DNA of 64,000 nt from an uncultured bacterium (lineage in GTDB: Bacteria; Babelota; Babeliae; Babelales; Babelaceae), in the NCBI GenBank assembly GCA_963713855.1, contig OY970209.1, positions 1,024,001-1,088,000 of the forward strand. The letters are read 5' to 3'. A program made the position numbers and the translations under genes. The stretch's first letter is position 1; every line of letters starts with the position of its first letter. This document shows positions 1 to 64,000 of this stretch, in pieces. Below the pieces are notes generated by a model that did not search any database, had not been told where the DNA came from, and saw only the letters and a list, made by a program, of their open reading frames with translations.

Positions 1-3
1 CTT

Positions 4-33
4 GAATGGGGGCTCTTATCGAGCCCTTCATTC
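4..33 (-). terminator. Stem-loop downstream of sodA
   Basis: Imperfect inverted repeat gaatgggggctc-ttatc-gagcccttcattc directly after the sodA stop. Confidence 0.5.
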
Positions 34-36
34 CTT

Positions 37-717
37 CTATTTTTTGACGCATTCATTAAACATTTTTTCAACTTCAGACCAGTTGACAACATTCCACCAG
101 TTATCTAAATACTCATTTCTTTTGTTCGTGTATTTAAGATAATACGCATGTTCCCAAACATCTGTGCCTAAAATAGGATTAAGGCCGTTAGTTATAGGGC
201 TGTCTTGGTTAGGTGTTGTTACGATAACCAAATTTCCTTGTGAATCTAATGCAAGCCACGCCCAGCCACTTCCAAATACTTTAAGCGCTGCTTCTAAAAA
301 TTGATTTTTAAATTCTTGTAAGCTTCCAAATCTCTGCGAAATCTCGGCAAGGAGTTTTCCGGTAGGCTGTGTTTTTCGAGGAGTCATCCATTTCCAAAAG
401 AGGGAGTGATTTAAGTGGCCGCCTCCGTTATTTCGTACAGTATTTCGTATATCTGCCGGCAATGTGGGCCACATTTTTACAAGTTCCTCAACACTTTTAT
501 TATAAAGTTCAGGGTGCTTTGCAATTGCCGCATTAAGTTCGCTTACATATTTTGCGTGGTGCTTGTCGTGGTGAATTTCCATTGTTTTAGCGTCAATAAA
601 AGGCTCAAGGGCATTAAAGGCGTAGGGTAAAGGTGGAACGGTAAAGGGTACAAATGTAGTCTGAGCGCATTGAGCGAGTGCTGATGTAAAAAGGTATAAA
701 ATAAGGTATTTCTTCAT
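37..717 (-). CDS. sodA: Superoxide dismutase (Mn/Fe family, probably Mn) with signal-peptide-like N-terminus
   Basis: LPYAFNALEP, MEIHHDKHH, NNGGGHLNH, FGSGWAWL, NQD and DVWEHAYY motifs; RBS aaggag upstream. Confidence 0.95.
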   Translation of the reverse strand: MKKYLILYLFTSALAQCAQTTFVPFTVPPLPYAFNALEPFIDAKTMEIHHDKHHAKYVSELNAAIAKHPELYNKSVEELVKMWPTLPADIRNTVRNNGGGHLNHSLFWKWMTPRKTQPTGKLLAEISQRFGSLQEFKNQFLEAALKVFGSGWAWLALDSQGNLVIVTTPNQDSPITNGLNPILGTDVWEHAYYLKYTNKRNEYLDNWWNVVNWSEVEKMFNECVKK

Positions 718-784
718 GGCTTGTTCTCCTTAGTATTGGTCAAGTATAGCACGCAGCATGGGTAAGGAAAACTGTCTAAGGACA

Positions 785-822
785 AAAGCTAGGGGGTAAC
801 ATGCAAAAAACCCCCTGAGCTT
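785..822 (-). terminator. Stem-loop after the small ORF at 829
   Basis: aagctaggggg...ccccctgagctt inverted repeat next to the stop codon. Confidence 0.45.
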
Positions 823-828
823 TAGTTT

Positions 829-1050
829 TTAGACTGAAGATTTCGTGTGATAGGTGCTACGTCCACCCGGTACTGGGAAGGTAGCAAGGCTTCGTAAACC
901 ATATCTTTCGATATGACTCATTAAGTCTCCCCCAGCAACTTCCCTAAAGTGCTTACCGTTCTGATCACGATATGCGCTGTCGCTTGCAGCTTGTAAGCTT
1001 GCAGCAACGAGTGCCATTCCTAAGAAGGCAAATAAACCATAACTTTTCAT
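829..1050 (-). CDS. Small secreted hypothetical protein
   Basis: RBS aaggag before ATG 1050; MKSYGLFAFLGMALVAASLQA is signal-peptide-like. Confidence 0.7.
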   Translation of the reverse strand: MKSYGLFAFLGMALVAASLQAASDSAYRDQNGKHFREVAGGDLMSHIERYGLRSLATFPVPGGRSTYHTKSSV

Positions 1051-1311
1051 GGTTTTCTCCTTTGTTAAACGTCTGTCTGTCATTACCTCTGCGCCTACTA
1101 AAGTACGCGTCCTTCAGCAAACACAATTCTATAATAAACAATAAGTTTACCAAATTTCAAATGTTTAGTTTTTATTATGAAATATTAAAGCATTTAAGCC
1201 ACTTTTTATCATTTTTTGCCTTCGATTGTCAGGGTAGCCTGTTTTATTGATTTTGGGGATGCGCGGTCTTTATACTGAGCTAACCCATTATAAAAATATA
1301 AGGAAGCAGCT

Positions 1312-1497
1312 ATGACAAAATCCCGTAGGAATCGCCAAAAAAAGATGACCAGTCTTCTACGGATTCGAGCTAATCGCGCGAAACATAAAGAAGATAGCCG
1401 AAAACCTCATCATGGTCATCATAGCGATAGGCCAGACAATTACCGCGCCGATAAGCCCGACTTTCCAAGCAACCGTACTAGGCGCAAATCCCCATAA
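1312..1497 (+). CDS. Small, highly basic (Arg/Lys/His-rich) hypothetical protein
   Basis: RBS aaggaag and TATACT at 1271-1276 upstream; 61-aa ORF. Confidence 0.6.
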   Translation: MTKSRRNRQKKMTSLLRIRANRAKHKEDSRKPHHGHHSDRPDNYRADKPDFPSNRTRRKSP

Positions 1498-1576
1498 ACA
1501 TTATGCTTGTTTGAATTGAGCTCGCCTTTTTTCCCCCTTTGTTTATACTAACAATAGCAAAAACAATAAAGGGGAG

Positions 1577-2503
1577 GTGCTCATGCTACTCATTGTTCTT
1601 CTGTACGCGCTTCTCGCTTTAACTTTTACGCTTGGAAAAGCCGCTGTTTCGTATGCGAGCCCTCTTTTTTTGGTTGGTGTACGTATGGTGGTTGCTGGAA
1701 TACTCCTCCTGGGGCTCTATCGTTTTAAACGCCCATTTCCACGTTTTTCTCAACAAGATGTGCTTGATTTACTGAATGTTACTCTTTTTCATATCTATCT
1801 TTCCTTTGTGCCAGAATTTTGGGCTTTGCAATTTGTGTCCTCGGTGAAAGTGAACATAATGTATTCAACAACCCCTTTTATTACGATGCTGCTTTCATAC
1901 CTCATCTACAAAGAAAAGATTACGCGGCTTCAGGGCCTTGGAGCATTGGTCGCATTCATCGGTTTGATGCCGCTCATGGCTCGTCAGCAAGACGCATTAT
2001 GCTTTAAGGACCTATTTGCCATCTCAATACCCGAATTAACACTTCTTTTCTCGATTGCTTCGGGTGCCTACGCTTGGTTTATAGTCAAAAAGCTCATGAA
2101 CAGGGGTTATTCTCTCCTCATTATCAACGGTATTTCGATGCTCTTGGGGGGTATTGCAAGCTTTCTTACATGGTATGTACTAAGACCAGAGGGGGTACCG
2201 CCGGTTACTAACGTCAAAGGCTTTATAATCACTGTTTCAAGCCTTATTCTTCTTGCAAATATAGTAGTCTATAACCTTTACGGCTGGCTTTTAAGACATT
2301 ATTCTCTCAACGTTGTTTCTTGTGCAGGCTTTATGTCTCCACTATTTGGTGCCTTCTACGGTTACGTCTTTTTGGGCGAGCAATTAGGTTGGCAGCATTA
2401 TGTTGCCATAGTCTCTATTGCGCTTGGCCTTTACCTCTTTTTTTACGAGACCTTAGCTTTAAAAAAGCATCAGACACGTACACAACCGCTCGAGACAGCG
2501 TGA
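1577..2503 (+). CDS. DMT/EamA family transporter
   Basis: About 10 hydrophobic segments; P-x-FLVGVR, TTPFIT...EK and SPLFGAFYGYVFLGE EamA repeats. Confidence 0.9.
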   Translation: MLMLLIVLLYALLALTFTLGKAAVSYASPLFLVGVRMVVAGILLLGLYRFKRPFPRFSQQDVLDLLNVTLFHIYLSFVPEFWALQFVSSVKVNIMYSTTPFITMLLSYLIYKEKITRLQGLGALVAFIGLMPLMARQQDALCFKDLFAISIPELTLLFSIASGAYAWFIVKKLMNRGYSLLIINGISMLLGGIASFLTWYVLRPEGVPPVTNVKGFIITVSSLILLANIVVYNLYGWLLRHYSLNVVSCAGFMSPLFGAFYGYVFLGEQLGWQHYVAIVSIALGLYLFFYETLALKKHQTRTQPLETA

Positions 2504-2585
2504 AAATATGGTATACTACTCATTCTTGACGTCTTGTGTGCTTTTTACGGTACACTAAAAAAACCTTTTTACAGAATGTAGCTCT

Positions 2586-3878
2586 ATGACGCAACAGTAT
2601 ACACTTTCTCTTCCGGCAGCAGTCATGGTCAATCTCAATATCATGGTTGGCGCTGGCATTTTTGTAAATACCGTGCTTTTAGCGCAACGTGCTGGTGCTT
2701 TTGGGGGTGTTGCGTATCTTCTCATAGCATTTCTTCTTTTACCTCTCATTGTTACGTTTGCTCACCTACTGCGCGAATGCCCGGGGGGCACTTTTTACGA
2801 TTTTGGTGCTCTAACGCACCCATTGGCCGGCTTTATTGCAGGCTGGAGCTACTTTGTTGCAAAACTTGCATCAGCTGCCCTTGGAATTCATGTGTTTTCG
2901 ACGCTTATTCTGCAGCTTTTTTCCTTTAGTACGATACCTATTCTCGCACTTGATACATGCATGGTGATTGCTTTTACCGGGCTTAACATGCTTAACCTGC
3001 GGATAGGCCGTTCCATTCAATTTGTTTTTCTCGCGTTAAAGCTTATACCTATTCTTTTTGCCATCATGGCAGGCATGCTTTTGTTTTCACCCACTTCTTT
3101 TACCGGAAGTACGTTCAACGTAAAAAGCGTTTTTGTAAGCTTGCCTTTCGTGCTTTATGCATTCACTGGCTTTGAGGCATGCTGTTCTTTAAGTAGAACG
3201 ATCTTCAATCCTGAAAAAAATGGTCCCCGAGCGCTTCTTATTTCCTACTCTATAGGAGTGTTGATTGCAGTTGCGTATCAAACGTTCTTCTGGAGCGCTT
3301 TGGGCTCTAATCTTGCTTTATTAAATTCTTACGATCAAGCATTTCCTGCCCTATTGCCGCGCGTTTTTGTCGTCGGAACGCTTCTTTACACCATTTTTTT
3401 CTTTTTGGTAAATTCCGGTATGGCAACCTCTTCCCTAGGTGCTGGTTATGGGATCATGTACAGTAACACATGGAACCTTTTTGTGCTTGCTCAGAAAAAT
3501 CTCGTCTTTTTTTCACCTTTAATTGAGCGACTTAACCGCTATAAAGCGCCGTACATTTGCGCGCTTATAGAAGGTATTATTGTGCTTATCTACTTGCTTC
3601 TTTTTAAAGGGTCGCTTGTACCGTTGCAGCAACTCTGTGCACTGGGCATGATCATAACGTACACCATTAGTACGCTCTCATTTGCCGTGTGGTGGTACGT
3701 TCAAAAAAAACGTGTTCACTACACAGCGGTTATGGCACTTTTGAGTTGTGCTGTTCTTACCGTCGGATACTATACCAATATCCAAAAATATGGCGTATGG
3801 CCAACTTTGTGCTTTGTCATAGTGTTATTGGTAGGGCTATGTATCTTCTTAATAAAATATACCAAAAGCAAGAATTAG
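2586..3878 (+). CDS. APC family amino acid permease
   Basis: NIMVGAGIF (TM1), GFIAGWSY, YAFTGFE (TM6), NPEKNGPRAL motifs. Confidence 0.9.
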   Translation: MTQQYTLSLPAAVMVNLNIMVGAGIFVNTVLLAQRAGAFGGVAYLLIAFLLLPLIVTFAHLLRECPGGTFYDFGALTHPLAGFIAGWSYFVAKLASAALGIHVFSTLILQLFSFSTIPILALDTCMVIAFTGLNMLNLRIGRSIQFVFLALKLIPILFAIMAGMLLFSPTSFTGSTFNVKSVFVSLPFVLYAFTGFEACCSLSRTIFNPEKNGPRALLISYSIGVLIAVAYQTFFWSALGSNLALLNSYDQAFPALLPRVFVVGTLLYTIFFFLVNSGMATSSLGAGYGIMYSNTWNLFVLAQKNLVFFSPLIERLNRYKAPYICALIEGIIVLIYLLLFKGSLVPLQQLCALGMIITYTISTLSFAVWWYVQKKRVHYTAVMALLSCAVLTVGYYTNIQKYGVWPTLCFVIVLLVGLCIFLIKYTKSKN

Positions 3879-3983
3879 TTAGGTTCTAGAAAGTTTTTTT
3901 GATTCTGGCCAGATCTAGAGAAACGTTGACTTTTGTTCAAAAAGCTATAATTATTTTGAATATTTGTATTTTTTAAGAAGGAT

Positions 3984-4046
3984 ATGGCCGTGAAAAAATT
4001 GATTATAGTAACGCTATTTCTGGTAGCTGCTTTCTTTATGCTTTAG
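3984..4046 (+). pseudogene. Signal-peptide-only stub MAVKKLIIVTLFLVAAFFML*
   Basis: RBS aagaagga and TATAAT at 3946-3951; its TAG overlaps the stop of the convergent phosphatase gene. Confidence 0.4.
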
Positions 4047-4657
4047 ATAGTGAATTCTCTAAATGAGCCCGTTGGTACTCTGCAAGAATGACCAGTTATT
4101 AATCTACAAAGAACTTTTACATTGGAATCATGCGTAACGACTATAACAGTCCCGTTTTTGTATGTTTTGGTTAGATAATTATAAAAAGCTGTTACTCTTT
4201 TTCTAACCTCATCTTGCGTTTCTCCGCCGTGCTCTTGCATTCTGCGGTCGGAAATGGGGTAAAACGCCTGTCCCTCAAGGTCTCCCGCCTGTCTTTCAGT
4301 AATTCTGTTGTCAATTATTAATTGTTCTTTAATGTCTAATTTTTGGATGAGTATCCGAGCAGTTTGTAGGCATCGCGGTAGGGGAGAGGCAAAAACTGCC
4401 TTTACTGACGACGGAACAATGCCTTCCTCTTCTAATTGTTGAGCCATTTGAATAGCCTGCTGCCGTCCTTTTGGTGTCAAATTCGAGACGACATAGTTTG
4501 GGTGTTTAGGATTTGCATTTCGCGTGTCATCAACGTTGTGTTGTGCCTCACCATGGCGTACAACGATAAGTTTGAGTTCCGCGCTAAGGTTGCTTGTAAT
4601 TGCTGTCATTAAAAGTGCCATTATAGCGGTATACCTTTGCTTCATTTTTAATGTCAT
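4043..4657 (-). CDS. Histidine phosphatase (phosphoglycerate mutase-like) with signal peptide
   Basis: VVRHGEA, LTPKGRQQA, SPLPRCLQTA, E..G..EG, VVTH motifs; RBS aaggag before ATG 4657. Confidence 0.9.
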   Translation of the reverse strand: MTLKMKQRYTAIMALLMTAITSNLSAELKLIVVRHGEAQHNVDDTRNANPKHPNYVVSNLTPKGRQQAIQMAQQLEEEGIVPSSVKAVFASPLPRCLQTARILIQKLDIKEQLIIDNRITERQAGDLEGQAFYPISDRRMQEHGGETQDEVRKRVTAFYNYLTKTYKNGTVIVVTHDSNVKVLCRLITGHSCRVPTGSFREFTI

Positions 4658-4872
4658 TAGCTTGATCTCCTTAAAAAAAGGGGAGAGTAGAAAATAGTGT
4701 TCTTTAAGCATATTCCTATGAAATTGTAACAAATATCAGCGCCAGAATTCAATATTTTTTTGTAGAACTGGATTTATTAAATAAATTGTAGATATATTAA
4801 AAAACATTTGAATGTTAAGTGAATAACAAAGAGCGACTCGAAAATAGTTACGTATATAGCACTACCTAAAAA

Positions 4873-5211
4873 CTATTTATGGGGTAATGTCGAAATTTCT
4901 TTGTTCAAGAAATACGTTAAAACGGTACGTATAATAACGAGTATCGAAAGAAGCCCGATTTGATAGTAGTCCGGGGTGATAATGGTCTTTATAATATCGC
5001 CTGCAACGAAAAATTCGAGAGCCAGAGCAATACTTCTACCTAGCTCCCAACGTATATAGTCAATTGAGATTCCATGGGCAGATTGAAGCTTTCTATGAAG
5101 CGAATAAAAGAGCGTGTAGAGCGTTCCAAGTAGAAGCGCTATAACGCCAGCGAGCTCAAAACCCATCGCAATAAAATCGAGGACTCCAATAAGGTACGTC
5201 TTTGCAAGCAT
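4873..5211 (-). CDS. DUF1622 family membrane protein
   Basis: RWELGRSIALALEFFVAGDIIKTI and IIRTVLTYFLNKE match the DUF1622 pattern. Confidence 0.85.
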   Translation of the reverse strand: MLAKTYLIGVLDFIAMGFELAGVIALLLGTLYTLFYSLHRKLQSAHGISIDYIRWELGRSIALALEFFVAGDIIKTIITPDYYQIGLLSILVIIRTVLTYFLNKEISTLPHK

Positions 5212-5212
5212 T

Positions 5213-5569
5213 TTATGAGCGTTTTTGTTTACTTATAAGCTCTATAAGCTCCAAGGCTGCTTTTTCTATGTCTTTATGGCCTTTTCTTGCGGCTTCAGAC
5301 GCTGCTAGCTTTAGTGCACTTATGTGAACGATGCCCAGATTACCGTGTGGGTACATATATTTGTTTTTATCGTTTTTAATATAGTCGGTATCTATGCCTA
5401 AAAACCAGAGTCCATATTCAGGTAAGTAGTGATTTTCAATGAACTTATCGATTTCGTCATCCGTTGGCTTGTGTCCTTGCCAGTTACCACTCTCATGGTC
5501 AACTTCAAGCCCGCCTTCAATAAGTTCTTTTGCGTGTTCGTATCCAGCTTTATGTAACTTAATTGCCAT
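5213..5569 (-). CDS. Conserved hypothetical protein
   Basis: Strong RBS aaggagag; HAKELI..G, W..HKP, YGLWFLGID and Y.YPHG motifs resemble a small uncharacterised family (from memory). Confidence 0.75.
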   Translation of the reverse strand: MAIKLHKAGYEHAKELIEGGLEVDHESGNWQGHKPTDDEIDKFIENHYLPEYGLWFLGIDTDYIKNDKNKYMYPHGNLGIVHISALKLAASEAARKGHKDIEKAALELIELISKQKRS

Positions 5570-5639
5570 ATTGCTCTCCTTTTTATTTCTATTACGTTAT
5601 TTAGTATATACCTCAATGGAAAGCCAGAGCAAGAGATAG

Positions 5640-6976
5640 TTATTGACCAGAGGGGAAAGTCTCAGGCAGTTCGCCTTCTTCCCACACGCTTGTTATTTCG
5701 AGGGGTGTTACCGCTTCAGTTCTATCGACATGGATAAGAAAATCGAACTGTTCGCCCAAAGATGCATAAAAATAATGACTTTGTCTTTCAGTTTGTGGAG
5801 CGTATATGACCCCGATAGCTCTTTGAAGCCTTTCAACGCTTAAGCTGGCCTGCAGGCTTTTGTTGTCTCGTATATTGAGCCAAAATTGTTCTAATTCAGT
5901 GGCGTGAAACAGCTCTTCAAAGCTGCCGCTTAGTGCTTTGCGAACGTGCCTGAGTTGAACAGGACCGTTCCAGAATGGTGCTGCTGATACTGTGCCTGTG
6001 TATGTCGTAAAGCCCACAAGCACTGCTTTTTTGCCGTATTGCTCGCGAGCAAGTTGTCCGATATTAAGTTGTCCTTGCTTTCCCATTTGGGTAGCACGCG
6101 CATCGCCGATATGTGAGTTATGGGCCCATATGATGGTCTTTGAAGGCAGCAGGTGCTTTATATGATGCGCGCCAAGAGCATTGACCGTTTCCATCATATG
6201 CGTATCTCGAATGTTCCATGACTCATTATCATCGGCTTGGAAGATGGACCTATAATATTCTTCAGCGTTTTTTACAATGAGCGCGTTTTGTTGAGCAAAA
6301 AAAGCTCATCAACTTCAACAAATCCTTCAGCTTTTACGTCTTTAAATTGTATATTCAAGAGCTCTTCTAATTGTTCTAAGGCCTCATTTTCGCATGAAGG
6401 CGTTCTGTAATGCGCAACAAGGTAGCCGTACGCTTGCGGATCTTTTCCAAAAGCATCAAAACAAGCGTATCGTTCTATCGCTCTTCGCGCGGCTTTTGGG
6501 TCCCGGCTTTCCAAATAGCCGATAACTGCTTGCATAGAATGGTGTAAGCTATAAAGATCGAGCCCATAAAGACCTACTAAAGGTTGTTGTCCTTGTATTT
6601 GCTTATTATAGCTGTGAATCCACGTAATTAATTCAACAATATCTTCGTTTCGCCACATCCACGAGGGAAAACGCGTAAAGTCTCCTAACGCAGTCTTTGC
6701 ATTCTTATCTTGTCCCTGTAACCTTATGAATCGATGAGCCCGGTAAGCGTCTGGCCAGTCGCCCTCGATTGCAAGAACGGTAAAGCCTTTTTTTTGGATG
6801 AGCTCTTTTGTGATAGCTGCTCTTAGAGCGTAAAACTCATGCGTTCCATGTGTAGCCTCACCCAAGAGCACAAGCGATGCCTCTCCTAAAGCATCTATAA
6901 GCTCGGGAAAAGACTCTTTTAAAGACTGAGCATGCTTTTTGCACTCCGCTAGCGTATCTTGAGAAAAAGGCCTCAT
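5640..6976 (-). CDS. Erythromycin esterase family protein, split by one frameshift at the A7 run 6297-6303
   Basis: LLGEATHGTHEFY, AIEGDWPD, FPSWMWRN, GLDLYSL in the 5' part; WAHNSHIGDARAT and RAIGVIY in the 3' part; adding one T restores DELFFAQQNALIVKNAEEYYRSIFQ...SWNIRDTHM. Confidence 0.88.
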
Positions 6977-7827
6977 GGTGTGTGCTCCTCAATAAGCTTT
7001 TTAATAAAAGGCGCTATTGGTAGGACTACTATTTTAGGATATCCTGGCGGTTGAGGTAAGGTATCAGTGACGTAGACTTTTTCAAAAAGGTCGCTCCCCT
7101 GAAGTCTCTCACGAGCACCGTCTGCAAAGACACCGTGTGTAGCAGCCGCTTGTATACTGTGCGCCCCTAGATCTTTGAGTATATGTGCAACAGAGATCAA
7201 CGTATTAGCCGTCGATATGATGTCATCGACGATTAGTATTCGTTTTTGATGTATGTTGTTGTGCACACCGGTTACTTCTACTGCCTCATGCGCCGGTCTC
7301 ATTTTTGTAACTGTTATAAATCCAAGATTGCATGTTTTTGCAATCGCCTCGGCAAGTTCATACGCTCCTTGGTCCGGTGCAGCAATGCGATCCTTACCCG
7401 ACGCCGGTGTGCAAAAAAGGCTTACCGGAATTACATTTTCAAAATCTAAAAATGAATGTAGAGCAGGACTGTGAGCATGGATAATAAAAATCTTTTCTAA
7501 GTTAAAGCTTTTTAAAAATGTGGAAAATAGTGCAGATCCGAGTGATTCTCCTTTTGATGTTCTATCTTGACGCGCGTATCCAAAGTATGTTAGTACAAGA
7601 TATATGCGTGCCTGAGCTCTTTGTAAAGCATCAAGCAGAAGCATTAGCTCAATAGTGTTTTCTGCAGGAACAGCGGTGGATCCGATGACCCAGACTATTT
7701 TGTCGCGTACGTCCTCTTCTATTTTGACAAGTAGTTCTCCGTCACTAAACTGTTTTAAAAGCAGTCGTCCTTTTTTAAAGGGAAGGTCTTCAGCGATGTG
7801 GTTACACTGCCGTGTTGAAAAAATCAT
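6973..7827 (-). CDS. prs: Ribose-phosphate pyrophosphokinase-like protein
   Basis: FSDGE, ELMLLLDAL, YFGYARQDR, APDQGA, LIVDDIISTANTL, AAATHGVF, VYVTDTL. Confidence 0.85.
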   Translation of the reverse strand: MIFSTRQCNHIAEDLPFKKGRLLLKQFSDGELLVKIEEDVRDKIVWVIGSTAVPAENTIELMLLLDALQRAQARIYLVLTYFGYARQDRTSKGESLGSALFSTFLKSFNLEKIFIIHAHSPALHSFLDFENVIPVSLFCTPASGKDRIAAPDQGAYELAEAIAKTCNLGFITVTKMRPAHEAVEVTGVHNNIHQKRILIVDDIISTANTLISVAHILKDLGAHSIQAAATHGVFADGARERLQGSDLFEKVYVTDTLPQPPGYPKIVVLPIAPFIKKLIEEHTP

Positions 7828-8456
7828 GCGCGAGCCCTTCGAAGGAGCTTTAAAGCCTCTTGATCACTTACTTGGTCGAAACGTTCGTAAAATTGACCAA
7901 CACCCCTAAAATGTGTCGGTACAAGAAGGCTAACGACCTCATCGGCTTTCATACGTAGAAGCTTCAGTGCATCAGGTGGAGCTACAGGTACAGCTACAAT
8001 TAGTTTTTTAGGATTGTTTTTTCGTACTAATTCAAGTGACGATGCCATGGTATGGCCAGTAGCAACACCATCGTCAACGACGATGATAATCTTATTTTCT
8101 AGCGTAAGCGGCTGTACTCCTTGCTGGTAAGCAGCGTAGCGCTTTTTCAAAAGCTCTCTAATTTGCTGTACTTCTTTGTCGATGTATTGATGCATATCTG
8201 GTGATAAGTCTAGAAAGCGCTTATCAACAATAACACTTTCAAGGCTTGCAGCTCCAATTGCATATTCAGGATTTCCTGGAAAACCTATTTTTTTTGTAAG
8301 AAGAACATCCAGAGGGGCATTAAGAGCTTGAGCTATGGGAAATCCAACCTCTAAGCCGCCACGAGGTATTGCTAAAACGATGACATCAGGTTTATCAGCG
8401 TATTCCTTAAGCTCTTGCGCTAAAAGCGCTCCTGCTTCAAACCGATCTTTAAACAT
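7824..8456 (-). CDS. Phosphoribosyltransferase family protein
   Basis: MFKDRFEAG, LAIPRGG, KKIGFPGNPEYAIGA, VVDDGVATG, VGQFYERFDQVSD. Confidence 0.92.
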   Translation of the reverse strand: MFKDRFEAGALLAQELKEYADKPDVIVLAIPRGGLEVGFPIAQALNAPLDVLLTKKIGFPGNPEYAIGAASLESVIVDKRFLDLSPDMHQYIDKEVQQIRELLKKRYAAYQQGVQPLTLENKIIIVVDDGVATGHTMASSLELVRKNNPKKLIVAVPVAPPDALKLLRMKADEVVSLLVPTHFRGVGQFYERFDQVSDQEALKLLRRARA

Positions 8457-8514
8457 AATAAACTACCTTTTTTTAACTGTAGCTTAAATGCCGAGGATAA
8501 AGCAAGTTGTGACT

Positions 8515-9114
8515 TTAGCAATACTTTAAAAACAACAATGCATCCGCTTGACCCGAAGCTGCTTCTTCTTCTACTTTTTGCTTGAACTTAGCTATATGGT
8601 ATTGCCTTGAGGTAAAGTGCCTGCCAGATTTTTGCAAGTTACGTAAGTAGTACAGAGCCTCGTTTTCGCTTGCTGTTTTAAGGAGTATGTAGCTTAAAAT
8701 GTAATAATGTTCTAATAACTGCTGGTCCTTAATGATACTTTTAATGTATGTTCGTGCAGCGTCCCATTTTTTTCGTTCAATAAGCTCGCACGCATAAGCT
8801 AACTGAGCAATTTCGTTCTTTTTTATGCGAGCATCATTAAGCCAATATGATGCTTCGTCTTTCTTGTTTTGCTTATCGTAAAGGATTGAAAGTGCGATTC
8901 CAGCCTCGGCATCTTCTAAAGCAGCTTTTTTGTAATATGCTTCGGCTTTGACAACATTACCCTTACTTTCGTGATAATTTCCCAAAATGAATTGTGGCCT
9001 TGAATGATCGCTCTCTGCTAAAGCATAAAGAGCTTCCAGATTTAAATCTCCAAACGCCCTCGAATCGTTTAAGTTTAAAAGCAGCACTATAGATGCAAAT
9101 ATATATTTAATCAT
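8515..9114 (-). CDS. Secreted Sel1/TPR-like repeat protein
   Basis: Signal peptide; PQFILGNYH...KAEAYYKKAA and EASYWL helical repeats. Confidence 0.65.
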   Translation of the reverse strand: MIKYIFASIVLLLNLNDSRAFGDLNLEALYALAESDHSRPQFILGNYHESKGNVVKAEAYYKKAALEDAEAGIALSILYDKQNKKDEASYWLNDARIKKNEIAQLAYACELIERKKWDAARTYIKSIIKDQQLLEHYYILSYILLKTASENEALYYLRNLQKSGRHFTSRQYHIAKFKQKVEEEAASGQADALLFLKYC

Positions 9115-9288
9115 CGACGAAGTTTTCTTTTACGTTCCATACGTAGCATATCAAAAAAGGAGCATTTGTTGATTCAGCTTTATGTGATACTTCTTTTAGC
9201 CCAAATACTTGTCGCTTTATAACCAATGGACAAGGAAATAGAAAGTGTCTATGTTAGATAAATCCTAAAAATTAATGTGAGGTGATGG

Positions 9289-12200
9289 ATGTTAGTTGAG
9301 CAAAGCGTTAATAGGCGCCTATTTGCAGTCTTATTTCTTTTTCTTATATTCGGCTTAAGATTACAAGCTATTAACGAAATCAGCTATCCCTTGCCTGCTG
9401 CTTCAAAATGGCCTTTTACAGCAATTTTTTCACCAAATAATACTTACCTTGCTACCGCGAATGGCTCGGATGATGTTTCAATATTTAACGTACAACCAGG
9501 GGGAATACTCTCAAAAGGAACTTCATTTCCGCTTCCACCGGGCCCTACGCCTCCAACTGGCGGCGGTGTTATTTCTCCTAACGGTTTATATCTGGCTACT
9601 GCAAATCCCGTTTCGAATGACATAACGATGTTCAGCTTACAGGCAAGTGGAACGCCAACCATGATAGCGCCTTTTGCGGTTTTTGGAACAACACAATTAT
9701 CAGGTTTAGAACCCGGAATTTTATTAGCGTTCACGCCCGATAGCGCGTACCTTGCAGCTCTTACCATGGATAATATTAGCGGTTTATCCGGCGTTACTAT
9801 GTGCCCAGTTGCTGCAGGCGGAACGCTGAGTCAAGGAACATTTTATCCATTTCCAGTAGATTATCAAAATCCCTCTTCATTGGCCTTTTCGCCCGATGGC
9901 TCAATTCTTGCTATCGCTAATCTTGCTCCGGCAGACGTTATAATTTTTAACGTAGGTGCCAACGGGGCACTTAGTCAGGCAACCCCCTACCCGCTACCTT
10001 CCGGATCACGCTTTTCATATACCGTAGGATTTTCACCAGATGGTTCATATCTAGCTACTGCTAACTATGGTTCGAAAGATGTTACGCTTTTTACGGTATC
10101 GCCTCAAGGCACACTCAATGGCGGTACTAGCTATCCTGTACCAGCGGGTGCGGTTGCGGCAACCTTCTCTCCCGATAGCAGTTATCTTGCCGTTTCAGGC
10201 GGATACAGTGTTACCACGTTTAGCGTACAAACTAATGGAACGCTTAGTGGAGGAAATCCCTATGCCTTGCCTTTAAATATTATACAACCTCTTGGCTTGG
10301 TATTTTCACCACAGGGCGCCTATCTTGCGATGAGCAATATTAACTCGGCGGAATCATTTGTTGTAGTATTTACGGTAGGATCGGCAGGAACTTTGACCAA
10401 TGGAACAGCCTATTCGCTGCCCTTTGGCTCCATAAGCCCTATCACGGCGGGTTTCTTTTCAAATGGTTCAAACTTAGTCACTGTCAATGGCGCCTCAGAT
10501 GATATAACAGCGTTCTCGGTGCAAACGGGGGGCGTACTGAACAATGGAAAATCGTATCAGGTGTTTTCCGGGGCTACACAACCTACATCAGCAAATTTTT
10601 CGCCAGATGGTGCACTCATTGCAACAGCGAATGAATTTGCAAACACCGTTACTATGTTAAACGTTGGGTCAGGAGGAACAATAACAGGTGCTACTTCGTA
10701 TCCACTGCCTCTCGGTTCTCGCGGCCCGATTTCGGCATCTTTTTCTCCCGATAGGCTCTACCTTGCTACCCAAAATGGCGGCACTGGCGACGTCACCGTG
10801 TTTAATGTAAACCCGCAGGGGCAACTTTCGAACGGAATCTCTTATCCAGGCGGCAGCTCTTTCCCACCGGCTGAATTTTCACCAGACGGTTCATACCTTG
10901 CTGTTAATGATTTATTTTCCTTAAGGATTTTTACGGTTGGTCCGGGAGGTACTTTAACGGGAAGTACATCCTATACGCTGCCAACTGGTTTTCTCACCGC
11001 TTATACATTAGCACTTTCACCAAATGGCGGCCACCTAGCCATGGGTGGTGCCGGCGGGGTTTCCCTTTTTGACGCAAGTCCTAGCGGTACCTTGACCAAT
11101 GGTAGGTTTTATCCTGGTGGAAGCAGTTCCTCGATTGCATTTTCGCCAGACAGCTCGTATCTTGCTACCCTTGTAGGCCAAGAAATAGTCGTATTTAGCA
11201 TGGCAGCGGGGGGTAACATTACACAAATAGCTAGCTATCCAGTGCTTGGAGCTCTGTTTACAAGTACCATAGGATTTTCACCAAATGGAGACTATCTTGC
11301 GACTGCAAATACCGGTTCATCAACGGTAAGTATGTTCACGGTCAACAATGGTACACTCACTCCGAAAGCTTCGTATCCCTTACCCCAATTAACGACAAGC
11401 TCTCGTTCGCCGACTGGAATCGCTTTTTCCGAAGACCAATCATACATTGTCACATCAAACTATAATTCAAATGATGTGTCAGTCTTCATAGTTAGCCCGC
11501 AAAACAATACGCTTTTAGTGGAAGGAAAAAAGTCTTACCCTTTACCCTATAATTTAGTAACTCCTTCCCAACCTACCGCAATAGCTCTTTCTTCTAATGG
11601 CATGTATGCAGCGACAGCTAATGCCAAGACTAACGACGTTACTATCTTTTTTGTTGTTGGAGGGCAGCTTATAAAACCTGTCTCTTACCCATTGCCAGGC
11701 TCAACAAATCCAACTTCAATAAAATTCTCACCCGACAATTTGTACCTTGCAGTAGCTAATAGTGGCACCAATGATGTGGCAGTCTTTCCGTTTCAAGCAG
11801 GTGTACTTGGAAATGGTACCTCTTATTTTCTCCCTGGTGCATCAGTAGGGCCCACTGACTTAGCTTTTACTCCTGACGGCTTGTATCTTGCTACCGTTAA
11901 TGCCGTTTCGAGCGATGTTACTCAATTCAATGTAGCATCGGGCATTTTAAGCAATCCCATTTCAACAACGCTTCCTCCGGGATCAAGCACACCACAAGCT
12001 TGCTTATTTTTACCCATAGCGCCCAATCAGCTTCTTTTTGTTACAGCCAACAGTGGCTCTAATGATATTTCAACCTTTAATTTCCAAGCGGGCGCTTTGC
12101 AACAAGGACAATCGTATCCTTTACCAGCCGGTGCTCAAAAACCAGCATCAATTTCTGCCTCGCAAGATGGCGCATACCTTGCTACAGCAAATAGCGGTTC

Positions 12201-12585
12201 AAACAGTTTTACCCTTTTTGTTGTCGAATCGGGTATACCCAAAGTCAGTGCAACATACAATTTACCTGCTAATTCAACTAACTGCGTAGGAATAACATTT
12301 GCTCCTCAAAACGTAACTAATGCAGGCCAGTATATCGTAACTACAGCAAACTTAGATTCAAATGATATAACGGTGGGCGCCATATTTGGTACCAATGGTC
12401 AAGGTGATGGAGGATCGAACAATGACCTCACCATTATTCTTGCAACTACATTATCGACAGGTATTGTGGGAGGTGCTGCCGCACTTGCTGCAGCAGCGGT
12501 GGCTGCGTTATTAGTCTATAAGTATATCTACAGACCTCGTGCCGCACTTGGTAGTGTCAATTTTGGGCCGGATGAAGGTCTCTAA
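9289..12585 (+). CDS. Large beta-propeller repeat surface protein (21 repeats), signal peptide and C-terminal TM anchor; paralogue 1
   Basis: Repeats of about 47 aa, SYPLP.G...P....FSPDG.YLATAN..SNDV..F; hydrophobic tail followed by YKYIYRPR. Confidence 0.88.
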   Translation: MLVEQSVNRRLFAVLFLFLIFGLRLQAINEISYPLPAASKWPFTAIFSPNNTYLATANGSDDVSIFNVQPGGILSKGTSFPLPPGPTPPTGGGVISPNGLYLATANPVSNDITMFSLQASGTPTMIAPFAVFGTTQLSGLEPGILLAFTPDSAYLAALTMDNISGLSGVTMCPVAAGGTLSQGTFYPFPVDYQNPSSLAFSPDGSILAIANLAPADVIIFNVGANGALSQATPYPLPSGSRFSYTVGFSPDGSYLATANYGSKDVTLFTVSPQGTLNGGTSYPVPAGAVAATFSPDSSYLAVSGGYSVTTFSVQTNGTLSGGNPYALPLNIIQPLGLVFSPQGAYLAMSNINSAESFVVVFTVGSAGTLTNGTAYSLPFGSISPITAGFFSNGSNLVTVNGASDDITAFSVQTGGVLNNGKSYQVFSGATQPTSANFSPDGALIATANEFANTVTMLNVGSGGTITGATSYPLPLGSRGPISASFSPDRLYLATQNGGTGDVTVFNVNPQGQLSNGISYPGGSSFPPAEFSPDGSYLAVNDLFSLRIFTVGPGGTLTGSTSYTLPTGFLTAYTLALSPNGGHLAMGGAGGVSLFDASPSGTLTNGRFYPGGSSSSIAFSPDSSYLATLVGQEIVVFSMAAGGNITQIASYPVLGALFTSTIGFSPNGDYLATANTGSSTVSMFTVNNGTLTPKASYPLPQLTTSSRSPTGIAFSEDQSYIVTSNYNSNDVSVFIVSPQNNTLLVEGKKSYPLPYNLVTPSQPTAIALSSNGMYAATANAKTNDVTIFFVVGGQLIKPVSYPLPGSTNPTSIKFSPDNLYLAVANSGTNDVAVFPFQAGVLGNGTSYFLPGASVGPTDLAFTPDGLYLATVNAVSSDVTQFNVASGILSNPISTTLPPGSSTPQACLFLPIAPNQLLFVTANSGSNDISTFNFQAGALQQGQSYPLPAGAQKPASISASQDGAYLATANSGSNSFTLFVVESGIPKVSATYNLPANSTNCVGITFAPQNVTNAGQYIVTTANLDSNDITVGAIFGTNGQGDGGSNNDLTIILATTLSTGIVGGAAALAAAAVAALLVYKYIYRPRAALGSVNFGPDEGL

Positions 12586-12619
12586 AAAAACAGTCCAAAA
12601 AATGATTAACGAGATATCT

Positions 12620-13258
12620 ATGACTAAGAAATTATTTTGGCAAAATCCTTATCAGACAAAGCTGGATACAACGGTAACCAGCGTAAAGGGTAATGATATC
12701 ACCGTGCGGGAAACGATCCTTTTTGCTTTTTCGGGGGCTCAAGAAAGCGATTTTGGTAGCATCGGTGATAAACGTGTACTCCAAGCACGTAAAGAAAATA
12801 AAGATATCATCTATACGCTAGAGGACGGTCACGCACTAAATTACGGTGATAAAGTACTGATGATCATTGATTGGCAAAGGCGTTATAGCTTGATGCGCTT
12901 ACATTTTGCGGCCGAGCTCGTTTTAGTTCTTATTTTAAAACACCTGCAAGGCATTGAAAAAATTGGAGCACATATTTCTCAGGAAAAAGCACGCATTGAC
13001 TTTAAGTGGCCTTCTAATATTTCTGACGTATTTTCTGTCGTCAAAAAGGAGGCTCAAGCTATTATTGACGCCGATTATACTATCATAAGCGCTTTTGATG
13101 ATGAAGAAAATGAACGACGTTATTGGGAAATTGAAGGTGTTGCTCGTGTGCCTTGCGGAGGAACACATCCGAAAAAAACAACTGAGGTTGGCCAAATCGC
13201 CTTAAGGCGAGACAATAGGGGAAAGGGCCAAGAGAGGGTCGTTATCACGATCAGCTGA
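12620..13258 (+). CDS. alaX: Alanyl-tRNA editing protein AlaX (free-standing)
   Basis: LFWQNPY, QESD.G, IDWQRRYSLMRLH, ARIDF, PCGGTH. Confidence 0.85.
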   Translation: MTKKLFWQNPYQTKLDTTVTSVKGNDITVRETILFAFSGAQESDFGSIGDKRVLQARKENKDIIYTLEDGHALNYGDKVLMIIDWQRRYSLMRLHFAAELVLVLILKHLQGIEKIGAHISQEKARIDFKWPSNISDVFSVVKKEAQAIIDADYTIISAFDDEENERRYWEIEGVARVPCGGTHPKKTTEVGQIALRRDNRGKGQERVVITIS

Positions 13259-13447
13259 TACCGGATTAGTTATTGAGCAAATGGATAGGCACAGGTATTG
13301 TGGTAGACAGCGTATAACATGTGTTCGCGGTGCCGACTTGTTAAATTGTCAAGTTATATTATTGAAAAAATGAAGTATTTTTTGACATACTATAATTAGA
13401 GTCGGCCTTTTTGCAGCTTAAGAGATTGAAAAAAAGGGAAATGCCTC

Positions 13448-13825
13448 ATGATGAGAAAGATTAGCTTTACTTTATGTGTGACGCTTGCGTTGGTATTCTA
13501 TTACCCACTATTAGCTACATCTTATAGTATCACCAATAAAGGATCAGTACCGGTAAGAGTTTCGCTACATATGTACGAATTGTTGGTTTGTCCCAAAGCC
13601 TTGGCTACCAGGATCGAGCCTGGGAAAACGGTAAAACTTGATGCTGAAAGTTATATAGAAAATTGGACAGCTGGAGAGTGCTACGCTAACCGGATAAAGA
13701 TTTGGAAAGATCGATCGTCCGCTGTGCTATTTGATTCAGCTGACCTACACGGCCTTTCACGTCTATCTAGCAAGATAGAGCTTTTTCAAGATAGCAAGGG
13801 TGCTTGGTCGGTTTCTGATAACTAG
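13448..13825 (+). CDS. Secreted hypothetical protein (predicted beta-rich)
   Basis: Signal peptide ending LLA; RBS aaggga; TATAAT at 13391. Confidence 0.7.
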   Translation: MMRKISFTLCVTLALVFYYPLLATSYSITNKGSVPVRVSLHMYELLVCPKALATRIEPGKTVKLDAESYIENWTAGECYANRIKIWKDRSSAVLFDSADLHGLSRLSSKIELFQDSKGAWSVSDN

Positions 13826-13846
13826 CTAGGGGTCTTTCAAGAAGCC

Positions 13847-13885
13847 TCTAGGTTGTTTTGAGCTTTTCTTCTAAAACAACCTAGA
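13847..13885. terminator. Probable bidirectional terminator
   Basis: Perfect 13-bp inverted repeat tctaggttgtttt/aaaacaacctaga between convergent genes. Confidence 0.65.
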
Positions 13886-13911
13886 AGTTTGAGTTCACAT
13901 TTAGAAAGTGT

Positions 13912-14688
13912 CTAATCTTGTTTTACTCTAGTCTTCGCGCGACAATATTTTATGAGAGGTCCCGCTACAATCACTGTTGCTGCTACTACCGCTCCAACAG
14001 TCCAAGCAGCTCTATGATAGAACCTGCTATCTACGAAAATGGCTTCATTTTTATCGGTGGACTTACTTGTTTGATGAGCGGTTCCGGCCATAAGCATCCC
14101 GTTGTGTACTGGGAAGATTATAATTATGTCGGAATCTTGGCTGTGAGCAACAAAAAGATATTTTCCGTCAGGAGAAAACGCCAACCAACCAGGTATCTCG
14201 TCGAACCCAAGAGGTAACGCGTACGAAGTGCGGTCACTAAGTCCGCCGTCCTGAGAAACTTGGAATACAGTTATATTACCCCCTGTGCCAATAGCACGTG
14301 TCCAAAGATCACCATCCGGCAAATAGACAAACGTTCTGGCATTAGCACATGCGAGGAGCTTACCATCCGGCGAATAGGCAAGCGCGTGAGGATCACTCGA
14401 GACGTCAGGCAAGTCAAATGTGGCTGATTTTTTCGCACCATCATAAGTTATAGTTATAGCATCTGGCTTTGATTCAGAAATAAGTGCTAGATATATTCTA
14501 TCGGGTGAAGTAACCGCCGTTAAGTCAGTAGCTTGATTTTGAGCCATGCGAGCAATCGGTAGCAGCTCCTCGTATAAAGCATCTGATTCATCCGCTGATG
14601 CGGAACTTTTGTGAGATACGCCCAAAATGTTTGAACTTGCCGTAAGAGTCATCAAAAGTAGAGCTGCTATTTTATTATTATTTATCAT
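13912..14688 (-). CDS. Short beta-propeller (about 3 blades) membrane-anchored protein, copy A
   Basis: Signal peptide; TSPD, YSPDGKLLACAN, FSPDGKYLFVAH; TM then YCRAKTRVKQD. Confidence 0.8.
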   Translation of the reverse strand: MINNNKIAALLLMTLTASSNILGVSHKSSASADESDALYEELLPIARMAQNQATDLTAVTSPDRIYLALISESKPDAITITYDGAKKSATFDLPDVSSDPHALAYSPDGKLLACANARTFVYLPDGDLWTRAIGTGGNITVFQVSQDGGLSDRTSYALPLGFDEIPGWLAFSPDGKYLFVAHSQDSDIIIIFPVHNGMLMAGTAHQTSKSTDKNEAIFVDSRFYHRAAWTVGAVVAATVIVAGPLIKYCRAKTRVKQD

Positions 14689-14875
14689 TAAATCCCTCAT
14701 GATCGTATAATATACTCCGTCAAATACTATACTAATTTTATTTATTATAGAGCCCTGAGATACGATTGAACTTCGAGAAGTCTCTAGTTTGTTTTAGAAG
14801 AAAAGCAAAGGACTTTTTTTATGCTGGACCTTCAAGCTCACAACAAGAGCATGCGTTCTCATTTATAGAAAGTGT

Positions 14876-15676
14876 CTAATCTTGTTTTACTCTAGTCTTC
14901 GAGCGACAATAGAGCATGACGGGTCCCGCTACAACGAGCGATGCAACTACTACCGCCGCGATATCCCATGCAGGCGATCTGTGATAGAGCTTACTGTAGA
15001 TCGTGGCTTCATGTTTATCGTCAAGGTATGTTGGAAGAGCGGATCCTAGTTGCAGAAGAATGCTTTTATATACGGAGAACATTATAACTTCATCGGAATC
15101 TTTGCTGTGAGCAACAAAAAGATATTTTCCATCGGGAGAGTAAGCCAAGAAACCGGGCATCAGGTCAAATTCACTAGGCAACGCGAAGGAAGTACCTGAG
15201 CCAAGAACGCCATCTTCCTCAATTATGAATACAGTGACATGACCTGTTCCATTAGCACATGCAAGATATTTACCATCAGGCGAATAGGCAAGTGCGAGAG
15301 GATTACCGGAGCCGTAAGGCAAAGGAAAGGAGGCGGATTTTTTCCCGCCGCACACTATACCACCTTTTTCATCGCATGACGAAAATACTAGTTTGCCCAA
15401 TTCTGACTTTGGTTCGCCCGAAAGAATGGTTACCGTTATCGCATCAGGCTCTGATTCGGAGATACGTGCTCGGTATTTCCCATCGGGTGAAGTAATTGTT
15501 CTTAAGTCAGTTGCTCGATTTTGAGCCGTGCGAGCAATTGGTAGCAGCTGCTCGTATAGAGCATCATTTGTTGATGGGAAAGACGATGACCCAGGGGCTC
15601 TTTGTACGCACAAAATGTTTGAATTTGCCGTAAGAGCTATCAAAAGTAAAGCTGCTATTTTATTATTCTTTATCAT
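14876..15676 (-). CDS. Short beta-propeller (about 3 blades) membrane-anchored protein, copy B
   Basis: Clear paralogue of copy A (DALYE.LLPIAR.AQN.ATDL; YCRSKTRVKQD). Confidence 0.8.
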   Translation of the reverse strand: MIKNNKIAALLLIALTANSNILCVQRAPGSSSFPSTNDALYEQLLPIARTAQNRATDLRTITSPDGKYRARISESEPDAITVTILSGEPKSELGKLVFSSCDEKGGIVCGGKKSASFPLPYGSGNPLALAYSPDGKYLACANGTGHVTVFIIEEDGVLGSGTSFALPSEFDLMPGFLAYSPDGKYLFVAHSKDSDEVIMFSVYKSILLQLGSALPTYLDDKHEATIYSKLYHRSPAWDIAAVVVASLVVAGPVMLYCRSKTRVKQD

Positions 15677-15902
15677 AAATCCCTCTGATTGGTATAACAT
15701 ATTTCATTAAATACTATACTAATTTAAATTATAATAAAGCTCTGAGATAAATTTCTTGTTGATGATGCATGGACGCATTGGTTGCGTTTGAGTGATTCTT
15801 CAAACGCGTGATGATTTATGATTCAACTGCTTTGTTACCGATAGAAAAAAGAATATGGCACGGCATTAGAAGCTTGTGCATGATGGCGTGCGCATATCAG
15901 AG

Positions 15903-17831
15903 TTAGCTTTTCTTTTGATGTTTGGCGTACTCGTTAAGGAGTTTTTTTATTTCGTTGAGAGTGCCCCATTTTTTAGCGTGCTCAACCGGTGTATCTCCAA
16001 ATTCGTCCGGATAGTAAACATCTGCACCTTTTTTAAGAAGAACTTCGATGATTGGGATATTTACGCTGCTCATAGCTTCAAGTAAAGGAGTTGAGCCGTC
16101 AGACAATTGTATATTAACGTTGGGCATTTTGTTGATAAAAAATTCCGCTAAATCTGATCTTCCATCTGGATGTGCCAAAGCCCAGAGTAATGCTGCTCCC
16201 ATCAGGCGCTCATTATGAAGCGTGTAACCCCTATAAAATCTGACGATTTCTCGTATTTCTTCATTATCTCTCGATTTGGCAACTTCTAAAGCGGTATGCC
16301 CATATTCATTTTTAGCGTCAAAGTTAATACCACCTTCGTCTAAGACTTTTAATACAGTGGCAGTGTCATCAGAAGCAATCGCTTTAAAAAGTTTCTTATC
16401 GTTGGTGCTTAATTGGGATTTAGAAAGCGCTTTTTCGCGTTCATCTAATGCTTGACCAATGAGCCGAGAAAGCTCTTTTTTATATTGTAAAGCCTCTTTT
16501 AAAGGTATTGTATTATAACGGTATATCTTTACTCCCGATTCTGGGTTAAGTAAAAAATCGTTCGTAATTAACAATCGGCCTTGCATGCGGTCCATATCAT
16601 AGGCTGATATGTCCTCAGGGTGATTACGAAAGAGTGCAAGATACGTTTGAGCATCAATTGTTTTTAGATCAAGTACATCAGTTTTTCCATCTTTACGTAT
16701 AACTACTGGTTTTAGTGGTATAGCCGCATGGTGAATCATTGGCATGCTTAAAAGTCGACCATATGCTTGTGAAAGGTAAACGTAGGTATTTATTACGTCT
16801 TTTGGAATGAAAATTTGTAGCAGATTGCCTTCCTGAGGCTCATATTTTTTAAAAAGGTTTTTGAATTTTTCAATAAAAGCACGGTCAAGTTCAAATGAGT
16901 CAAAGATGAGCTCAAAAAGTCTTTCAGGTGGAAGTATGCTTCTGTCAAATAATAATGCGCTAAAAGAGCTTTCGCCCGTTGTCACGCTAGCGTTGCCAAA
17001 TAATGAGAGATTAACCGACAATAACATTTTTTTCACTTCCGGATCGTGGTCCCACTCAAAGCCTTTTTTTACTATTTCAGCTAACTTTTTGTTGTATGTC
17101 GCAGGTCCAGGAACGCGAAGGTATTCAAAAGCGGTGTGCTCTTTCTTGAGAGTTTGTTTTATGAGCTCTTTAAGAATGTCGTAAAAGAGAATGAATTTCT
17201 TGTTTTGAGCATGATAGAGGACATAGTAATCTCGATGAATGCGCTCTTGGTTTAATGTACGAGCGAGAAGCTCATTCAGTTTTCCCGAATTTTCTCGTAA
17301 AGGTGAAGAATCCTCGGTAAATGCTTCGCTTTCTAGAAGTGTTTTTTTAAGTTCAGGTTTTGTTAAATAGGCTTCAGTTTGCGTGAATGGCAAAGTTTTG
17401 TCTTTGGCAGCAAATTCAAAAAACTCTTGGATGCTTCTCGTGCCAATTGGTACTGATTCTTTGCCTTCGGCTATTGGGATTATGTAAAAGTTGGGACTAA
17501 CAAGCTTAAATTTGGTTGAAAGATCAGCCATGAGGCTTTTGGCCTCGTCCAGCAGAGCTGTTTTAATTGGATATCTTTCAATATATATATTTGTAAGCAC
17601 ATCCAAGCTATTATAAAGACGACCTGCGCGTTGTTTGTTTGAGGCGTTGGCAGTTTTTAAGAGAAGCCTCCCACTTTCATCGATTAGTGACGTGAGTTTT
17701 TGAGTAAATTGATCTTCATTTGCTATCGCTAAATCCATGCTTGCAATTTCTGAAGCTAATGGCCGCACCGGTTGGCAATAAGCGCTTTGTATAGCCATCA
17801 CACTTACTAAAAATAGGATGTATTTTTTCAT
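15903..17831 (-). CDS. Secreted protein with an unidentified central domain and C-terminal ankyrin repeats
   Basis: Signal peptide; G(H/S/D)T(A/P)L/V ankyrin repeats (NEYGHTALEVA, DGSTPLLEA, EFGDTPVEHA). Confidence 0.8.
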   Translation of the reverse strand: MKKYILFLVSVMAIQSAYCQPVRPLASEIASMDLAIANEDQFTQKLTSLIDESGRLLLKTANASNKQRAGRLYNSLDVLTNIYIERYPIKTALLDEAKSLMADLSTKFKLVSPNFYIIPIAEGKESVPIGTRSIQEFFEFAAKDKTLPFTQTEAYLTKPELKKTLLESEAFTEDSSPLRENSGKLNELLARTLNQERIHRDYYVLYHAQNKKFILFYDILKELIKQTLKKEHTAFEYLRVPGPATYNKKLAEIVKKGFEWDHDPEVKKMLLSVNLSLFGNASVTTGESSFSALLFDRSILPPERLFELIFDSFELDRAFIEKFKNLFKKYEPQEGNLLQIFIPKDVINTYVYLSQAYGRLLSMPMIHHAAIPLKPVVIRKDGKTDVLDLKTIDAQTYLALFRNHPEDISAYDMDRMQGRLLITNDFLLNPESGVKIYRYNTIPLKEALQYKKELSRLIGQALDEREKALSKSQLSTNDKKLFKAIASDDTATVLKVLDEGGINFDAKNEYGHTALEVAKSRDNEEIREIVRFYRGYTLHNERLMGAALLWALAHPDGRSDLAEFFINKMPNVNIQLSDGSTPLLEAMSSVNIPIIEVLLKKGADVYYPDEFGDTPVEHAKKWGTLNEIKKLLNEYAKHQKKS

Positions 17832-18095
17832 ACTAAAGCCCTTGTGTTTTGATTCCCTTATTTTAAGGTATTTCCTATTTGGAAATCAATGATTTGAAGC
17901 TAGTCTTTTTATTTTTGAGGCTTTGCTTTAGGACCTTGGATGTGCAACAAAGTAAACTCTACGCGCCGCGGCTGCGGAAGGACCTGAACAGAATAAGAAG
18001 ATTACAGCGACGAAATGAAACATTTTACGACCTAAAGCGCAAAATGACTACTTTGGTGCTAGGATTATTGTATATTTTCCAAAGAGGTATCTTAT

Positions 18096-18314
18096 ATGGC
18101 TACGGCTGTAAGATTATCAGAAGAGATCATTTCTGAAGCAAAAGTTATGTCTAAAGTGCTTAATAGGTCGGTAGCAGGGCAAATCGAGTATTGGGCTAGA
18201 GTAGGAAAACTAGCCGAAGAAAACCCAGATTTAACATATGAATTTATTAAAGATATTCTTATAGCTCAGCAAGAAGAAGAGATGGGTAGGATTGAACCTT
18301 ACATATTTGGTTAG
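18096..18314 (+). CDS. ParD-like antitoxin (type II TA)
   Basis: MATAVRLSEE...RSVAGQIEYWARVGKLAEENPDLTYEFIKDIL is the typical ParD-like family pattern. Confidence 0.85.
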   Translation: MATAVRLSEEIISEAKVMSKVLNRSVAGQIEYWARVGKLAEENPDLTYEFIKDILIAQQEEEMGRIEPYIFG

Positions 18315-18322
18315 AGCTTGTA

Positions 18323-18418
18323 ATGAACGTTATACAAACTTTATCCTTTGCTAAAAAAGTAAAGAAGCTAAATAACTTACTTACGATCCTGACCTTAAGA
18401 TACTTCATGGAGAATTAA
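18323..18418 (+). pseudogene. N-terminal remnant of a RelE/ParE toxin
   Basis: MNVIQTLSFAKKVKKL directly after the antitoxin resembles RelE/ParE N-termini; similarity ends at about 18372 and a stop follows at 18416-18418. Confidence 0.6.
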
Positions 18419-18660
18419 TAGGTATTAAGGACGTAATAACGTTTGAGGGAACAAGCGTAGAAGGTGTAGAGCTAGCTTTTCGTGATTCTGTTGATGACTA
18501 CCTTGAATGGTGTCAGAAGCTCGGTCAAAGACCTGAAAAAACATTTACAGGCAACTTACGCGTTAGAATAACTCCCGAACTTCACGCGCGTCTTTCACAA
18601 GAGGCCGCCGAAATTGGCATAGGCCTTAATTCGCTCATTTCTGAGAAATTGAAACATTAG
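18376..18660 (+). pseudogene. hicB: HicB family antitoxin lacking its start (absent from the ORF track)
   Basis: Hand translation LTYDPDLKILHGELIGIKDVITFEGTSVEGVELAFRDSVDDYLEWCQKLGQRPEKTFTGNLRVRITPELHARL...GLNSLISEKLKH*; in-frame TAA at 18373-18375 and no start codon. Confidence 0.8.
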
Positions 18661-18676
18661 CCCTTTTACTTTTGGT

Positions 18677-18817
18677 CTATTTATTTTTCTCCCAGCCTCT
18701 TCCCATATTGGTCAAAAGTGTTAGAAAAGTGCCTATACACACAAGAAATAACCCTATCATAAGCAAAAAAAGGCCTAGCCCAATAGGTGATGACCAGCTT
18801 AATGTTAAAACATCCAT
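18677..18817 (-). CDS. 46-aa single-TM small protein (below the ORF-track cutoff)
   Basis: RBS agaggag; MDVLTLSWSSPIGLGLFLLMIGLFLVCIGTFLTLLTNMGRGWEKNK*. Confidence 0.65.
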   Translation of the reverse strand: MDVLTLSWSSPIGLGLFLLMIGLFLVCIGTFLTLLTNMGRGWEKNK

Positions 18818-19079
18818 TATAAAAACTCCTCTTTAGCAGATAAAAGATGTCATTTGAAGGTTCAATTGTACGTTCATTACAATTCTACAGATCTGTGAAA
18901 ATTATATCTTTAAAGATATAAAAAATCTGCAAATTTATGCTTTACGTGAAATAAAACGTAGTTAGCATTTAGCACGGTTAACCTGCCACGTTGAGAAGAT
19001 ACAGTGAGTATTGTTATCTGTCCCAGGGTGTTCTTGCGCTAGGTATCTCAGATAAGGTACTGTGGAGTAAGGGGGAATA

Positions 19080-20342
19080 ATGAGAGTAGGTATTATTGGT
19101 GGGGGTGCTTCTGGGCTTGTCACTGCCTGGTTGCTTGATCCAGTGTGTCAAGTCACGCTTTTTGAAAAGGAAACGTCATTAGGTGGTCACGTGCATACTG
19201 TGCACGTGCCATTTGGTGATGCGGTAGTTCCTGTTGAAGCAGGATTTGAATTTTTTTCGGATACGATGTTTCCCACCTTTAATCGACTGCTTTCAGTCCT
19301 TAAAGTGCCTATTAAAAGTTATCCGCTTAACTATTCATTTTTTGAGCCACATTCGAAAAAAAGCTTTGTTCTACCTCCCTTTGGTCAAGATGTTATAGAA
19401 TGGCATACCTTATTATCCTCACATCTGGTGGATCTTTTGCAGCTTAAGCATTTTGTCTCTAGAGCGGAGTCAATCATAGCGTCAAAAAATAGTAACATGA
19501 CCATTGAAGAGTTTATTGAAGGATTAGTGCTTACCAGTTCTTTTAAGCATTCTTTTTTGTATCCCTTTCTTGCAGCCTGCTGGGGTGCTCGTTTTGATGA
19601 TTTTAAAACCTTTTCTGCGTACGATATTCTTATGTGGTACGTCAAAAATCAGCCCTCGGGTTTGCAGCCGTTGGTTTGGAATGAAGTCGAAGGTGGAACG
19701 AGCGTTTATATTGAGGCTTTAAAAGATGATCTACGTTCAACTCAAGTGCGCTTAGGTGTTTCTAACCTACAAATTGAGCGTTCAAATAATATATACAGGG
19801 TTATTGAAAATGATGGCTCGGCATTCGAGTTTGATCATCTTGTTATCGCAACCAATGCACCGCAGGCAGCTTCTTTATTAGCATCTTTAGAGTGCATGGG
19901 GTATTTATGTGCCATACTTGAAAAAATTACCTATTTTCCCTCACTCATCGCAATTCACGCAGATCAACGGCTTATGCCTGACAACAAAAACCACTGGTCC
20001 GTCGTCAATGTGCGTTCAGAAGAAACTTTTAGTTCTCTTACCATTCATAAGCCTTGGTTAACGTCACATTTTCTTTTAAGAAGCTGGGTTACCTACGACG
20101 TACCATTAGATCTGCACCCGCTCTACGGGCTTTACTCCTTTGATCATTTACGCGTAACACCCGAGTATCTTCGTGCTCAAAAGGCTCTTGAATACGTACA
20201 AGGGCAACAGAATATTTGGTTAGCCGGCATGTATACCCATGAAATAGATTCCCATGAAAGTGCTATTTGCTCGGCTCTTCGCGTAGCAAGCGCTTTAGCA
20301 CCTTCTTCACCACGCTTACAAGCAGTAAAACTTTTTTCCTAA
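19080..20342 (+). CDS. FAD-dependent oxidoreductase (amine oxidase/COG2907-like)
   Basis: IIGGGASGL Rossmann motif, FEKETSLGGHVHTV, VEAGF, FDHLVIAT, QGQQNIWLAG, HESAI.SA. Confidence 0.85.
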   Translation: MRVGIIGGGASGLVTAWLLDPVCQVTLFEKETSLGGHVHTVHVPFGDAVVPVEAGFEFFSDTMFPTFNRLLSVLKVPIKSYPLNYSFFEPHSKKSFVLPPFGQDVIEWHTLLSSHLVDLLQLKHFVSRAESIIASKNSNMTIEEFIEGLVLTSSFKHSFLYPFLAACWGARFDDFKTFSAYDILMWYVKNQPSGLQPLVWNEVEGGTSVYIEALKDDLRSTQVRLGVSNLQIERSNNIYRVIENDGSAFEFDHLVIATNAPQAASLLASLECMGYLCAILEKITYFPSLIAIHADQRLMPDNKNHWSVVNVRSEETFSSLTIHKPWLTSHFLLRSWVTYDVPLDLHPLYGLYSFDHLRVTPEYLRAQKALEYVQGQQNIWLAGMYTHEIDSHESAICSALRVASALAPSSPRLQAVKLFS

Positions 20343-20403
20343 AGCTCTTTTTTTAATTCGTTTTACAGTATACTTGTTACTATTAGCTCATTAGGAAAAA
20401 TGA

Positions 20404-21282
20404 ATGAAAAAGCACGTAACGCTGTTTTTAAGCTTAAGCTGTATGCTTGTAATTCGCACAGAGGAGCACAGTATGGCCACTGAGAAAGAGACTCCTCAAT
20501 GCATTATTCTTAAACTGGGAGGAAGCCTTATTACCCAAAAAGATACCGATAAGGCGGAAATTGCTACGTCATTGCTTAAGGAATTGGTTCAAGAAGTAGC
20601 TCAAGTGTGTGCGGTAAAGCCTATTGAACTCGTTATTGTACATGGAACGGGGTCATTTGGGCACGTACCTGCAAAAAAATATGTTCTACCTTTTTTAGAT
20701 AACCCAAAAGAGCTTTCAAAGGGCATAGCTTTAACAAAGCTGAGTCTGCAAGAGCTTAATTACGCTATTGTTAAGGAGCTTGTTGAAGCTAATATTAATG
20801 CAGTTGCTTTTTCTCCCTCTTCAGCAGTTACTACCAGTAATGGATGCATTCAAACTTTTAACTTGCGGGCTTTAAAGGAGCTGCTTAATAAGGGACTTGT
20901 ACCCGTATTGCATGGCGACTGCGTTGTGGACCTACAAAAAGGCTTTAGCATTTTAAGCAGCGACACCTTAGCAGTGTATCTAGCAGTACAACTTCAAGCT
21001 TCTCGAGTTCTTCTAGCTATGGACTATAACGGCGTTTTTGATCGCGATCCCGCCTCAAAAGAATCAAAAAAAATTGACGTTATGACAAGGGACCAACTTA
21101 TGCTTCTTGAGCATTCAAAAACGCGCGGTACCGACCTTACCGGAGGTATTAAGAAGAAAGTAGAGGAACTTTTCAAACTGTCTTATCACGGTATCGAAGC
21201 TGAAATCATCGGCGGCAAAAACAAAGGTTACCTCAAGAGGGCTCTACTGGGAGAGCGCGGTCTTGGTACACTCGTTCGGTAA
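20404..21282 (+). CDS. Isopentenyl phosphate kinase-like protein (amino acid kinase family) with hydrophobic N-terminal extension
   Basis: LKLGGSLIT.K, IVHGTGSFGH, VPVLHGD.V.D, ILSSD, DLTGGIKKK. Confidence 0.8.
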   Translation: MKKHVTLFLSLSCMLVIRTEEHSMATEKETPQCIILKLGGSLITQKDTDKAEIATSLLKELVQEVAQVCAVKPIELVIVHGTGSFGHVPAKKYVLPFLDNPKELSKGIALTKLSLQELNYAIVKELVEANINAVAFSPSSAVTTSNGCIQTFNLRALKELLNKGLVPVLHGDCVVDLQKGFSILSSDTLAVYLAVQLQASRVLLAMDYNGVFDRDPASKESKKIDVMTRDQLMLLEHSKTRGTDLTGGIKKKVEELFKLSYHGIEAEIIGGKNKGYLKRALLGERGLGTLVR

Positions 21283-21329
21283 CAGTGTGATCTTAGTCAT
21301 GATAGTAAAATTCCTTGAGACTGGGCATG

Positions 21330-24300
21330 CTAAAGTGCCACAGAGTCCAGTGAAGTACGATGTTTATGGAGCCAGTATTTATACGCCACGAGTGAAAAAA
21401 CTGCTGCCGCTGCTCCCATAACACCGATAGCTACAGGCACACCGATACTAACACCGATAATTACGCCCAAGGGCTGACTACTTCCTCCGTCTCCAGCTGA
21501 GCTACCGCTATTTGTACTTGAGCCATCGCCAAAAAGAGAACCAATTGATACATCGTTTGAGTAAAAGTTTGCTGTTGCCAAGAACGTGTTGTTGATCGTA
21601 TCAAAAACAGGTGCAAAGTTAATACTTACGCAATGCATCGAATTATTAGGTAGGTGAAAGGAAGTGCCTTGACTTAAAATAGTGCCTTGAAGGGTAAAAA
21701 GCGTCAAAGTACTTGAATCGCTATTCGCAGTGGCCACAAATGCTTCACTTGGAGATATCGCGACTGACTGAGGGTTAAGGTCGGTTGCTGGTAAAGGATA
21801 AGATTGTCCTGTACTCAGCGAACCAGCTTGCAAAGTAAACACAGTTACATCATTAGATAGACCGTTAGCAGTAAAGATAATCGAGTTACTACCCGCCAAA
21901 CTTGAAAATGCTACAGCTTGGGGACCAGTTGATCCAGCTGGTAGAAGTTGGGAAGTTCCGCTATTAAGGGCGCCGGAAGTTACTTGAAAGAGAGTGATAT
22001 CATTTGAAGCATAATTAGCTGTAGCAAGATGTGAGCCATCAAATGCAAAGGCTACTGCTGCTGGCTCAGTAGATCCTGGAGGAAGAGGGTAATTAATACC
22101 TCCACTTAAGGCTCCTGCCGCAAATGTGAAAATACTTACATCATTAGAACCACGATTAGCAACGGCAAGATACAAGTCATCGGGTGAAAAATTTACTCCG
22201 GCAGGATGAATCGATCCTGAAGGTAAGAGAAAAGATTGGCCATTAGTAAGGGTTCCTCCCACAAGAGCAAAAAGCGTAATATCATTCGTGTTATCGTTGC
22301 ACGTTGCTACATACGAGCTGTTTGCAGAAAAGGCTATCGATGTTGGGTAAGACAGAGCTCCTAAATTATAGGGTAGGCGGTAGGATTTTTTTGCTCCCAA
22401 GGTGAGCGTATTATTTGCTGTAACTACCTGAAAAAGAGATACATCGCTCGAGGCATAATTTGCTGTTCCTAAATATGAACCATTAGGAGAAAAAGCCACA
22501 GAAGCTGGCTGCCTTGAGCTTACAGGAAGTGGAGGAAGAAGATACGATTTTCCTTGGCTTAAAACTCCGCCTGAGAACGTAAATACGGTAACATCTGAAG
22601 AAACGTTATTAGCAGTAGCGCAATAGGAGCCGTTAGGAGAAATTGCTACGGAGCTTGGTCCATTGGAGGTTGAAGGTATTGAGTATGAAGTGCCGGCATT
22701 CAAAGCTCCACCACTTCCCACTGTAAACACCGTAACATTAAATGATGAGTAGTTAGCGGTAAGAAGATAAGCACTATCAGCTGAAAATGTTGCTTCAAAG
22801 GGACCTAACGCACCAGAGGGCAATGAATAGTTCGTTCCGCTATTAAGAGCACCGCCTGATCCCACAGTAAATATAGTTATGTTGTTTGAATTATAATTGG
22901 CCGTTGCAAGGTAAGACCCATTTGGTGAAAATGCTATAGAATAAGGAACATCAGAACCGGGAAGCGCATACGATGTAGCACCACTAAGAACACCACCCGC
23001 TCCAACCTGAGATATCGTTACAGATCCAAAACCATCACCCGTTGCTAAATATAAACCGTTAGGTGAAAAGGCGACTGCCATTGCGCCGGTAGTACCCGAC
23101 GGAATCGCCGGAAGAGTGTAAGAGGTAGCTCCGCTTAAAGCACCCCCCGAACCAACTTGAAAAATTGTCACTCCCCCTTGGGTCGAGGTGTTAGCCGTGG
23201 CTAAATATAAGCCATTCGGCGAAAAGGCTACCGAGGATGGGCCCGATGAGCCCGCAGGAAGCGTGTATGAGGTAGCACCGCTTAAAATACCTCCAGCACC
23301 TACTTGAAAGATGAAGACCTCATTTGCAATATCACTTGTGGCTGCAAGATAAGCACTATTTGGTGAAAAGGCTAGCGATTGACTCGCCGTGGCATCGGAT
23401 AATATTTGGGTCGAAACTCCTCCACTTAAGGCTCCGCCTGTTGCCACGTTGAATAGCGTGACGTTGTTTGAGCCATTAGCCGTAGCAAGGTATGAGCCGC
23501 TTGGTGAATAAGAAATCGAAACGATATTCGTAGAACCTGAAGGAAGAGCATACAAAGTCGCGCCTGAAAGTGCTCCGCCAGCTCCAACAGTGAACACCGT
23601 TACAGCCTCTGATCCGCTATTAACATTAGAACAAGCAAATTGCGAACCATCTGGAGAAAACGTTCCAACCAATGCACCCGAAGATCCGCTTGGCAAAGCA
23701 TACGAGGTGCCTCCTGTAAGAGTACCACCCGCCCCCACATTAAATACTGTGATATTATTTGAAAGAAGATTAACGGTTGCAAGATAGTTGTTATTTGGCG
23801 AAAATGAAACGGTCTCTGGCCCCTGTGAACCTGCAGGTAAAGAATAAGAGGTCGCTCCAGAAAGCACTCCGCCAGCTCCTACAACAAATACCGTCACGTT
23901 GTTTGAGTTGGGATTTGCAACAGCAAGGTATAAACCATTTGGGGAAAATGTTATGTCGATGGGATATCCTGAACCTCCTGGTAGAGGATACGAGGTTGGC
24001 TGGCCCAACACTCCTCCAGCCTGGACACTAAAGATGGTAACGTCACTCGTAGCATTTGCTGTTGCGACATAATTACCATCGGGAGAAAATGCTATCGAAT
24101 AGGGGCCATCAGAGCTAGATGGAAGAGGATAGGAGATTCCCGCTCCTAAGATGTTGCCTTCTACTGTAAATATTGTAACGTCGTTGCTACCATTACCGGT
24201 AGCAACATATAAGCCATTAGGCGAGGTTGCGATTGTGTTAGGAATGGAAGATTTAAGGGGGAGTATATAGGTGCCAAGCTCAGTAAGGCCGCTTGCAGCT

Positions 24301-24641
24301 ACACTAAATACTGCTATATCACTCGTTAGACCATTAGCGGTAAAAAAGAGAGAGCCGTCAGGAGAAAAAGCTCCTTGTTTTGGACTAGTTGGACTTGGTG
24401 GAAGCGCATATGAAAAAGTTTCATTTAATGTTCCTTGCGCAGTGACAGTAAAGATCGATATGCCGTTATCATTAGCTGTCGCAAAATAGGAACCATCTGG
24501 AGAATACACTCCATCATGGGGGTATAAAGCGACACCCGGTAGAGCATAACTTACTTCAGTTAAAGCCGTTATTTTAAAGCTAACAAGAGACGCTAGCGCG
24601 AAAAGCAAACAATAGATATAATTCTGAACATTACGTGACAT
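21330..24641 (-). CDS. Large beta-propeller repeat surface protein (21 repeats); paralogue 2
   Basis: Same repeat and architecture as 9289..12585; RBS aggaagg before ATG 24641 (MSRNVQ); TM then YKYWLHK. Confidence 0.88.
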   Translation of the reverse strand: MSRNVQNYIYCLLFALASLVSFKITALTEVSYALPGVALYPHDGVYSPDGSYFATANDNGISIFTVTAQGTLNETFSYALPPSPTSPKQGAFSPDGSLFFTANGLTSDIAVFSVAASGLTELGTYILPLKSSIPNTIATSPNGLYVATGNGSNDVTIFTVEGNILGAGISYPLPSSSDGPYSIAFSPDGNYVATANATSDVTIFSVQAGGVLGQPTSYPLPGGSGYPIDITFSPNGLYLAVANPNSNNVTVFVVGAGGVLSGATSYSLPAGSQGPETVSFSPNNNYLATVNLLSNNITVFNVGAGGTLTGGTSYALPSGSSGALVGTFSPDGSQFACSNVNSGSEAVTVFTVGAGGALSGATLYALPSGSTNIVSISYSPSGSYLATANGSNNVTLFNVATGGALSGGVSTQILSDATASQSLAFSPNSAYLAATSDIANEVFIFQVGAGGILSGATSYTLPAGSSGPSSVAFSPNGLYLATANTSTQGGVTIFQVGSGGALSGATSYTLPAIPSGTTGAMAVAFSPNGLYLATGDGFGSVTISQVGAGGVLSGATSYALPGSDVPYSIAFSPNGSYLATANYNSNNITIFTVGSGGALNSGTNYSLPSGALGPFEATFSADSAYLLTANYSSFNVTVFTVGSGGALNAGTSYSIPSTSNGPSSVAISPNGSYCATANNVSSDVTVFTFSGGVLSQGKSYLLPPLPVSSRQPASVAFSPNGSYLGTANYASSDVSLFQVVTANNTLTLGAKKSYRLPYNLGALSYPTSIAFSANSSYVATCNDNTNDITLFALVGGTLTNGQSFLLPSGSIHPAGVNFSPDDLYLAVANRGSNDVSIFTFAAGALSGGINYPLPPGSTEPAAVAFAFDGSHLATANYASNDITLFQVTSGALNSGTSQLLPAGSTGPQAVAFSSLAGSNSIIFTANGLSNDVTVFTLQAGSLSTGQSYPLPATDLNPQSVAISPSEAFVATANSDSSTLTLFTLQGTILSQGTSFHLPNNSMHCVSINFAPVFDTINNTFLATANFYSNDVSIGSLFGDGSSTNSGSSAGDGGSSQPLGVIIGVSIGVPVAIGVMGAAAAVFSLVAYKYWLHKHRTSLDSVAL

Positions 24642-24883
24642 TACCTTCCTCTTTTTTTCATAAACTGGTCTATCATCTATCATGTAAGCCTCTTGAGTGT
24701 TGGTTATTGTGATGACTTGAAGAGTCTTGAGAATTTGCTGAATGCTATCATTGCAGTCATTATTTGTCAATATGACTTTACCAATATCCCGCTGACTGAA
24801 AAATAGTTATTTTGACATTCGAGCTTTAAAGCCGCATTTTTTTTGCAAAAGACTCTTTTTGCCGCCTCAATCGGGCACTCTTG

Positions 24884-25753
24884 CTACGGTTGCTCGTTGC
24901 CGGTGTCATCTTCTAAAGTCGGCCCACCAATTTTTGACATGAGCTGGCTTGCCTGCACTGTTACGCCCGTGATAGGAATGGTCAAATAGAGCATTTTTAG
25001 TACTTTGCTTTTTAAAGCCCCGTCGTTCAAGAATTGTTTAAAGACCATGCGAGCAATGAGAACATGCGTTAACAAGTAACCTACAAAAAAGAATACATTA
25101 TCCCAGCTTTCAAGCTTATTAGCTTCTGGAATGATAGCTTCTGAAGCATTCGCGGGTAAGCTTGTAATTACTTTTAACATGTCCAAAATGGGGTGAACTA
25201 AGTAATGTACGGGAGTATAGATAAAGCCATTTAACAATCTGTGAAACAGCTCAGTAAAGCCTACAAGCTCTTGATTAAAAGCATCTTTTGTCATGGTTAT
25301 AGTTTTTAGGAGATCCTTGGCCACAGATGATAAGATAAAAAGGGAGCCAAGAATGTGAAAAATTACGTTTCCGTCAGATTGTAGCCATTCTCCTAGTTTA
25401 TTAATTTGCTCAATGTTTGCATGTTTGGCCAATTTAATGAGTAGCATAACGACGGCAAATATTGTCATATTTCGACCTATCATATCTCCAATCATAAAAG
25501 CAGTTTTAAGGCTTTCGGGTTGAGCTTCAAAGTTATTCACGAACTCATTTTCATCTATTTTGGTTCTGAAATCCTCAATAATGCCCGCAAGGATTGCATC
25601 AGGGATATTTGCAGCAACATATAGCGGTTCAAAAAGTGTGCGAAAAGCACCTTTAAGCAGCGCGACATCGCTTGCTAAATATGGTGTTGCTAAGCTTTCA
25701 GCTGGTAGCCCAAATACAATGAACGAAAATAAAAGCAATATTTTAAGTTTCAT
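24884..25753 (-). CDS. Hypothetical multi-pass membrane protein with signal peptide
   Basis: 289-aa ORF, RBS aaggga, several hydrophobic helices; no family recognised. Confidence 0.7.
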   Translation of the reverse strand: MKLKILLLFSFIVFGLPAESLATPYLASDVALLKGAFRTLFEPLYVAANIPDAILAGIIEDFRTKIDENEFVNNFEAQPESLKTAFMIGDMIGRNMTIFAVVMLLIKLAKHANIEQINKLGEWLQSDGNVIFHILGSLFILSSVAKDLLKTITMTKDAFNQELVGFTELFHRLLNGFIYTPVHYLVHPILDMLKVITSLPANASEAIIPEANKLESWDNVFFFVGYLLTHVLIARMVFKQFLNDGALKSKVLKMLYLTIPITGVTVQASQLMSKIGGPTLEDDTGNEQP

Positions 25754-25908
25754 AAACAGTATCCCTTTGTGTGAAAAACGGTACTAGTTTAGCAGAGATT
25801 TAAGTATAAAATAGTGGCCAAGTGGGAGAATTTTTCCATCTCGATCTTTTAAAAAAAATATTCCCAGCTATCCTAGAGGTACAATGTAGCTAAACATCAA
25901 GAGGGCAT

Positions 25909-27294
25909 ATGCGTAAAGTGTTTTCTATAGCCAGTTTTGGTTTACCTATTTTTATTCTCTTTGCGGCATACGCAAATGGAGCTAGTAAATCCAGTTATTA
26001 TAGAGTCTTGGAGCACCTTGCTGCTTTATCGCAAACATGCCGCACTACTATTCAAAAGGAAGGCAGCGGTGTATTTGTAATAGCCGGCTTTAGCGGAGAT
26101 TTATCAAAACGAAAACTTTTACCGGCACTTTACGAGCTTGTGCATCATGGCTTTAAAGGCGTCATTGTAGGACTTGGGCGATCTGATCTGTCAGTTGATA
26201 AGCTTATCGAAGAAGCCCGCATCTTTATCCCCCGCGTAGATGAGAAAATGCTTTTAAACCTTAGGCAAATGACGCACTATTTTAACACATCAAACCCCGA
26301 AAGCATGTCAAAGGTTTCGGAGTTTATACAAAAGCAAATACAAGAAAGGCGTCTTTTTGATAGGCGGATTTTTTACTTGGCAACGCCATCTGATAGCTTT
26401 TGCCCTTTGACAAAACAAGCTGTGGAGTCAGGTATCATTCAAAAGGGCAATAAGGATCACATTATTGTATATGAAAAGCCTTTTGGGAAAGATCTATCTT
26501 CTGCTCAAGCTGTTAATAAGTGTCTCAACTTATATATTCCACAAGAGCAGCAATACTTGGTAGATCATTATTTGACCAAAACTCTTATCAAATATGCGCC
26601 CCGTCTTGTTAGCTATTTAAGCTCACTTGGTTTTATAATCCACGATGTAGAATTCTTTTTTGACGAGAAGATAGGCATAGAAGGGCGCGGCTCTTTTTAT
26701 GAAGAGGTGGGTGTTCTTAATGACGTTGTACAGAATCATGCTTTGCAAATCCTTGCCACATTTGTTGCCGGAGCAACGCACGCAGCAAAAACAACTTTTT
26801 TGCACTCGCTCCAATTGACCCATGGTATATTTGGTCAATATGACGGCTACCGTAATGAAAAAGATGTAGATCCTTTATCCATCGTGCCAACGTATACGGA
26901 GCTTTTTTTCAAAACCAACCCAGTAAGCTTTCCAATCAGTATAAGAGCGGGCAAAAAACTGTCACGTAAAGCCACTGAGTTGAGAATACGTTTTTCAAAA
27001 CCGCAAGGCAAAGGGTCTGCGCTTCTAACGATTCGTTTGGCGCCTTCAGAGAGCTTGTCTCTCAGAGCACCACTCGTGGATAGTAATCCTAATCTTGCAA
27101 GAGCAACGCTTGATATTACATTTCCCATTAACACTACTGAACCCTATACCGTTCTTCTTTCGCGCCTTATAAGCGGCGATACCAAAATGAGTGTGACGCA
27201 AGAAGAGATAGAAGCTCAATGGCACATTATAGATACGATTCAAAGAGAAGTTTTGCCGTTCATGTTTTATGCGCCAGGTTTTGGAATGCTTTAG
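25909..27294 (+). CDS. zwf: Glucose-6-phosphate 1-dehydrogenase-like protein, divergent, with signal-peptide-like extension
   Basis: GFSGDLSKRKLLPAL, FYLATP, YEKPFGKDL, DHYLTK, GIEGRGSFYE..G...DVVQNHALQ, GQYDGY, RAGK. Confidence 0.8.
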   Translation: MRKVFSIASFGLPIFILFAAYANGASKSSYYRVLEHLAALSQTCRTTIQKEGSGVFVIAGFSGDLSKRKLLPALYELVHHGFKGVIVGLGRSDLSVDKLIEEARIFIPRVDEKMLLNLRQMTHYFNTSNPESMSKVSEFIQKQIQERRLFDRRIFYLATPSDSFCPLTKQAVESGIIQKGNKDHIIVYEKPFGKDLSSAQAVNKCLNLYIPQEQQYLVDHYLTKTLIKYAPRLVSYLSSLGFIIHDVEFFFDEKIGIEGRGSFYEEVGVLNDVVQNHALQILATFVAGATHAAKTTFLHSLQLTHGIFGQYDGYRNEKDVDPLSIVPTYTELFFKTNPVSFPISIRAGKKLSRKATELRIRFSKPQGKGSALLTIRLAPSESLSLRAPLVDSNPNLARATLDITFPINTTEPYTVLLSRLISGDTKMSVTQEEIEAQWHIIDTIQREVLPFMFYAPGFGML

Positions 27295-27366
27295 AAAACA
27301 GTGCCGTCAATACAGTTTTTAAAAAGAGAGAAGTGGGCAGAAGAGTATGCTCCTGCCCTAACATAC

Positions 27367-27606
27367 CTATCTACTTGAAACGATGCGACGTGTGACTTGT
27401 TTTTTTGCACATACATAACATTTTTGATTCGGGTTATTCATAGTAGCGCAATATTGCTCTTTACAAATGCCCTTACTGCCATCAAATCTCGTGCAAGAAG
27501 AACCGACATTGTTTGCATTGCAAGGGGTTTTTTTATAGGTGTCTTGAGCTACCGGTACAGTCGTTCCAACAAGCCCTAAGAGCGCAAAAAATACGTATCT
27601 TTTCAT
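27367..27606 (-). CDS. Small secreted 6-Cys peptide A
   Basis: RBS aaggag; signal peptide; C-x8-C-x9-C-x4-C-x9-C-Y-x-C. Confidence 0.7.
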   Translation of the reverse strand: MKRYVFFALLGLVGTTVPVAQDTYKKTPCNANNVGSSCTRFDGSKGICKEQYCATMNNPNQKCYVCAKKQVTRRIVSSR

Positions 27607-27712
27607 TATGTGTTCTCCTTAAATAAAATAAAAAATATATAGCACTAATATTAATTTTAATTTTTTTAAAAGCTCAAAGTCAATACTAGATGAAAAATAA
27701 AAATCTATTATA

Positions 27713-27928
27713 TTATTGCGGCTTACAGGTATAACATAGTCCGGTGAAGTGGCAAATATGCGCTCTGCAATACCCTGGTCGGGCATCCCAGGTAAGACAA
27801 GGCTTTCCTGCATTGCGGTTGCAGTCATTTACGAATTGGTTCATATGGGCGTATGATTTTTGATGAGCGTTTGAGGCACCCAAGGAGATAGAGCTGCTTA
27901 TTAGAAAGATATAAAAGCAAAATTTCAT
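27713..27928 (-). CDS. Small secreted 6-Cys peptide B
   Basis: Signal peptide; C-x7-C-x9-C-x4-C-x5-C-Y-x-C, same frame as peptide A. Confidence 0.65.
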   Translation of the reverse strand: MKFCFYIFLISSSISLGASNAHQKSYAHMNQFVNDCNRNAGKPCLTWDARPGYCRAHICHFTGLCYTCKPQ

Positions 27929-27933
27929 AAGTA

Positions 27934-28332
27934 TTACCCTTCTAGGCAGCGCTTACATGCGGTTATGCACTCATTGCAAACTCGTTTACAATTATCAGCA
28001 AAATCAATACATCCCTGACTAACGCCAAGAGAGCATTGTTGAGCTGAATCTCTACACATTTTAATGCACTCGTGACATTTTTGGATGCATTCATCCAGAA
28101 GTTTGACATGTGCCTCATTGACTGCAACTTGCTTATAATCTTCGCAGTATGCGATGCATTTTTTGCATGCTTCAATGCATTCTAAGCAGTACTGGATGCA
28201 CTCTTTTGTTTGGCTGATGCAGTATTCTTTAGTGCCGCACTCTTTTACTTTTTGGCACACATCAGCGCACTCTTTGCACCTTTTGATGCAAGCTTTGCAT
28301 GCATCTATCATTTCTCGGCTCATTGCGTGCAT
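27934..28332 (-). CDS. Four-helix-bundle copper-storage-like protein (Csp3/DUF326)
   Basis: 24 Cys counted in 132 aa, in CxxxCxxC helical spacing; RBS aaggag before ATG 28332; no signal peptide. Confidence 0.75.
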   Translation of the reverse strand: MHAMSREMIDACKACIKRCKECADVCQKVKECGTKEYCISQTKECIQYCLECIEACKKCIAYCEDYKQVAVNEAHVKLLDECIQKCHECIKMCRDSAQQCSLGVSQGCIDFADNCKRVCNECITACKRCLEG

Positions 28333-28343
28333 ATTTTTCTCCT

Positions 28344-29975
28344 TTAGTATCTCCTGCCGCGGGAAGGTCGCCTTTTTTTTCTGGACTGAATTCCGCCTGG
28401 AATGACGCATGTCACGCTTACTTGTACTCGCCTACTATCAAGCGGTGTGTTTCGTAACACCGTTAAAAGTTCCGGGGTACACTGGGCAGCTACTTTGACG
28501 AACGTTTTATGCCGTAAAATGCGTATCGATTTAATTTGATCCGGCCTTAGGCCCGCCCGGTGAAGATAGTGGCTTACCAATTCTTTTACTACGCCTTCTT
28601 CTATTCCTGCAGAAAGGGAGATTTCTTGCTGTTGGTCATTTTCAACATCCACATGGGTAAATGCTATCTCTTCAAGATCGAGCGTTGAGCAGAATTGGCT
28701 ATAGAGTAGGTGAGCTGCTGCTGTACGAAGTTGCTCTGTAGAAAGTGGAGCAATAAGCGGCTCTACTTCTTTGTAAATTCCCTCTATGCTTTCAGGCAAT
28801 GTGGCTAGATACTTTTGTGCTTCTTGTAACCTTGAAGCGATAAGCTGCTCACGAGATGGTACATCTATAGGATCAATCTTCATTCCAAAGCGCCGTTCAA
28901 GCTGGCGTATATCTCTTTGCTCGTTAGTGCTGATAAATGTTATCGCTATGCCTTCCTTTCCCGCGCGTCCAGTACGCCCAATTCGGTGGACGTAACTTTC
29001 AGGATCCTCCGGTATAGAATAGTTAATAACGTGTGTAAGGCCCGCTATATCGATGCCGCGTGCTGCTACGTCAGTAGCTACAAGCACCGAAAAACCGCGC
29101 TGTTTAAATTTTTTAACCACCCGATTACGCTGCGCTTGACTAAGATCACCATGGAGAGCTTCGACGTTATACTCGTACCGTGCAAGCTGTGCTGCAAGCT
29201 CACCAACGAGCTCTTTAGTACGACAAAAGATAATACCATAAAAGTCTGAAGCACTTTGAATAAAGCGCGTTACCGCATGAAGACGATAGCGATTTGGTAC
29301 CACACAATAGTACTGCTTCGTTTTTTGAGATTCTATCGGTTTAGGAGCAACGCGAACTGAAACCGGGTCTTTCATATGCGTTTTCATAATGTCGCTAATG
29401 CCGGGCTTTACCGTTGCCGAAAAGAGCCAAATCTCACGATCTTTAGGCAAGTGTTTTAAAATATCATTAATTTCTTCTTTAAAGCCCATTTCAAGCATGA
29501 TGTCCGCTTCATCAAGTACAAGCGTGCGAACTTGGGCCAATGAAAGCGTTTTCTGCCGTAAATGATCATTGAGCCTTCCAGGTGTACCAACAACAATGTG
29601 CACACCTTCCTTTAAAGTTCTTTTTTGTTCATCAATTGAAACACCACCGTAAATGACTGCTATTTTTACCGGCATCTTTTGGCCGACTCGCTTGATGCTT
29701 TCATAAATTTGTACGGCAAGCTCACGAGTGGGAGCTACTATAAGCGCTTGAGGAACCTTTTTGGCTAAATCGAGTCGCTGTAAAAGTGGTATACCAAAAG
29801 CAAGTGTTTTTCCGGTACCCGTCTGCGCTTGGCCATGAAAATCAATCGTCTTTGCCGACAAAAGAAGCGGTATAGCCGTTTTTTGAATTTCTGTTGGCTC
29901 TTTAAAGCCAAGCTCATCCAGGCTCTCCTGTATGCTAGGCAAAAGGTGAAGATCATTAAAAGTCTGTATCGACAT
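28344..29975 (-). CDS. deaD: DEAD-box RNA helicase (DeaD/CshA-like)
   Basis: Q motif PTEIQ, AQTGTGKT, PTRELA, TPGR, DEAD, SAT, ARGID, HRIGRTGRAG; C-terminal DbpA-like region. Confidence 0.93.
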   Translation of the reverse strand: MSIQTFNDLHLLPSIQESLDELGFKEPTEIQKTAIPLLLSAKTIDFHGQAQTGTGKTLAFGIPLLQRLDLAKKVPQALIVAPTRELAVQIYESIKRVGQKMPVKIAVIYGGVSIDEQKRTLKEGVHIVVGTPGRLNDHLRQKTLSLAQVRTLVLDEADIMLEMGFKEEINDILKHLPKDREIWLFSATVKPGISDIMKTHMKDPVSVRVAPKPIESQKTKQYYCVVPNRYRLHAVTRFIQSASDFYGIIFCRTKELVGELAAQLARYEYNVEALHGDLSQAQRNRVVKKFKQRGFSVLVATDVAARGIDIAGLTHVINYSIPEDPESYVHRIGRTGRAGKEGIAITFISTNEQRDIRQLERRFGMKIDPIDVPSREQLIASRLQEAQKYLATLPESIEGIYKEVEPLIAPLSTEQLRTAAAHLLYSQFCSTLDLEEIAFTHVDVENDQQQEISLSAGIEEGVVKELVSHYLHRAGLRPDQIKSIRILRHKTFVKVAAQCTPELLTVLRNTPLDSRRVQVSVTCVIPGGIQSRKKRRPSRGRRY

Positions 29976-30163
29976 TGTTTTACTTTTTGTATGAGGATTT
30001 GATTAAATTTTTACCATTTCTTTAAAGATAGCAATTTAAAGGGCCAAAAGGCAATAGTCTCTAGAACGATACATATGAGCTTTTAAGCCGTTACTCACGC
30101 CATTTCTGGCCTTTCGTGCTAAGAGTTTAGTACAATTTGCCTAAAAGAGCTAAAAGGAGTGAT

Positions 30164-30757
30164 ATGCAAAAGCTTAAGGAAGAAGAAATTCCGCCAACTG
30201 AAGATTTGATGAGAGAGCACGGTGTATTGAATCGTGTTTTACTTATCTACGAAGCAATTGTTAAAAGGATTGAACAAGGAGAAGCTTTTGTTGAACCTCT
30301 TTTAAAAGCAGTAGACATCATACAATCTTTTATCGAAAATTATCATGAAAAGCTTGAAGAAACGTATATTTTTCCGCTCTTTGAGCAAAAAAACCTCAAC
30401 GTAAGCTTGATTAAGACATTGAAAAAACAGCATAACAAGGGCCGCATTATAACTTCTCAACTAAAAGAGCTTTTGCGGTCAGCAGAGTCAGCTGCTGAAA
30501 ATCAAAAAATGATAAGGGTACTGCTTAAAAAATTCATCGTAATGTATCGCCCTCATGAAGCTCGGGAAGATACTGTCTTATTCCCTCAGGTTCGCTCGCT
30601 TTTATCAGAAGAGGCTTTTAAAAAACTTGGCGAGAAATTTGAAGATTTAGAGCACGAGCTTTTTGGTCCTGAAGGCTTTCAAGCTATTGTTAGAAAGGTT
30701 GAAAGTATCGAAAAAGAGCTCGGTATCTATCGGCTCGAGCAATTTACCCCTTCGTGA
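30164..30757 (+). CDS. Hemerythrin-like (HHE) domain protein
   Basis: EDLMREHGVL.R, YHEKLEE.YIFP, QH..GR, YRPHEAREDTVLFP; RBS aaggag. Confidence 0.85.
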   Translation: MQKLKEEEIPPTEDLMREHGVLNRVLLIYEAIVKRIEQGEAFVEPLLKAVDIIQSFIENYHEKLEETYIFPLFEQKNLNVSLIKTLKKQHNKGRIITSQLKELLRSAESAAENQKMIRVLLKKFIVMYRPHEAREDTVLFPQVRSLLSEEAFKKLGEKFEDLEHELFGPEGFQAIVRKVESIEKELGIYRLEQFTPS

Positions 30758-30768
30758 GATCAGCTTAA

Positions 30769-32541
30769 TTAGGTCAGAATCATCTGATCCGGCACGAGAG
30801 CTTGGGTCGGAGGTTGAGGCAGTGCTCTTGCATACGCATTAAACGCAGCGTTCATATCCCCTACGGGTCTTCTTGAACGTGTGTAACTGGCCAAATATGC
30901 TATGTTTCTATGAAGCTCTACGGGTAGTGCGGGAACAGTATCGTCCACCACACGACCGTGTACCGGATCCCGCTCTAAAGAGAGTAGCATGAGGCGTCTC
31001 ATGCGTCTAATAAGTAGGTGATCTTGTAGCATCCTACGAATTCTTGTGTAGGACGATCTTAGCCCTATTGTAAGATGCATGTTGCCTAATGCTGCGGTTA
31101 TTCGTAATCCTGCAGGATTTAAGTCTATGCCAAGATTATTTAGATGAAGTTCATCGTAATCAAGCAAAACTCTTACAAGATAGACATCCCCTCTGATAGC
31201 TGCTTCAAGCAGTATAGTACCCAGAAACGGTACGATATTGATTTTCATCTTTGAAGCAAGTGCTGCGAGATCGAGGAATAATGACTCATTCCCGTTTCGT
31301 CCAGCAAAACGCATCAAGCGCACAAGGTTTTCTTGCGTTATGAGCGTTCTAAGATCGTATTGAGCCGAAAGCGGCGGGTAAAGATTTGCGTTATTTTGTC
31401 CGATAATACGCGCTAGAGCCCTATTAATAGTTGTGGCAAAATCGCTGTGCGTAGGATCAAGTTGGGTTATTAGCCACTTAAAAAGTTCTTCATTGCCTGT
31501 GCCGGCTGTTGTAATGAAAGCTCGTAAAAGCGTTATTTGGTCAAAAGTATATGCTTGATGTAATTTTTGAGCTATCTCTTCGTGTTGTTGTCCAACTGCG
31601 AGTAAGAATGCCTCTATAAGGACCACATCCTTGTCCTTCATAGCATCTTTATTATTTTCGATATATTCCGTGACAGCTTCGAGTCTATTCATCAAAACTG
31701 CTTTAAAAATTTCCCTCTTACCGCAAATACTATCAAAAAGATTTGGAAATCGGGAGAACGGTAAATGATCTAACGAGCCGCCTTCCTCCAAAAACACTCT
31801 TAAAAGTAAACAAAGATAAGGATGTCGTTCGATACGTTGCTCAAAACGATTGAGCGCTGCAAAGTTTATTACCGGCTGAGCTCCCGCTTCAAGTAAAGTA
31901 CCCATAAATAACTGTATGAAACCTGCTATAAAGGTAACGCTTGAATCCCTTTTGGAATACTCTTCTTGGATGGCCTTTTGAAATTCTTCGTGCAGCATTT
32001 TTATGCTATTAAGAAGTCGTCTATTTATTCGATCTGGAATGGTCTTTAGTCCCAAATCCGCTGAGCCATTTAAAAGATCACCGTACGTATTTATGCTTTT
32101 TGCTGAAAAGAGGCCAAGATATGCTTCTGTAAGCTTCTCTATAAGACAAGCAAAAATGGTATCTCCAGACGCCTCAGTTCTAGCGTTAACGTCAGCTCCT
32201 TCCTCAATAGCATAGATGAAGGCTAGCACATCCCCATTGTACAAAAGCCTTTCTAGAAGAATCTGTATGAATGGTCGCTTGGCATAAGAGAAATTAAGGT
32301 GGCCGCCATCGTTCAATTTGCTTTCTATTCGGTCCCATTCTTGGTTGCAGAAAGCAGTGTAGAGATCTTTTATAAAGCTTTTTTTGCGCTTGGGTCTTTT
32401 AGAGCATTTTCCTTCTTCTAAACTCTCCTCATTCCTGTGACGCTTCTGGCGAAGCTGTTCATCCCCGCCTTCCATGCCCATTAGGTATGAGCCGCATAGA
32501 AGAATGACAAAAAGCCCGCTAAAAGTAAAAAACGATTTCAT
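30769..32541 (-). CDS. Secreted protein with ankyrin-like repeats, basic NLS-like segment and C-terminal F-box-like motif
   Basis: Signal peptide; GADVNART..GDT; A..G helical repeats; KRPKRKK; LPVELHRNIAYL. Confidence 0.7.
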   Translation of the reverse strand: MKSFFTFSGLFVILLCGSYLMGMEGGDEQLRQKRHRNEESLEEGKCSKRPKRKKSFIKDLYTAFCNQEWDRIESKLNDGGHLNFSYAKRPFIQILLERLLYNGDVLAFIYAIEEGADVNARTEASGDTIFACLIEKLTEAYLGLFSAKSINTYGDLLNGSADLGLKTIPDRINRRLLNSIKMLHEEFQKAIQEEYSKRDSSVTFIAGFIQLFMGTLLEAGAQPVINFAALNRFEQRIERHPYLCLLLRVFLEEGGSLDHLPFSRFPNLFDSICGKREIFKAVLMNRLEAVTEYIENNKDAMKDKDVVLIEAFLLAVGQQHEEIAQKLHQAYTFDQITLLRAFITTAGTGNEELFKWLITQLDPTHSDFATTINRALARIIGQNNANLYPPLSAQYDLRTLITQENLVRLMRFAGRNGNESLFLDLAALASKMKINIVPFLGTILLEAAIRGDVYLVRVLLDYDELHLNNLGIDLNPAGLRITAALGNMHLTIGLRSSYTRIRRMLQDHLLIRRMRRLMLLSLERDPVHGRVVDDTVPALPVELHRNIAYLASYTRSRRPVGDMNAAFNAYARALPQPPTQALVPDQMILT

Positions 32542-32735
32542 GGTCACCTGTAATTAATTATTTGAATGATACAAAAATTATTACTCAGACAGAATATTTT
32601 GTCAAAAAAGTTGCTTGATTCAGGGCATTTTTTGATAAGTGTTTTTCATTATCTTGATATTGGATTTGAACTCTATTGCTTTTTGGAGGTATATTTTTTA
32701 TTCTTTTTTAATGTTTTGAAGCATGAGGAGAGAAG

Positions 32736-32942
32736 ATGAAGATATTGTTTGTGTGTTTACTGGTAGCGGGTATGTTTTTTAGCTTGCAGGCATCGGCTGG
32801 CATTGCAGAAAAGTACGAAGGAAAATGCGGACTTTGCCATGGACCATTAGATGCTGCATCTGAAGAATTCTCGCGCATCGACAATTGTCCATGTAACTTT
32901 CACGCCCACTGCCTGAAAACTTTTAGAGGCGAAAGCGAATAG
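32736..32942 (+). CDS. Small secreted protein with an incomplete RING-finger-like motif
   Basis: RBS gaggag; signal peptide ending ASA; CGLC-x16-CPCNFHAHCL but no final CxxC. Confidence 0.55.
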   Translation: MKILFVCLLVAGMFFSLQASAGIAEKYEGKCGLCHGPLDAASEEFSRIDNCPCNFHAHCLKTFRGESE

Positions 32943-32953
32943 CTTGCTTTGCC

Positions 32954-34144
32954 TTATGAACCTAGATAGGGAAGCCTTTCTGCAATGTTGGGCGTTGGTA
33001 AGGCGCGTTCAAGCTCTGTTGATGGCTGAACAGGCAAATGAATTTCTTCAAACCTAGGCGCAAGCAGCGCAAAAATGTGCTCAAGATTATTACGTTGTCT
33101 TTCTTCTAGCTCTATGCCTGTGCCCAAGAGATCGGACAAAGAAGACCTTCCTCGCAAAGCTGTTCTATTCAGGATTGTACGAACATGTAGTGCTACTGAA
33201 AGTGTATCGAGTGTTATATTAAGCTTTTGAGCGTAAGCTAGGATAGCTATTACTGCTTCCACTTTTCCTTGCGATGCCGCCCATAAGAGTGCTTTGTTAA
33301 GAGCAGCTATAACTGCGGCTTTTTTTGGCTTTGCAATTAAAAGTGCTTGAAGCAACGAGTGCATAAGTGCTGGTTCGCCAATCATGGCTGCGCGCACAAA
33401 AGCTTCTGAAAGCACACTGGCTGAGAGACTAAAACGCAATATCCTTTTTACGACGTATGTTTGGCCTTGAGATACCATGAAGAGTAACGCAACTTCCATT
33501 AGCCTTCTCACGACCGGTGCTCGACGTCGCCTTTCTTTTATTTCCTCTTCATTTGACGGTTCTCTTCTAAAGTATTCATATGCTTCATCAATCGTAGAAA
33601 GTATTTCATTGAGATCGCCGGTTTTGATATAGGGCACTATTAAGCCGTTTTTTGCTATGGGAAAACTCGTACTCAGCATGGTTCTTAGGAGCTTGCCTGA
33701 AGCAGTTTTAGAAATTTTTTCTACCGATAGGCCACGTAAGCTGAGCCAAAGAAAGAGGTAGAACTCCCAATTTTGGGCAAGTAATTTTTTAGCATGGTAT
33801 TCGTTCATTCCCGTGAGCCTTAAAAAAAGTTTTGCTAGTTTTTTGGTTGACACAGGTAAGCTGTCGATTGGTAGGCCCGCTAATAATAATTGTTCGAAAA
33901 TGCCATAAATTGAGCTCATTGGCGACCGAGTGCTGTGCATAAAACGTGAGTAGACCTCATGAAGGTTTAAGTCCTCTACATGATCTATAAGAGTTGTCCA
34001 GTTTCTTGGTGTTGCCAATGTGCCTTTAGTTTCTGTTTTTTTTGACTTTTCAGCTTCTTTTTCTTTTCCATTTACCCCATTAATAGGCAGAAAATGTACA
34101 AGCGAGCTCATGAATAAAACATAAAATAAGTAATTTTTTGACAT
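32954..34144 (-). CDS. Secreted hypothetical protein with degenerate ankyrin-like repeats
   Basis: Signal peptide; ALLFMVSQGQ, AFVRAAMIGE and ALLWAASQGK repeats like those in 30769..32541. Confidence 0.7.
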   Translation of the reverse strand: MSKNYLFYVLFMSSLVHFLPINGVNGKEKEAEKSKKTETKGTLATPRNWTTLIDHVEDLNLHEVYSRFMHSTRSPMSSIYGIFEQLLLAGLPIDSLPVSTKKLAKLFLRLTGMNEYHAKKLLAQNWEFYLFLWLSLRGLSVEKISKTASGKLLRTMLSTSFPIAKNGLIVPYIKTGDLNEILSTIDEAYEYFRREPSNEEEIKERRRRAPVVRRLMEVALLFMVSQGQTYVVKRILRFSLSASVLSEAFVRAAMIGEPALMHSLLQALLIAKPKKAAVIAALNKALLWAASQGKVEAVIAILAYAQKLNITLDTLSVALHVRTILNRTALRGRSSLSDLLGTGIELEERQRNNLEHIFALLAPRFEEIHLPVQPSTELERALPTPNIAERLPYLGS

Positions 34145-34450
34145 TTGTTAAAAGACCTTTTTTTACATAGTCTAGCGCTTTAATTGTTCAATAGTCAATA
34201 ATGTAAGTAAATATCCGATTAATTTTGAAAGCGGGTCTGTGGATAAATAGCCGTTGCGTAGGAGATAACTTCGAGCTCAAGTTTTTTTTGAATCTGATAT
34301 GGTGCATGAAAGAAAGTTAAATCATTTTGTCGTTTATGAGCTTAGCATAGTAAATAATTTTATATCTGAATAAATTATTGATTTTAAAAATATCATTTTG
34401 CTAGTATTGAATCATAAATAGATTGATAGATCATCCTCAAAGGAGAAATT

Positions 34451-34993
34451 ATGAGGCTCATCAAGATAGTTGGCTATGTACTGTCAATGACCATTATAGC
34501 TGCTGGAAGTTCTGTATATCCCGTTACAATAACCATGAAAAATACCTCGGATCGCGAGGTAACCATTGTAGTGTTTGCAAAACCCTGCACTATGCCAAAT
34601 TGTTTCGGAACTCATTATATTTTCCCACTTTTGCCCAACGAGGAGCAGAAAAAAGATATTAGATCTGATTGTGTAGGTAATGCTATGCTTTGGATGTGCA
34701 AAGATTGTGTAAAATCGAAGGGTAATTCTATCACTTTTAAGGAATTTCCAAATACAGGTTTCGCACCAGCAAAACCTGATACGACTATATGGCTACCCAT
34801 ATGCGATGACGTGAAGTTGACTGTTCGACGAGATCCGGGTTACGGTTGGGAGTTGTCTGCTGATCCAGTTATCTCATATTGGAAACATTTCAAGAATTTG
34901 ATAGGAAAGGGAAAAGGCGAGAAACTTCGGGCAATTGCCTGGTCAATTAGCGGTCGCACCGGCGATACTCATACCTCGTATAACTATTATTAG
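34451..34993 (+). CDS. Secreted hypothetical protein
   Basis: RBS aaggag; signal peptide; 6 Cys. Confidence 0.7.
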   Translation: MRLIKIVGYVLSMTIIAAGSSVYPVTITMKNTSDREVTIVVFAKPCTMPNCFGTHYIFPLLPNEEQKKDIRSDCVGNAMLWMCKDCVKSKGNSITFKEFPNTGFAPAKPDTTIWLPICDDVKLTVRRDPGYGWELSADPVISYWKHFKNLIGKGKGEKLRAIAWSISGRTGDTHTSYNYY

Positions 34994-35230
34994 GTTAGCC
35001 TGCTGATAATAATTCCTGAATTGTCGAGTGCTCATATCGTATTGTTATTAGTACGTAGACGGCTTTTTCTTATATTGTAAAACGCTTTAAGGCTTTCAAA
35101 AATTGGTCAATATTGTCTCGTGGACTGTTTCGAATAGTTCATCTATTATCTGATTCTTGATTCTACGCTTCTTATCCAAGTACTCTACCAAAGGTAGAGG
35201 ATCGCAACATTTTTAGAAAATAGGCACAGT

Positions 35231-36124
35231 ATGTTTCTTTATAGTTGTACATTGATTTTAAGTACGCTTTGCGTTTCCCTTCATGCAAGTAATAAATCTC
35301 TCTCCCACTTGCATGTTGATTTTGATACCTCCATGGGCAAAGGAACTCCGGAGTATGAAAAGAAATTTGCAGATCCTGTAAAGCGTAAAGCGCTTGAAAG
35401 CGCCCGTGAGCTCTATGAAAAAAATAATCTTTCACGCGTCACCTATCTTGATGAAGTAAAAATTCCTCGCATCATTCACCAAATTTGGGTCGGGGATAAA
35501 CCGCTTCCCAAAAATTACTCAAGGTTAAAAAAGACGTGGACTAAGCACCATCCCGGCTGGGCATACAAATTATGGACACCAAAAAAAATCAAGCGACTCA
35601 CTTTACATAATAGAAAATTTTACGATCGAGCCCGTGAACCGGAAGAAAAGGCCAATATATTGCGCTATGAGCTGCTGGACAAATTTGGTGGTTTATATTG
35701 TGATGTCGATTTTAAGTGTTTAAAATCTTTTGAGCCGCTTCATCATTGTTATGATTTTTACACTGGTTTAACCCCTTTAGATTCTGCTGTCATGCTTAAC
35801 AATGCTCTCATCGGGTGTACACCCGGGCATCCTATAATCAAACACTGTATCAGAAGTATGAAAGACACTATGAATAAATCTAATCGCTTTTTTCGTAATG
35901 GCGTAGGCTTTTTTTCTCAAGTATTCACCGCTTTAGCTCCGCGTGTTCCCGGTGTCACGATTGCTTTTCCCCCAACCTATTTCTATCCACTTAAGTTGAC
36001 CTATAACGCGCACGAGCTTGTTGATTGCTTAAAGTCCGAATCTTTTGCGGTTCATTATTGGGCAAGTAGGCATGGTCAAAATACGCCCCATTTAAAAAAT
36101 AAAGCAGCTCTCAAAAAGTCATAG
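35231..36124 (+). CDS. Glycosyltransferase family 32 (DXD, OCH1-like) with signal peptide
   Basis: IPRIIHQIWVG, W...HPGW.YKLW, ANILRYELL.KFGGLYCDVD, NALIGCTPGHP, HYW. Confidence 0.88.
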   Translation: MFLYSCTLILSTLCVSLHASNKSLSHLHVDFDTSMGKGTPEYEKKFADPVKRKALESARELYEKNNLSRVTYLDEVKIPRIIHQIWVGDKPLPKNYSRLKKTWTKHHPGWAYKLWTPKKIKRLTLHNRKFYDRAREPEEKANILRYELLDKFGGLYCDVDFKCLKSFEPLHHCYDFYTGLTPLDSAVMLNNALIGCTPGHPIIKHCIRSMKDTMNKSNRFFRNGVGFFSQVFTALAPRVPGVTIAFPPTYFYPLKLTYNAHELVDCLKSESFAVHYWASRHGQNTPHLKNKAALKKS

Positions 36125-36229
36125 ATAGCAGTTCTAGCCGCGGCGTCATTTTTTTGTAAAAGACTTCTTTTCGGCTTTGCTTTTAAAAGCTATACTGCCC
36201 ATAAGATCGAGCCTACAAGGAGAGGGATT

Positions 36230-37372
36230 ATGAAGTTGAAAGCGCTCTTTTTTCTTACTTACTGTCTAGCCATTTACGCACAACCCAAGGGCTGTCATGA
36301 GCTCTTGGAGCCTGGAAAAGTATGCCCAGAGCCTAACACAGTTTCTTTACGTGATGAAAGTGACATCTACTGCGTGGTGCTTGCTGGAGGTAATGGTGAG
36401 CGGCTTTGGCCATTGAGCAGAAAAGATAAGCCCAAGCAGTTTCTTTCATTAGATGCACAGGGTTCTATTTTTGAATCCACGCTTGACCGCATGCAAAAGA
36501 TCAAAGGAAATAAGCATTTTTGGGCAGTAACAACTAAAGCACTCTATGAGCCTTTAAAGCAGCTAGCAAAAGATAGGATTGAGCATTACGTCGTTGAGCC
36601 TGCAAGAAGAAACACTGCGCCTGCGATACTGTTAACATGTCTATCAATAGCACAAAAAGATCCCCATGCCCGTGTTATTTTTTTGCCATGCGATCAACAT
36701 GTACCCGATAGTGAGGCTTTTACAAAAACGCTTAATCTGCTTTTAGACGCGCCGTCTATTGGGGGCATTACGCTTATTGGCCTCAAACCAGAGCGTCCCG
36801 CAACGGGATACGGTTACATTAAGTTTGATCCGGCAAAAGAGGGCATTTCTCCAGCGCTCGGTTTTTTTGAAAAACCAACTTTAGCGCGCGCGCAAGAATA
36901 TATGGAATCAGGAAACATGCTTTGGAATACTGGTATTTTCTTTGGTAAAGTCATCGATTTTATCGAAGAGTATCGAAAATATGCACCAGAAGTACTTAAC
37001 TCAGTTGAAGCTTTCTTAAAAGGAGAGGGTATCTATGAGGATGCGCCTAACACTTCTATAGATTATGCAGTTTTAGAGCACAGTAATGCCGTCAATGTAT
37101 TACCAGCGTCATTTGCATGGTCTGACATAGGTAGCATAGTGACTTTTCTCTCGCTTAAAGGTGAGCCATCAGATAGGTCTACTATTGCCATTGATGCACA
37201 GAACAACCTTATTGAAACAAGCAAAAAACTTGTTGCACTCATTGGTGTATCGGACCTTTGCATAGCGGAAACGGATGACGTTCTTATGGTTACTCATTGC
37301 AGTAGAGCCGAAGAAGTAAAGCGTGTTGTAGCCGAGCTTGTCAAGGATGACAAGTATCAAAGGTACTTATGA
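36230..37372 (+). CDS. manC: Mannose-1-phosphate guanylyltransferase with signal-peptide-like extension
   Basis: VLAGGNGERLWPLSR..KPKQF, EPARRNTAPAI, TGYGYI, FFEKP, WNTGIF, SIDYAVLE, WSDIGS. Confidence 0.9.
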   Translation: MKLKALFFLTYCLAIYAQPKGCHELLEPGKVCPEPNTVSLRDESDIYCVVLAGGNGERLWPLSRKDKPKQFLSLDAQGSIFESTLDRMQKIKGNKHFWAVTTKALYEPLKQLAKDRIEHYVVEPARRNTAPAILLTCLSIAQKDPHARVIFLPCDQHVPDSEAFTKTLNLLLDAPSIGGITLIGLKPERPATGYGYIKFDPAKEGISPALGFFEKPTLARAQEYMESGNMLWNTGIFFGKVIDFIEEYRKYAPEVLNSVEAFLKGEGIYEDAPNTSIDYAVLEHSNAVNVLPASFAWSDIGSIVTFLSLKGEPSDRSTIAIDAQNNLIETSKKLVALIGVSDLCIAETDDVLMVTHCSRAEEVKRVVAELVKDDKYQRYL

Positions 37373-37884
37373 TTGATATGGTCTTTCTGCTCCTGTTATC
37401 AGCAGGAGCAGTCCTTTTTGAGCACGGCAAAAAATCTTTAAAGCACTTTAAGTATAGACCCATGCTCCATATTTTCTTAGCAGCGCTTTTATCCCTTCTT
37501 CTTGTGTTTCTAACTGCGGTTGTAATTAGAAGTGTAAGCACACCGACAAGATTTTTGATTCAGATCAGTTTTTTAGCCATAGTAATCCAAGCCGCTTATA
37601 AGCATTCGCGTGCTTACTTTACAAAAGCGACCATCAATAACCGCGTATACCTTTTTAAGGCGGTAGGTGCGAGCACAGCGCTCATGTGGGTTTTTGTAAT
37701 TGTTTTTATTATAAATGAAGCGTTTACCCTTAGGCAAAAATGTAGCGTTTTGGCATCACCCACGCCGTGTTACACGCTAATGCACCTAAGTCTTGCTAAA
37801 ATTTCTCTCTTTTTTCTCGGCATCCTCGTTCTTTTGATCATCGCGGATACTTGGGTTTTTAAGACTGAATTTAGGCCAGAGTAG
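37369..37884 (+). CDS. Hypothetical membrane protein
   Basis: 4-bp overlap with manC; about 5 hydrophobic segments. Confidence 0.65.
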   Translation: MIDMVFLLLLSAGAVLFEHGKKSLKHFKYRPMLHIFLAALLSLLLVFLTAVVIRSVSTPTRFLIQISFLAIVIQAAYKHSRAYFTKATINNRVYLFKAVGASTALMWVFVIVFIINEAFTLRQKCSVLASPTPCYTLMHLSLAKISLFFLGILVLLIIADTWVFKTEFRPE

Positions 37885-37888
37885 CTTA

Positions 37889-38872
37889 TTAGTCGTATAA
37901 GAAGTTAGGTAAACGCACTTGTATTCCTGTGTATCCGCCCATAAAATCTTTGTCTCGGTCACCTATGCTACCAACAATCTTATAGCGTTGAGAGAGCTCT
38001 TTTCTCATAGATTGCTTCCATACTTCGCTTGCTTGATTTTTCTCGTCTTTAAGAATAAGCGCGTCAAAATCGGTATATCCTGCATTTTTAAGCCGCTCAA
38101 GTATAACGTCATAAATTTCTTTTAAGCGGCCACTCATGAAAATAATTTTATACCCCTGCTTTAACAAGTTCTTGTAGAGTTCTAAAACGGGCTCATTTGC
38201 TCTCCAAAGCTTTTCAGCTCTGAACGTTTGAAAGGCTTCTTTATTGGGCCAAAGAAAACTATCTCGATCAGCGTATGCAATAAGAGCCGTATCGTCTATG
38301 TCAAAAATGACCACGTCATTCTCATGCACTTCTAAGACGGCAAAAATTTCTTGGGCTCTTTTACATATCTCTTTCAAATCATTTTCATAAAGCCCTGTAA
38401 GATAATAAGCTCGTATAGCTTTTAAGAACGTTTTAGCGTTAGAAAGCTCTATCCCAAAAATGCTGCGTTTTGGAGATTTTAAAACAGTTTCTGAATCAGA
38501 CTTTTGTTCCGGGGCGTCTAGCACGATATTTCTATCAACAGATTCAAGGACGAGCTTTGTTTGATCGTCTACGTTAATTTGAAATTTGTTCGAACTAATG
38601 GTGCATTCGTTATCTGGACACATATATTCTGAAGGTAATTCAAACAAAAAAATAGTCTTTTCTCGTGCAGTGTACAGTGATAGAGTACATGGATTAGTAC
38701 TTTCCTTTAGAGTGATGATGCTGTCGCTTTTAATAAGAGTCTCTTCTGTGTCTTGCTCGCTTTTAATGAAAATACCTACCGTATATGGAGTTACATTGTG
38801 TAGGACGATCTCCTTTGCACATGTAAATGGTGCAAAGCAGTACATGATGCTAAAAATTATACCTTTTTTCAT
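37889..38872 (-). CDS. HAD family acid phosphatase (class IIIB, plant VSP-like) with signal peptide and extra N-terminal domain
   Basis: VVIFDIDDTAL, IIFMSGR, L..AGY, K...R..L...Y.IVGSIGD...D..G, LPNFLY. Confidence 0.85.
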   Translation of the reverse strand: MKKGIIFSIMYCFAPFTCAKEIVLHNVTPYTVGIFIKSEQDTEETLIKSDSIITLKESTNPCTLSLYTAREKTIFLFELPSEYMCPDNECTISSNKFQINVDDQTKLVLESVDRNIVLDAPEQKSDSETVLKSPKRSIFGIELSNAKTFLKAIRAYYLTGLYENDLKEICKRAQEIFAVLEVHENDVVIFDIDDTALIAYADRDSFLWPNKEAFQTFRAEKLWRANEPVLELYKNLLKQGYKIIFMSGRLKEIYDVILERLKNAGYTDFDALILKDEKNQASEVWKQSMRKELSQRYKIVGSIGDRDKDFMGGYTGIQVRLPNFLYD

Positions 38873-39006
38873 GGGGCCTTTCGCAATGTGCTCATAATTT
38901 GAAGTAGTGTAACAAACCAATTTCTTGCCCCACAAGAAACTGGTTTAATGCCATTCTTTTTTTGGTAAATTTCTCAAGGACGGGCTTTACTCTACGACAC
39001 AAATCG

Positions 39007-42000
39007 TCATAATTGATCCGGTCCAAAATTAACGCTACCTAAAACTGCTCTTGGTCTGTAGACATACTTATAGAGCATCAAAGCGGCTAACCCCGCTGCA
39101 GTCAATAGAGCAGCGCCTCCGATAACGCTAACAGGTATAACCGATGCAAGAATAATTGTTAGGTTATTATTTGAGCTGTTTGAGCCATCTTGACTGCTAC
39201 CATCGCCCAGAAGAGTTCCGAAAGAACCAACTGATACATCATTGGAATCGAAATTAGCTGTTGCAAGAGACTCTTCCTGATTGTTTGAACTTGTATTATA
39301 CGGAGCGAAAATTACAGCAACACAATGGGTTGAGTTAGTTGGTAAAGGATAAGATCCATTAGCAGATAAGATTCCCCCATTAACCGTAAAGAGTGAGAAG
39401 TTATTAGAATCGCTATTGGCCGTTGCTACAAAAGCACCATTTGACGTAGCGCTAATAGATTGAGGATTAAGCGAGCCTGTAGGCAGCGAGTATGACTGTG
39501 CACCACTGAGAATACCTGATTGAAAGTTAAATGCCGTAACGTCATTCGAACCACTGTTAGCCGTAACAAGAAGATTAACGGGTAAAAATGTAAGAGACTG
39601 AGGTCCGGTGGATCCTGCAGGTAAAGCTGTTAATGTACCACCGCTTAAGACACCTCCTGCAACATTGAAGACCGCAATATTGTTTGAAGCATAATTAGCA
39701 GTGGCAAGAAAAAGGCCATCCGGCGTAAATGATGTAGCTTCAGGTTGTAAAGCGCCGTTTGGTAACGGATATGCCGTTGGATTCTTTAAAATGCCTCCGA
39801 TCACCTGAAATACCGTGACGTCATTTGATCCAGCGTTGGCAACAGCAAGGTAAAGATTGCCCGGAGCAAATTGTAGCGAACTAGGGTTGGTTGATCCCGC
39901 AGGTAACGGATATGAAACAGCTCCTGTTAATTGTCCAGCTAGTAGTTTAAACACAGTTACGTCATTTGTCTTTTCGTTAGCTGTTGCAACATATGCATTA
40001 TCCGATGAAAAAGCCACTGACGTAGGAAGCGAAGGGTTTGCGAGATTGAATGGTAGGGGGAATGATTTTTTCGTTCCTAGCGTAAGAGTGTTGTTAGTTA
40101 GGTTTGCAGTAAAAAGCGTAACATCGCTTGTGTCAAAATTTGCAGTTGCAAGATAGGAGCGATCCGATGAAAATGCTACCGCAGTGGGCCCACGAGATCC
40201 CCTCAATAGTGGTGGTAGAGGGTATACTATGCCGCCGCTCAATACTCCTGCCAGTTACGGCAAATACACTAACATTAGACGAACCCTCATCCGCAATAGC
40301 AAGGTATAGGCCGTTTGGTGTAAATGACACTGATTGTGGCGAGGTAGAACTAGAAGGTAATGCATATGAAGTGGCATTACTCAATGCTCCGCCTGCTCCC
40401 ACAGTAAACACAGTCGCTTCTTATTTGATTGAACATTACCCGTAGCAAGAAATAAGCCATTAGGTGAAAATGCTATTGATTGGGCAACGGCGGAGCCACC
40501 AGGCAGAGGATATGATGTGCCAGCGCTTAAGACTTCTCCTGATCCCACCGTAAAGACTGTTACGTCTCCAGCATTAGCAGTTGCAAGATACGTACCGTTC
40601 GGCGAAAACGCTAGTGCGTATGGGAAGCTTGAACCACTGGGTAAAGGATATGAACTACCTCCACTGACGACTCCTGCGGCGTTAAAATTAAACACGGTTA
40701 CAGCATTATTGCCAAAATCGGGAGTAGCAAGGTATGAGCCGCTTGGCGCAAAGGTGAACGATCGAGGATAGCTGCCAGACGGAATTATGCCATATGAAGT
40801 AGCGCCACTCAGCACTCCTCCTGCTCCCACATTAAAAACGGTAAAATCATTTGTAACTTCGTTACTTGTTACGAGATATTGATCATTTGGTGAAAACGCT
40901 ATTGCCATGGGATTTAGAGAACCGCCAGGCAAAGGGTAGGAGGTAGCGTTGCTTAATATGCCTCCTGGTTGCACCGTAAACATAGTAACAGTAGCCGATT
41001 GCACATTAGCTGTAGCAAGGTAAGCGTTATTTTGTGAGAATGCTAATGTATAAGGCTCTAGAAAGCCGGACAATACGAGATAGGCATTTGGACCGCCTAG
41101 CACACCTCCTGTTCCCACACTAAATACACTAACCGTACCATTACCAAAGCCCAAAACTCCGCCTGCGACGGCACAATGCGAGCCGTCCGGTGAAAATACT
41201 ATCGAAGCTGGGTATGATGGGCCAGCTGGTAATGCATATGATGTTCCTGGATTTAGCACTCCTCCCGTTGCCACTGTAAATATCGTCACGTTGCCGCTAC
41301 CAAGATTAGCGGTAGCAAGATACGAATCATTTGGTGAAAACGCCACTGACCAGGGTGATCCGGAACTTGCTGGCATGGGGTACGATGTTCCATTTGTTAG
41401 ATTTCCACCTGCTCCCACGCTAAATATTGTTACATTGTTTGAGGTATTATTACCAGTAGCAAGTAGTGTTTCGTCTTGCGAAAATGTTACTGCAACGGGA
41501 TAAGTGGCACCCGGAGGCAAGGGATAAGAAATACCGACACTTAAGACTCCGCCAGTTTGCATCGTAAAGATAGTGACATCATTTGAGAGCTCATTAGCTG
41601 TTGCTACATAATTACCTGAGGGTGAAAATGCAAGCTTTCCACCAAACGAAGAGCCTGAGGGCAAAGGATATGAAGCCTGGCCGCTTAAAACTCCAGCTAC
41701 TCCTACATTAAACAGCGTTACACCGTTCCCGTTAGCTACGGCAACATATAAGCTATTAGGAGAAAATACTGCTGAGTCAGCTCCTCCAGCAGCGATCGGA
41801 TATGACGTAGCCCCGCTTAAAGTTGCTCCTGAAACATTAAATAGGGTCACATCATTTGAGCTCCGATTTGCAGTAACAAGATATAAACCATTGGGTGAAA
41901 ATGCGACTGATGCGGGGTTTTTTGAACCGGAAGGCAAAGGATATGAAGCGATAAAATTCAATGCGCCTCCAGCTTGAACGCTAAATAATGTGACGTCATT

Positions 42001-42321
42001 TGTAATATAATTAGCAGTCGCATGATACAAGCCATCGGAAGAATACGCTGATGCGTATACAAGGGATGTCGGGCCCACAGGAAGAGAATATGAAATTCCG
42101 TTGTATAAAACTCCCCCTGCTACTTTGTACATTGAAACATCGTTTGAATTGGCGGTAGCAAAATAAGAGCCATCGGGTGAATACTGTCCATCAGTAGGCC
42201 ACATAGAGGCGCCCGGTAAAGGGTATCTAACCTCGTTAAGAGCTTCTGTCCAAGAGCTCGTAAAACAAATAATCCAAAAACTTATAAAAACAGACATGTT
42301 TAAAGCACGAGAAAACAACAT
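39007..42321 (-). CDS. Large beta-propeller repeat surface protein (21 repeats); paralogue 3, interrupted by two compensating frameshifts
   Basis: ORFs 40381..42321 and 39007..40242 are in the same frame, while repeat 14 lies in the frame of 40133..40411; shifts at about 40420 and 40251; tail YKYVYRPRAVLGSVNFGPD matches paralogue 1. Confidence 0.85.
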
Positions 42322-42626
42322 TCATACTCTCCGCATTTTTTTGCTAGCAAAAAGACCATTTTTTTTAACAAGACTTCGCTGGAATCGAAAGCGTAAAAAC
42401 AGCATTAGATTATTCAGCGAGTTATCAAATGTCAACCAGAACAATGGCATTAAAGCAAATAAAAATTGCCAAGAACAAAACGTTTGGCTTTGCTGTAAGC
42501 TACTTGTTTCAGACTTGATACGAAACAAAAGATTGTTAGGAAGTTTGGGTTTATTTTCTGCCACTAACGGTGGCAAATTGAGCTCTAGGAGATTTTTTTA
42601 AAGCAACGGGATTATCTTAAAGAACA

Positions 42627-42666
42627 GTTCACGCTAACAGCCTTTGTAACGGTTATTAGCGTGAAC
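42627..42666 (-). terminator. Stem-loop after the HdeD-family gene
   Basis: gttcacgctaa...ttagcgtgaac inverted repeat. Confidence 0.6.
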
Positions 42667-42675
42667 GCTTATTAT

Positions 42676-43269
42676 TTATTTGTGATTTGTCTCATGGCCA
42701 AAGTTTTTGGTTGACGCGAACGCGAGCATCGTAAACATAGCTCCCGTAAATATGAGATCTATAGCTACAAAAAGGCCGATGACCCAGAGGCTTGATGCTG
42801 GCCATCCAAGACCTACAAGTACCCCAAGCGCAAGTGTTACAAGGCCGTTAAGGAAAATCCAAATACGTCCTCGTGTTCTTACAAAAAATGCCCCAGCAAT
42901 ACGTATTAAACCACTTGCCGTGAATACACCAGCAAGAAGTAGCGTGAGAGCCATAGCGCCTGTTACTGGTTTAAGAATGATAAGAGTACCTGCAACAGCA
43001 TTTAGGATGCCTATCATGAGTGAGAATAAAAAGTGGTTACCTCGGCGTACCCATAGAGCATACCCTGCCTGCATAATACCGCTTATAAGCAAAAGCCATC
43101 CAAAAAAGATAACCGATGCAAATGTGGTCAGCGTTGAAGTCGTCAGTGCTATAGCACCAAGAACTAGAAGCCCAATACCAAGGGCAAAAAATAGCACCCT
43201 GTGCTTTTTGATGTCTTCAGCACTCATATGAGCATGTGTCGCATCATGTAAATCGCTATTCATCTTCAT
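42676..43269 (-). CDS. HdeD/DUF308 family membrane protein
   Basis: LGIGLLVLG.IA, FFGWLLLISG, WPASSLWVIGLFVAIDLIF.G; RBS aaggag. Confidence 0.88.
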   Translation of the reverse strand: MKMNSDLHDATHAHMSAEDIKKHRVLFFALGIGLLVLGAIALTTSTLTTFASVIFFGWLLLISGIMQAGYALWVRRGNHFLFSLMIGILNAVAGTLIILKPVTGAMALTLLLAGVFTASGLIRIAGAFFVRTRGRIWIFLNGLVTLALGVLVGLGWPASSLWVIGLFVAIDLIFTGAMFTMLAFASTKNFGHETNHK

Positions 43270-43373
43270 CTCCTTATACTCTCTCTTTTTTTCTATAGCA
43301 TACTCGAAGCACTTTAGAAATAGCAAGACTTTATTTCTTTTAGGATTAAGCTCGGTCTTTTTAGGTCTCTAAG

Positions 43374-43952
43374 CTATTTATCAACTTCGATATCAAAATC
43401 TTTGTCTATCTCTTCTTTAGTGACCAGCCCGCTGATAGCGAATGCTCTTTTGAGCGCCATGGCCTCAGCTACTTTAAGGATCATAGCGTTAACGTATTGC
43501 TCCCAGATGGGTGCGCCTTTCTTATAATAGTCTTTAATGCTTACAAATATGGCGGTGGCTTTTCTACGGTCCTTTCTAAACACGTTACAAAACGCGCCGG
43601 ACAACTTGCTTTTATCGAAAGCCAAATGGGATTCTCCGTACTCTATGTGAATGCTTCCGTCCTCACGCTTCACCAGTTTATCACCTTGGTAGACCACATC
43701 GCTTTCAAGCCCATCAAAGTTCTTATTAAGGTTGGCGATCTTTAAGTAGCCATCTCTGCTTGTTAGGATGGCTGCTCTTCCATTATATTTTAGAAAGTAG
43801 ATTTCTTTTTTAAGCGGATCGAGATCATATTCCTGACAGAGGTAAAGGAATACTTTAAGCTCGCTATCGGTGGCACCCTGTGCACTACTATTTTTAATAA
43901 GTTCTATATCGTTCGAGCTAAATGTTTTTTCTGCTTTAGCTGGGCTTTGCAT
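43374..43952 (-). CDS. bet: Bet/RecT-family single-strand annealing protein
   Basis: AQGATDSELKVFL.LC..YDLDPLKKEIYF, TSRDGYLKIA, W....NAMILKVAEAMALKRAF.ISGL...EE. Confidence 0.85.
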   Translation of the reverse strand: MQSPAKAEKTFSSNDIELIKNSSAQGATDSELKVFLYLCQEYDLDPLKKEIYFLKYNGRAAILTSRDGYLKIANLNKNFDGLESDVVYQGDKLVKREDGSIHIEYGESHLAFDKSKLSGAFCNVFRKDRRKATAIFVSIKDYYKKGAPIWEQYVNAMILKVAEAMALKRAFAISGLVTKEEIDKDFDIEVDK

Positions 43953-44028
43953 AGCTTTTCCTCTAAAAAAACGTTCGATATCTAGTATATAAAAAATGCG
44001 AGCTTTTTCCCAGTGAGCACAATGCGTT

Positions 44029-44469
44029 CTATTTGCGCTCGCAGCAGTGTTCTTTGTACGTTTTAAGAGGGTCCCATAGTGCGAATAGTCCTGGCCCACC
44101 TATAATAATAGCCAAAGCAAAGAGTATTAAACTAAGCGGATACTCAAAGCCACCATTTTGAGCAAAAAAGCCGTGCCCGCGATGGATAATAAGTACAGCA
44201 CCGAGCATAACACCAATCGTCATAAGAGCACCAAGCTCAGCTGCAACCCCTGTAAGCAAGAGGATCCCGCCAATAAATTCAGAAAATGCTGCTAAATAAG
44301 CTACCGCAGAAGGTATATGGTAGGTACCCGCCCAGGAGACGAAAGCGGTTAGCCCCGGTCCACCAAATACCCCCAGCACTTTTTGACCACCGTGTATAAT
44401 AAATATTATCCCTAACGTTATTCGAACAAGCGTAAGCGCGAGTTGCGTGTGCTGAAAAATATTCTTCAT
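44029..44469 (-). CDS. DoxX family membrane protein
   Basis: RITLGIIFIIHGGQK, EFIGG.LLL.G, H..HGFF..NGGFEYPL, GPG.FAL. Confidence 0.92.
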   Translation of the reverse strand: MKNIFQHTQLALTLVRITLGIIFIIHGGQKVLGVFGGPGLTAFVSWAGTYHIPSAVAYLAAFSEFIGGILLLTGVAAELGALMTIGVMLGAVLIIHRGHGFFAQNGGFEYPLSLILFALAIIIGGPGLFALWDPLKTYKEHCCERK

Positions 44470-44666
44470 AAATGGTTTGCTCCTTTTTAATGTCTCTCTT
44501 CGCTCATGTCATACCAAATTTGCTCAAAAAGCACAATCCAGCTAGCTGCACACCTTTATAGTTTTCATACTTTATGTTCTAAATAAAGTGCTTAAATATG
44601 GGCTATTTTAAAAAAATTTTAATATGATACAATTATTAGGGTAGCGGTTTTCTTAAAAAGGCATTT

Positions 44667-45416
44667 ATGAGTTGTACATTTACGTATTTAGCTTTAGCGT
44701 TCCTTTCCTTGAGCTCTTGCGGGCTAGAGGCAATGGAAAAGAAATCTTGTAAAAAACCTTCTCTATGCACCCAGTACTATCTAAAGAAGTTGCTTTGTGC
44801 AAGATTAAGTACCTTGTTGCAAAATCCATCTATTTTACATAGAGCTATAGCTTCTTATCAGGATGAAGAAGCGTCTTTAATACTTGGTCTCGGCGCTAAT
44901 CCAGCATTACAGAATGGAGAAGGCCAAAATGCTATGCATGTTGCGCTTATTAATGGTAACTTGGACTTTGCAAGAGCTCTTGTCGTCGTGCTTGATCTTG
45001 AGGCGCTATCTAGCCCGGATGTGCATGGTCATAATTCACTGGACTATGCCTTAAGTCTTAACTTCAATGATTTTGCTCATGAGTTAAGACAGAGAGGCGT
45101 CAACTCATCAGCCAACATTGAGGATCAAACTGACCTTCATCGAGCAGTTAATAATGGCGACAGCGCTGCTATTCGCGAAATTTTAGCTATTCAACCAGAG
45201 CTCATTAATGTGCCTGACGGTGAAGGACATGCACCGCTGCATTGTGCCTTGATTGAAGGATTTAATGAGGGAGCGCTTATTTTGATAGAGCTTGGTGCTG
45301 ACTTAGACGTTGTTTTTGCCAGAAGCACGACTGATCTAGAAGCTCGTCGATTGGTCATAACTCCCCGTGAATTTATTCGGGCGACCGGCAGCCTAGATCT
45401 CTTAAGAATGCTTTAA
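44667..45416 (+). CDS. Ankyrin repeat protein with signal peptide
   Basis: GQNAMHVA, GHNSLDYA, TDLHRAV, GHAPLHCA, LGAD repeats. Confidence 0.85.
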   Translation: MSCTFTYLALAFLSLSSCGLEAMEKKSCKKPSLCTQYYLKKLLCARLSTLLQNPSILHRAIASYQDEEASLILGLGANPALQNGEGQNAMHVALINGNLDFARALVVVLDLEALSSPDVHGHNSLDYALSLNFNDFAHELRQRGVNSSANIEDQTDLHRAVNNGDSAAIREILAIQPELINVPDGEGHAPLHCALIEGFNEGALILIELGADLDVVFARSTTDLEARRLVITPREFIRATGSLDLLRML

Positions 45417-45537
45417 CATAACTTTATTTTTTCCGCCCGATAGCATGCTGAAATTCTTAGAATGATCGAGTCCTATATCTGTAAAAATTAATTTTAGCAA
45501 CCACTGAATTATAGATCTTGTTTTTGTTTAATAGCTA

Positions 45538-45579
45538 AAATAAGCACTTTTGATCAATTGTCATTCAAAGTGCTTATTT
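45538..45579. terminator. Stem-loop between convergent ankyrin and photolyase genes
   Basis: 13-bp inverted repeat aaataagcacttt/aaagtgcttattt. Confidence 0.55.
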
Positions 45580-45593
45580 ATATATCCGATCTT

Positions 45594-46979
45594 TTAAAAC
45601 TTCATAGCAGCTTTTTTATAGATCGCTTGAGCATATTTTGCTTCTTTAGCATGATCTAGTATTGGTAGCGGATGAATGCGTTTATCACCAAGCTGATCCC
45701 AATTATGTATGCGTTCGGGCGCTATGTTTCTAAATGCTGGAAGCCATTGCTTGATATAGGTGCATGCAGAATCAAATTTCTTTTGCTGTGTCCAGGGGTT
45801 AAATATCCTGAAGTAGGGTTGTGCATCGCTGCCTGTTGAAGCTACCCACTGCCAATTCCCGTTATTTACGCATGGGTCATAATCAACGAGAAATTGTGCA
45901 AAAAATCGCTCACCTTTCTTCCAATCTATGTGCATATCTTTTGTTAAGAAAGAGCCAACGATAAGCCGTGCGCGGTTATGCATATAGCCCGTGGTGATAA
46001 GTTGAGTCATAGCAGCATCTACAATTGGAAAACCAGTTGAAGCAGAGCACCATCGCTTAAACAGTGTTTCATTGTCGTTCCAAGCAATATCATCAAATGA
46101 GGGCTTAAAGGCGTGCCCAAAAACAAAAGGGGCATAATAAGCAATGTGCGTAAAGAAATCTCTCCAATAAAGCTGCCTCAAAAGAGCCTCAGATCCTGTT
46201 TTTTCTTTTATAGCGTGGTAGACTTCCCGTATGGAGACGGTGCCAAATTTATTAGGTGCCGAAAGGCCAGTCGTATTCATATAAAGCAAGTCGTGCGTTT
46301 TTTCATAGCCCTTAAACTGTTTTAGGTTGGCGAGTATACCCAAAGCCTCTCTTCTTCCACCCTTACGAAAAAGCTCATTATTTTTATAGGTTGCCCATTC
46401 TCTTTTTTCAATAGCTTCAAAGCTTGTAGAATACTTACTGGCACCTATTTTCTTGCGATAGTTTTTTAGATCGTGAAAATGAGGTCGTTCAACAGAAATC
46501 TCAAGGGCTTTTTTATAGAATGGAGTAAAGATCTGATAGGGTCTTCCATCTTGTTTTAGAAGCTCTTCAGGCTCATGCAAAAGCGTGTCCCCGTATACCT
46601 TAAAATCTATGTCTTCATGGTCGCAAATCTTTTTTATATTTTTATCTCGTTCTTTGCTAAAAGGTGTGTAATCTCTGTTTACAAACACAGCTTGAGGCCT
46701 AAGCTGTAGCGTAAGTTCTCCTATTACGTGCTGCGTATTGCCATAAAACAGAAAAAGTTTACCGCCTTTTTTATGCAGCTCCTCGTCAAGGTCGTATAGA
46801 GAAGCGAGCATATATGCGATACAATTAAGGCTTCGATAGGAATTACTCTTCTCGACCTGAACAGGGTCAAAGATGAAACAGGGTACTACTTCTCTTGAGA
46901 GCTTGAGCGCGTTATAAAGTCCAATATTGTCCTCAATCCTCAAGTCACGCCTAAAAATGAAGATACTTGTTTGGTACAT
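45594..46979 (-). CDS. phrB: Deoxyribodipyrimidine photolyase
   Basis: FRRDLRIEDN, QLYWRDFF, TGFPIVDAAM, TGYMHNRAR, NNGNWQW.ASTG.DAQPYFRIFNP. Confidence 0.95.
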   Translation of the reverse strand: MYQTSIFIFRRDLRIEDNIGLYNALKLSREVVPCFIFDPVQVEKSNSYRSLNCIAYMLASLYDLDEELHKKGGKLFLFYGNTQHVIGELTLQLRPQAVFVNRDYTPFSKERDKNIKKICDHEDIDFKVYGDTLLHEPEELLKQDGRPYQIFTPFYKKALEISVERPHFHDLKNYRKKIGASKYSTSFEAIEKREWATYKNNELFRKGGRREALGILANLKQFKGYEKTHDLLYMNTTGLSAPNKFGTVSIREVYHAIKEKTGSEALLRQLYWRDFFTHIAYYAPFVFGHAFKPSFDDIAWNDNETLFKRWCSASTGFPIVDAAMTQLITTGYMHNRARLIVGSFLTKDMHIDWKKGERFFAQFLVDYDPCVNNGNWQWVASTGSDAQPYFRIFNPWTQQKKFDSACTYIKQWLPAFRNIAPERIHNWDQLGDKRIHPLPILDHAKEAKYAQAIYKKAAMKF

Positions 46980-47112
46980 GATGCTTTGCCATGTAAATTT
47001 TTTATAACACTAGATCATTTTTTAGGGATGTCAAAGCAGAGCCTCAGGTATTCCCTGAGGCATACTACGCTTACAAGCTTAAAAATGATAAAGAGTTTTT
47101 GGTGTGCTTAAA

Positions 47113-47646
47113 TTATTCGTTTTCTTTTGTCGGCAGCTCATTTTGGGTTTTTTCGGCTGAAAAAAGAGCACTCAAAGCTCCGGCTATACCCGCTCCACCA
47201 TGAATAGCTGGCAGGGATACTCCTACTCCAGTTGACAATGGGCTTTGTTCAAGCACTTCACGTAAAGCAATATAGGAAGACATTGTAAATAGAGCAGTTG
47301 CTGCAATTTTTCCTAATAAATATCCTGCTTTGCCCTCAGGTGAAAGTTTTTTAGCAAGCTCATTTGCCTGTTTGTACGAGTCAGATGCCAAATCAGCGGC
47401 CTTAAGAGACGCAGTACCTAGGGTAAGAATAGTGCCCATAAAGATTTGGATAAAGCTCTCCAGGACGCCGGTTTTTAGTTCACTAGAGAACTCGTCGGAT
47501 TTTATTTTGTCATCCTTAGGCTTTTTTATTTCATGTATTGGGTTACGTACGACCAGGGCGCTTGAACGTTGATTCTCTTCTTTTGCGGCATGGAGCCAAG
47601 AGGGTAAACTGCATATAAGAAGCGCGAGAGCTAGTTTTTTTATCAT
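47113..47646 (-). CDS. Secreted/membrane hypothetical protein
   Basis: RBS aagga; signal peptide ending LHA; Gly/Ala-rich hydrophobic segments. Confidence 0.7.
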   Translation of the reverse strand: MIKKLALALLICSLPSWLHAAKEENQRSSALVVRNPIHEIKKPKDDKIKSDEFSSELKTGVLESFIQIFMGTILTLGTASLKAADLASDSYKQANELAKKLSPEGKAGYLLGKIAATALFTMSSYIALREVLEQSPLSTGVGVSLPAIHGGAGIAGALSALFSAEKTQNELPTKENE

Positions 47647-47895
47647 GTCTTATCCTTAATATCGGTATCATTAACATCATTATAAAATAAATATATATAT
47701 AAATTCAATATTTTTTCCAATAGCAAATTTTAGTATCATTTTAGACATAACAATACTCCCAGCGTAACCGGCTTTCAATTTTTTAATATAATACTTTAAT
47801 AAGAGCTTATTTTTCAAAGCATTGCCTTGTCAGACAATTGCTCTAGTAGTATGCTTAATTTGTTTTATTGAGGATGATATTTGTTGGAGATTGTT

Positions 47896-48438
47896 ATGCG
47901 TACAACGCCTATAGCCATTACCTTTGCTTCAATACTGTTTTTACCTTTTTCGATTGCTCAAGGAGGCAAGCTAACTCATGATCAGAAAGAAACTGTAAAG
48001 GATATAATTGCTCTTATGCGGAGTAAGGTGACTTATGAGAAGGCCCAAAAGAATGATAAATTAAGTGCTTCTTATGGACAGGTAATTCACGAGCTTGAAG
48101 AGATTTCTTATAAAAAACGAAAGGATAAAGCCGATGCTGGAGACGTTGATGAGCAAGTAACGCTTGCTCAGATTCTTGAAAAATCAGGCAGGATCGAGGA
48201 AGCCAAATATTATTATATGCTTGCAGCAGCTGAGGGGGACGAAGAAGCACAAGAAAAATTGCTTGTTCTTGAAGGTCACCGATTTGCTCATGGTCAACGA
48301 TTGGAATCTATGGTAGAGACTAGAGAATTATATCTAGCCTGGGCATCACTCGCAGCATTAGCTTTTGCTACAGTATATGTTCTTTACAGATGCATTGGTT
48401 CTTCTCGCAAATTAAAACTACAAGAAAAAGACATTTGA
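47896..48438 (+). CDS. Sel1-like repeat protein with signal peptide and C-terminal TM
   Basis: ADAGDVDEQVTLA...EAKYYYMLAAAEGDEEAQ; TM then RCIGSSRK. Confidence 0.7.
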   Translation: MRTTPIAITFASILFLPFSIAQGGKLTHDQKETVKDIIALMRSKVTYEKAQKNDKLSASYGQVIHELEEISYKKRKDKADAGDVDEQVTLAQILEKSGRIEEAKYYYMLAAAEGDEEAQEKLLVLEGHRFAHGQRLESMVETRELYLAWASLAALAFATVYVLYRCIGSSRKLKLQEKDI

Positions 48439-48509
48439 TTTGCAATGAATAGACCTGCACTTGCTTGCACACATTTTATACAAAATCTTATAGATAAAAG
48501 GGTATACCA

Positions 48510-49061
48510 ATGTCTATTGCATTAATTCTCGGCGGTGCGCTTATTCTGCTCGTACTTTGGTTTATTAGTGGTTATAATAGGCTTATTAAGCTCAAGGGCT
48601 TTCTTGATGAAGCATGGAGCGGTATTGACGTGCAGCTTAAGCGCCGTAACGACCTTATTCCCAATTTAGTGGCTACGGTAAAACAATATAGCCTCCATGA
48701 AAAGGGGGTTTTGGAGTCTGTGGCGAATGCGCGGTCAGCTTCGCTACATGCAACAAACATTGAGCAAAAATCCCAGGCTGAAGGTGACCTAAGTCGTTCA
48801 TTGAAAACGTTATTTGCCGTTGCCGAAAACTATCCAGACCTTAAAGCCAACCAAAATTTCTTGAGTTTACAGGACGATCTTTCAAAACTTGAGTCGGACA
48901 TCCAGCTTGCGCGAAGATATTATAATGGTGCTGCACGTAACTATAATATCACTATCGGTACATTCCCTATGAGCGTCATTGCATCGCTTGCTCGATTTGG
49001 TAAGGCTGATTACTTTGAAGCGTCGCAATCTGAGCGTGAACAGCAACGGGTTACTTTTTAA
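48510..49061 (+). CDS. lemA: LemA family protein
   Basis: YNRL, AWSGIDVQLKRRNDLIPNLV, AVAENYPDLKA, ARRYYN, FP...IA. Confidence 0.95.
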   Translation: MSIALILGGALILLVLWFISGYNRLIKLKGFLDEAWSGIDVQLKRRNDLIPNLVATVKQYSLHEKGVLESVANARSASLHATNIEQKSQAEGDLSRSLKTLFAVAENYPDLKANQNFLSLQDDLSKLESDIQLARRYYNGAARNYNITIGTFPMSVIASLARFGKADYFEASQSEREQQRVTF

Positions 49062-50807
49062 TGACGCGATTTTTTTTAGGGATTCTTCTTGTAAGCACGC
49101 TAACCATTAGCGGCCAAGAACGCATACTCTCTTTCGATAGCCATATCACGATTAATACGGATTCTTCTGTTGACGTGCAGGAAACAATAACGGTCTTTGC
49201 GCAGGGCCAGAAAATAGTACATGGCATCATGCGTGAATTTCCAACACGCTATAAAGACCGCTATGGGCATGAGTATCAAGTAGGCTTTGCTCTTCAAGAA
49301 GCTCGCGTAAAAAATGAACAGAGCAAACTGCAAAAAGTTCCCGTAAAAACTGTTAAAAGAGCAAACGGTATTGTTCTGTATCTCGGAAACCCAGATAGAC
49401 GGCTGAGGCCGGGTATCTATACATACGTAATTCGCTATTCAGTAACGCGTGTCTTAGGCTTTTTTAAAGAGTATGACGAGCTTTATTGGAATGTAACCGG
49501 TAATGGCTGGAGATTTAGCATCGATGAGGCACGAGCGGTTATTAAGCTTCCTCAGGGTGTTAATGCAGAATCTCTTGTTTTTGATGCCTATACAGGGCCT
49601 TTTGGTACGCAGGGCAAAAATTTTACTACAACGAAGGATGCTGTTGGAAATCTTGTATTTCAAACGCAGCGTGCTCTAACACCTTATCGAGGGATTGACG
49701 GTAGCAGTTTCCTGGCCTAAAGGATTTGTGCGTGAACCTGGATTAGCCGCAAAGCTCATGTCGTTTTTAAGTGATAATATTTCTATTTTTCTTCTTCTGA
49801 TAGGGCTTATTCTGGCCTTTGCGCGGTATTTTTTAGCTTGGCTTGATGTAAGGCGAAGAAATCGGCCCGGTACTATTATTCCCTTATTTGAGCCGCCATT
49901 GGATCCTAAAACCGGAACTCCTTTACTGCCATGCGAAGTGCGCTACGTATACCGTAAAAAGTACGATGCTCAAACTTTATCCTCTGAGATAGTTAATTGT
50001 GCCGTGCACGGTTATCTTACAATTGACTACAAATCGGGTTTTTTTGAAGGTACTTATACTCTCCAAAAGACTCATCACAAAGTGCCGGATAAAGCACATC
50101 CTCTTCATGTTCTGATTCTTGACGATTTATTTGCCCGGAGGCAGCAGCTCGAGCTTACGCAATATTACGCTCGCGTACTTACGATTGTTGTTGAAGAAGT
50201 AGTAAATTGGCTTAAGGAGAATCAGGCTGGTACTTTTGCAACCAAGAGCGGTGTCATTTTTAGTGGTATCTTGATATCTGCGCTTTCCCTTATTGCGGGA
50301 GTTATGCTTATGTCGGGATCTGTCGGCCTTCTTTTCTTTGTACTGATCGTAGTTCTTATCTTCGTCAATTATCTATTTGCGACACGGTTGACGTATTATA
50401 CGCAAGAAGGCCGAAAGCTTGCGGATGAAATTGAAGGCTTTAAGCTTTTTTTAGAAACTGCAGAATCACCACGCCTAGCTATTGTAGGAACACCACCGAC
50501 CAAGACTCCCGAATTGTATGAAAAATACTTGCCGTACGCAATGGCTTTAGGAGTTGAGGAGCAGTGGACGCGGCAATTTACTCCCCTATTTAATATGCTC
50601 GAACGGAGGGGAAAACCTTATTATCCGTTGTGGTATTCTAACCCTCGTATGACAGCATTTAACCCGGCTACATTTAGTTCCGGCCTTAATAAATCACTAA
50701 ATTCTGCTATATCATCCTCGGTGCGTGTACCAGGAACAGTATCAGGCTCACGCGGCGGCGGTTCTTCAGGCGGCGGAGCTGGTGGCGGTGGCGGCGGTGG
50801 CTGGTAA
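49061..50807 (+). CDS. DUF2207 domain membrane protein, split by a one-base insertion near 49688
   Basis: ERILSFDS.I, DELYWNVTGNGW.F.I, YEKYLPYAMALGV, Gly-rich GGGGGGW end; removing C49688 gives YEGLTVAVSWPKG. Confidence 0.88.
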
Positions 50808-50963
50808 TAAAATACAAGCTTTCTGCACTCTTTGGAATAGCGCTTTTAAGCACACACTGCTCTAGTCCATTTGCCTAATTCTACGATTTATACTAAACTG
50901 TCCCTTAGTGTACTTTTGATATTTCAGTCTTTAAATTTATCGCGTGAATAAAGAGTTTATTAT

Positions 50964-51923
50964 ATGGATAGTATAGAAACTGTTAAGCTTACCAAGCATT
51001 TTATTTCTGGTAAAACCCGGGTTGAATCGGTTAGGGGCATTGACATTGTCGTAAAAAAGGGCGAGATATTTGGTTTTCTTGGACCTAATGGTGCAGGAAA
51101 GACAACAGCTATGCGTATGCTCACAACGCTTCTCACCCCGACGAGCGGCACCGCTCTTATAGATGGCCTTGACATTAAAGAGCAAGCAAATGCGGTGCGT
51201 ACGCGTATCGGGTATGTGAGTCAGGCTGGTGGCCTTGATCCCCATGCAACACCGCGTGAGAATCTTATCTTGCAGGGACGTATTTTTGGTATGTCTTTTT
51301 CTGAGGCGGCTAATCGTGCGCAGGAGCTTATTAAGCTTTTTGATTTGACCGAATACGCAGACAGGCCCGTAAAGACCTTATCGGGTGGTCAGCGAAGGCG
51401 AGCGGATATTGCTTTAAGTGTCGTTCATACTCCGCGTGTATTATTTCTTGACGAGCCAAGTACTGGGCTTGATCCTCAAAGTCGCGCATGTGTTTGGGAA
51501 GAAATTAAAAAAGTGCGTGCACTTGGTACAACCATTTTTCTTACAAGCCACTACCTTCATGAAGTAGATGTACTATGCGATCGCATAGCCATCATGGATC
51601 ATGGAACCATCGTTGCAGAGGGCACATCAGTGGCTCTTAAAAAACAGATCGCTGGTGACGTCATTACCGTTGGTTTTGGTGTTCTTGAGCACAAAGAACA
51701 GGCCCGAAGCCTTTTACGTGATCAAGGGTTTGTTCGATCATTGTGTGAAGACAATGACCTATTGCGTGTATACGTAGATCAGGGCGAGACTTCCTTGCCA
51801 CACGTGTTGCGCACGCTCGATCATGCGAGCTTAACAGTTAATACTATTTCGCTTGCGCGACCAAGCTTAGACGATGTTTTTTTAAAGCAAACTGGACGTT
51901 CACTTCAGGCAGCACAACAGTAG
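50964..51923 (+). CDS. ABC transporter ATP-binding protein (DrrA-like)
   Basis: GPNGAGKT, LSGGQRRR, LFLDEPSTGLDP, SLDDVFLKQTG. Confidence 0.93.
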   Translation: MDSIETVKLTKHFISGKTRVESVRGIDIVVKKGEIFGFLGPNGAGKTTAMRMLTTLLTPTSGTALIDGLDIKEQANAVRTRIGYVSQAGGLDPHATPRENLILQGRIFGMSFSEAANRAQELIKLFDLTEYADRPVKTLSGGQRRRADIALSVVHTPRVLFLDEPSTGLDPQSRACVWEEIKKVRALGTTIFLTSHYLHEVDVLCDRIAIMDHGTIVAEGTSVALKKQIAGDVITVGFGVLEHKEQARSLLRDQGFVRSLCEDNDLLRVYVDQGETSLPHVLRTLDHASLTVNTISLARPSLDDVFLKQTGRSLQAAQQ

Positions 51924-51930
51924 GAAAAAT

Positions 51931-52695
51931 ATGAAGCTTATTCGTGATATTCAGCTTATTTACGGGCGTAGCTTTCAAGTAACGTTACGTAATCCGGTCT
52001 TTGTCATATTCGGTTTATTTAATCCGCTCTGCTTATTATTCCTTTTTGCACCGCTTTTAGGTTCTTTAGCAAAATCTCCAGGGTTTCCATCGGGGAATGC
52101 GCTTTCTATGTTTGTTCCCGGACTCCTCATAATGATTGCGCTTTATGGTTCTTCGTTTGTTGGCTTTGGGCTTTTAGACGATGTCCGATCAGGTGTCTTA
52201 GAGCGTTTTAAAGTAACTCCACTCTCTCGCAGTGCCATCCTTTTTGGCATGGTATTAAGGGACGTAACCGTGTTACTTGCTCAAGCAATACTCATGCTTG
52301 TTTTTGCGGCGTTATTCTTCGGACTTTCATTGAGTCTTTCTGGTGTGTGCGCTACGCTCGCATTAGTGAGCATAATCGGATTTGCTATAGCCTCTTTTTC
52401 GTATAGCGTAGCATTGGCTGTGGGTAATGAAGATGCGCTTGCTGCTACCGTTAATTTTTTTATTGTTCCAACGCAGTTATTAGCAGGAATTATGTTGCCT
52501 TTAACGCTTGCTCCGTTATGGCTTCAGCGGCTTTCATACATAAATCCCTTGTCCTACGCCGTAAGCGCTGCGCGTGTCTTATGCGCTGGCAACGGCTATA
52601 ATCAAACGGTTTTGTTTGGCTTTGTCGCTGTTTTATTACTTCTGCTCGTATGCTGCACATGGGGCGTGCGCTCTTTTAAAAAGAATGCTGTTTGA
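51931..52695 (+). CDS. ABC-2 type permease (DrrB-like)
   Basis: Six TMs; FVPGL, GVLERF.VTPLSR, P.WL..LS..NPLSYAV. Confidence 0.9.
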   Translation: MKLIRDIQLIYGRSFQVTLRNPVFVIFGLFNPLCLLFLFAPLLGSLAKSPGFPSGNALSMFVPGLLIMIALYGSSFVGFGLLDDVRSGVLERFKVTPLSRSAILFGMVLRDVTVLLAQAILMLVFAALFFGLSLSLSGVCATLALVSIIGFAIASFSYSVALAVGNEDALAATVNFFIVPTQLLAGIMLPLTLAPLWLQRLSYINPLSYAVSAARVLCAGNGYNQTVLFGFVAVLLLLLVCCTWGVRSFKKNAV

Positions 52696-52811
52696 GGTGA
52701 GTAAAGTTTATTAAAAACGTTCTTGCCCCTCGAGAACCGTATTGTTTTTTTTAGTGCGGCATCTTTTTTTAAATGGGTTATACTTCTTCTATTATGTCAT
52801 AGGAGTCAAAT

Positions 52812-53351
52812 ATGATCACTAAAACGTTAAAACCCGATAAGAAAAATGTTCTAAAGTCTTCTAGGTTAGAAACTGAACTTGGTTCTATGTTAGTGATAGC
52901 CGACGAAAATGCTTTATATCTTCTGGAATTTGCTAATAGGCGCCATTTGGAGCAAGAAATTGAGCGGCTCAAGAAAAAAACTGGAATGTCCGTTGTTCCT
53001 GGTCGTACTAAGGCGATAGATTCAATTGAAGCTGAGCTGAAGCAGTATTTTGCTGGAAAGCTTCATACATTCAAGACACCCTTCACTTTTTTAGGATCTC
53101 CTTTTCAAAAATCTGTCTGGAAAGCTTTAGAAGAGATACCCCATGGAAAAACGTCTTCTTATGCGCAGGTAGCAGCTCTGTTAAAAAAGCCCTCAGCCTT
53201 TCGTGCCGTTGCAAATGCAGTTGGTTCAAATAATCTTGCTCTTATAATTCCTTGTCACCGAGTTATCAATAAGGATGGGCGCATGGGTGGATACGCGGCC
53301 GGACTTGAACGAAAAAAGTGGCTATTAAAGCACGAGAGTGTTGGAGTTTAA
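52812..53351 (+). CDS. ogt: Methylated-DNA-[protein]-cysteine S-methyltransferase
   Basis: GSPFQKSVW..L..IP.G, RAVANA, IIPCHRVI, GGYAAG. Confidence 0.93.
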   Translation: MITKTLKPDKKNVLKSSRLETELGSMLVIADENALYLLEFANRRHLEQEIERLKKKTGMSVVPGRTKAIDSIEAELKQYFAGKLHTFKTPFTFLGSPFQKSVWKALEEIPHGKTSSYAQVAALLKKPSAFRAVANAVGSNNLALIIPCHRVINKDGRMGGYAAGLERKKWLLKHESVGV

Positions 53352-53929
53352 TGATGCTTAATAAAGATGGCAAAAAGCGGTGCTTTGGCAATGAAGAGGG
53401 CGAAGAATTACTTCGCGAGTATCACGATACCGAGTGGGGTGTTCCATCGCATAACGACAAGCACCTTTTTGAAATGCTCACTTTAGAAGGTGCTCAAGCT
53501 GGTCTTAATTGGCAAATGATTCTTAAAAAGCGTGCAGGATATCGTAAGGCATTTCATAACTTTGATATTCATCGAGTAGCCTCAATGACTGATGCTGAAT
53601 TGCAGAAGTTATCTTATGATGAAGGTATCATTCGTAATCGATTGAAAATACGCTCTGTGCGCAATAACGCTCGTGTTTGCCTTGACATCATAAAGGAATA
53701 TGGTTCTTTCAGCAAATATGTATGGAGCTTTGTTGGTGGTAAGCCAATAAAACATCATTGGAAGTCGCTCAATGATCTTCCCGCAACGACGCGTGAAAGC
53801 GATGCTTTATCGAAAGACCTTAAAAAACGTGGAATGAGCTTTGTAGGTTCTACAATTATCTATGCTTTTATGCAAGCTGTTGGCTTAGTTAATGATCATA
53901 TTACATCATGTTGGCGTTACGGAAAGTAA
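53351..53929 (+). CDS. tag: DNA-3-methyladenine glycosylase I
   Basis: RC, YHDTEWG, LFEMLTLEGAQAGL.W, IIRNRLKI, FVGSTI.YAFMQAVG.VNDH...C. Confidence 0.95.
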   Translation: MMLNKDGKKRCFGNEEGEELLREYHDTEWGVPSHNDKHLFEMLTLEGAQAGLNWQMILKKRAGYRKAFHNFDIHRVASMTDAELQKLSYDEGIIRNRLKIRSVRNNARVCLDIIKEYGSFSKYVWSFVGGKPIKHHWKSLNDLPATTRESDALSKDLKKRGMSFVGSTIIYAFMQAVGLVNDHITSCWRYGK

Positions 53930-53982
53930 GCTAATGCAAAAATTGGTGCATGTGTAAATCGATACTTGCACCACAATGCATG

Positions 53983-54753
53983 TTAAGCGTTGGATCCCGA
54001 ACCAAAATTTAAATAATGATTTTGGTAAAGCCATACAATGACTAATACCGCTAAGGTCGCAGATAGGATTTTTGTAATGTTTGCTTGATTAGCTTCTCGA
54101 ACTTCTCTTTGACGATCTCGACGTTCCATCCGTCTTTCGCGCCGTTCTCGCTGTGCCTGAGCTGCTTCAAAGTTTGCATTCCACACTTCTTCTATCTCGA
54201 CAAGAAGTTCTTCTCTTTCAGAAGCATAGGCTTGCTGATTTGCGATGGCTCTGAGTAATTGCAATGGAGTTTCTGGTACCTCAGCAGTGGTGGCTTTAGG
54301 GTCTGCTCCAGCTACAAGAAGACCGTATATACCATCCCAATCTCCTACCATTGCAACCGCCTGCAAAGGTGTTGCTCTTATGATTGATGGGCCTCCCTCA
54401 GGGTAGACGCGAAAGTCACCCAGGTTAAAAAATGGCGCAGGGCTATTAATATCACCATATCGTCGTATATGTTTTTGCAAAGCCTTCTTATACTTGCCAG
54501 CTTGGCCAGTTAGTGAATCAGCAGCTACAGAGACAATATCCTCGGCCTGAACGTCATGGAAGGAGGCGCTTCTAGTTACATATATTCTGCCGTCGGGTAA
54601 AACAAGTCGGATTTGTTTGTTGCCGCATACAAATCTATCGTGGAGAAGGTAGCTAGTTGATCGGGGGGCGCTCCATATGGTTTTACGCTCCATACCTGTT
54701 GCTATAAAAGATAAACCGAGAGCACTTGTAAAAATAATAGTAATTATTTTCAT
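53983..54753 (-). CDS. Secreted/anchored hypothetical protein with one ankyrin-like unit, copy A
   Basis: Signal peptide; ATPLQAVA..G...LLVAGAD; Arg/Glu-rich coil; C-terminal TM. Confidence 0.75.
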   Translation of the reverse strand: MKIITIIFTSALGLSFIATGMERKTIWSAPRSTSYLLHDRFVCGNKQIRLVLPDGRIYVTRSASFHDVQAEDIVSVAADSLTGQAGKYKKALQKHIRRYGDINSPAPFFNLGDFRVYPEGGPSIIRATPLQAVAMVGDWDGIYGLLVAGADPKATTAEVPETPLQLLRAIANQQAYASEREELLVEIEEVWNANFEAAQAQRERRERRMERRDRQREVREANQANITKILSATLAVLVIVWLYQNHYLNFGSGSNA

Positions 54754-54928
54754 CGTTTTTCTGTCTTTCGATAAGAGTATTTAATCCCGTTATTATAGCA
54801 ATTTTATTTTCCGATAGGAAGCTAGAATTCCTGCAGAATTAACGCATCCGAGTAACTATTTTTCCGAACAATTTTGAAAAAAACGTGAATCTCCACACTT
54901 CGTGCTAACGTTATCGAAAGATAGTTTG

Positions 54929-55696
54929 CTAGCCGAAGCTTGACGTAGTTGTATGATGAGAAATCAAATGCATTATCAAACCGAGCAGTATAGCAAGTAA
55001 GACTGGATTTATCTGCTCCCGCTGTTGCACAATTGCTCGCCGCCTGACTCGTTCTTCTCTTCTTCTTTGTTGTACCTCCGGCATTACCGGCGGTTCGCGT
55101 CTTTGTTCTCTTAATAGCCTAGCTGATTCAAGCGTTTCATCCCAGGCGGCTCTTACATCAGCACCAAGGCTTGAGCTTGATTCTTGATTTTGTGCGTTTG
55201 CTGCTATGAGTAATAGCTCCAATGGAGTTTCAGGAACATCACTAGTTGTCGCTTGCGAGTCAGCGCCTTCCACAAGTAATCCATGTATGATATTGAGATT
55301 GCCTAGCACTGCGGCTGCTTGAAGTGGTGTTGCCATGAGCGGCCTCAAACCTCCTTCAGGATACTCATTAGCACTTGCAAGTGTAAAAAAGGGCGCCGGT
55401 TCGTTAATGCCGCCGTACCTACCGATATGTCTTGCAAGAGCTCGCTCAATTTCTACGGCGTTGTGAACTGATCGTGGATCAGACACTGCCGCCATGTCTA
55501 TGGCACGGTGCATTGTTCTTGCCAAATATCTGCGTCCATCAGGTAAAATGAGCATTGCCTTTTTTTGATCACGTACCAATCTAGATTGGTTGAGTAAATA
55601 TACTTGCTTGGGTGCAACCCATTTTTTATCATGCATAGCATTAGCCACAGAGGCTATACCAAGAATACTTATACAGACGGTGAAGAATATTTTCAT
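54929..55696 (-). CDS. Paralogue of 53983..54753, copy B
   Basis: Shared W.AP, LPDGR.Y, HI.RYG.IN.PAPFF.L, YPEGG, ATPLQA, ATT..VPETPL.LL. Confidence 0.75.
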   Translation of the reverse strand: MKIFFTVCISILGIASVANAMHDKKWVAPKQVYLLNQSRLVRDQKKAMLILPDGRRYLARTMHRAIDMAAVSDPRSVHNAVEIERALARHIGRYGGINEPAPFFTLASANEYPEGGLRPLMATPLQAAAVLGNLNIIHGLLVEGADSQATTSDVPETPLELLLIAANAQNQESSSSLGADVRAAWDETLESARLLREQRREPPVMPEVQQRRREERVRRRAIVQQREQINPVLLAILLGLIMHLISHHTTTSSFG

Positions 55697-56071
55697 GTGT
55701 ACATCCTTGGTACATACGATTGATATATTTTTTCTTAATATATCAATATTCTTCTAATTATTCAATAAGTATATTCTACTGGAATTTAAAAAACCGACAT
55801 CACATTTGTTTTGAGAATTCAGTATAGAGCTACTGATTTTCTCGTAACCAAGGAGTCTGTTGGTGAGTAACCTTTAAGCACAATGTTCGCTTTGTAAAGG
55901 AGGGCCGGCTCTGCATATTCCTCTTTTATCGCAGTTGTATAGCAGTGCCATTTCATCATTTTCTCATGCGTCGCTGAGCGCATTCTAGCTCTATTACCTT
56001 CTCATTTTTCTTTAGATAATTTAAAGAGTACTAGGCTGTTATTTGGCTTCTTCGGTTTGGAAGGTAGGAAA

Positions 56072-59000
56072 TTAATAGGGTGTTTGCAACAAGTGTGCCA
56101 ATTGAGCACTTTCTTTGTAATCAAGCTGAGCCAAGGAAGCTCCCGTGTATTCATGGAAATTCTCCATGAGGCTGGCTAATAAAAAATTGAGCAGTGCATC
56201 ATCATGAAGCGCAGTGTATTCTTTAAAAATGTGCCGTAGTTCGAGAATCCAATTTTTAAGGTATGGAATGGTGTGTCTATTTTTTTTATGGGCACCAGCT
56301 AAAATTGGAATGAAGGATTGGTATGGTGTTTTATACATATTTTCGCGTAATATTTTGTCGAGTGCTTTGACTTTTTTGATGCTTGTGAGTATATGGGTTT
56401 GAGCACTTTTAGGAATGTCATGCGGATTTTTTAAGCTATGATACTGTGGTGCATTTTTTTCTAAAGAAGTTATTGAAGCATTTTTGATAATTTTTAAGAT
56501 TTCTGAGGTTGAAAATTCCTGGTAAAAGCCTTCTTGTGCGCCCATTTTTTCTGAATCTAGTGCAAATTTCTTAAGCTCGCTATTTGATTTTCCAAGAGCT
56601 ACAAAAAGCGTTTGCAATGGTGTTTTTCTATCGATAGCCTCGCGTGCCTTTTTTAGCACGTCATAGTCTATCTTTGATTGCCCATCAGTTATTACGACAA
56701 TATTTGCTCCATCAAATAGGCCGGCATTTGCTATAAGTTCCATTGCTTTTAAAAGAAAAGCTTGTATATCCGTTCCACCGCGGGTAGTTTTAAAAAGGTC
56801 TCGGTTTTTAAGGATATAAAGTGCTTCTTGAGCGTTAGTGATTTTAACCGGTTGTCCAATTTTGTTGTCAAAGGGAACAAGGACCACTTTGTGGCGATGA
56901 TGGCCCTGAGGCGAAGTATCGCTCAATGCTCTGCTTATAAATGCCAAAATAAGGGCTTCTTGGAATGTTTCTAACTCTCCTTGCATGCTGGCTGACGTAT
57001 CAAATCCGACAATTGTTATGCGCTCTTCTTCTTTTACAGGTCCTTTTTCTTTAGTGAGTTCTTTTTTGCGCTTAGAAAGCATGTATGCTTGGCCGCGAGC
57101 TATGCTTTTTAATACGTCTTGACCGGGTCTTGCTATTACTTTATTCCAATCGTTAAGGCGGTCAACAGGCACAAGGTCTCTACCGCGTTTAGGAGCATCT
57201 ACTTGCCATTTTTTACTCAATGAATACTTTGGCTTTTTTGAGCCCTGAAGTATGAAATTGCTGTGCTTATAGACAGCGTTAATAAGAAGCTTATTGTTAA
57301 GTTTTCCTGCTTTTAGGTCATCAGCTAAACGATTGATATCAATAGTTCCGGGCTTTGTAAGCTCATACTCTTGGCTTACAGCTTGCCAAATAAGCGGTGG
57401 GCAAGTTTCTTTGAACTCTTCAACAAGTGTCGTGTCTAACGGCGCGTAATCTTTAAGCCCGTCAAGTAGTTTGAGCACGGCTTTAAGCTCCTTGACAATT
57501 TCCTCTAACACATTTGTTGTAGTAGTATCTATTTTGACGTAGCTTTGGCAGTGAATGAGTATGCTTATCATTTGCATAATCTCTTTATATGTTGTGGTAA
57601 TTTTTTGCTCAAAAATTTTCCCGTTTAGGTTTTTGAGCCATTCATAGAGTGTAGGGTGCGGTTTTGTATGCAGAAGCTCACCTTCTTCTGTCTTTATTTT
57701 TTGCGCATCGTTTGCTTTATTGAACAAGCTTTTTACGGCATTTAATCGTGCAAGAATCGCATCTGAGGAAGAAAGGGGGTTAAAAGTGTACGTGCATAAA
57801 AGCTCGATAAGGTAATGCTTTAGTGGATTTATAAGGCCGTTGTTGTCATGGTGTACTGTCGGATAATCTTCTTGCCTCGCGTCATCATTTTGATCTGTGC
57901 GTTCTGTGTTTTTATTAAGCTTGCTCTTTTCAGGCTCTACATTGGATTCCTGTTGTTGGGCAGGACTTGCTGGTGCTGGATCATAGGTATGCCAAGCGTC
58001 GTCATAAAACACTTCTACCCACATGTGGGCGTTATTGGGTAGTTCGACATAACTTGTATCGCTATCTTGCTGCGCTTTATACCCGGCAACTACTCTGCAA
58101 GGAATTGCAAACACGTCCCTTATAATGCTTACCATGATATATGCTGCCATATCACACTGGAAAGAGCCACTTTTTAAAGCGGATATGGGGTCTTTTTCGG
58201 GTTTGGCATTCTTAATATAGGTATATTGTGTTGCAATATGGTCAGCTATGGCTTTTGCGATTGTTGCTGGGTGATCTGTGTCCTTGTTGTAGGCGTTAAT
58301 TATCCCTATTTGTATATCGTCGGGCCATTCGTGTACGTCAAAGCCTACGCGTTGAGTTGCAATTTCGTGCTGGAGTTGGGTGAGAGTATTTGCTTTTGGT
58401 TTTTCGAGGGTTATTGTTACCGTTGCGTACTCTTTTTTAAGTATGACGTCATATGAGCCATTGCCTCTATCTTCGACGTAGACATCAGGTTCGAGGGTTT
58501 TTGCTGGTATATAGCCGCTTGGTATTAATAGCCTAAGCAATTTTGCACCCGCAGTTTTAACGGTGAGTGTTTTTGATTCAGCTAATTCATAGGATTTTGG
58601 GGCGGCATCCCAAAACCGCTTACGTGCTTGAAAAACGTGAGATCGATTGCGGGCTATCGAGGTGTACGTTGCATGGTAAAAATAGGCAGTGTTGAAATTT
58701 GCTTCGGCTATACGCTGTTTTGGGCCTTCTATATCGGTGCTGTCTTTTGTGTGTGGAGAATACTCGTCACTAGGCATGTTCAGCTTGTCATTGTGTTCTT
58801 CGAAGGGATGTTCGCCTTTTGGGCATGCTTTAAAATGCTCAATGTATTCGTCAAGTGCTTGGAGAGCTAAAACGTTTGATTGAAGATCTTTAAGCTGTGT
58901 TTCTTTGCTTTTTAAAAGCATAAGTGCATCATCGATAATTGCATCGACAAGCTTAGTATTGAATGTTTTTGCCCGAATTTGTTTAAGTTCGTTTTGTATT

Positions 59001-59251
59001 TTAAACAGTGGAGAGCCGATGCACTCATCCTCTATAGAACGCTTTAAGAGATTTATATAGATACGATTTGCTTCATCGATTGTTATAGCAAACCGGAAAG
59101 GATTTTTGTATATGCCGAGTCTCTCTTGATAGTCGTGTAAGGCTTTCAGGGTAGTTTTTTTTAATGCTTGATATTCGCCACATGGCAGGGTTAGGGATAG
59201 GTTTATCCACAGCATTGCCGGTATGATGTACTTATTCGTCTTCATTTTCAT
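56072..59251 (-). CDS. Transglutaminase-like domain plus vWA (ViaA-like) fusion protein with signal-peptide-like N-terminus
   Basis: FQCDMAA...IPCRVVAGY...AHMWVEV...WHTYDP (Cys-His-Asp triad); MIDAS FDTSASM...GGTDI...IVVITDG. Confidence 0.85.
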   Translation of the reverse strand: MKMKTNKYIIPAMLWINLSLTLPCGEYQALKKTTLKALHDYQERLGIYKNPFRFAITIDEANRIYINLLKRSIEDECIGSPLFKIQNELKQIRAKTFNTKLVDAIIDDALMLLKSKETQLKDLQSNVLALQALDEYIEHFKACPKGEHPFEEHNDKLNMPSDEYSPHTKDSTDIEGPKQRIAEANFNTAYFYHATYTSIARNRSHVFQARKRFWDAAPKSYELAESKTLTVKTAGAKLLRLLIPSGYIPAKTLEPDVYVEDRGNGSYDVILKKEYATVTITLEKPKANTLTQLQHEIATQRVGFDVHEWPDDIQIGIINAYNKDTDHPATIAKAIADHIATQYTYIKNAKPEKDPISALKSGSFQCDMAAYIMVSIIRDVFAIPCRVVAGYKAQQDSDTSYVELPNNAHMWVEVFYDDAWHTYDPAPASPAQQQESNVEPEKSKLNKNTERTDQNDDARQEDYPTVHHDNNGLINPLKHYLIELLCTYTFNPLSSSDAILARLNAVKSLFNKANDAQKIKTEEGELLHTKPHPTLYEWLKNLNGKIFEQKITTTYKEIMQMISILIHCQSYVKIDTTTTNVLEEIVKELKAVLKLLDGLKDYAPLDTTLVEEFKETCPPLIWQAVSQEYELTKPGTIDINRLADDLKAGKLNNKLLINAVYKHSNFILQGSKKPKYSLSKKWQVDAPKRGRDLVPVDRLNDWNKVIARPGQDVLKSIARGQAYMLSKRKKELTKEKGPVKEEERITIVGFDTSASMQGELETFQEALILAFISRALSDTSPQGHHRHKVVLVPFDNKIGQPVKITNAQEALYILKNRDLFKTTRGGTDIQAFLLKAMELIANAGLFDGANIVVITDGQSKIDYDVLKKAREAIDRKTPLQTLFVALGKSNSELKKFALDSEKMGAQEGFYQEFSTSEILKIIKNASITSLEKNAPQYHSLKNPHDIPKSAQTHILTSIKKVKALDKILRENMYKTPYQSFIPILAGAHKKNRHTIPYLKNWILELRHIFKEYTALHDDALLNFLLASLMENFHEYTGASLAQLDYKESAQLAHLLQTPY

Positions 59252-60722
59252 GGCTCAATGCGATTTGTCGCTCAATGTCGTACACCTCTTCGAGTTCGTT
59301 TTGATTGGTCATACATTCGAGTAGTGCGTAATATTCTGCTGAATCTTTGAGGATATTTTGGTGCTTTTCGATAGATTTAACAAATAATTGCTTAAATCGT
59401 TCTTGTTCTTCTAAAAGATACTCTACTGTTGTCTTTTCTCTTTTATCTTTTGGATAGTAGTGGTTAGATGTGAAAAATGCGCCGAAATCGATATCTATTT
59501 GGGTTTGGTTATTGTTTATTGGAAAGACGAGTTTTGTAACACCGAAAGAGACGGTTGTTAGGACAAGGTAGGCTCGCCAAAGCGAGAAGGGGCCTACTGG
59601 ATATCGGTTATGTGGAAGGCTTTTAAGTGTATTTTCTAAAGCGTCTATATCACTTAGCAAGCTTGAGGTTAAAAGATCAAAGAAGACCGACATAAGTATG
59701 ACATCACGCATTTTTTCTCTTAAGCGTTCGGTATATTCTGCTGTAGGATAATAGGGATCTTGTGTGTCTTTGCTGGAGTCTCTTTCTTCTTGGGTTTCGA
59801 TAGCAAGAATAGTTTCTTTTCTCAATAAGTTGCTAAACTCACGTAATAGGCTTAAAAACTCTTCATTAGGTCTTACTATAAGGTAAGCGAGAGTTCTTAA
59901 TTCTTGCCAGTCAAGCGGATTGGCTGTAGTATTTTCTTTTTTTTGTGCATTGAAAGCCGCGTCAAGTTCGGCAAGATAGTTATAGTCCAGTTCAGCCTGG
60001 TCTTCTGGTGCAAGCCAGTTTGGAATAAAGGCGATTGTGGTAAATCTGTTTAATAGTGCGGCGGCAGTGGAGCGTTGGCCGTTTTCGGTAAACTGTTGAT
60101 ATATTTCGTAGATATTGGAATTGCTTGTCGAAAGTATAGTTTCGAGTTCTGATATGATGACTTTGTTACCTGCCAATATTTTTCGTTCAATTAGTAGACT
60201 TAATAGCGCAGCTAAAGTTGCTGGATTTCCCTTATCGATTTCATCTATGAGTGCAACGCGAAAGTCTGCAAGAGACCCTTTAGTGTTGACTTCAAAGCGC
60301 CCTTCTTTAGCGGCAGTAAAATTTTGTCCGCCAACAAATACTTGTTCGTTCATCATCTGGTGCATCTGTAACTCGAAAGCGATCTCGTTATCTTGATCAT
60401 AGAGCCACTTAATGAATTTTGATTTTGCTCCCCCTGGTGGCCCATGAAGGAACATGTTTCCTTCCATAAGCCGGGTGATATGAAAAGCATGGTACACGGA
60501 ATCGAATTGTTTGAACTCTTTTTGAAAAAGAGCTTTTCTTCTACGTGCAATAGCTTGTGATTCTTGTAAGATTTTTTTTGAATGGTCTGTTAGCCCTTGA
60601 TAGTTTCCCTCGGTATCTCTTTTTATGTACTTTGTTGTATCTATTGAATCTAAAGCTGCTGCGCGCAACACCAGTAGTGCGCCAATCAAGCTTAATTTAC
60701 TAAAAGACGCGTGAATATTCAT
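59232..60722 (-). CDS. MoxR-family (RavA-like) AAA+ ATPase with signal-peptide-like N-terminus
   Basis: Walker A MFLHGPPGGAKS, Walker B ALIDEIDK, NPATLAALL.LL.ER, sensor STSN, Arg finger ALLNRF; overlaps the start of the vWA gene. Confidence 0.87.
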   Translation of the reverse strand: MNIHASFSKLSLIGALLVLRAAALDSIDTTKYIKRDTEGNYQGLTDHSKKILQESQAIARRRKALFQKEFKQFDSVYHAFHITRLMEGNMFLHGPPGGAKSKFIKWLYDQDNEIAFELQMHQMMNEQVFVGGQNFTAAKEGRFEVNTKGSLADFRVALIDEIDKGNPATLAALLSLLIERKILAGNKVIISELETILSTSNSNIYEIYQQFTENGQRSTAAALLNRFTTIAFIPNWLAPEDQAELDYNYLAELDAAFNAQKKENTTANPLDWQELRTLAYLIVRPNEEFLSLLREFSNLLRKETILAIETQEERDSSKDTQDPYYPTAEYTERLREKMRDVILMSVFFDLLTSSLLSDIDALENTLKSLPHNRYPVGPFSLWRAYLVLTTVSFGVTKLVFPINNNQTQIDIDFGAFFTSNHYYPKDKREKTTVEYLLEEQERFKQLFVKSIEKHQNILKDSAEYYALLECMTNQNELEEVYDIERQIALSHENEDE

Positions 60723-60873
60723 AAAGATCCTCGTCCGGCGCTGCGTACGCTGCATGCTTAACCTTCTTGCTTTCAAGAACGTAAGGATTTTATTTTTGTG
60801 CCGGCTCTCTAGTTTATCAATTTACTTATCTAAGCCAACTTCTTTTTTAGAAAACGCGCATTTTTAAACGATA

Positions 60874-62505
60874 TTATGTTGGTTCTAAGTGAATTTTGAG
60901 TGAAGATTGTAAAGATATATTTTCTAGTTGGTGTCGTTGATCATGGTCAACATACAAGTCAGTTAATGAAGTGATAGATGCTAGAGGTTGTAGGCTTTGT
61001 ATTGGATTGTGGGCAATACGGACTTCTGTCAGGTGTTTGAGTGATGAGAGTGGTGAGATGTCTTCTAGTTGATTATCGCTTAGATCAATTATTTTTATAT
61101 TTAGGTTTTTAAGTGGCTCAATGTTTTTGATTTTGTTGTTAGCCAATTTTAGCTCTTTTAAGTTTATAAGGTAGCGCAGTGGTGAGCTATCTATTATGGT
61201 GTTATTGCTTAGATTGAGTTTTTCAAGTTTTTCGAGTAAGCCTATGGGTTCTATGCTTTGTATTTTGTTACTATTAGATAATGTTAATGATGTCATTCGT
61301 CTCATGGTTGCAAAAGGCGTTTTGCCTGCCATTGTATATAGTGCGCTCAAAGTATTTTGTATTCTTTGTGGATACTTGTCTTTGTGGTTGATTATAACGC
61401 GCAGATAGTCATCTTTATGTATAGGAATGGCTAAAGAATCATCCCATCGCCATTCGTTATCATTTTGGAATAAGTCGTTTTCGAATTGTAAAGTATATCT
61501 TTGGGTCTTTGCATTACTGGCTTTTTTGTGCCTGACGAGCCTAAATCCTAAGGTTTTTCCAGTCGTGTCTTTGTAATAGATAGGTCTTACTACATTTTCG
61601 AGAGTGGTTTTACCCATTACAGCATAAGCTGAACTGAAGACAAGGCCGCTATACAGTTTTTCACTTTTTTTTGTGTAGAGCGTGGATGCGTCTCTTGTAA
61701 ACTCCCAGATTGTTCCTGTCTCCTCATCATTATCTGTGGTAGCGAATGTTGTTTTAAATGCTTTTAGTTTTGAGGTTTTTGAAGGCCATTGTTTTCCTAC
61801 GTTTGTTTGTAAGAAAGCCTCATATTCATTAATGGATGGGAGCATATAGGTATATTTTTCATTGTTTTGATTCATTTTACCAACAAGCTCTTCGATGGTG
61901 GTTAAAGAGGCGTAGGTCATGAAGTTATTTGGCTCCATAGTGATCGTTTTGTAATCTATTGTTATCTCTTGTGTGCCTTTGTGTTCGAGCTCTTCTGGCA
62001 ATTGGAGCATTATGGTTGCCCATTGGTATTCAGTGATTGGTGTTTCTGTTATTTCTATATCATCATCGATGTTAAAGTTTTCTTGGTTGAGGCTTTGATA
62101 CATTCCTGCGGGTATACGGGTAAAATGCATTGGTTTGTATAGGTCTTGGGTGTTTTTATGGGCCTTATCGCGCAATTGACTTTCCTTTTGAAATACCTTG
62201 AGCATTTTTTGGCACCATTTTTTTAGCTCTTTTTTATCTATTTTGTGCTTATAGAGCTCTACAATTTTATTGAGCTGCTTCCAATAGATAAATACGGTAT
62301 GAGAAGCATATGCTTGGGCTTTAGGTATTGGATTATAGAGGATTTGTTTTTCTAGTATTTTTTGAATGCTTTCTGTTTTGAGGATGTCTTTATTTGCTAA
62401 GCTTTCTAGGAATAGAAGGACTTTTTCGGTTTGTGGTTTGTTTGGTCCCGTTTTGGCAGTTGAAACAATGATAAGGCTTAGTATGAGAGCTGCGATAAGC
62501 TTCAT
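60874..62505 (-). CDS. FGE-sulfatase (SUMF1)-fold domain plus internalin-like LRR protein with signal peptide
   Basis: MHFTRIPAG, ETPITEYQW, Y.LPSINEYE, GTIWEFT, LGFRLVR; LxxLxLxxNxIxxxxPL repeats. Confidence 0.8.
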   Translation of the reverse strand: MKLIAALILSLIIVSTAKTGPNKPQTEKVLLFLESLANKDILKTESIQKILEKQILYNPIPKAQAYASHTVFIYWKQLNKIVELYKHKIDKKELKKWCQKMLKVFQKESQLRDKAHKNTQDLYKPMHFTRIPAGMYQSLNQENFNIDDDIEITETPITEYQWATIMLQLPEELEHKGTQEITIDYKTITMEPNNFMTYASLTTIEELVGKMNQNNEKYTYMLPSINEYEAFLQTNVGKQWPSKTSKLKAFKTTFATTDNDEETGTIWEFTRDASTLYTKKSEKLYSGLVFSSAYAVMGKTTLENVVRPIYYKDTTGKTLGFRLVRHKKASNAKTQRYTLQFENDLFQNDNEWRWDDSLAIPIHKDDYLRVIINHKDKYPQRIQNTLSALYTMAGKTPFATMRRMTSLTLSNSNKIQSIEPIGLLEKLEKLNLSNNTIIDSSPLRYLINLKELKLANNKIKNIEPLKNLNIKIIDLSDNQLEDISPLSSLKHLTEVRIAHNPIQSLQPLASITSLTDLYVDHDQRHQLENISLQSSLKIHLEPT

Positions 62506-62575
62506 GTTCTACTCACTTTTTTGGCTTTTTCGTTAATGAAGCTTATCGAAAAATTAAATTTGCACAAATCTGGCC

Positions 62576-63439
62576 TTAGCTTTTTAGTGCGCCGTGTTCT
62601 TTTAGTTGACGTAGTAACCCGCGGATTCTTTTTTCTTTAAAATGTATAGCGGTCATGCCTAATTTACGCGCTGCGTGTATGTTTTCTTCCTGGTCATCAA
62701 TAAATATGCATTCTTGTGGATTTAATTTTGCTTTATCAAGCAGCTCGTGGAAGAAGGCGGGATCGGGCTTTACCTTTTTTTCGAATCCTGAGATGAAGAT
62801 ATTTTCTTTTTTAAAATGACGGAATATGTGCCTCAATGAGTCATCGTAATACATGAGATCAAATGAATCTGGGTCCCAGTTTGAAGCGATGTATGATTCG
62901 ATATCTGGGTTATTCGCGCATTTTTGAAGAACTATTCGCATGAGTGGCAGTGGTTTCATATTTTTGGCATAGAGTTTTGGAGAGAACAACAATTTAAGTG
63001 ATTTTTGTAAAAATTGCTTTTCACTGTCGGTCCAATATTCTTTTTGTTGATCGAGGAGTCTGAATGATTCTTTGAGTGTTTCTTTGCTTGAAATTTTGCC
63101 TTCTAGCCAGTCGGTCATGCGTACTGGTAGTAATCGTCCGCCTGGTTCTTTTACTCCTATCTCATTTACGCCGGAATAATCTTCTTCTAGAACATTAAAT
63201 AATCTTTCGGTCAGAAGGCCTTGCATGCCTTTGCCGTGCTGAAGATAGAGTTTCATGCATTGACCGAGACCAAGATAATTGGCAATGCTTAGCTTTCTGG
63301 GCTTTACGAGCGTATATCCAAGGTCCCAGATGATTGCTTTTTTCTTGATCGTGCTGGTATTTCCAATCCCGCTGATTATGGCACATGGTCCGCTTATTAA
63401 CGCGCAGGTCAACACAACGTTCGTCACTATTTTTTTCAT
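62576..63439 (-). CDS. HAD-IA family hydrolase with signal peptide
   Basis: IIWDLGYTL, IASNW, KPDPAFF, CIFIDDQEENI.AARKLGM. Confidence 0.87.
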   Translation of the reverse strand: MKKIVTNVVLTCALISGPCAIISGIGNTSTIKKKAIIWDLGYTLVKPRKLSIANYLGLGQCMKLYLQHGKGMQGLLTERLFNVLEEDYSGVNEIGVKEPGGRLLPVRMTDWLEGKISSKETLKESFRLLDQQKEYWTDSEKQFLQKSLKLLFSPKLYAKNMKPLPLMRIVLQKCANNPDIESYIASNWDPDSFDLMYYDDSLRHIFRHFKKENIFISGFEKKVKPDPAFFHELLDKAKLNPQECIFIDDQEENIHAARKLGMTAIHFKEKRIRGLLRQLKEHGALKS

Positions 63440-64000
63440 ATTTTTTATTTTCGCTTGATTGATGTGAAAAATTATAGCTTATTAGCCATCGTAATGACAA
63501 AGGTAGATTTGAAAATGTTAAAGTCTGGATAAATGTGTTGTTTGTGTGCTATTTGAGGTAGTTTGTGAAAAACTTTTTCTTTTCTTTTTTTGAGAGCAGA
63601 TTATTTTTATATTTTTTGTTTTCTGATGGTTTTTGCTCTGAATCTTTTATTATTGTTTTTTTTTAATTATTGATCGAAAGAATGGGTCTCCCGTTCGTCC
63701 TTTTTAGAAGGAGCGTGCCTGTCGCCCCATCTTTCGTGGGTGCTTTGGGGCAGGTTCTGGCTGAGGATTTGGTGAGTCTTTTTTCTTGTAGGAGCTTAGG
63801 TGATGGAGGCCCTTAGCGGGCCCCACGTGTGGTTTTTTGCGGTCTTTACGCGTTGTGAGGGTGCATTCTATAGGTTATTACCTGTGTTATTCGAGTGGAT
63901 ATTTGAGTGAGGGTATTGTATACGACAGTTGTGGGTATTCGTATGTATTGTGGCACATATACTATGTTTGGCGGAGTGGCCTTTTTTATATGTAGATAAA

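What the first reader, a model, noticed from the sequence alone, without database searches (positions are those of the whole stretch)
56072..62505. Three-gene locus: FGE-fold/LRR protein + RavA-like AAA+ ATPase + transglutaminase-vWA fusion, all apparently exported
Seen: three co-oriented genes, with the ATPase and vWA genes overlapping. The ATPase has intact Walker A/B, sensor and Arg-finger motifs of the RavA type (GPPGGAKS; DEIDK.NPA.L..LL...ER). The partner has a ViaA-like MIDAS (DTSASM, GGTD, ITDG) and an intact transglutaminase/papain-fold Cys-His-Asp triad. The third gene joins an FGE-sulfatase-fold domain to LRRs. All three start with hydrophobic leaders (MKMKTNKYIIPAMLWINLSLTLP, MNIHASFSKLSLIGALLVLRAAA, MKLIAALILSLIIVSTAKT). 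Established: RavA-ViaA pairs are cytoplasmic chaperone-like systems; MoxR-DUF58-transglutaminase operons and MoxR-vWA ternary conflict systems exist; the periplasm lacks ATP. Inference: this is an exported sensor (LRR/FGE) - remodeller (AAA+) - enzyme (protease, deamidase or cross-linker) machine working where ATP is available, such as host cytoplasm or a vacuole. I do not know of a description of this combination.
Basis: partly seen in the sequence, partly recalled or inferred. Interest (0 to 1): 0.85.

Follow-up and report, generated by a model that had tools for sequence, protein, structure and literature searches.

The report
Exported ATPase–transglutaminase machine with swappable binders
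A small host-dependent bacterium carries a three-gene unit (an ATP-driven remodelling motor, a protein-modifying enzyme and one of a family of interchangeable target-binding proteins) whose parts all have export-type leaders, which suggests a programmable protein-modifying machine that works outside the cell that makes it.

Summary
Three minus-strand genes encode a RavA-like MoxR ATPase, a TgpA-like transglutaminase fused to a MIDAS vWA domain, and a C-lectin(FGE)-fold/LRR protein. Catalytic residues are conserved family-wide. The trio is a conserved unit. In the window's phylum, full-length matches to all three lie in the same 3 of 261 genomes. It recurs in Bdellovibrionota- and Myxococcota-labelled genomes. 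The third gene is not fixed as 'FGE-LRR'. It is a constant ~100-residue helical tag plus a swappable binder (lectin fold ± LRR, RCC1, other propellers), in up to 28 tag copies per genome. Sec-type leaders are conserved in all three families (56/64, 85/95, 81/96 by a heuristic; SignalP was not available). About half of this genome's soluble proteins also have leaders. Best reading: a substrate-receptor/enzyme/remodeller machine delivered into a host or prey cell. The destination, the binding and the activity are inferred, and 17 of 24 carrier genomes lack a convincing ATP/ADP translocase. This is a new variant of the MoxR-vWA ternary systems, not found in my paper searches. This scan has noted the same system before in other genomes (e1-3559571, e1-2088766, e1-2088767).

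The parts
60874..62505 (-). Third component ('binder'), 543 aa: leader + constant helical tag + non-catalytic FGE-type C-lectin fold + internalin-like LRRs
62446..62505 (-). Sec-type leader of the binder (aa 1-20)
   Evidence: family 81 of 96 database proteins, 54 of 56 in loci
62134..62445 (-). Constant ~100-aa alpha-helical tag (NTD, aa 21-124), shared by lectin-fold, RCC1 and propeller binders; no Pfam family over cut-off
61519..62133 (-). FGE-type C-lectin fold (about aa 123-329), no cysteine
60895..61305 (-). Leucine-rich repeats (aa 401-537), preceded by a probable cap
   Evidence: the cap is inferred
59232..60722 (-). MoxR-clade AAA+ ATPase, 496 aa, RavA/bpMoxR-like core plus a family-specific C-terminal half
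60651..60722 (-). Sec-type leader of the ATPase
   Evidence: family 56 of 64
60420..60443 (-). Walker A, GPPGGAKS
56072..59251 (-). Transglutaminase-vWA fusion, 1059 aa: leader, helical N-domain, TgpA-like module, disordered linker, helical region, vWA, C-terminal helical domain
59183..59251 (-). Probable leader of TG-vWA (weakest of the three)
   Evidence: score 1.88; family 85 of 95; in register with P0002
57965..58783 (-). TgpA-like beta-sandwich + transglutaminase module (aa 157-429), triad C366/H409/D424
   Evidence: Z 18.4, rmsd 4.5, 245 aligned to 6g4h; conservation
56462..57034 (-). vWA domain with intact MIDAS (D751, S753, S755, T827, D856)

Best explanation
A modular, exported protein-modifying machine that acts inside a host or prey cell. 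Step 1 (supported by sequence, not shown): all three proteins cross the inner membrane by Sec. Step 2 (inferred): they leave the cell, probably through the type II secretion system or in vesicles, and reach a compartment that has ATP (protist cytoplasm for Babelota and the translocase-bearing carriers; prey contents for predators). Step 3 (inferred from architecture): a binder recognises a target through its variable C-terminal module and docks on the core through its constant helical tag, as F-box proteins do. Step 4 (residues shown, activity inferred): the Cys-His-Asp module cleaves, deamidates or cross-links the presented target. Step 5 (by analogy with known MoxR-vWA pairs): the MIDAS grips a client peptide, and the MoxR ring uses ATP to unfold or release it and reset the complex.
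For: Co-occurrence: in the 261 genomes of the window's phylum, TG-vWA, the full-length family ATPase and the full-length tag are found in the same three genomes. In 401 genomes of the phylum of G261, all 6 with the tag are among the 7 with the full-length single ATPase. All 10 of 10 TG-vWA genomes tested have the tag, in 1-28 copies. Fusions tie the parts together: the tag replaces the N-domain of one TG-vWA (P0109, E 1.8e-12), and a binder-type lectin domain is fused to a tandem ATPase next to TG-vWA (L057, Pfam 1.2e-29; L058 seen in sequence). Constant/variable pattern: in a 10-gene array the tag is 80-89% identical with dN/dS about 0.1, while the segment before the last strand is 15% identical; the fold's best match is the variable protein TvpA. 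Catalytic residues are kept. Leaders are kept, with a positive n-region in 54 of 56 ATPases and 79 of 85 TG-vWA; 0 of 18 housekeeping proteins of this genome pass the test. Export route: two GspD secretins, GspE and GspC in this genome; GspD-like matches in 23 of 24 carriers. Other nucleotide-dependent enzymes of this genome also have leaders (AAA ATPase, P-loop kinase, MutS-like, isopentenyl-phosphate kinase, Zwf, ManC). The four carriers with RCC1 binders are the four with full-length ATP/ADP translocases.
Against: No experiment, and no direct evidence for the destination. 17 of 24 carrier genomes have no convincing ATP/ADP translocase (15 none, 2 weak partial), and the lifestyle of these uncultured carriers is unknown. 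About half of this genome's soluble ORFs have leaders, so in this genome a leader says little about a special role. The closest structural relative of the enzyme module, TgpA, is a periplasmic domain, and the one tested MoxR/vWA/transglutaminase/variable-sensor system (Esr) acts on the producer's own surface. G316 and the tandem-ATPase loci have the core without a detectable tag. GspD is widespread, so its presence does not discriminate. The leader test is a home-made heuristic, and the window's TG-vWA leader just misses it.
Confidence: 0.45

Rival explanations
1. Envelope display machine. The system stays in the producer's periplasm or on its surface. The transglutaminase cross-links or processes the binders through their constant tag to display an adhesin or sensor repertoire for host or prey recognition, and the MoxR-vWA pair chaperones assembly using ATP present in the periplasm of these energy-scavenging bacteria.
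For: The enzyme module matches periplasmic TgpA. In Esr, deleting the transglutaminase releases the variable propeller sensor into the supernatant (bioRxiv 10.64898/2026.09.08.750141, section 8 read). C-lectin-fold variable proteins such as TvpA are surface proteins (recalled). This reading applies equally to carriers without translocases.
Against: It needs periplasmic ATP (that the periplasm lacks ATP is textbook knowledge, recalled). I saw no lipobox or membrane anchor in the window's three proteins. No Gln or Lys column in the tag reaches 45%. It does not explain the many other leader-bearing nucleotide-dependent enzymes unless periplasmic nucleotides are general here.
Confidence: 0.27
2. 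Extracytoplasmic defence or conflict sensor. Binders detect phage or rival-microbe molecules, and the ATPase sets a threshold for releasing the peptidase, as proposed for MoxR-vWA ternary systems.
For: The three-part logic and the FGS/propeller modules are those of Kaur et al. 2020 (PMC7159879). The distribution is patchy (3 of 261; 12 of 401) and the binders diversify.
Against: No PADLOC match for the 3 window proteins. No nuclease, TIR or caspase effector among the 46 proteins scanned. It has the same ATP problem.
Confidence: 0.12
3. The leaders are uncleaved anchors or vestiges, and the ATPase works on the cytoplasmic face, preparing TG-vWA and the binders for export as in MoxR-DUF58-TgpA operons.
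For: The characterised MoxR proteins I recall are cytoplasmic. 15 of 56 ATPase leaders reach a 19-residue hydropathy of 2.0, so they could span a membrane.
Against: A positive n-region in 54 of 56 and small residues at -3/-1 in 55 of 56 (strict Ala at -1 in 36 of 56) predict N-in/C-out and cleavage. The 7 ordinary MoxRs of the same phylum that I examined have charged N-termini; 2 of the 7 pass the score only through an internal helix before Walker A.
Confidence: 0.1
4. The binders are independent secreted proteins that merely cluster near the MoxR/TG-vWA pair.
For: Many binders lie in arrays away from the core. G316 has the core with no tag found.
Against: No genome had the full-length tag without the core in either sample. 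Two kinds of fusion join binder parts to core parts.
Confidence: 0.06

Closest known systems
MoxR-vWA-centric ternary conflict systems (VMAP, iSTAND, FtsH, beta-propeller; Kaur et al. 2020 PMC7159879; iSTAND2 and TERNS3, Kaur et al. 2021 PMC8195603)
   Same: MoxR + vWA core with a variable third component. FGS (C-lectin) and propeller modules. Best Pfam for the ATPase is bpMoxR (1.7e-14). In TERNS3/iSTAND2 a helical vWA-L domain carries variable effectors on a separate gene.
   Different: All parts carry Sec-type leaders ('signal peptide' occurs 0 times in either main text). The vWA is fused to an N-terminal transglutaminase and has no C-terminal effector or propeller. No VMAP, iSTAND or FtsH was seen. 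Carriers are small-genome parasites and Bdellovibrionota-type bacteria, not multicellular ones. No reverse transcriptase in 3 of 5 carriers tested.
RavA-ViaA
   Same: The ATPase core is closest to RavA among solved structures (3nbx, E 8.7e-17), with a MIDAS vWA partner in the adjacent gene.
   Different: The match covers only the AAA+ core (profile positions 67-205). Scores are 39.8 and 21 bits against cut-offs of 681 and 500. It has leaders, a transglutaminase and binders.
MoxR-DUF58-transglutaminase (TgpA-type) operons
   Same: Same three functions (MoxR, vWA-like partner, transglutaminase). Residues 157-429 superpose on the TgpA periplasmic domain (Z 18.4).
   Different: No DUF58 hit and no multi-pass membrane domain; TG and vWA are one soluble chain; the ATPase has a leader; there is a polymorphic binder family. 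The operon layout of TgpA is recalled, not tested.
Esr epibiont-sensing system of Actinomycetota (bioRxiv 10.64898/2026.09.08.750141)
   Same: MoxR, vWA, a transglutaminase and a sequence-variable exported propeller sensor in one cluster.
   Different: Esr signals inward through a kinase, a phosphatase and an FHA protein. None of these is a conserved neighbour here (one ABC1 kinase in L016 only).
DGR variable proteins (TvpA, Mtd)
   Same: C-lectin/FGE fold (Z 14.6 to TvpA), with most variation just before the last strand.
   Different: Diversified as paralogue arrays. No reverse transcriptase was found in G000, G008 or G262.

Membership tests
MoxR clade AAA+ ATPase | Walker A/B, sensor-1, arginine finger; profile match to MoxR-clade families | tested here: met
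   Walker K, D, E, sensor N and finger R each in 66 of 66 rows; bpMoxR and AAA_5 above cut-off
MoxR clade AAA+ ATPase | Hexameric ring and ATP hydrolysis | not testable with these tools
   needs biochemistry
RavA-ViaA | Full-length equivalog match | tested here: not met
   39.8 against 681 and 21 against 500 bits
MoxR-vWA ternary systems (general) | Linked MoxR + vWA + conserved third component with a variable part | tested here: met
Beta-propeller ternary system | vWA component strictly has a C-terminal beta-propeller | tested here: not met
   region after the vWA is all helical in the model, pLDDT mostly above 90; definition read
Beta-propeller ternary system | Third component with variable N-terminus, a membrane segment and C-terminal TPR/propeller; P-loop often GXXXTAKS | tested here: not met
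   here the N-terminus is constant and the C-terminus variable; P-loop GPPGGAKS
VMAP / iSTAND / FtsH ternary systems | VMAP, inactive STAND or FtsH as third component; effectors C-terminal to vWA | tested here: not met
   no such Pfam hit in the window proteins, 46 scanned neighbours or 30 TG-vWA homologues
TERNS3 / iSTAND2 systems | vWA-L helical domain fused to effectors on a separate gene | tested here: inconclusive
   the tag has no Pfam hit over cut-off; I did not compare it directly with a vWA-L or TERNS3 profile
Transglutaminase-like superfamily | Papain-like fold with Cys-His-Asp | tested here: met
   C366 in 80 of 83, H409 in 83 of 86, D424 in 83 of 86 non-gap rows; fold
MoxR-DUF58-TgpA operon | DUF58 gene and membrane-embedded TgpA | tested here: not met
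   no DUF58 hit; no membrane-length hydrophobic segment in the window protein, best 19-mer 1.59
Formylglycine-generating enzyme | Catalytic cysteines in the FGE domain | tested here: not met
   no Cys in the domain; the catalytic motif itself is recalled
DGR target | Reverse transcriptase and template repeat in the genome | tested here: not met
   no RVT_1 match in G000 (91% complete); template repeat not searched
Sec/SPase I substrates | n-h-c tripartite leader | tested here: inconclusive
   heuristic met family-wide; SignalP not available; window TG-vWA borderline

The most novel reading that the evidence does not exclude
A bacterial, fully secreted analogue of SCF-type ligases. One ATP-powered core (MoxR ring + transglutaminase-vWA) is programmed by up to dozens of interchangeable receptors that share a helical docking tag. 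It is delivered by Sec/T2SS into protist or prey cells, where it runs on the victim's ATP to cut, deamidate or cross-link chosen proteins. This would make it an injected multi-subunit AAA+ effector machine.
Probability: 0.3. Interest if true: 0.92.

Novelty: new variant of a known kind. Interest (0 to 1): 0.74.

Why it matters
A catalytically intact AAA+ ATPase family that keeps a signal peptide across three phyla forces one of two surprising conclusions: either these bacteria send ATP-driven machines into other cells, or their periplasm has usable ATP. Both can be tested with simple reporter fusions. The constant-tag/variable-binder design gives a handle on how uncultured Babelota and Bdellovibrionota-type bacteria recognise hosts or prey, and could be a programmable protein-modification tool. 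This locus places the system in a probable intracellular parasite of protists, where binders use eukaryote-style repeats (LRR here; RCC1 in translocase-bearing carriers), which is the strongest hint so far about where the ATP comes from.

Tried and rejected
Complex prediction (ATPase 36-470 + TG-vWA 474-932 + tag): no answer, score 0.00; not used as evidence either way. Homotypic docking idea: the tag showed no profile similarity to any of 7 TG-vWA regions (hhalign probability 0.38% or less). Tag inside the tandem-ATPase fusions: not detected. Fold of the tag: no clear match (best rows Z 5.7 or less); it was not folded alone, so this is inconclusive. ESM Atlas for the tag: only unnamed clusters and a low recognition score. 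Metagenome contig scan with the single protein: 0 of 372 candidates confirmed. Sequencing runs: none listed. PADLOC: no hit. DGR: no RT in 3 of 5 genomes; the RT matches in G009 and G442 were not followed up. Promoter scan: 19 sites against 20.8 expected by chance. Seven weak partial tag matches in the phylum (E 9e-6 or worse, at most 55 of 101 positions, three across stops) and 13 weak ATPase matches (E 1e-13 or worse, ordinary MoxR in the 7 examined) were set aside. The HAD gene upstream is not a conserved neighbour. A 'secretin-ATPase fusion' suggested by a Walker-A-like string was rejected. The careful tree did not finish; only the quick tree is reported. Paper searches that found no description. 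The library lacks most subscription papers. Only 2 supplementary files of PMC7159879 were held, with hits only in a species list; its neighbourhood source data may bear on novelty and I may not have seen them.
Full report
Context. The window lies in a single-contig 1.52-Mb genome. No tool named it. I read it as Babelota (Dependentiae) from its size, its ankyrin- and leader-rich content, its divergent ATP/ADP translocases and an earlier scan note on the same genome (e1-7948913).

The observation. The three minus-strand genes exist as described. Gene 3 (60874-62505) lies 151 nt upstream of the ATPase (ATG 60722, 496 aa), which overlaps the 1059-aa gene by 20 nt. The ATPase matches bpMoxR (1.7e-14) and AAA_5 above cut-off and RavA far below cut-off; RavA is its closest solved sequence. 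The large protein folds confidently (pLDDT 88.6, pTM 0.59). Residues 157-429 superpose on the periplasmic domain of Pseudomonas TgpA (Z 18.4, rmsd 4.5, 245 aligned) and 741-925 on vWA domains (Z about 16). In alignments of 90 and 66 homologues, the triad is kept in 80 of 83 (Cys), 83 of 86 (His) and 83 of 86 (Asp) non-gap rows, the MIDAS residues in 84-85 of 85-86, and Walker K, D, E, sensor N and finger R in 66 of 66. Gene 3 has LRRs and a middle domain whose model best matches TvpA, PvdO and CarF (Z 14.0-14.6); it has no cysteine there, so it is a binder fold, not an FGE enzyme.

A conserved unit. In 261 genomes of the window's phylum, TG-vWA is found in G000, G008 and G009 only. The full-length family ATPase is in the same three (13 weak matches set aside), and so is the full-length N-domain of gene 3 (7 weak partial matches set aside). 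A scan of species genomes gave 14 loci, titled mostly Bdellovibrionota and Myxococcota; I analysed 13 and left one out as an apparent duplicate. All 13 have the ATPase directly upstream of TG-vWA, and 11 have a tag-bearing gene in the locus. The other two end at contig ends, and their genomes hold 7 and 3 tag genes elsewhere. In an even sample of 401 genomes from the phylum of G261, 6 have the tag and 12 have a strong ATPase match: 7 single full-length ATPases, which include all 6, and 5 tandem double ATPases. So the system is rare and patchy. In a quick tree, the window, G008 and G009 ATPases fall in one clade of 13 rows (SH-aLRT 100) among Bdellovibrionota- and Myxococcota-labelled rows. That fits acquisition by transfer but does not prove it; the backbone is poorly resolved.

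The third component is modular. After the leader, all third genes share a ~100-residue helical domain (well predicted as five helices) with no Pfam family over cut-off. The C-terminal part varies: lectin fold alone, lectin fold + LRR (the three Babelota), RCC1 propeller (L013, L014, L016, L017), PQQ-like propeller (L054, L055), or unannotated modules that look propeller-like by eye (L019, L062) (46 proteins scanned, not all tag proteins). Copy number runs from 1 (this genome) to 28 domains, including 2107- and 3404-aa chains with several tags. In a ten-gene array of G262, the tag region is 80-89% identical with dN/dS 0.07-0.12, while the 20 columns before the last strand are 15% identical (synonymous sites are near saturation, so ratios are rough and none exceeds 1). 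That genome, G000 and G008 have no reverse transcriptase match, so the diversity comes from duplication. Two fusions link the parts: P0109 has the tag in place of the TG-vWA N-domain, and L057 and L058 end a tandem ATPase with a binder-type lectin domain.

The leaders. SignalP was not available, so I used an uncharged 10-residue window of mean hydropathy 1.9 or more within the first 40 positions. It is met by 56 of 64 family ATPases, 85 of 95 TG-vWA hits of 950-1500 aa and 81 of 96 binders; six of the eight ATPase misses look N-terminally truncated. The n-region is positive in 54 of 56, 79 of 85 and 61 of 81. Controls: 0 of 18 housekeeping proteins of this genome, 74 of 1324 internal windows, 0 of 3 distant RavA-like hits. 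Of 7 ordinary MoxRs from the phylum, 2 pass, through an internal helix rather than a leader. Against over-reading: the window's own TG-vWA scores 1.88, and 489 of 890 soluble ORFs in this genome pass a similar test (inflated by uncertain starts). Chromulinavorax has 44% (PMC6561590, passages read). The ATPase is not alone: another AAA protein, a P-loop kinase, a MutS-like ATPase, isopentenyl-phosphate kinase, Zwf and ManC also have leaders (these were picked because they had leaders). The genome has two GspD secretins, GspE and GspC.

Where is the ATP? Of 24 carrier genomes, 4 have full-length ATP/ADP translocases (best E 7e-170 or lower), and these are the four with RCC1 binders. The three Babelota have divergent ones, two genomes have weak partial matches and 15 have none. 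For seven carriers a eukaryotic host is therefore likely. For the rest it is not indicated; prey contents are a possible source (an ATP transport system in Bdellovibrio is cited in PMC13689555; I saw only the reference title), as is an unusual periplasm.

Mechanism. Known MoxR-vWA pairs capture a peptide at the MIDAS and remodel it with ATP (PMC7159879 section 8, read). Adding a Cys-His-Asp module and a constant-tag/variable-binder family gives a receptor-enzyme-remodeller design; the likeness to F-box receptors is my analogy. I put delivery into a host or prey cell at 0.45, an envelope display machine at 0.27 (Esr precedent), extracytoplasmic defence at 0.12, a cytoplasm-facing ATPase at 0.10 and mere clustering at 0.06. 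I put export across the inner membrane at about 0.85. Shown: genes, motifs, predicted folds, co-occurrence, modularity, leader conservation. Inferred: cleavage, secretion, binding, activity, targets.

Comparison and novelty. It works like a MoxR-vWA ternary system but fails the defining features of the described classes I could test (propeller C-terminal to vWA; VMAP, iSTAND or FtsH). Equivalence of the tag with vWA-L was not tested directly. It is not RavA-ViaA and not a DUF58-TgpA operon. Papers seen: PMC7159879 (passages, sections 8 and 22, search of 2 held supplements), PMC8195603, PMC6561590, PMC11495043 and PMC13689555 (passages), the Esr preprint (passages, section 8); others as search listings only. 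Searches found no description. Earlier scan notes describe the same system in other genomes. My reading was registered before I saw them, and as AI notes they are not independent support. What this locus adds is the Babelota occurrence, the LRR-extended binders, the fusions and the RCC1-translocase coincidence. Verdict: real, new variant of a known kind, interest 0.74.

Noticed in passing
window 20404-21282, 25909-27294, 36230-37372, 4043-4732, 37-717, 62576-63439; G000:C1:1099943-1101412, 1093474-1094127, 1519026-1521017, 979276-980754: Normally cytoplasmic, mostly nucleotide-dependent enzymes (isopentenyl-phosphate kinase, Zwf, ManC, histidine phosphatase, SOD, HAD, AAA ATPase, P-loop kinase, MutS-like, phosphomannomutase) carry N-terminal hydrophobic leaders, while 18 housekeeping proteins do not.
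   Followed up: partly
L066-L072: In other genomes of the phylum an ordinary leaderless MoxR (324-426 aa as called) lies directly upstream of a gene that resembles gspC by eye (7 of 7 loci; not scanned). G000 has ABC-transporter genes before gspC without that MoxR.
   Followed up: no
L036:7382-16460 (G000:C1:253381-262459): Type II secretion cluster with two long GspD secretins (972 and 1003 aa), GspC and L/M-like genes.
   Followed up: partly
L056-L060: A sister clade has two MoxR domains in one leader-bearing chain (about 900-1415 aa) next to TG-vWA; two end in a fused lectin domain, and one locus has an ankyrin protein downstream. L019 has two ATPase genes in tandem.
   Followed up: partly
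N-termini of homologues: A Cys soon after the leader (often CxxxL/F) occurs in 82 of 96 binders, 74 of 95 TG-vWA and 34 of 64 ATPases. It is not a lipobox in the window protein; unexplained, possibly an export or processing tag.
   Followed up: no
L006:1681-8082; L007:14722-16413: In G008, insertion-sequence-like genes separate and interrupt the binder genes; in G009 one binder gene is split into two ORFs.
   Followed up: no
L011 (G668): The short contig sits in a bin labelled Altimarinota that has no GspD match, and its ATPase groups with Bdellovibrionales-labelled rows; possibly misbinned.
   Followed up: partly
window 9289-12585, 13912-15700, 21330-24770, 39007-42321: Expanded family of leader-bearing repeat proteins with a propeller-like 'SYxLPxGS...' unit and often a C-terminal hydrophobic segment.
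   Followed up: no
window 53983-54753 and 54929-55696: Two paralogous leader-bearing proteins with a single ankyrin-like repeat and a C-terminal hydrophobic tail; further related copies lie elsewhere in the genome.
   Followed up: no
window 49061-50807, 5640-6976, 39007-42321: Apparently split genes (a membrane protein after a lemA-like gene, an erythromycin-esterase-like protein, a propeller repeat protein), judged by eye; frameshifts or assembly errors.
   Followed up: no
P0107: A TG-vWA homologue whose MIDAS motif is degenerate while the transglutaminase triad is intact.
   Followed up: no
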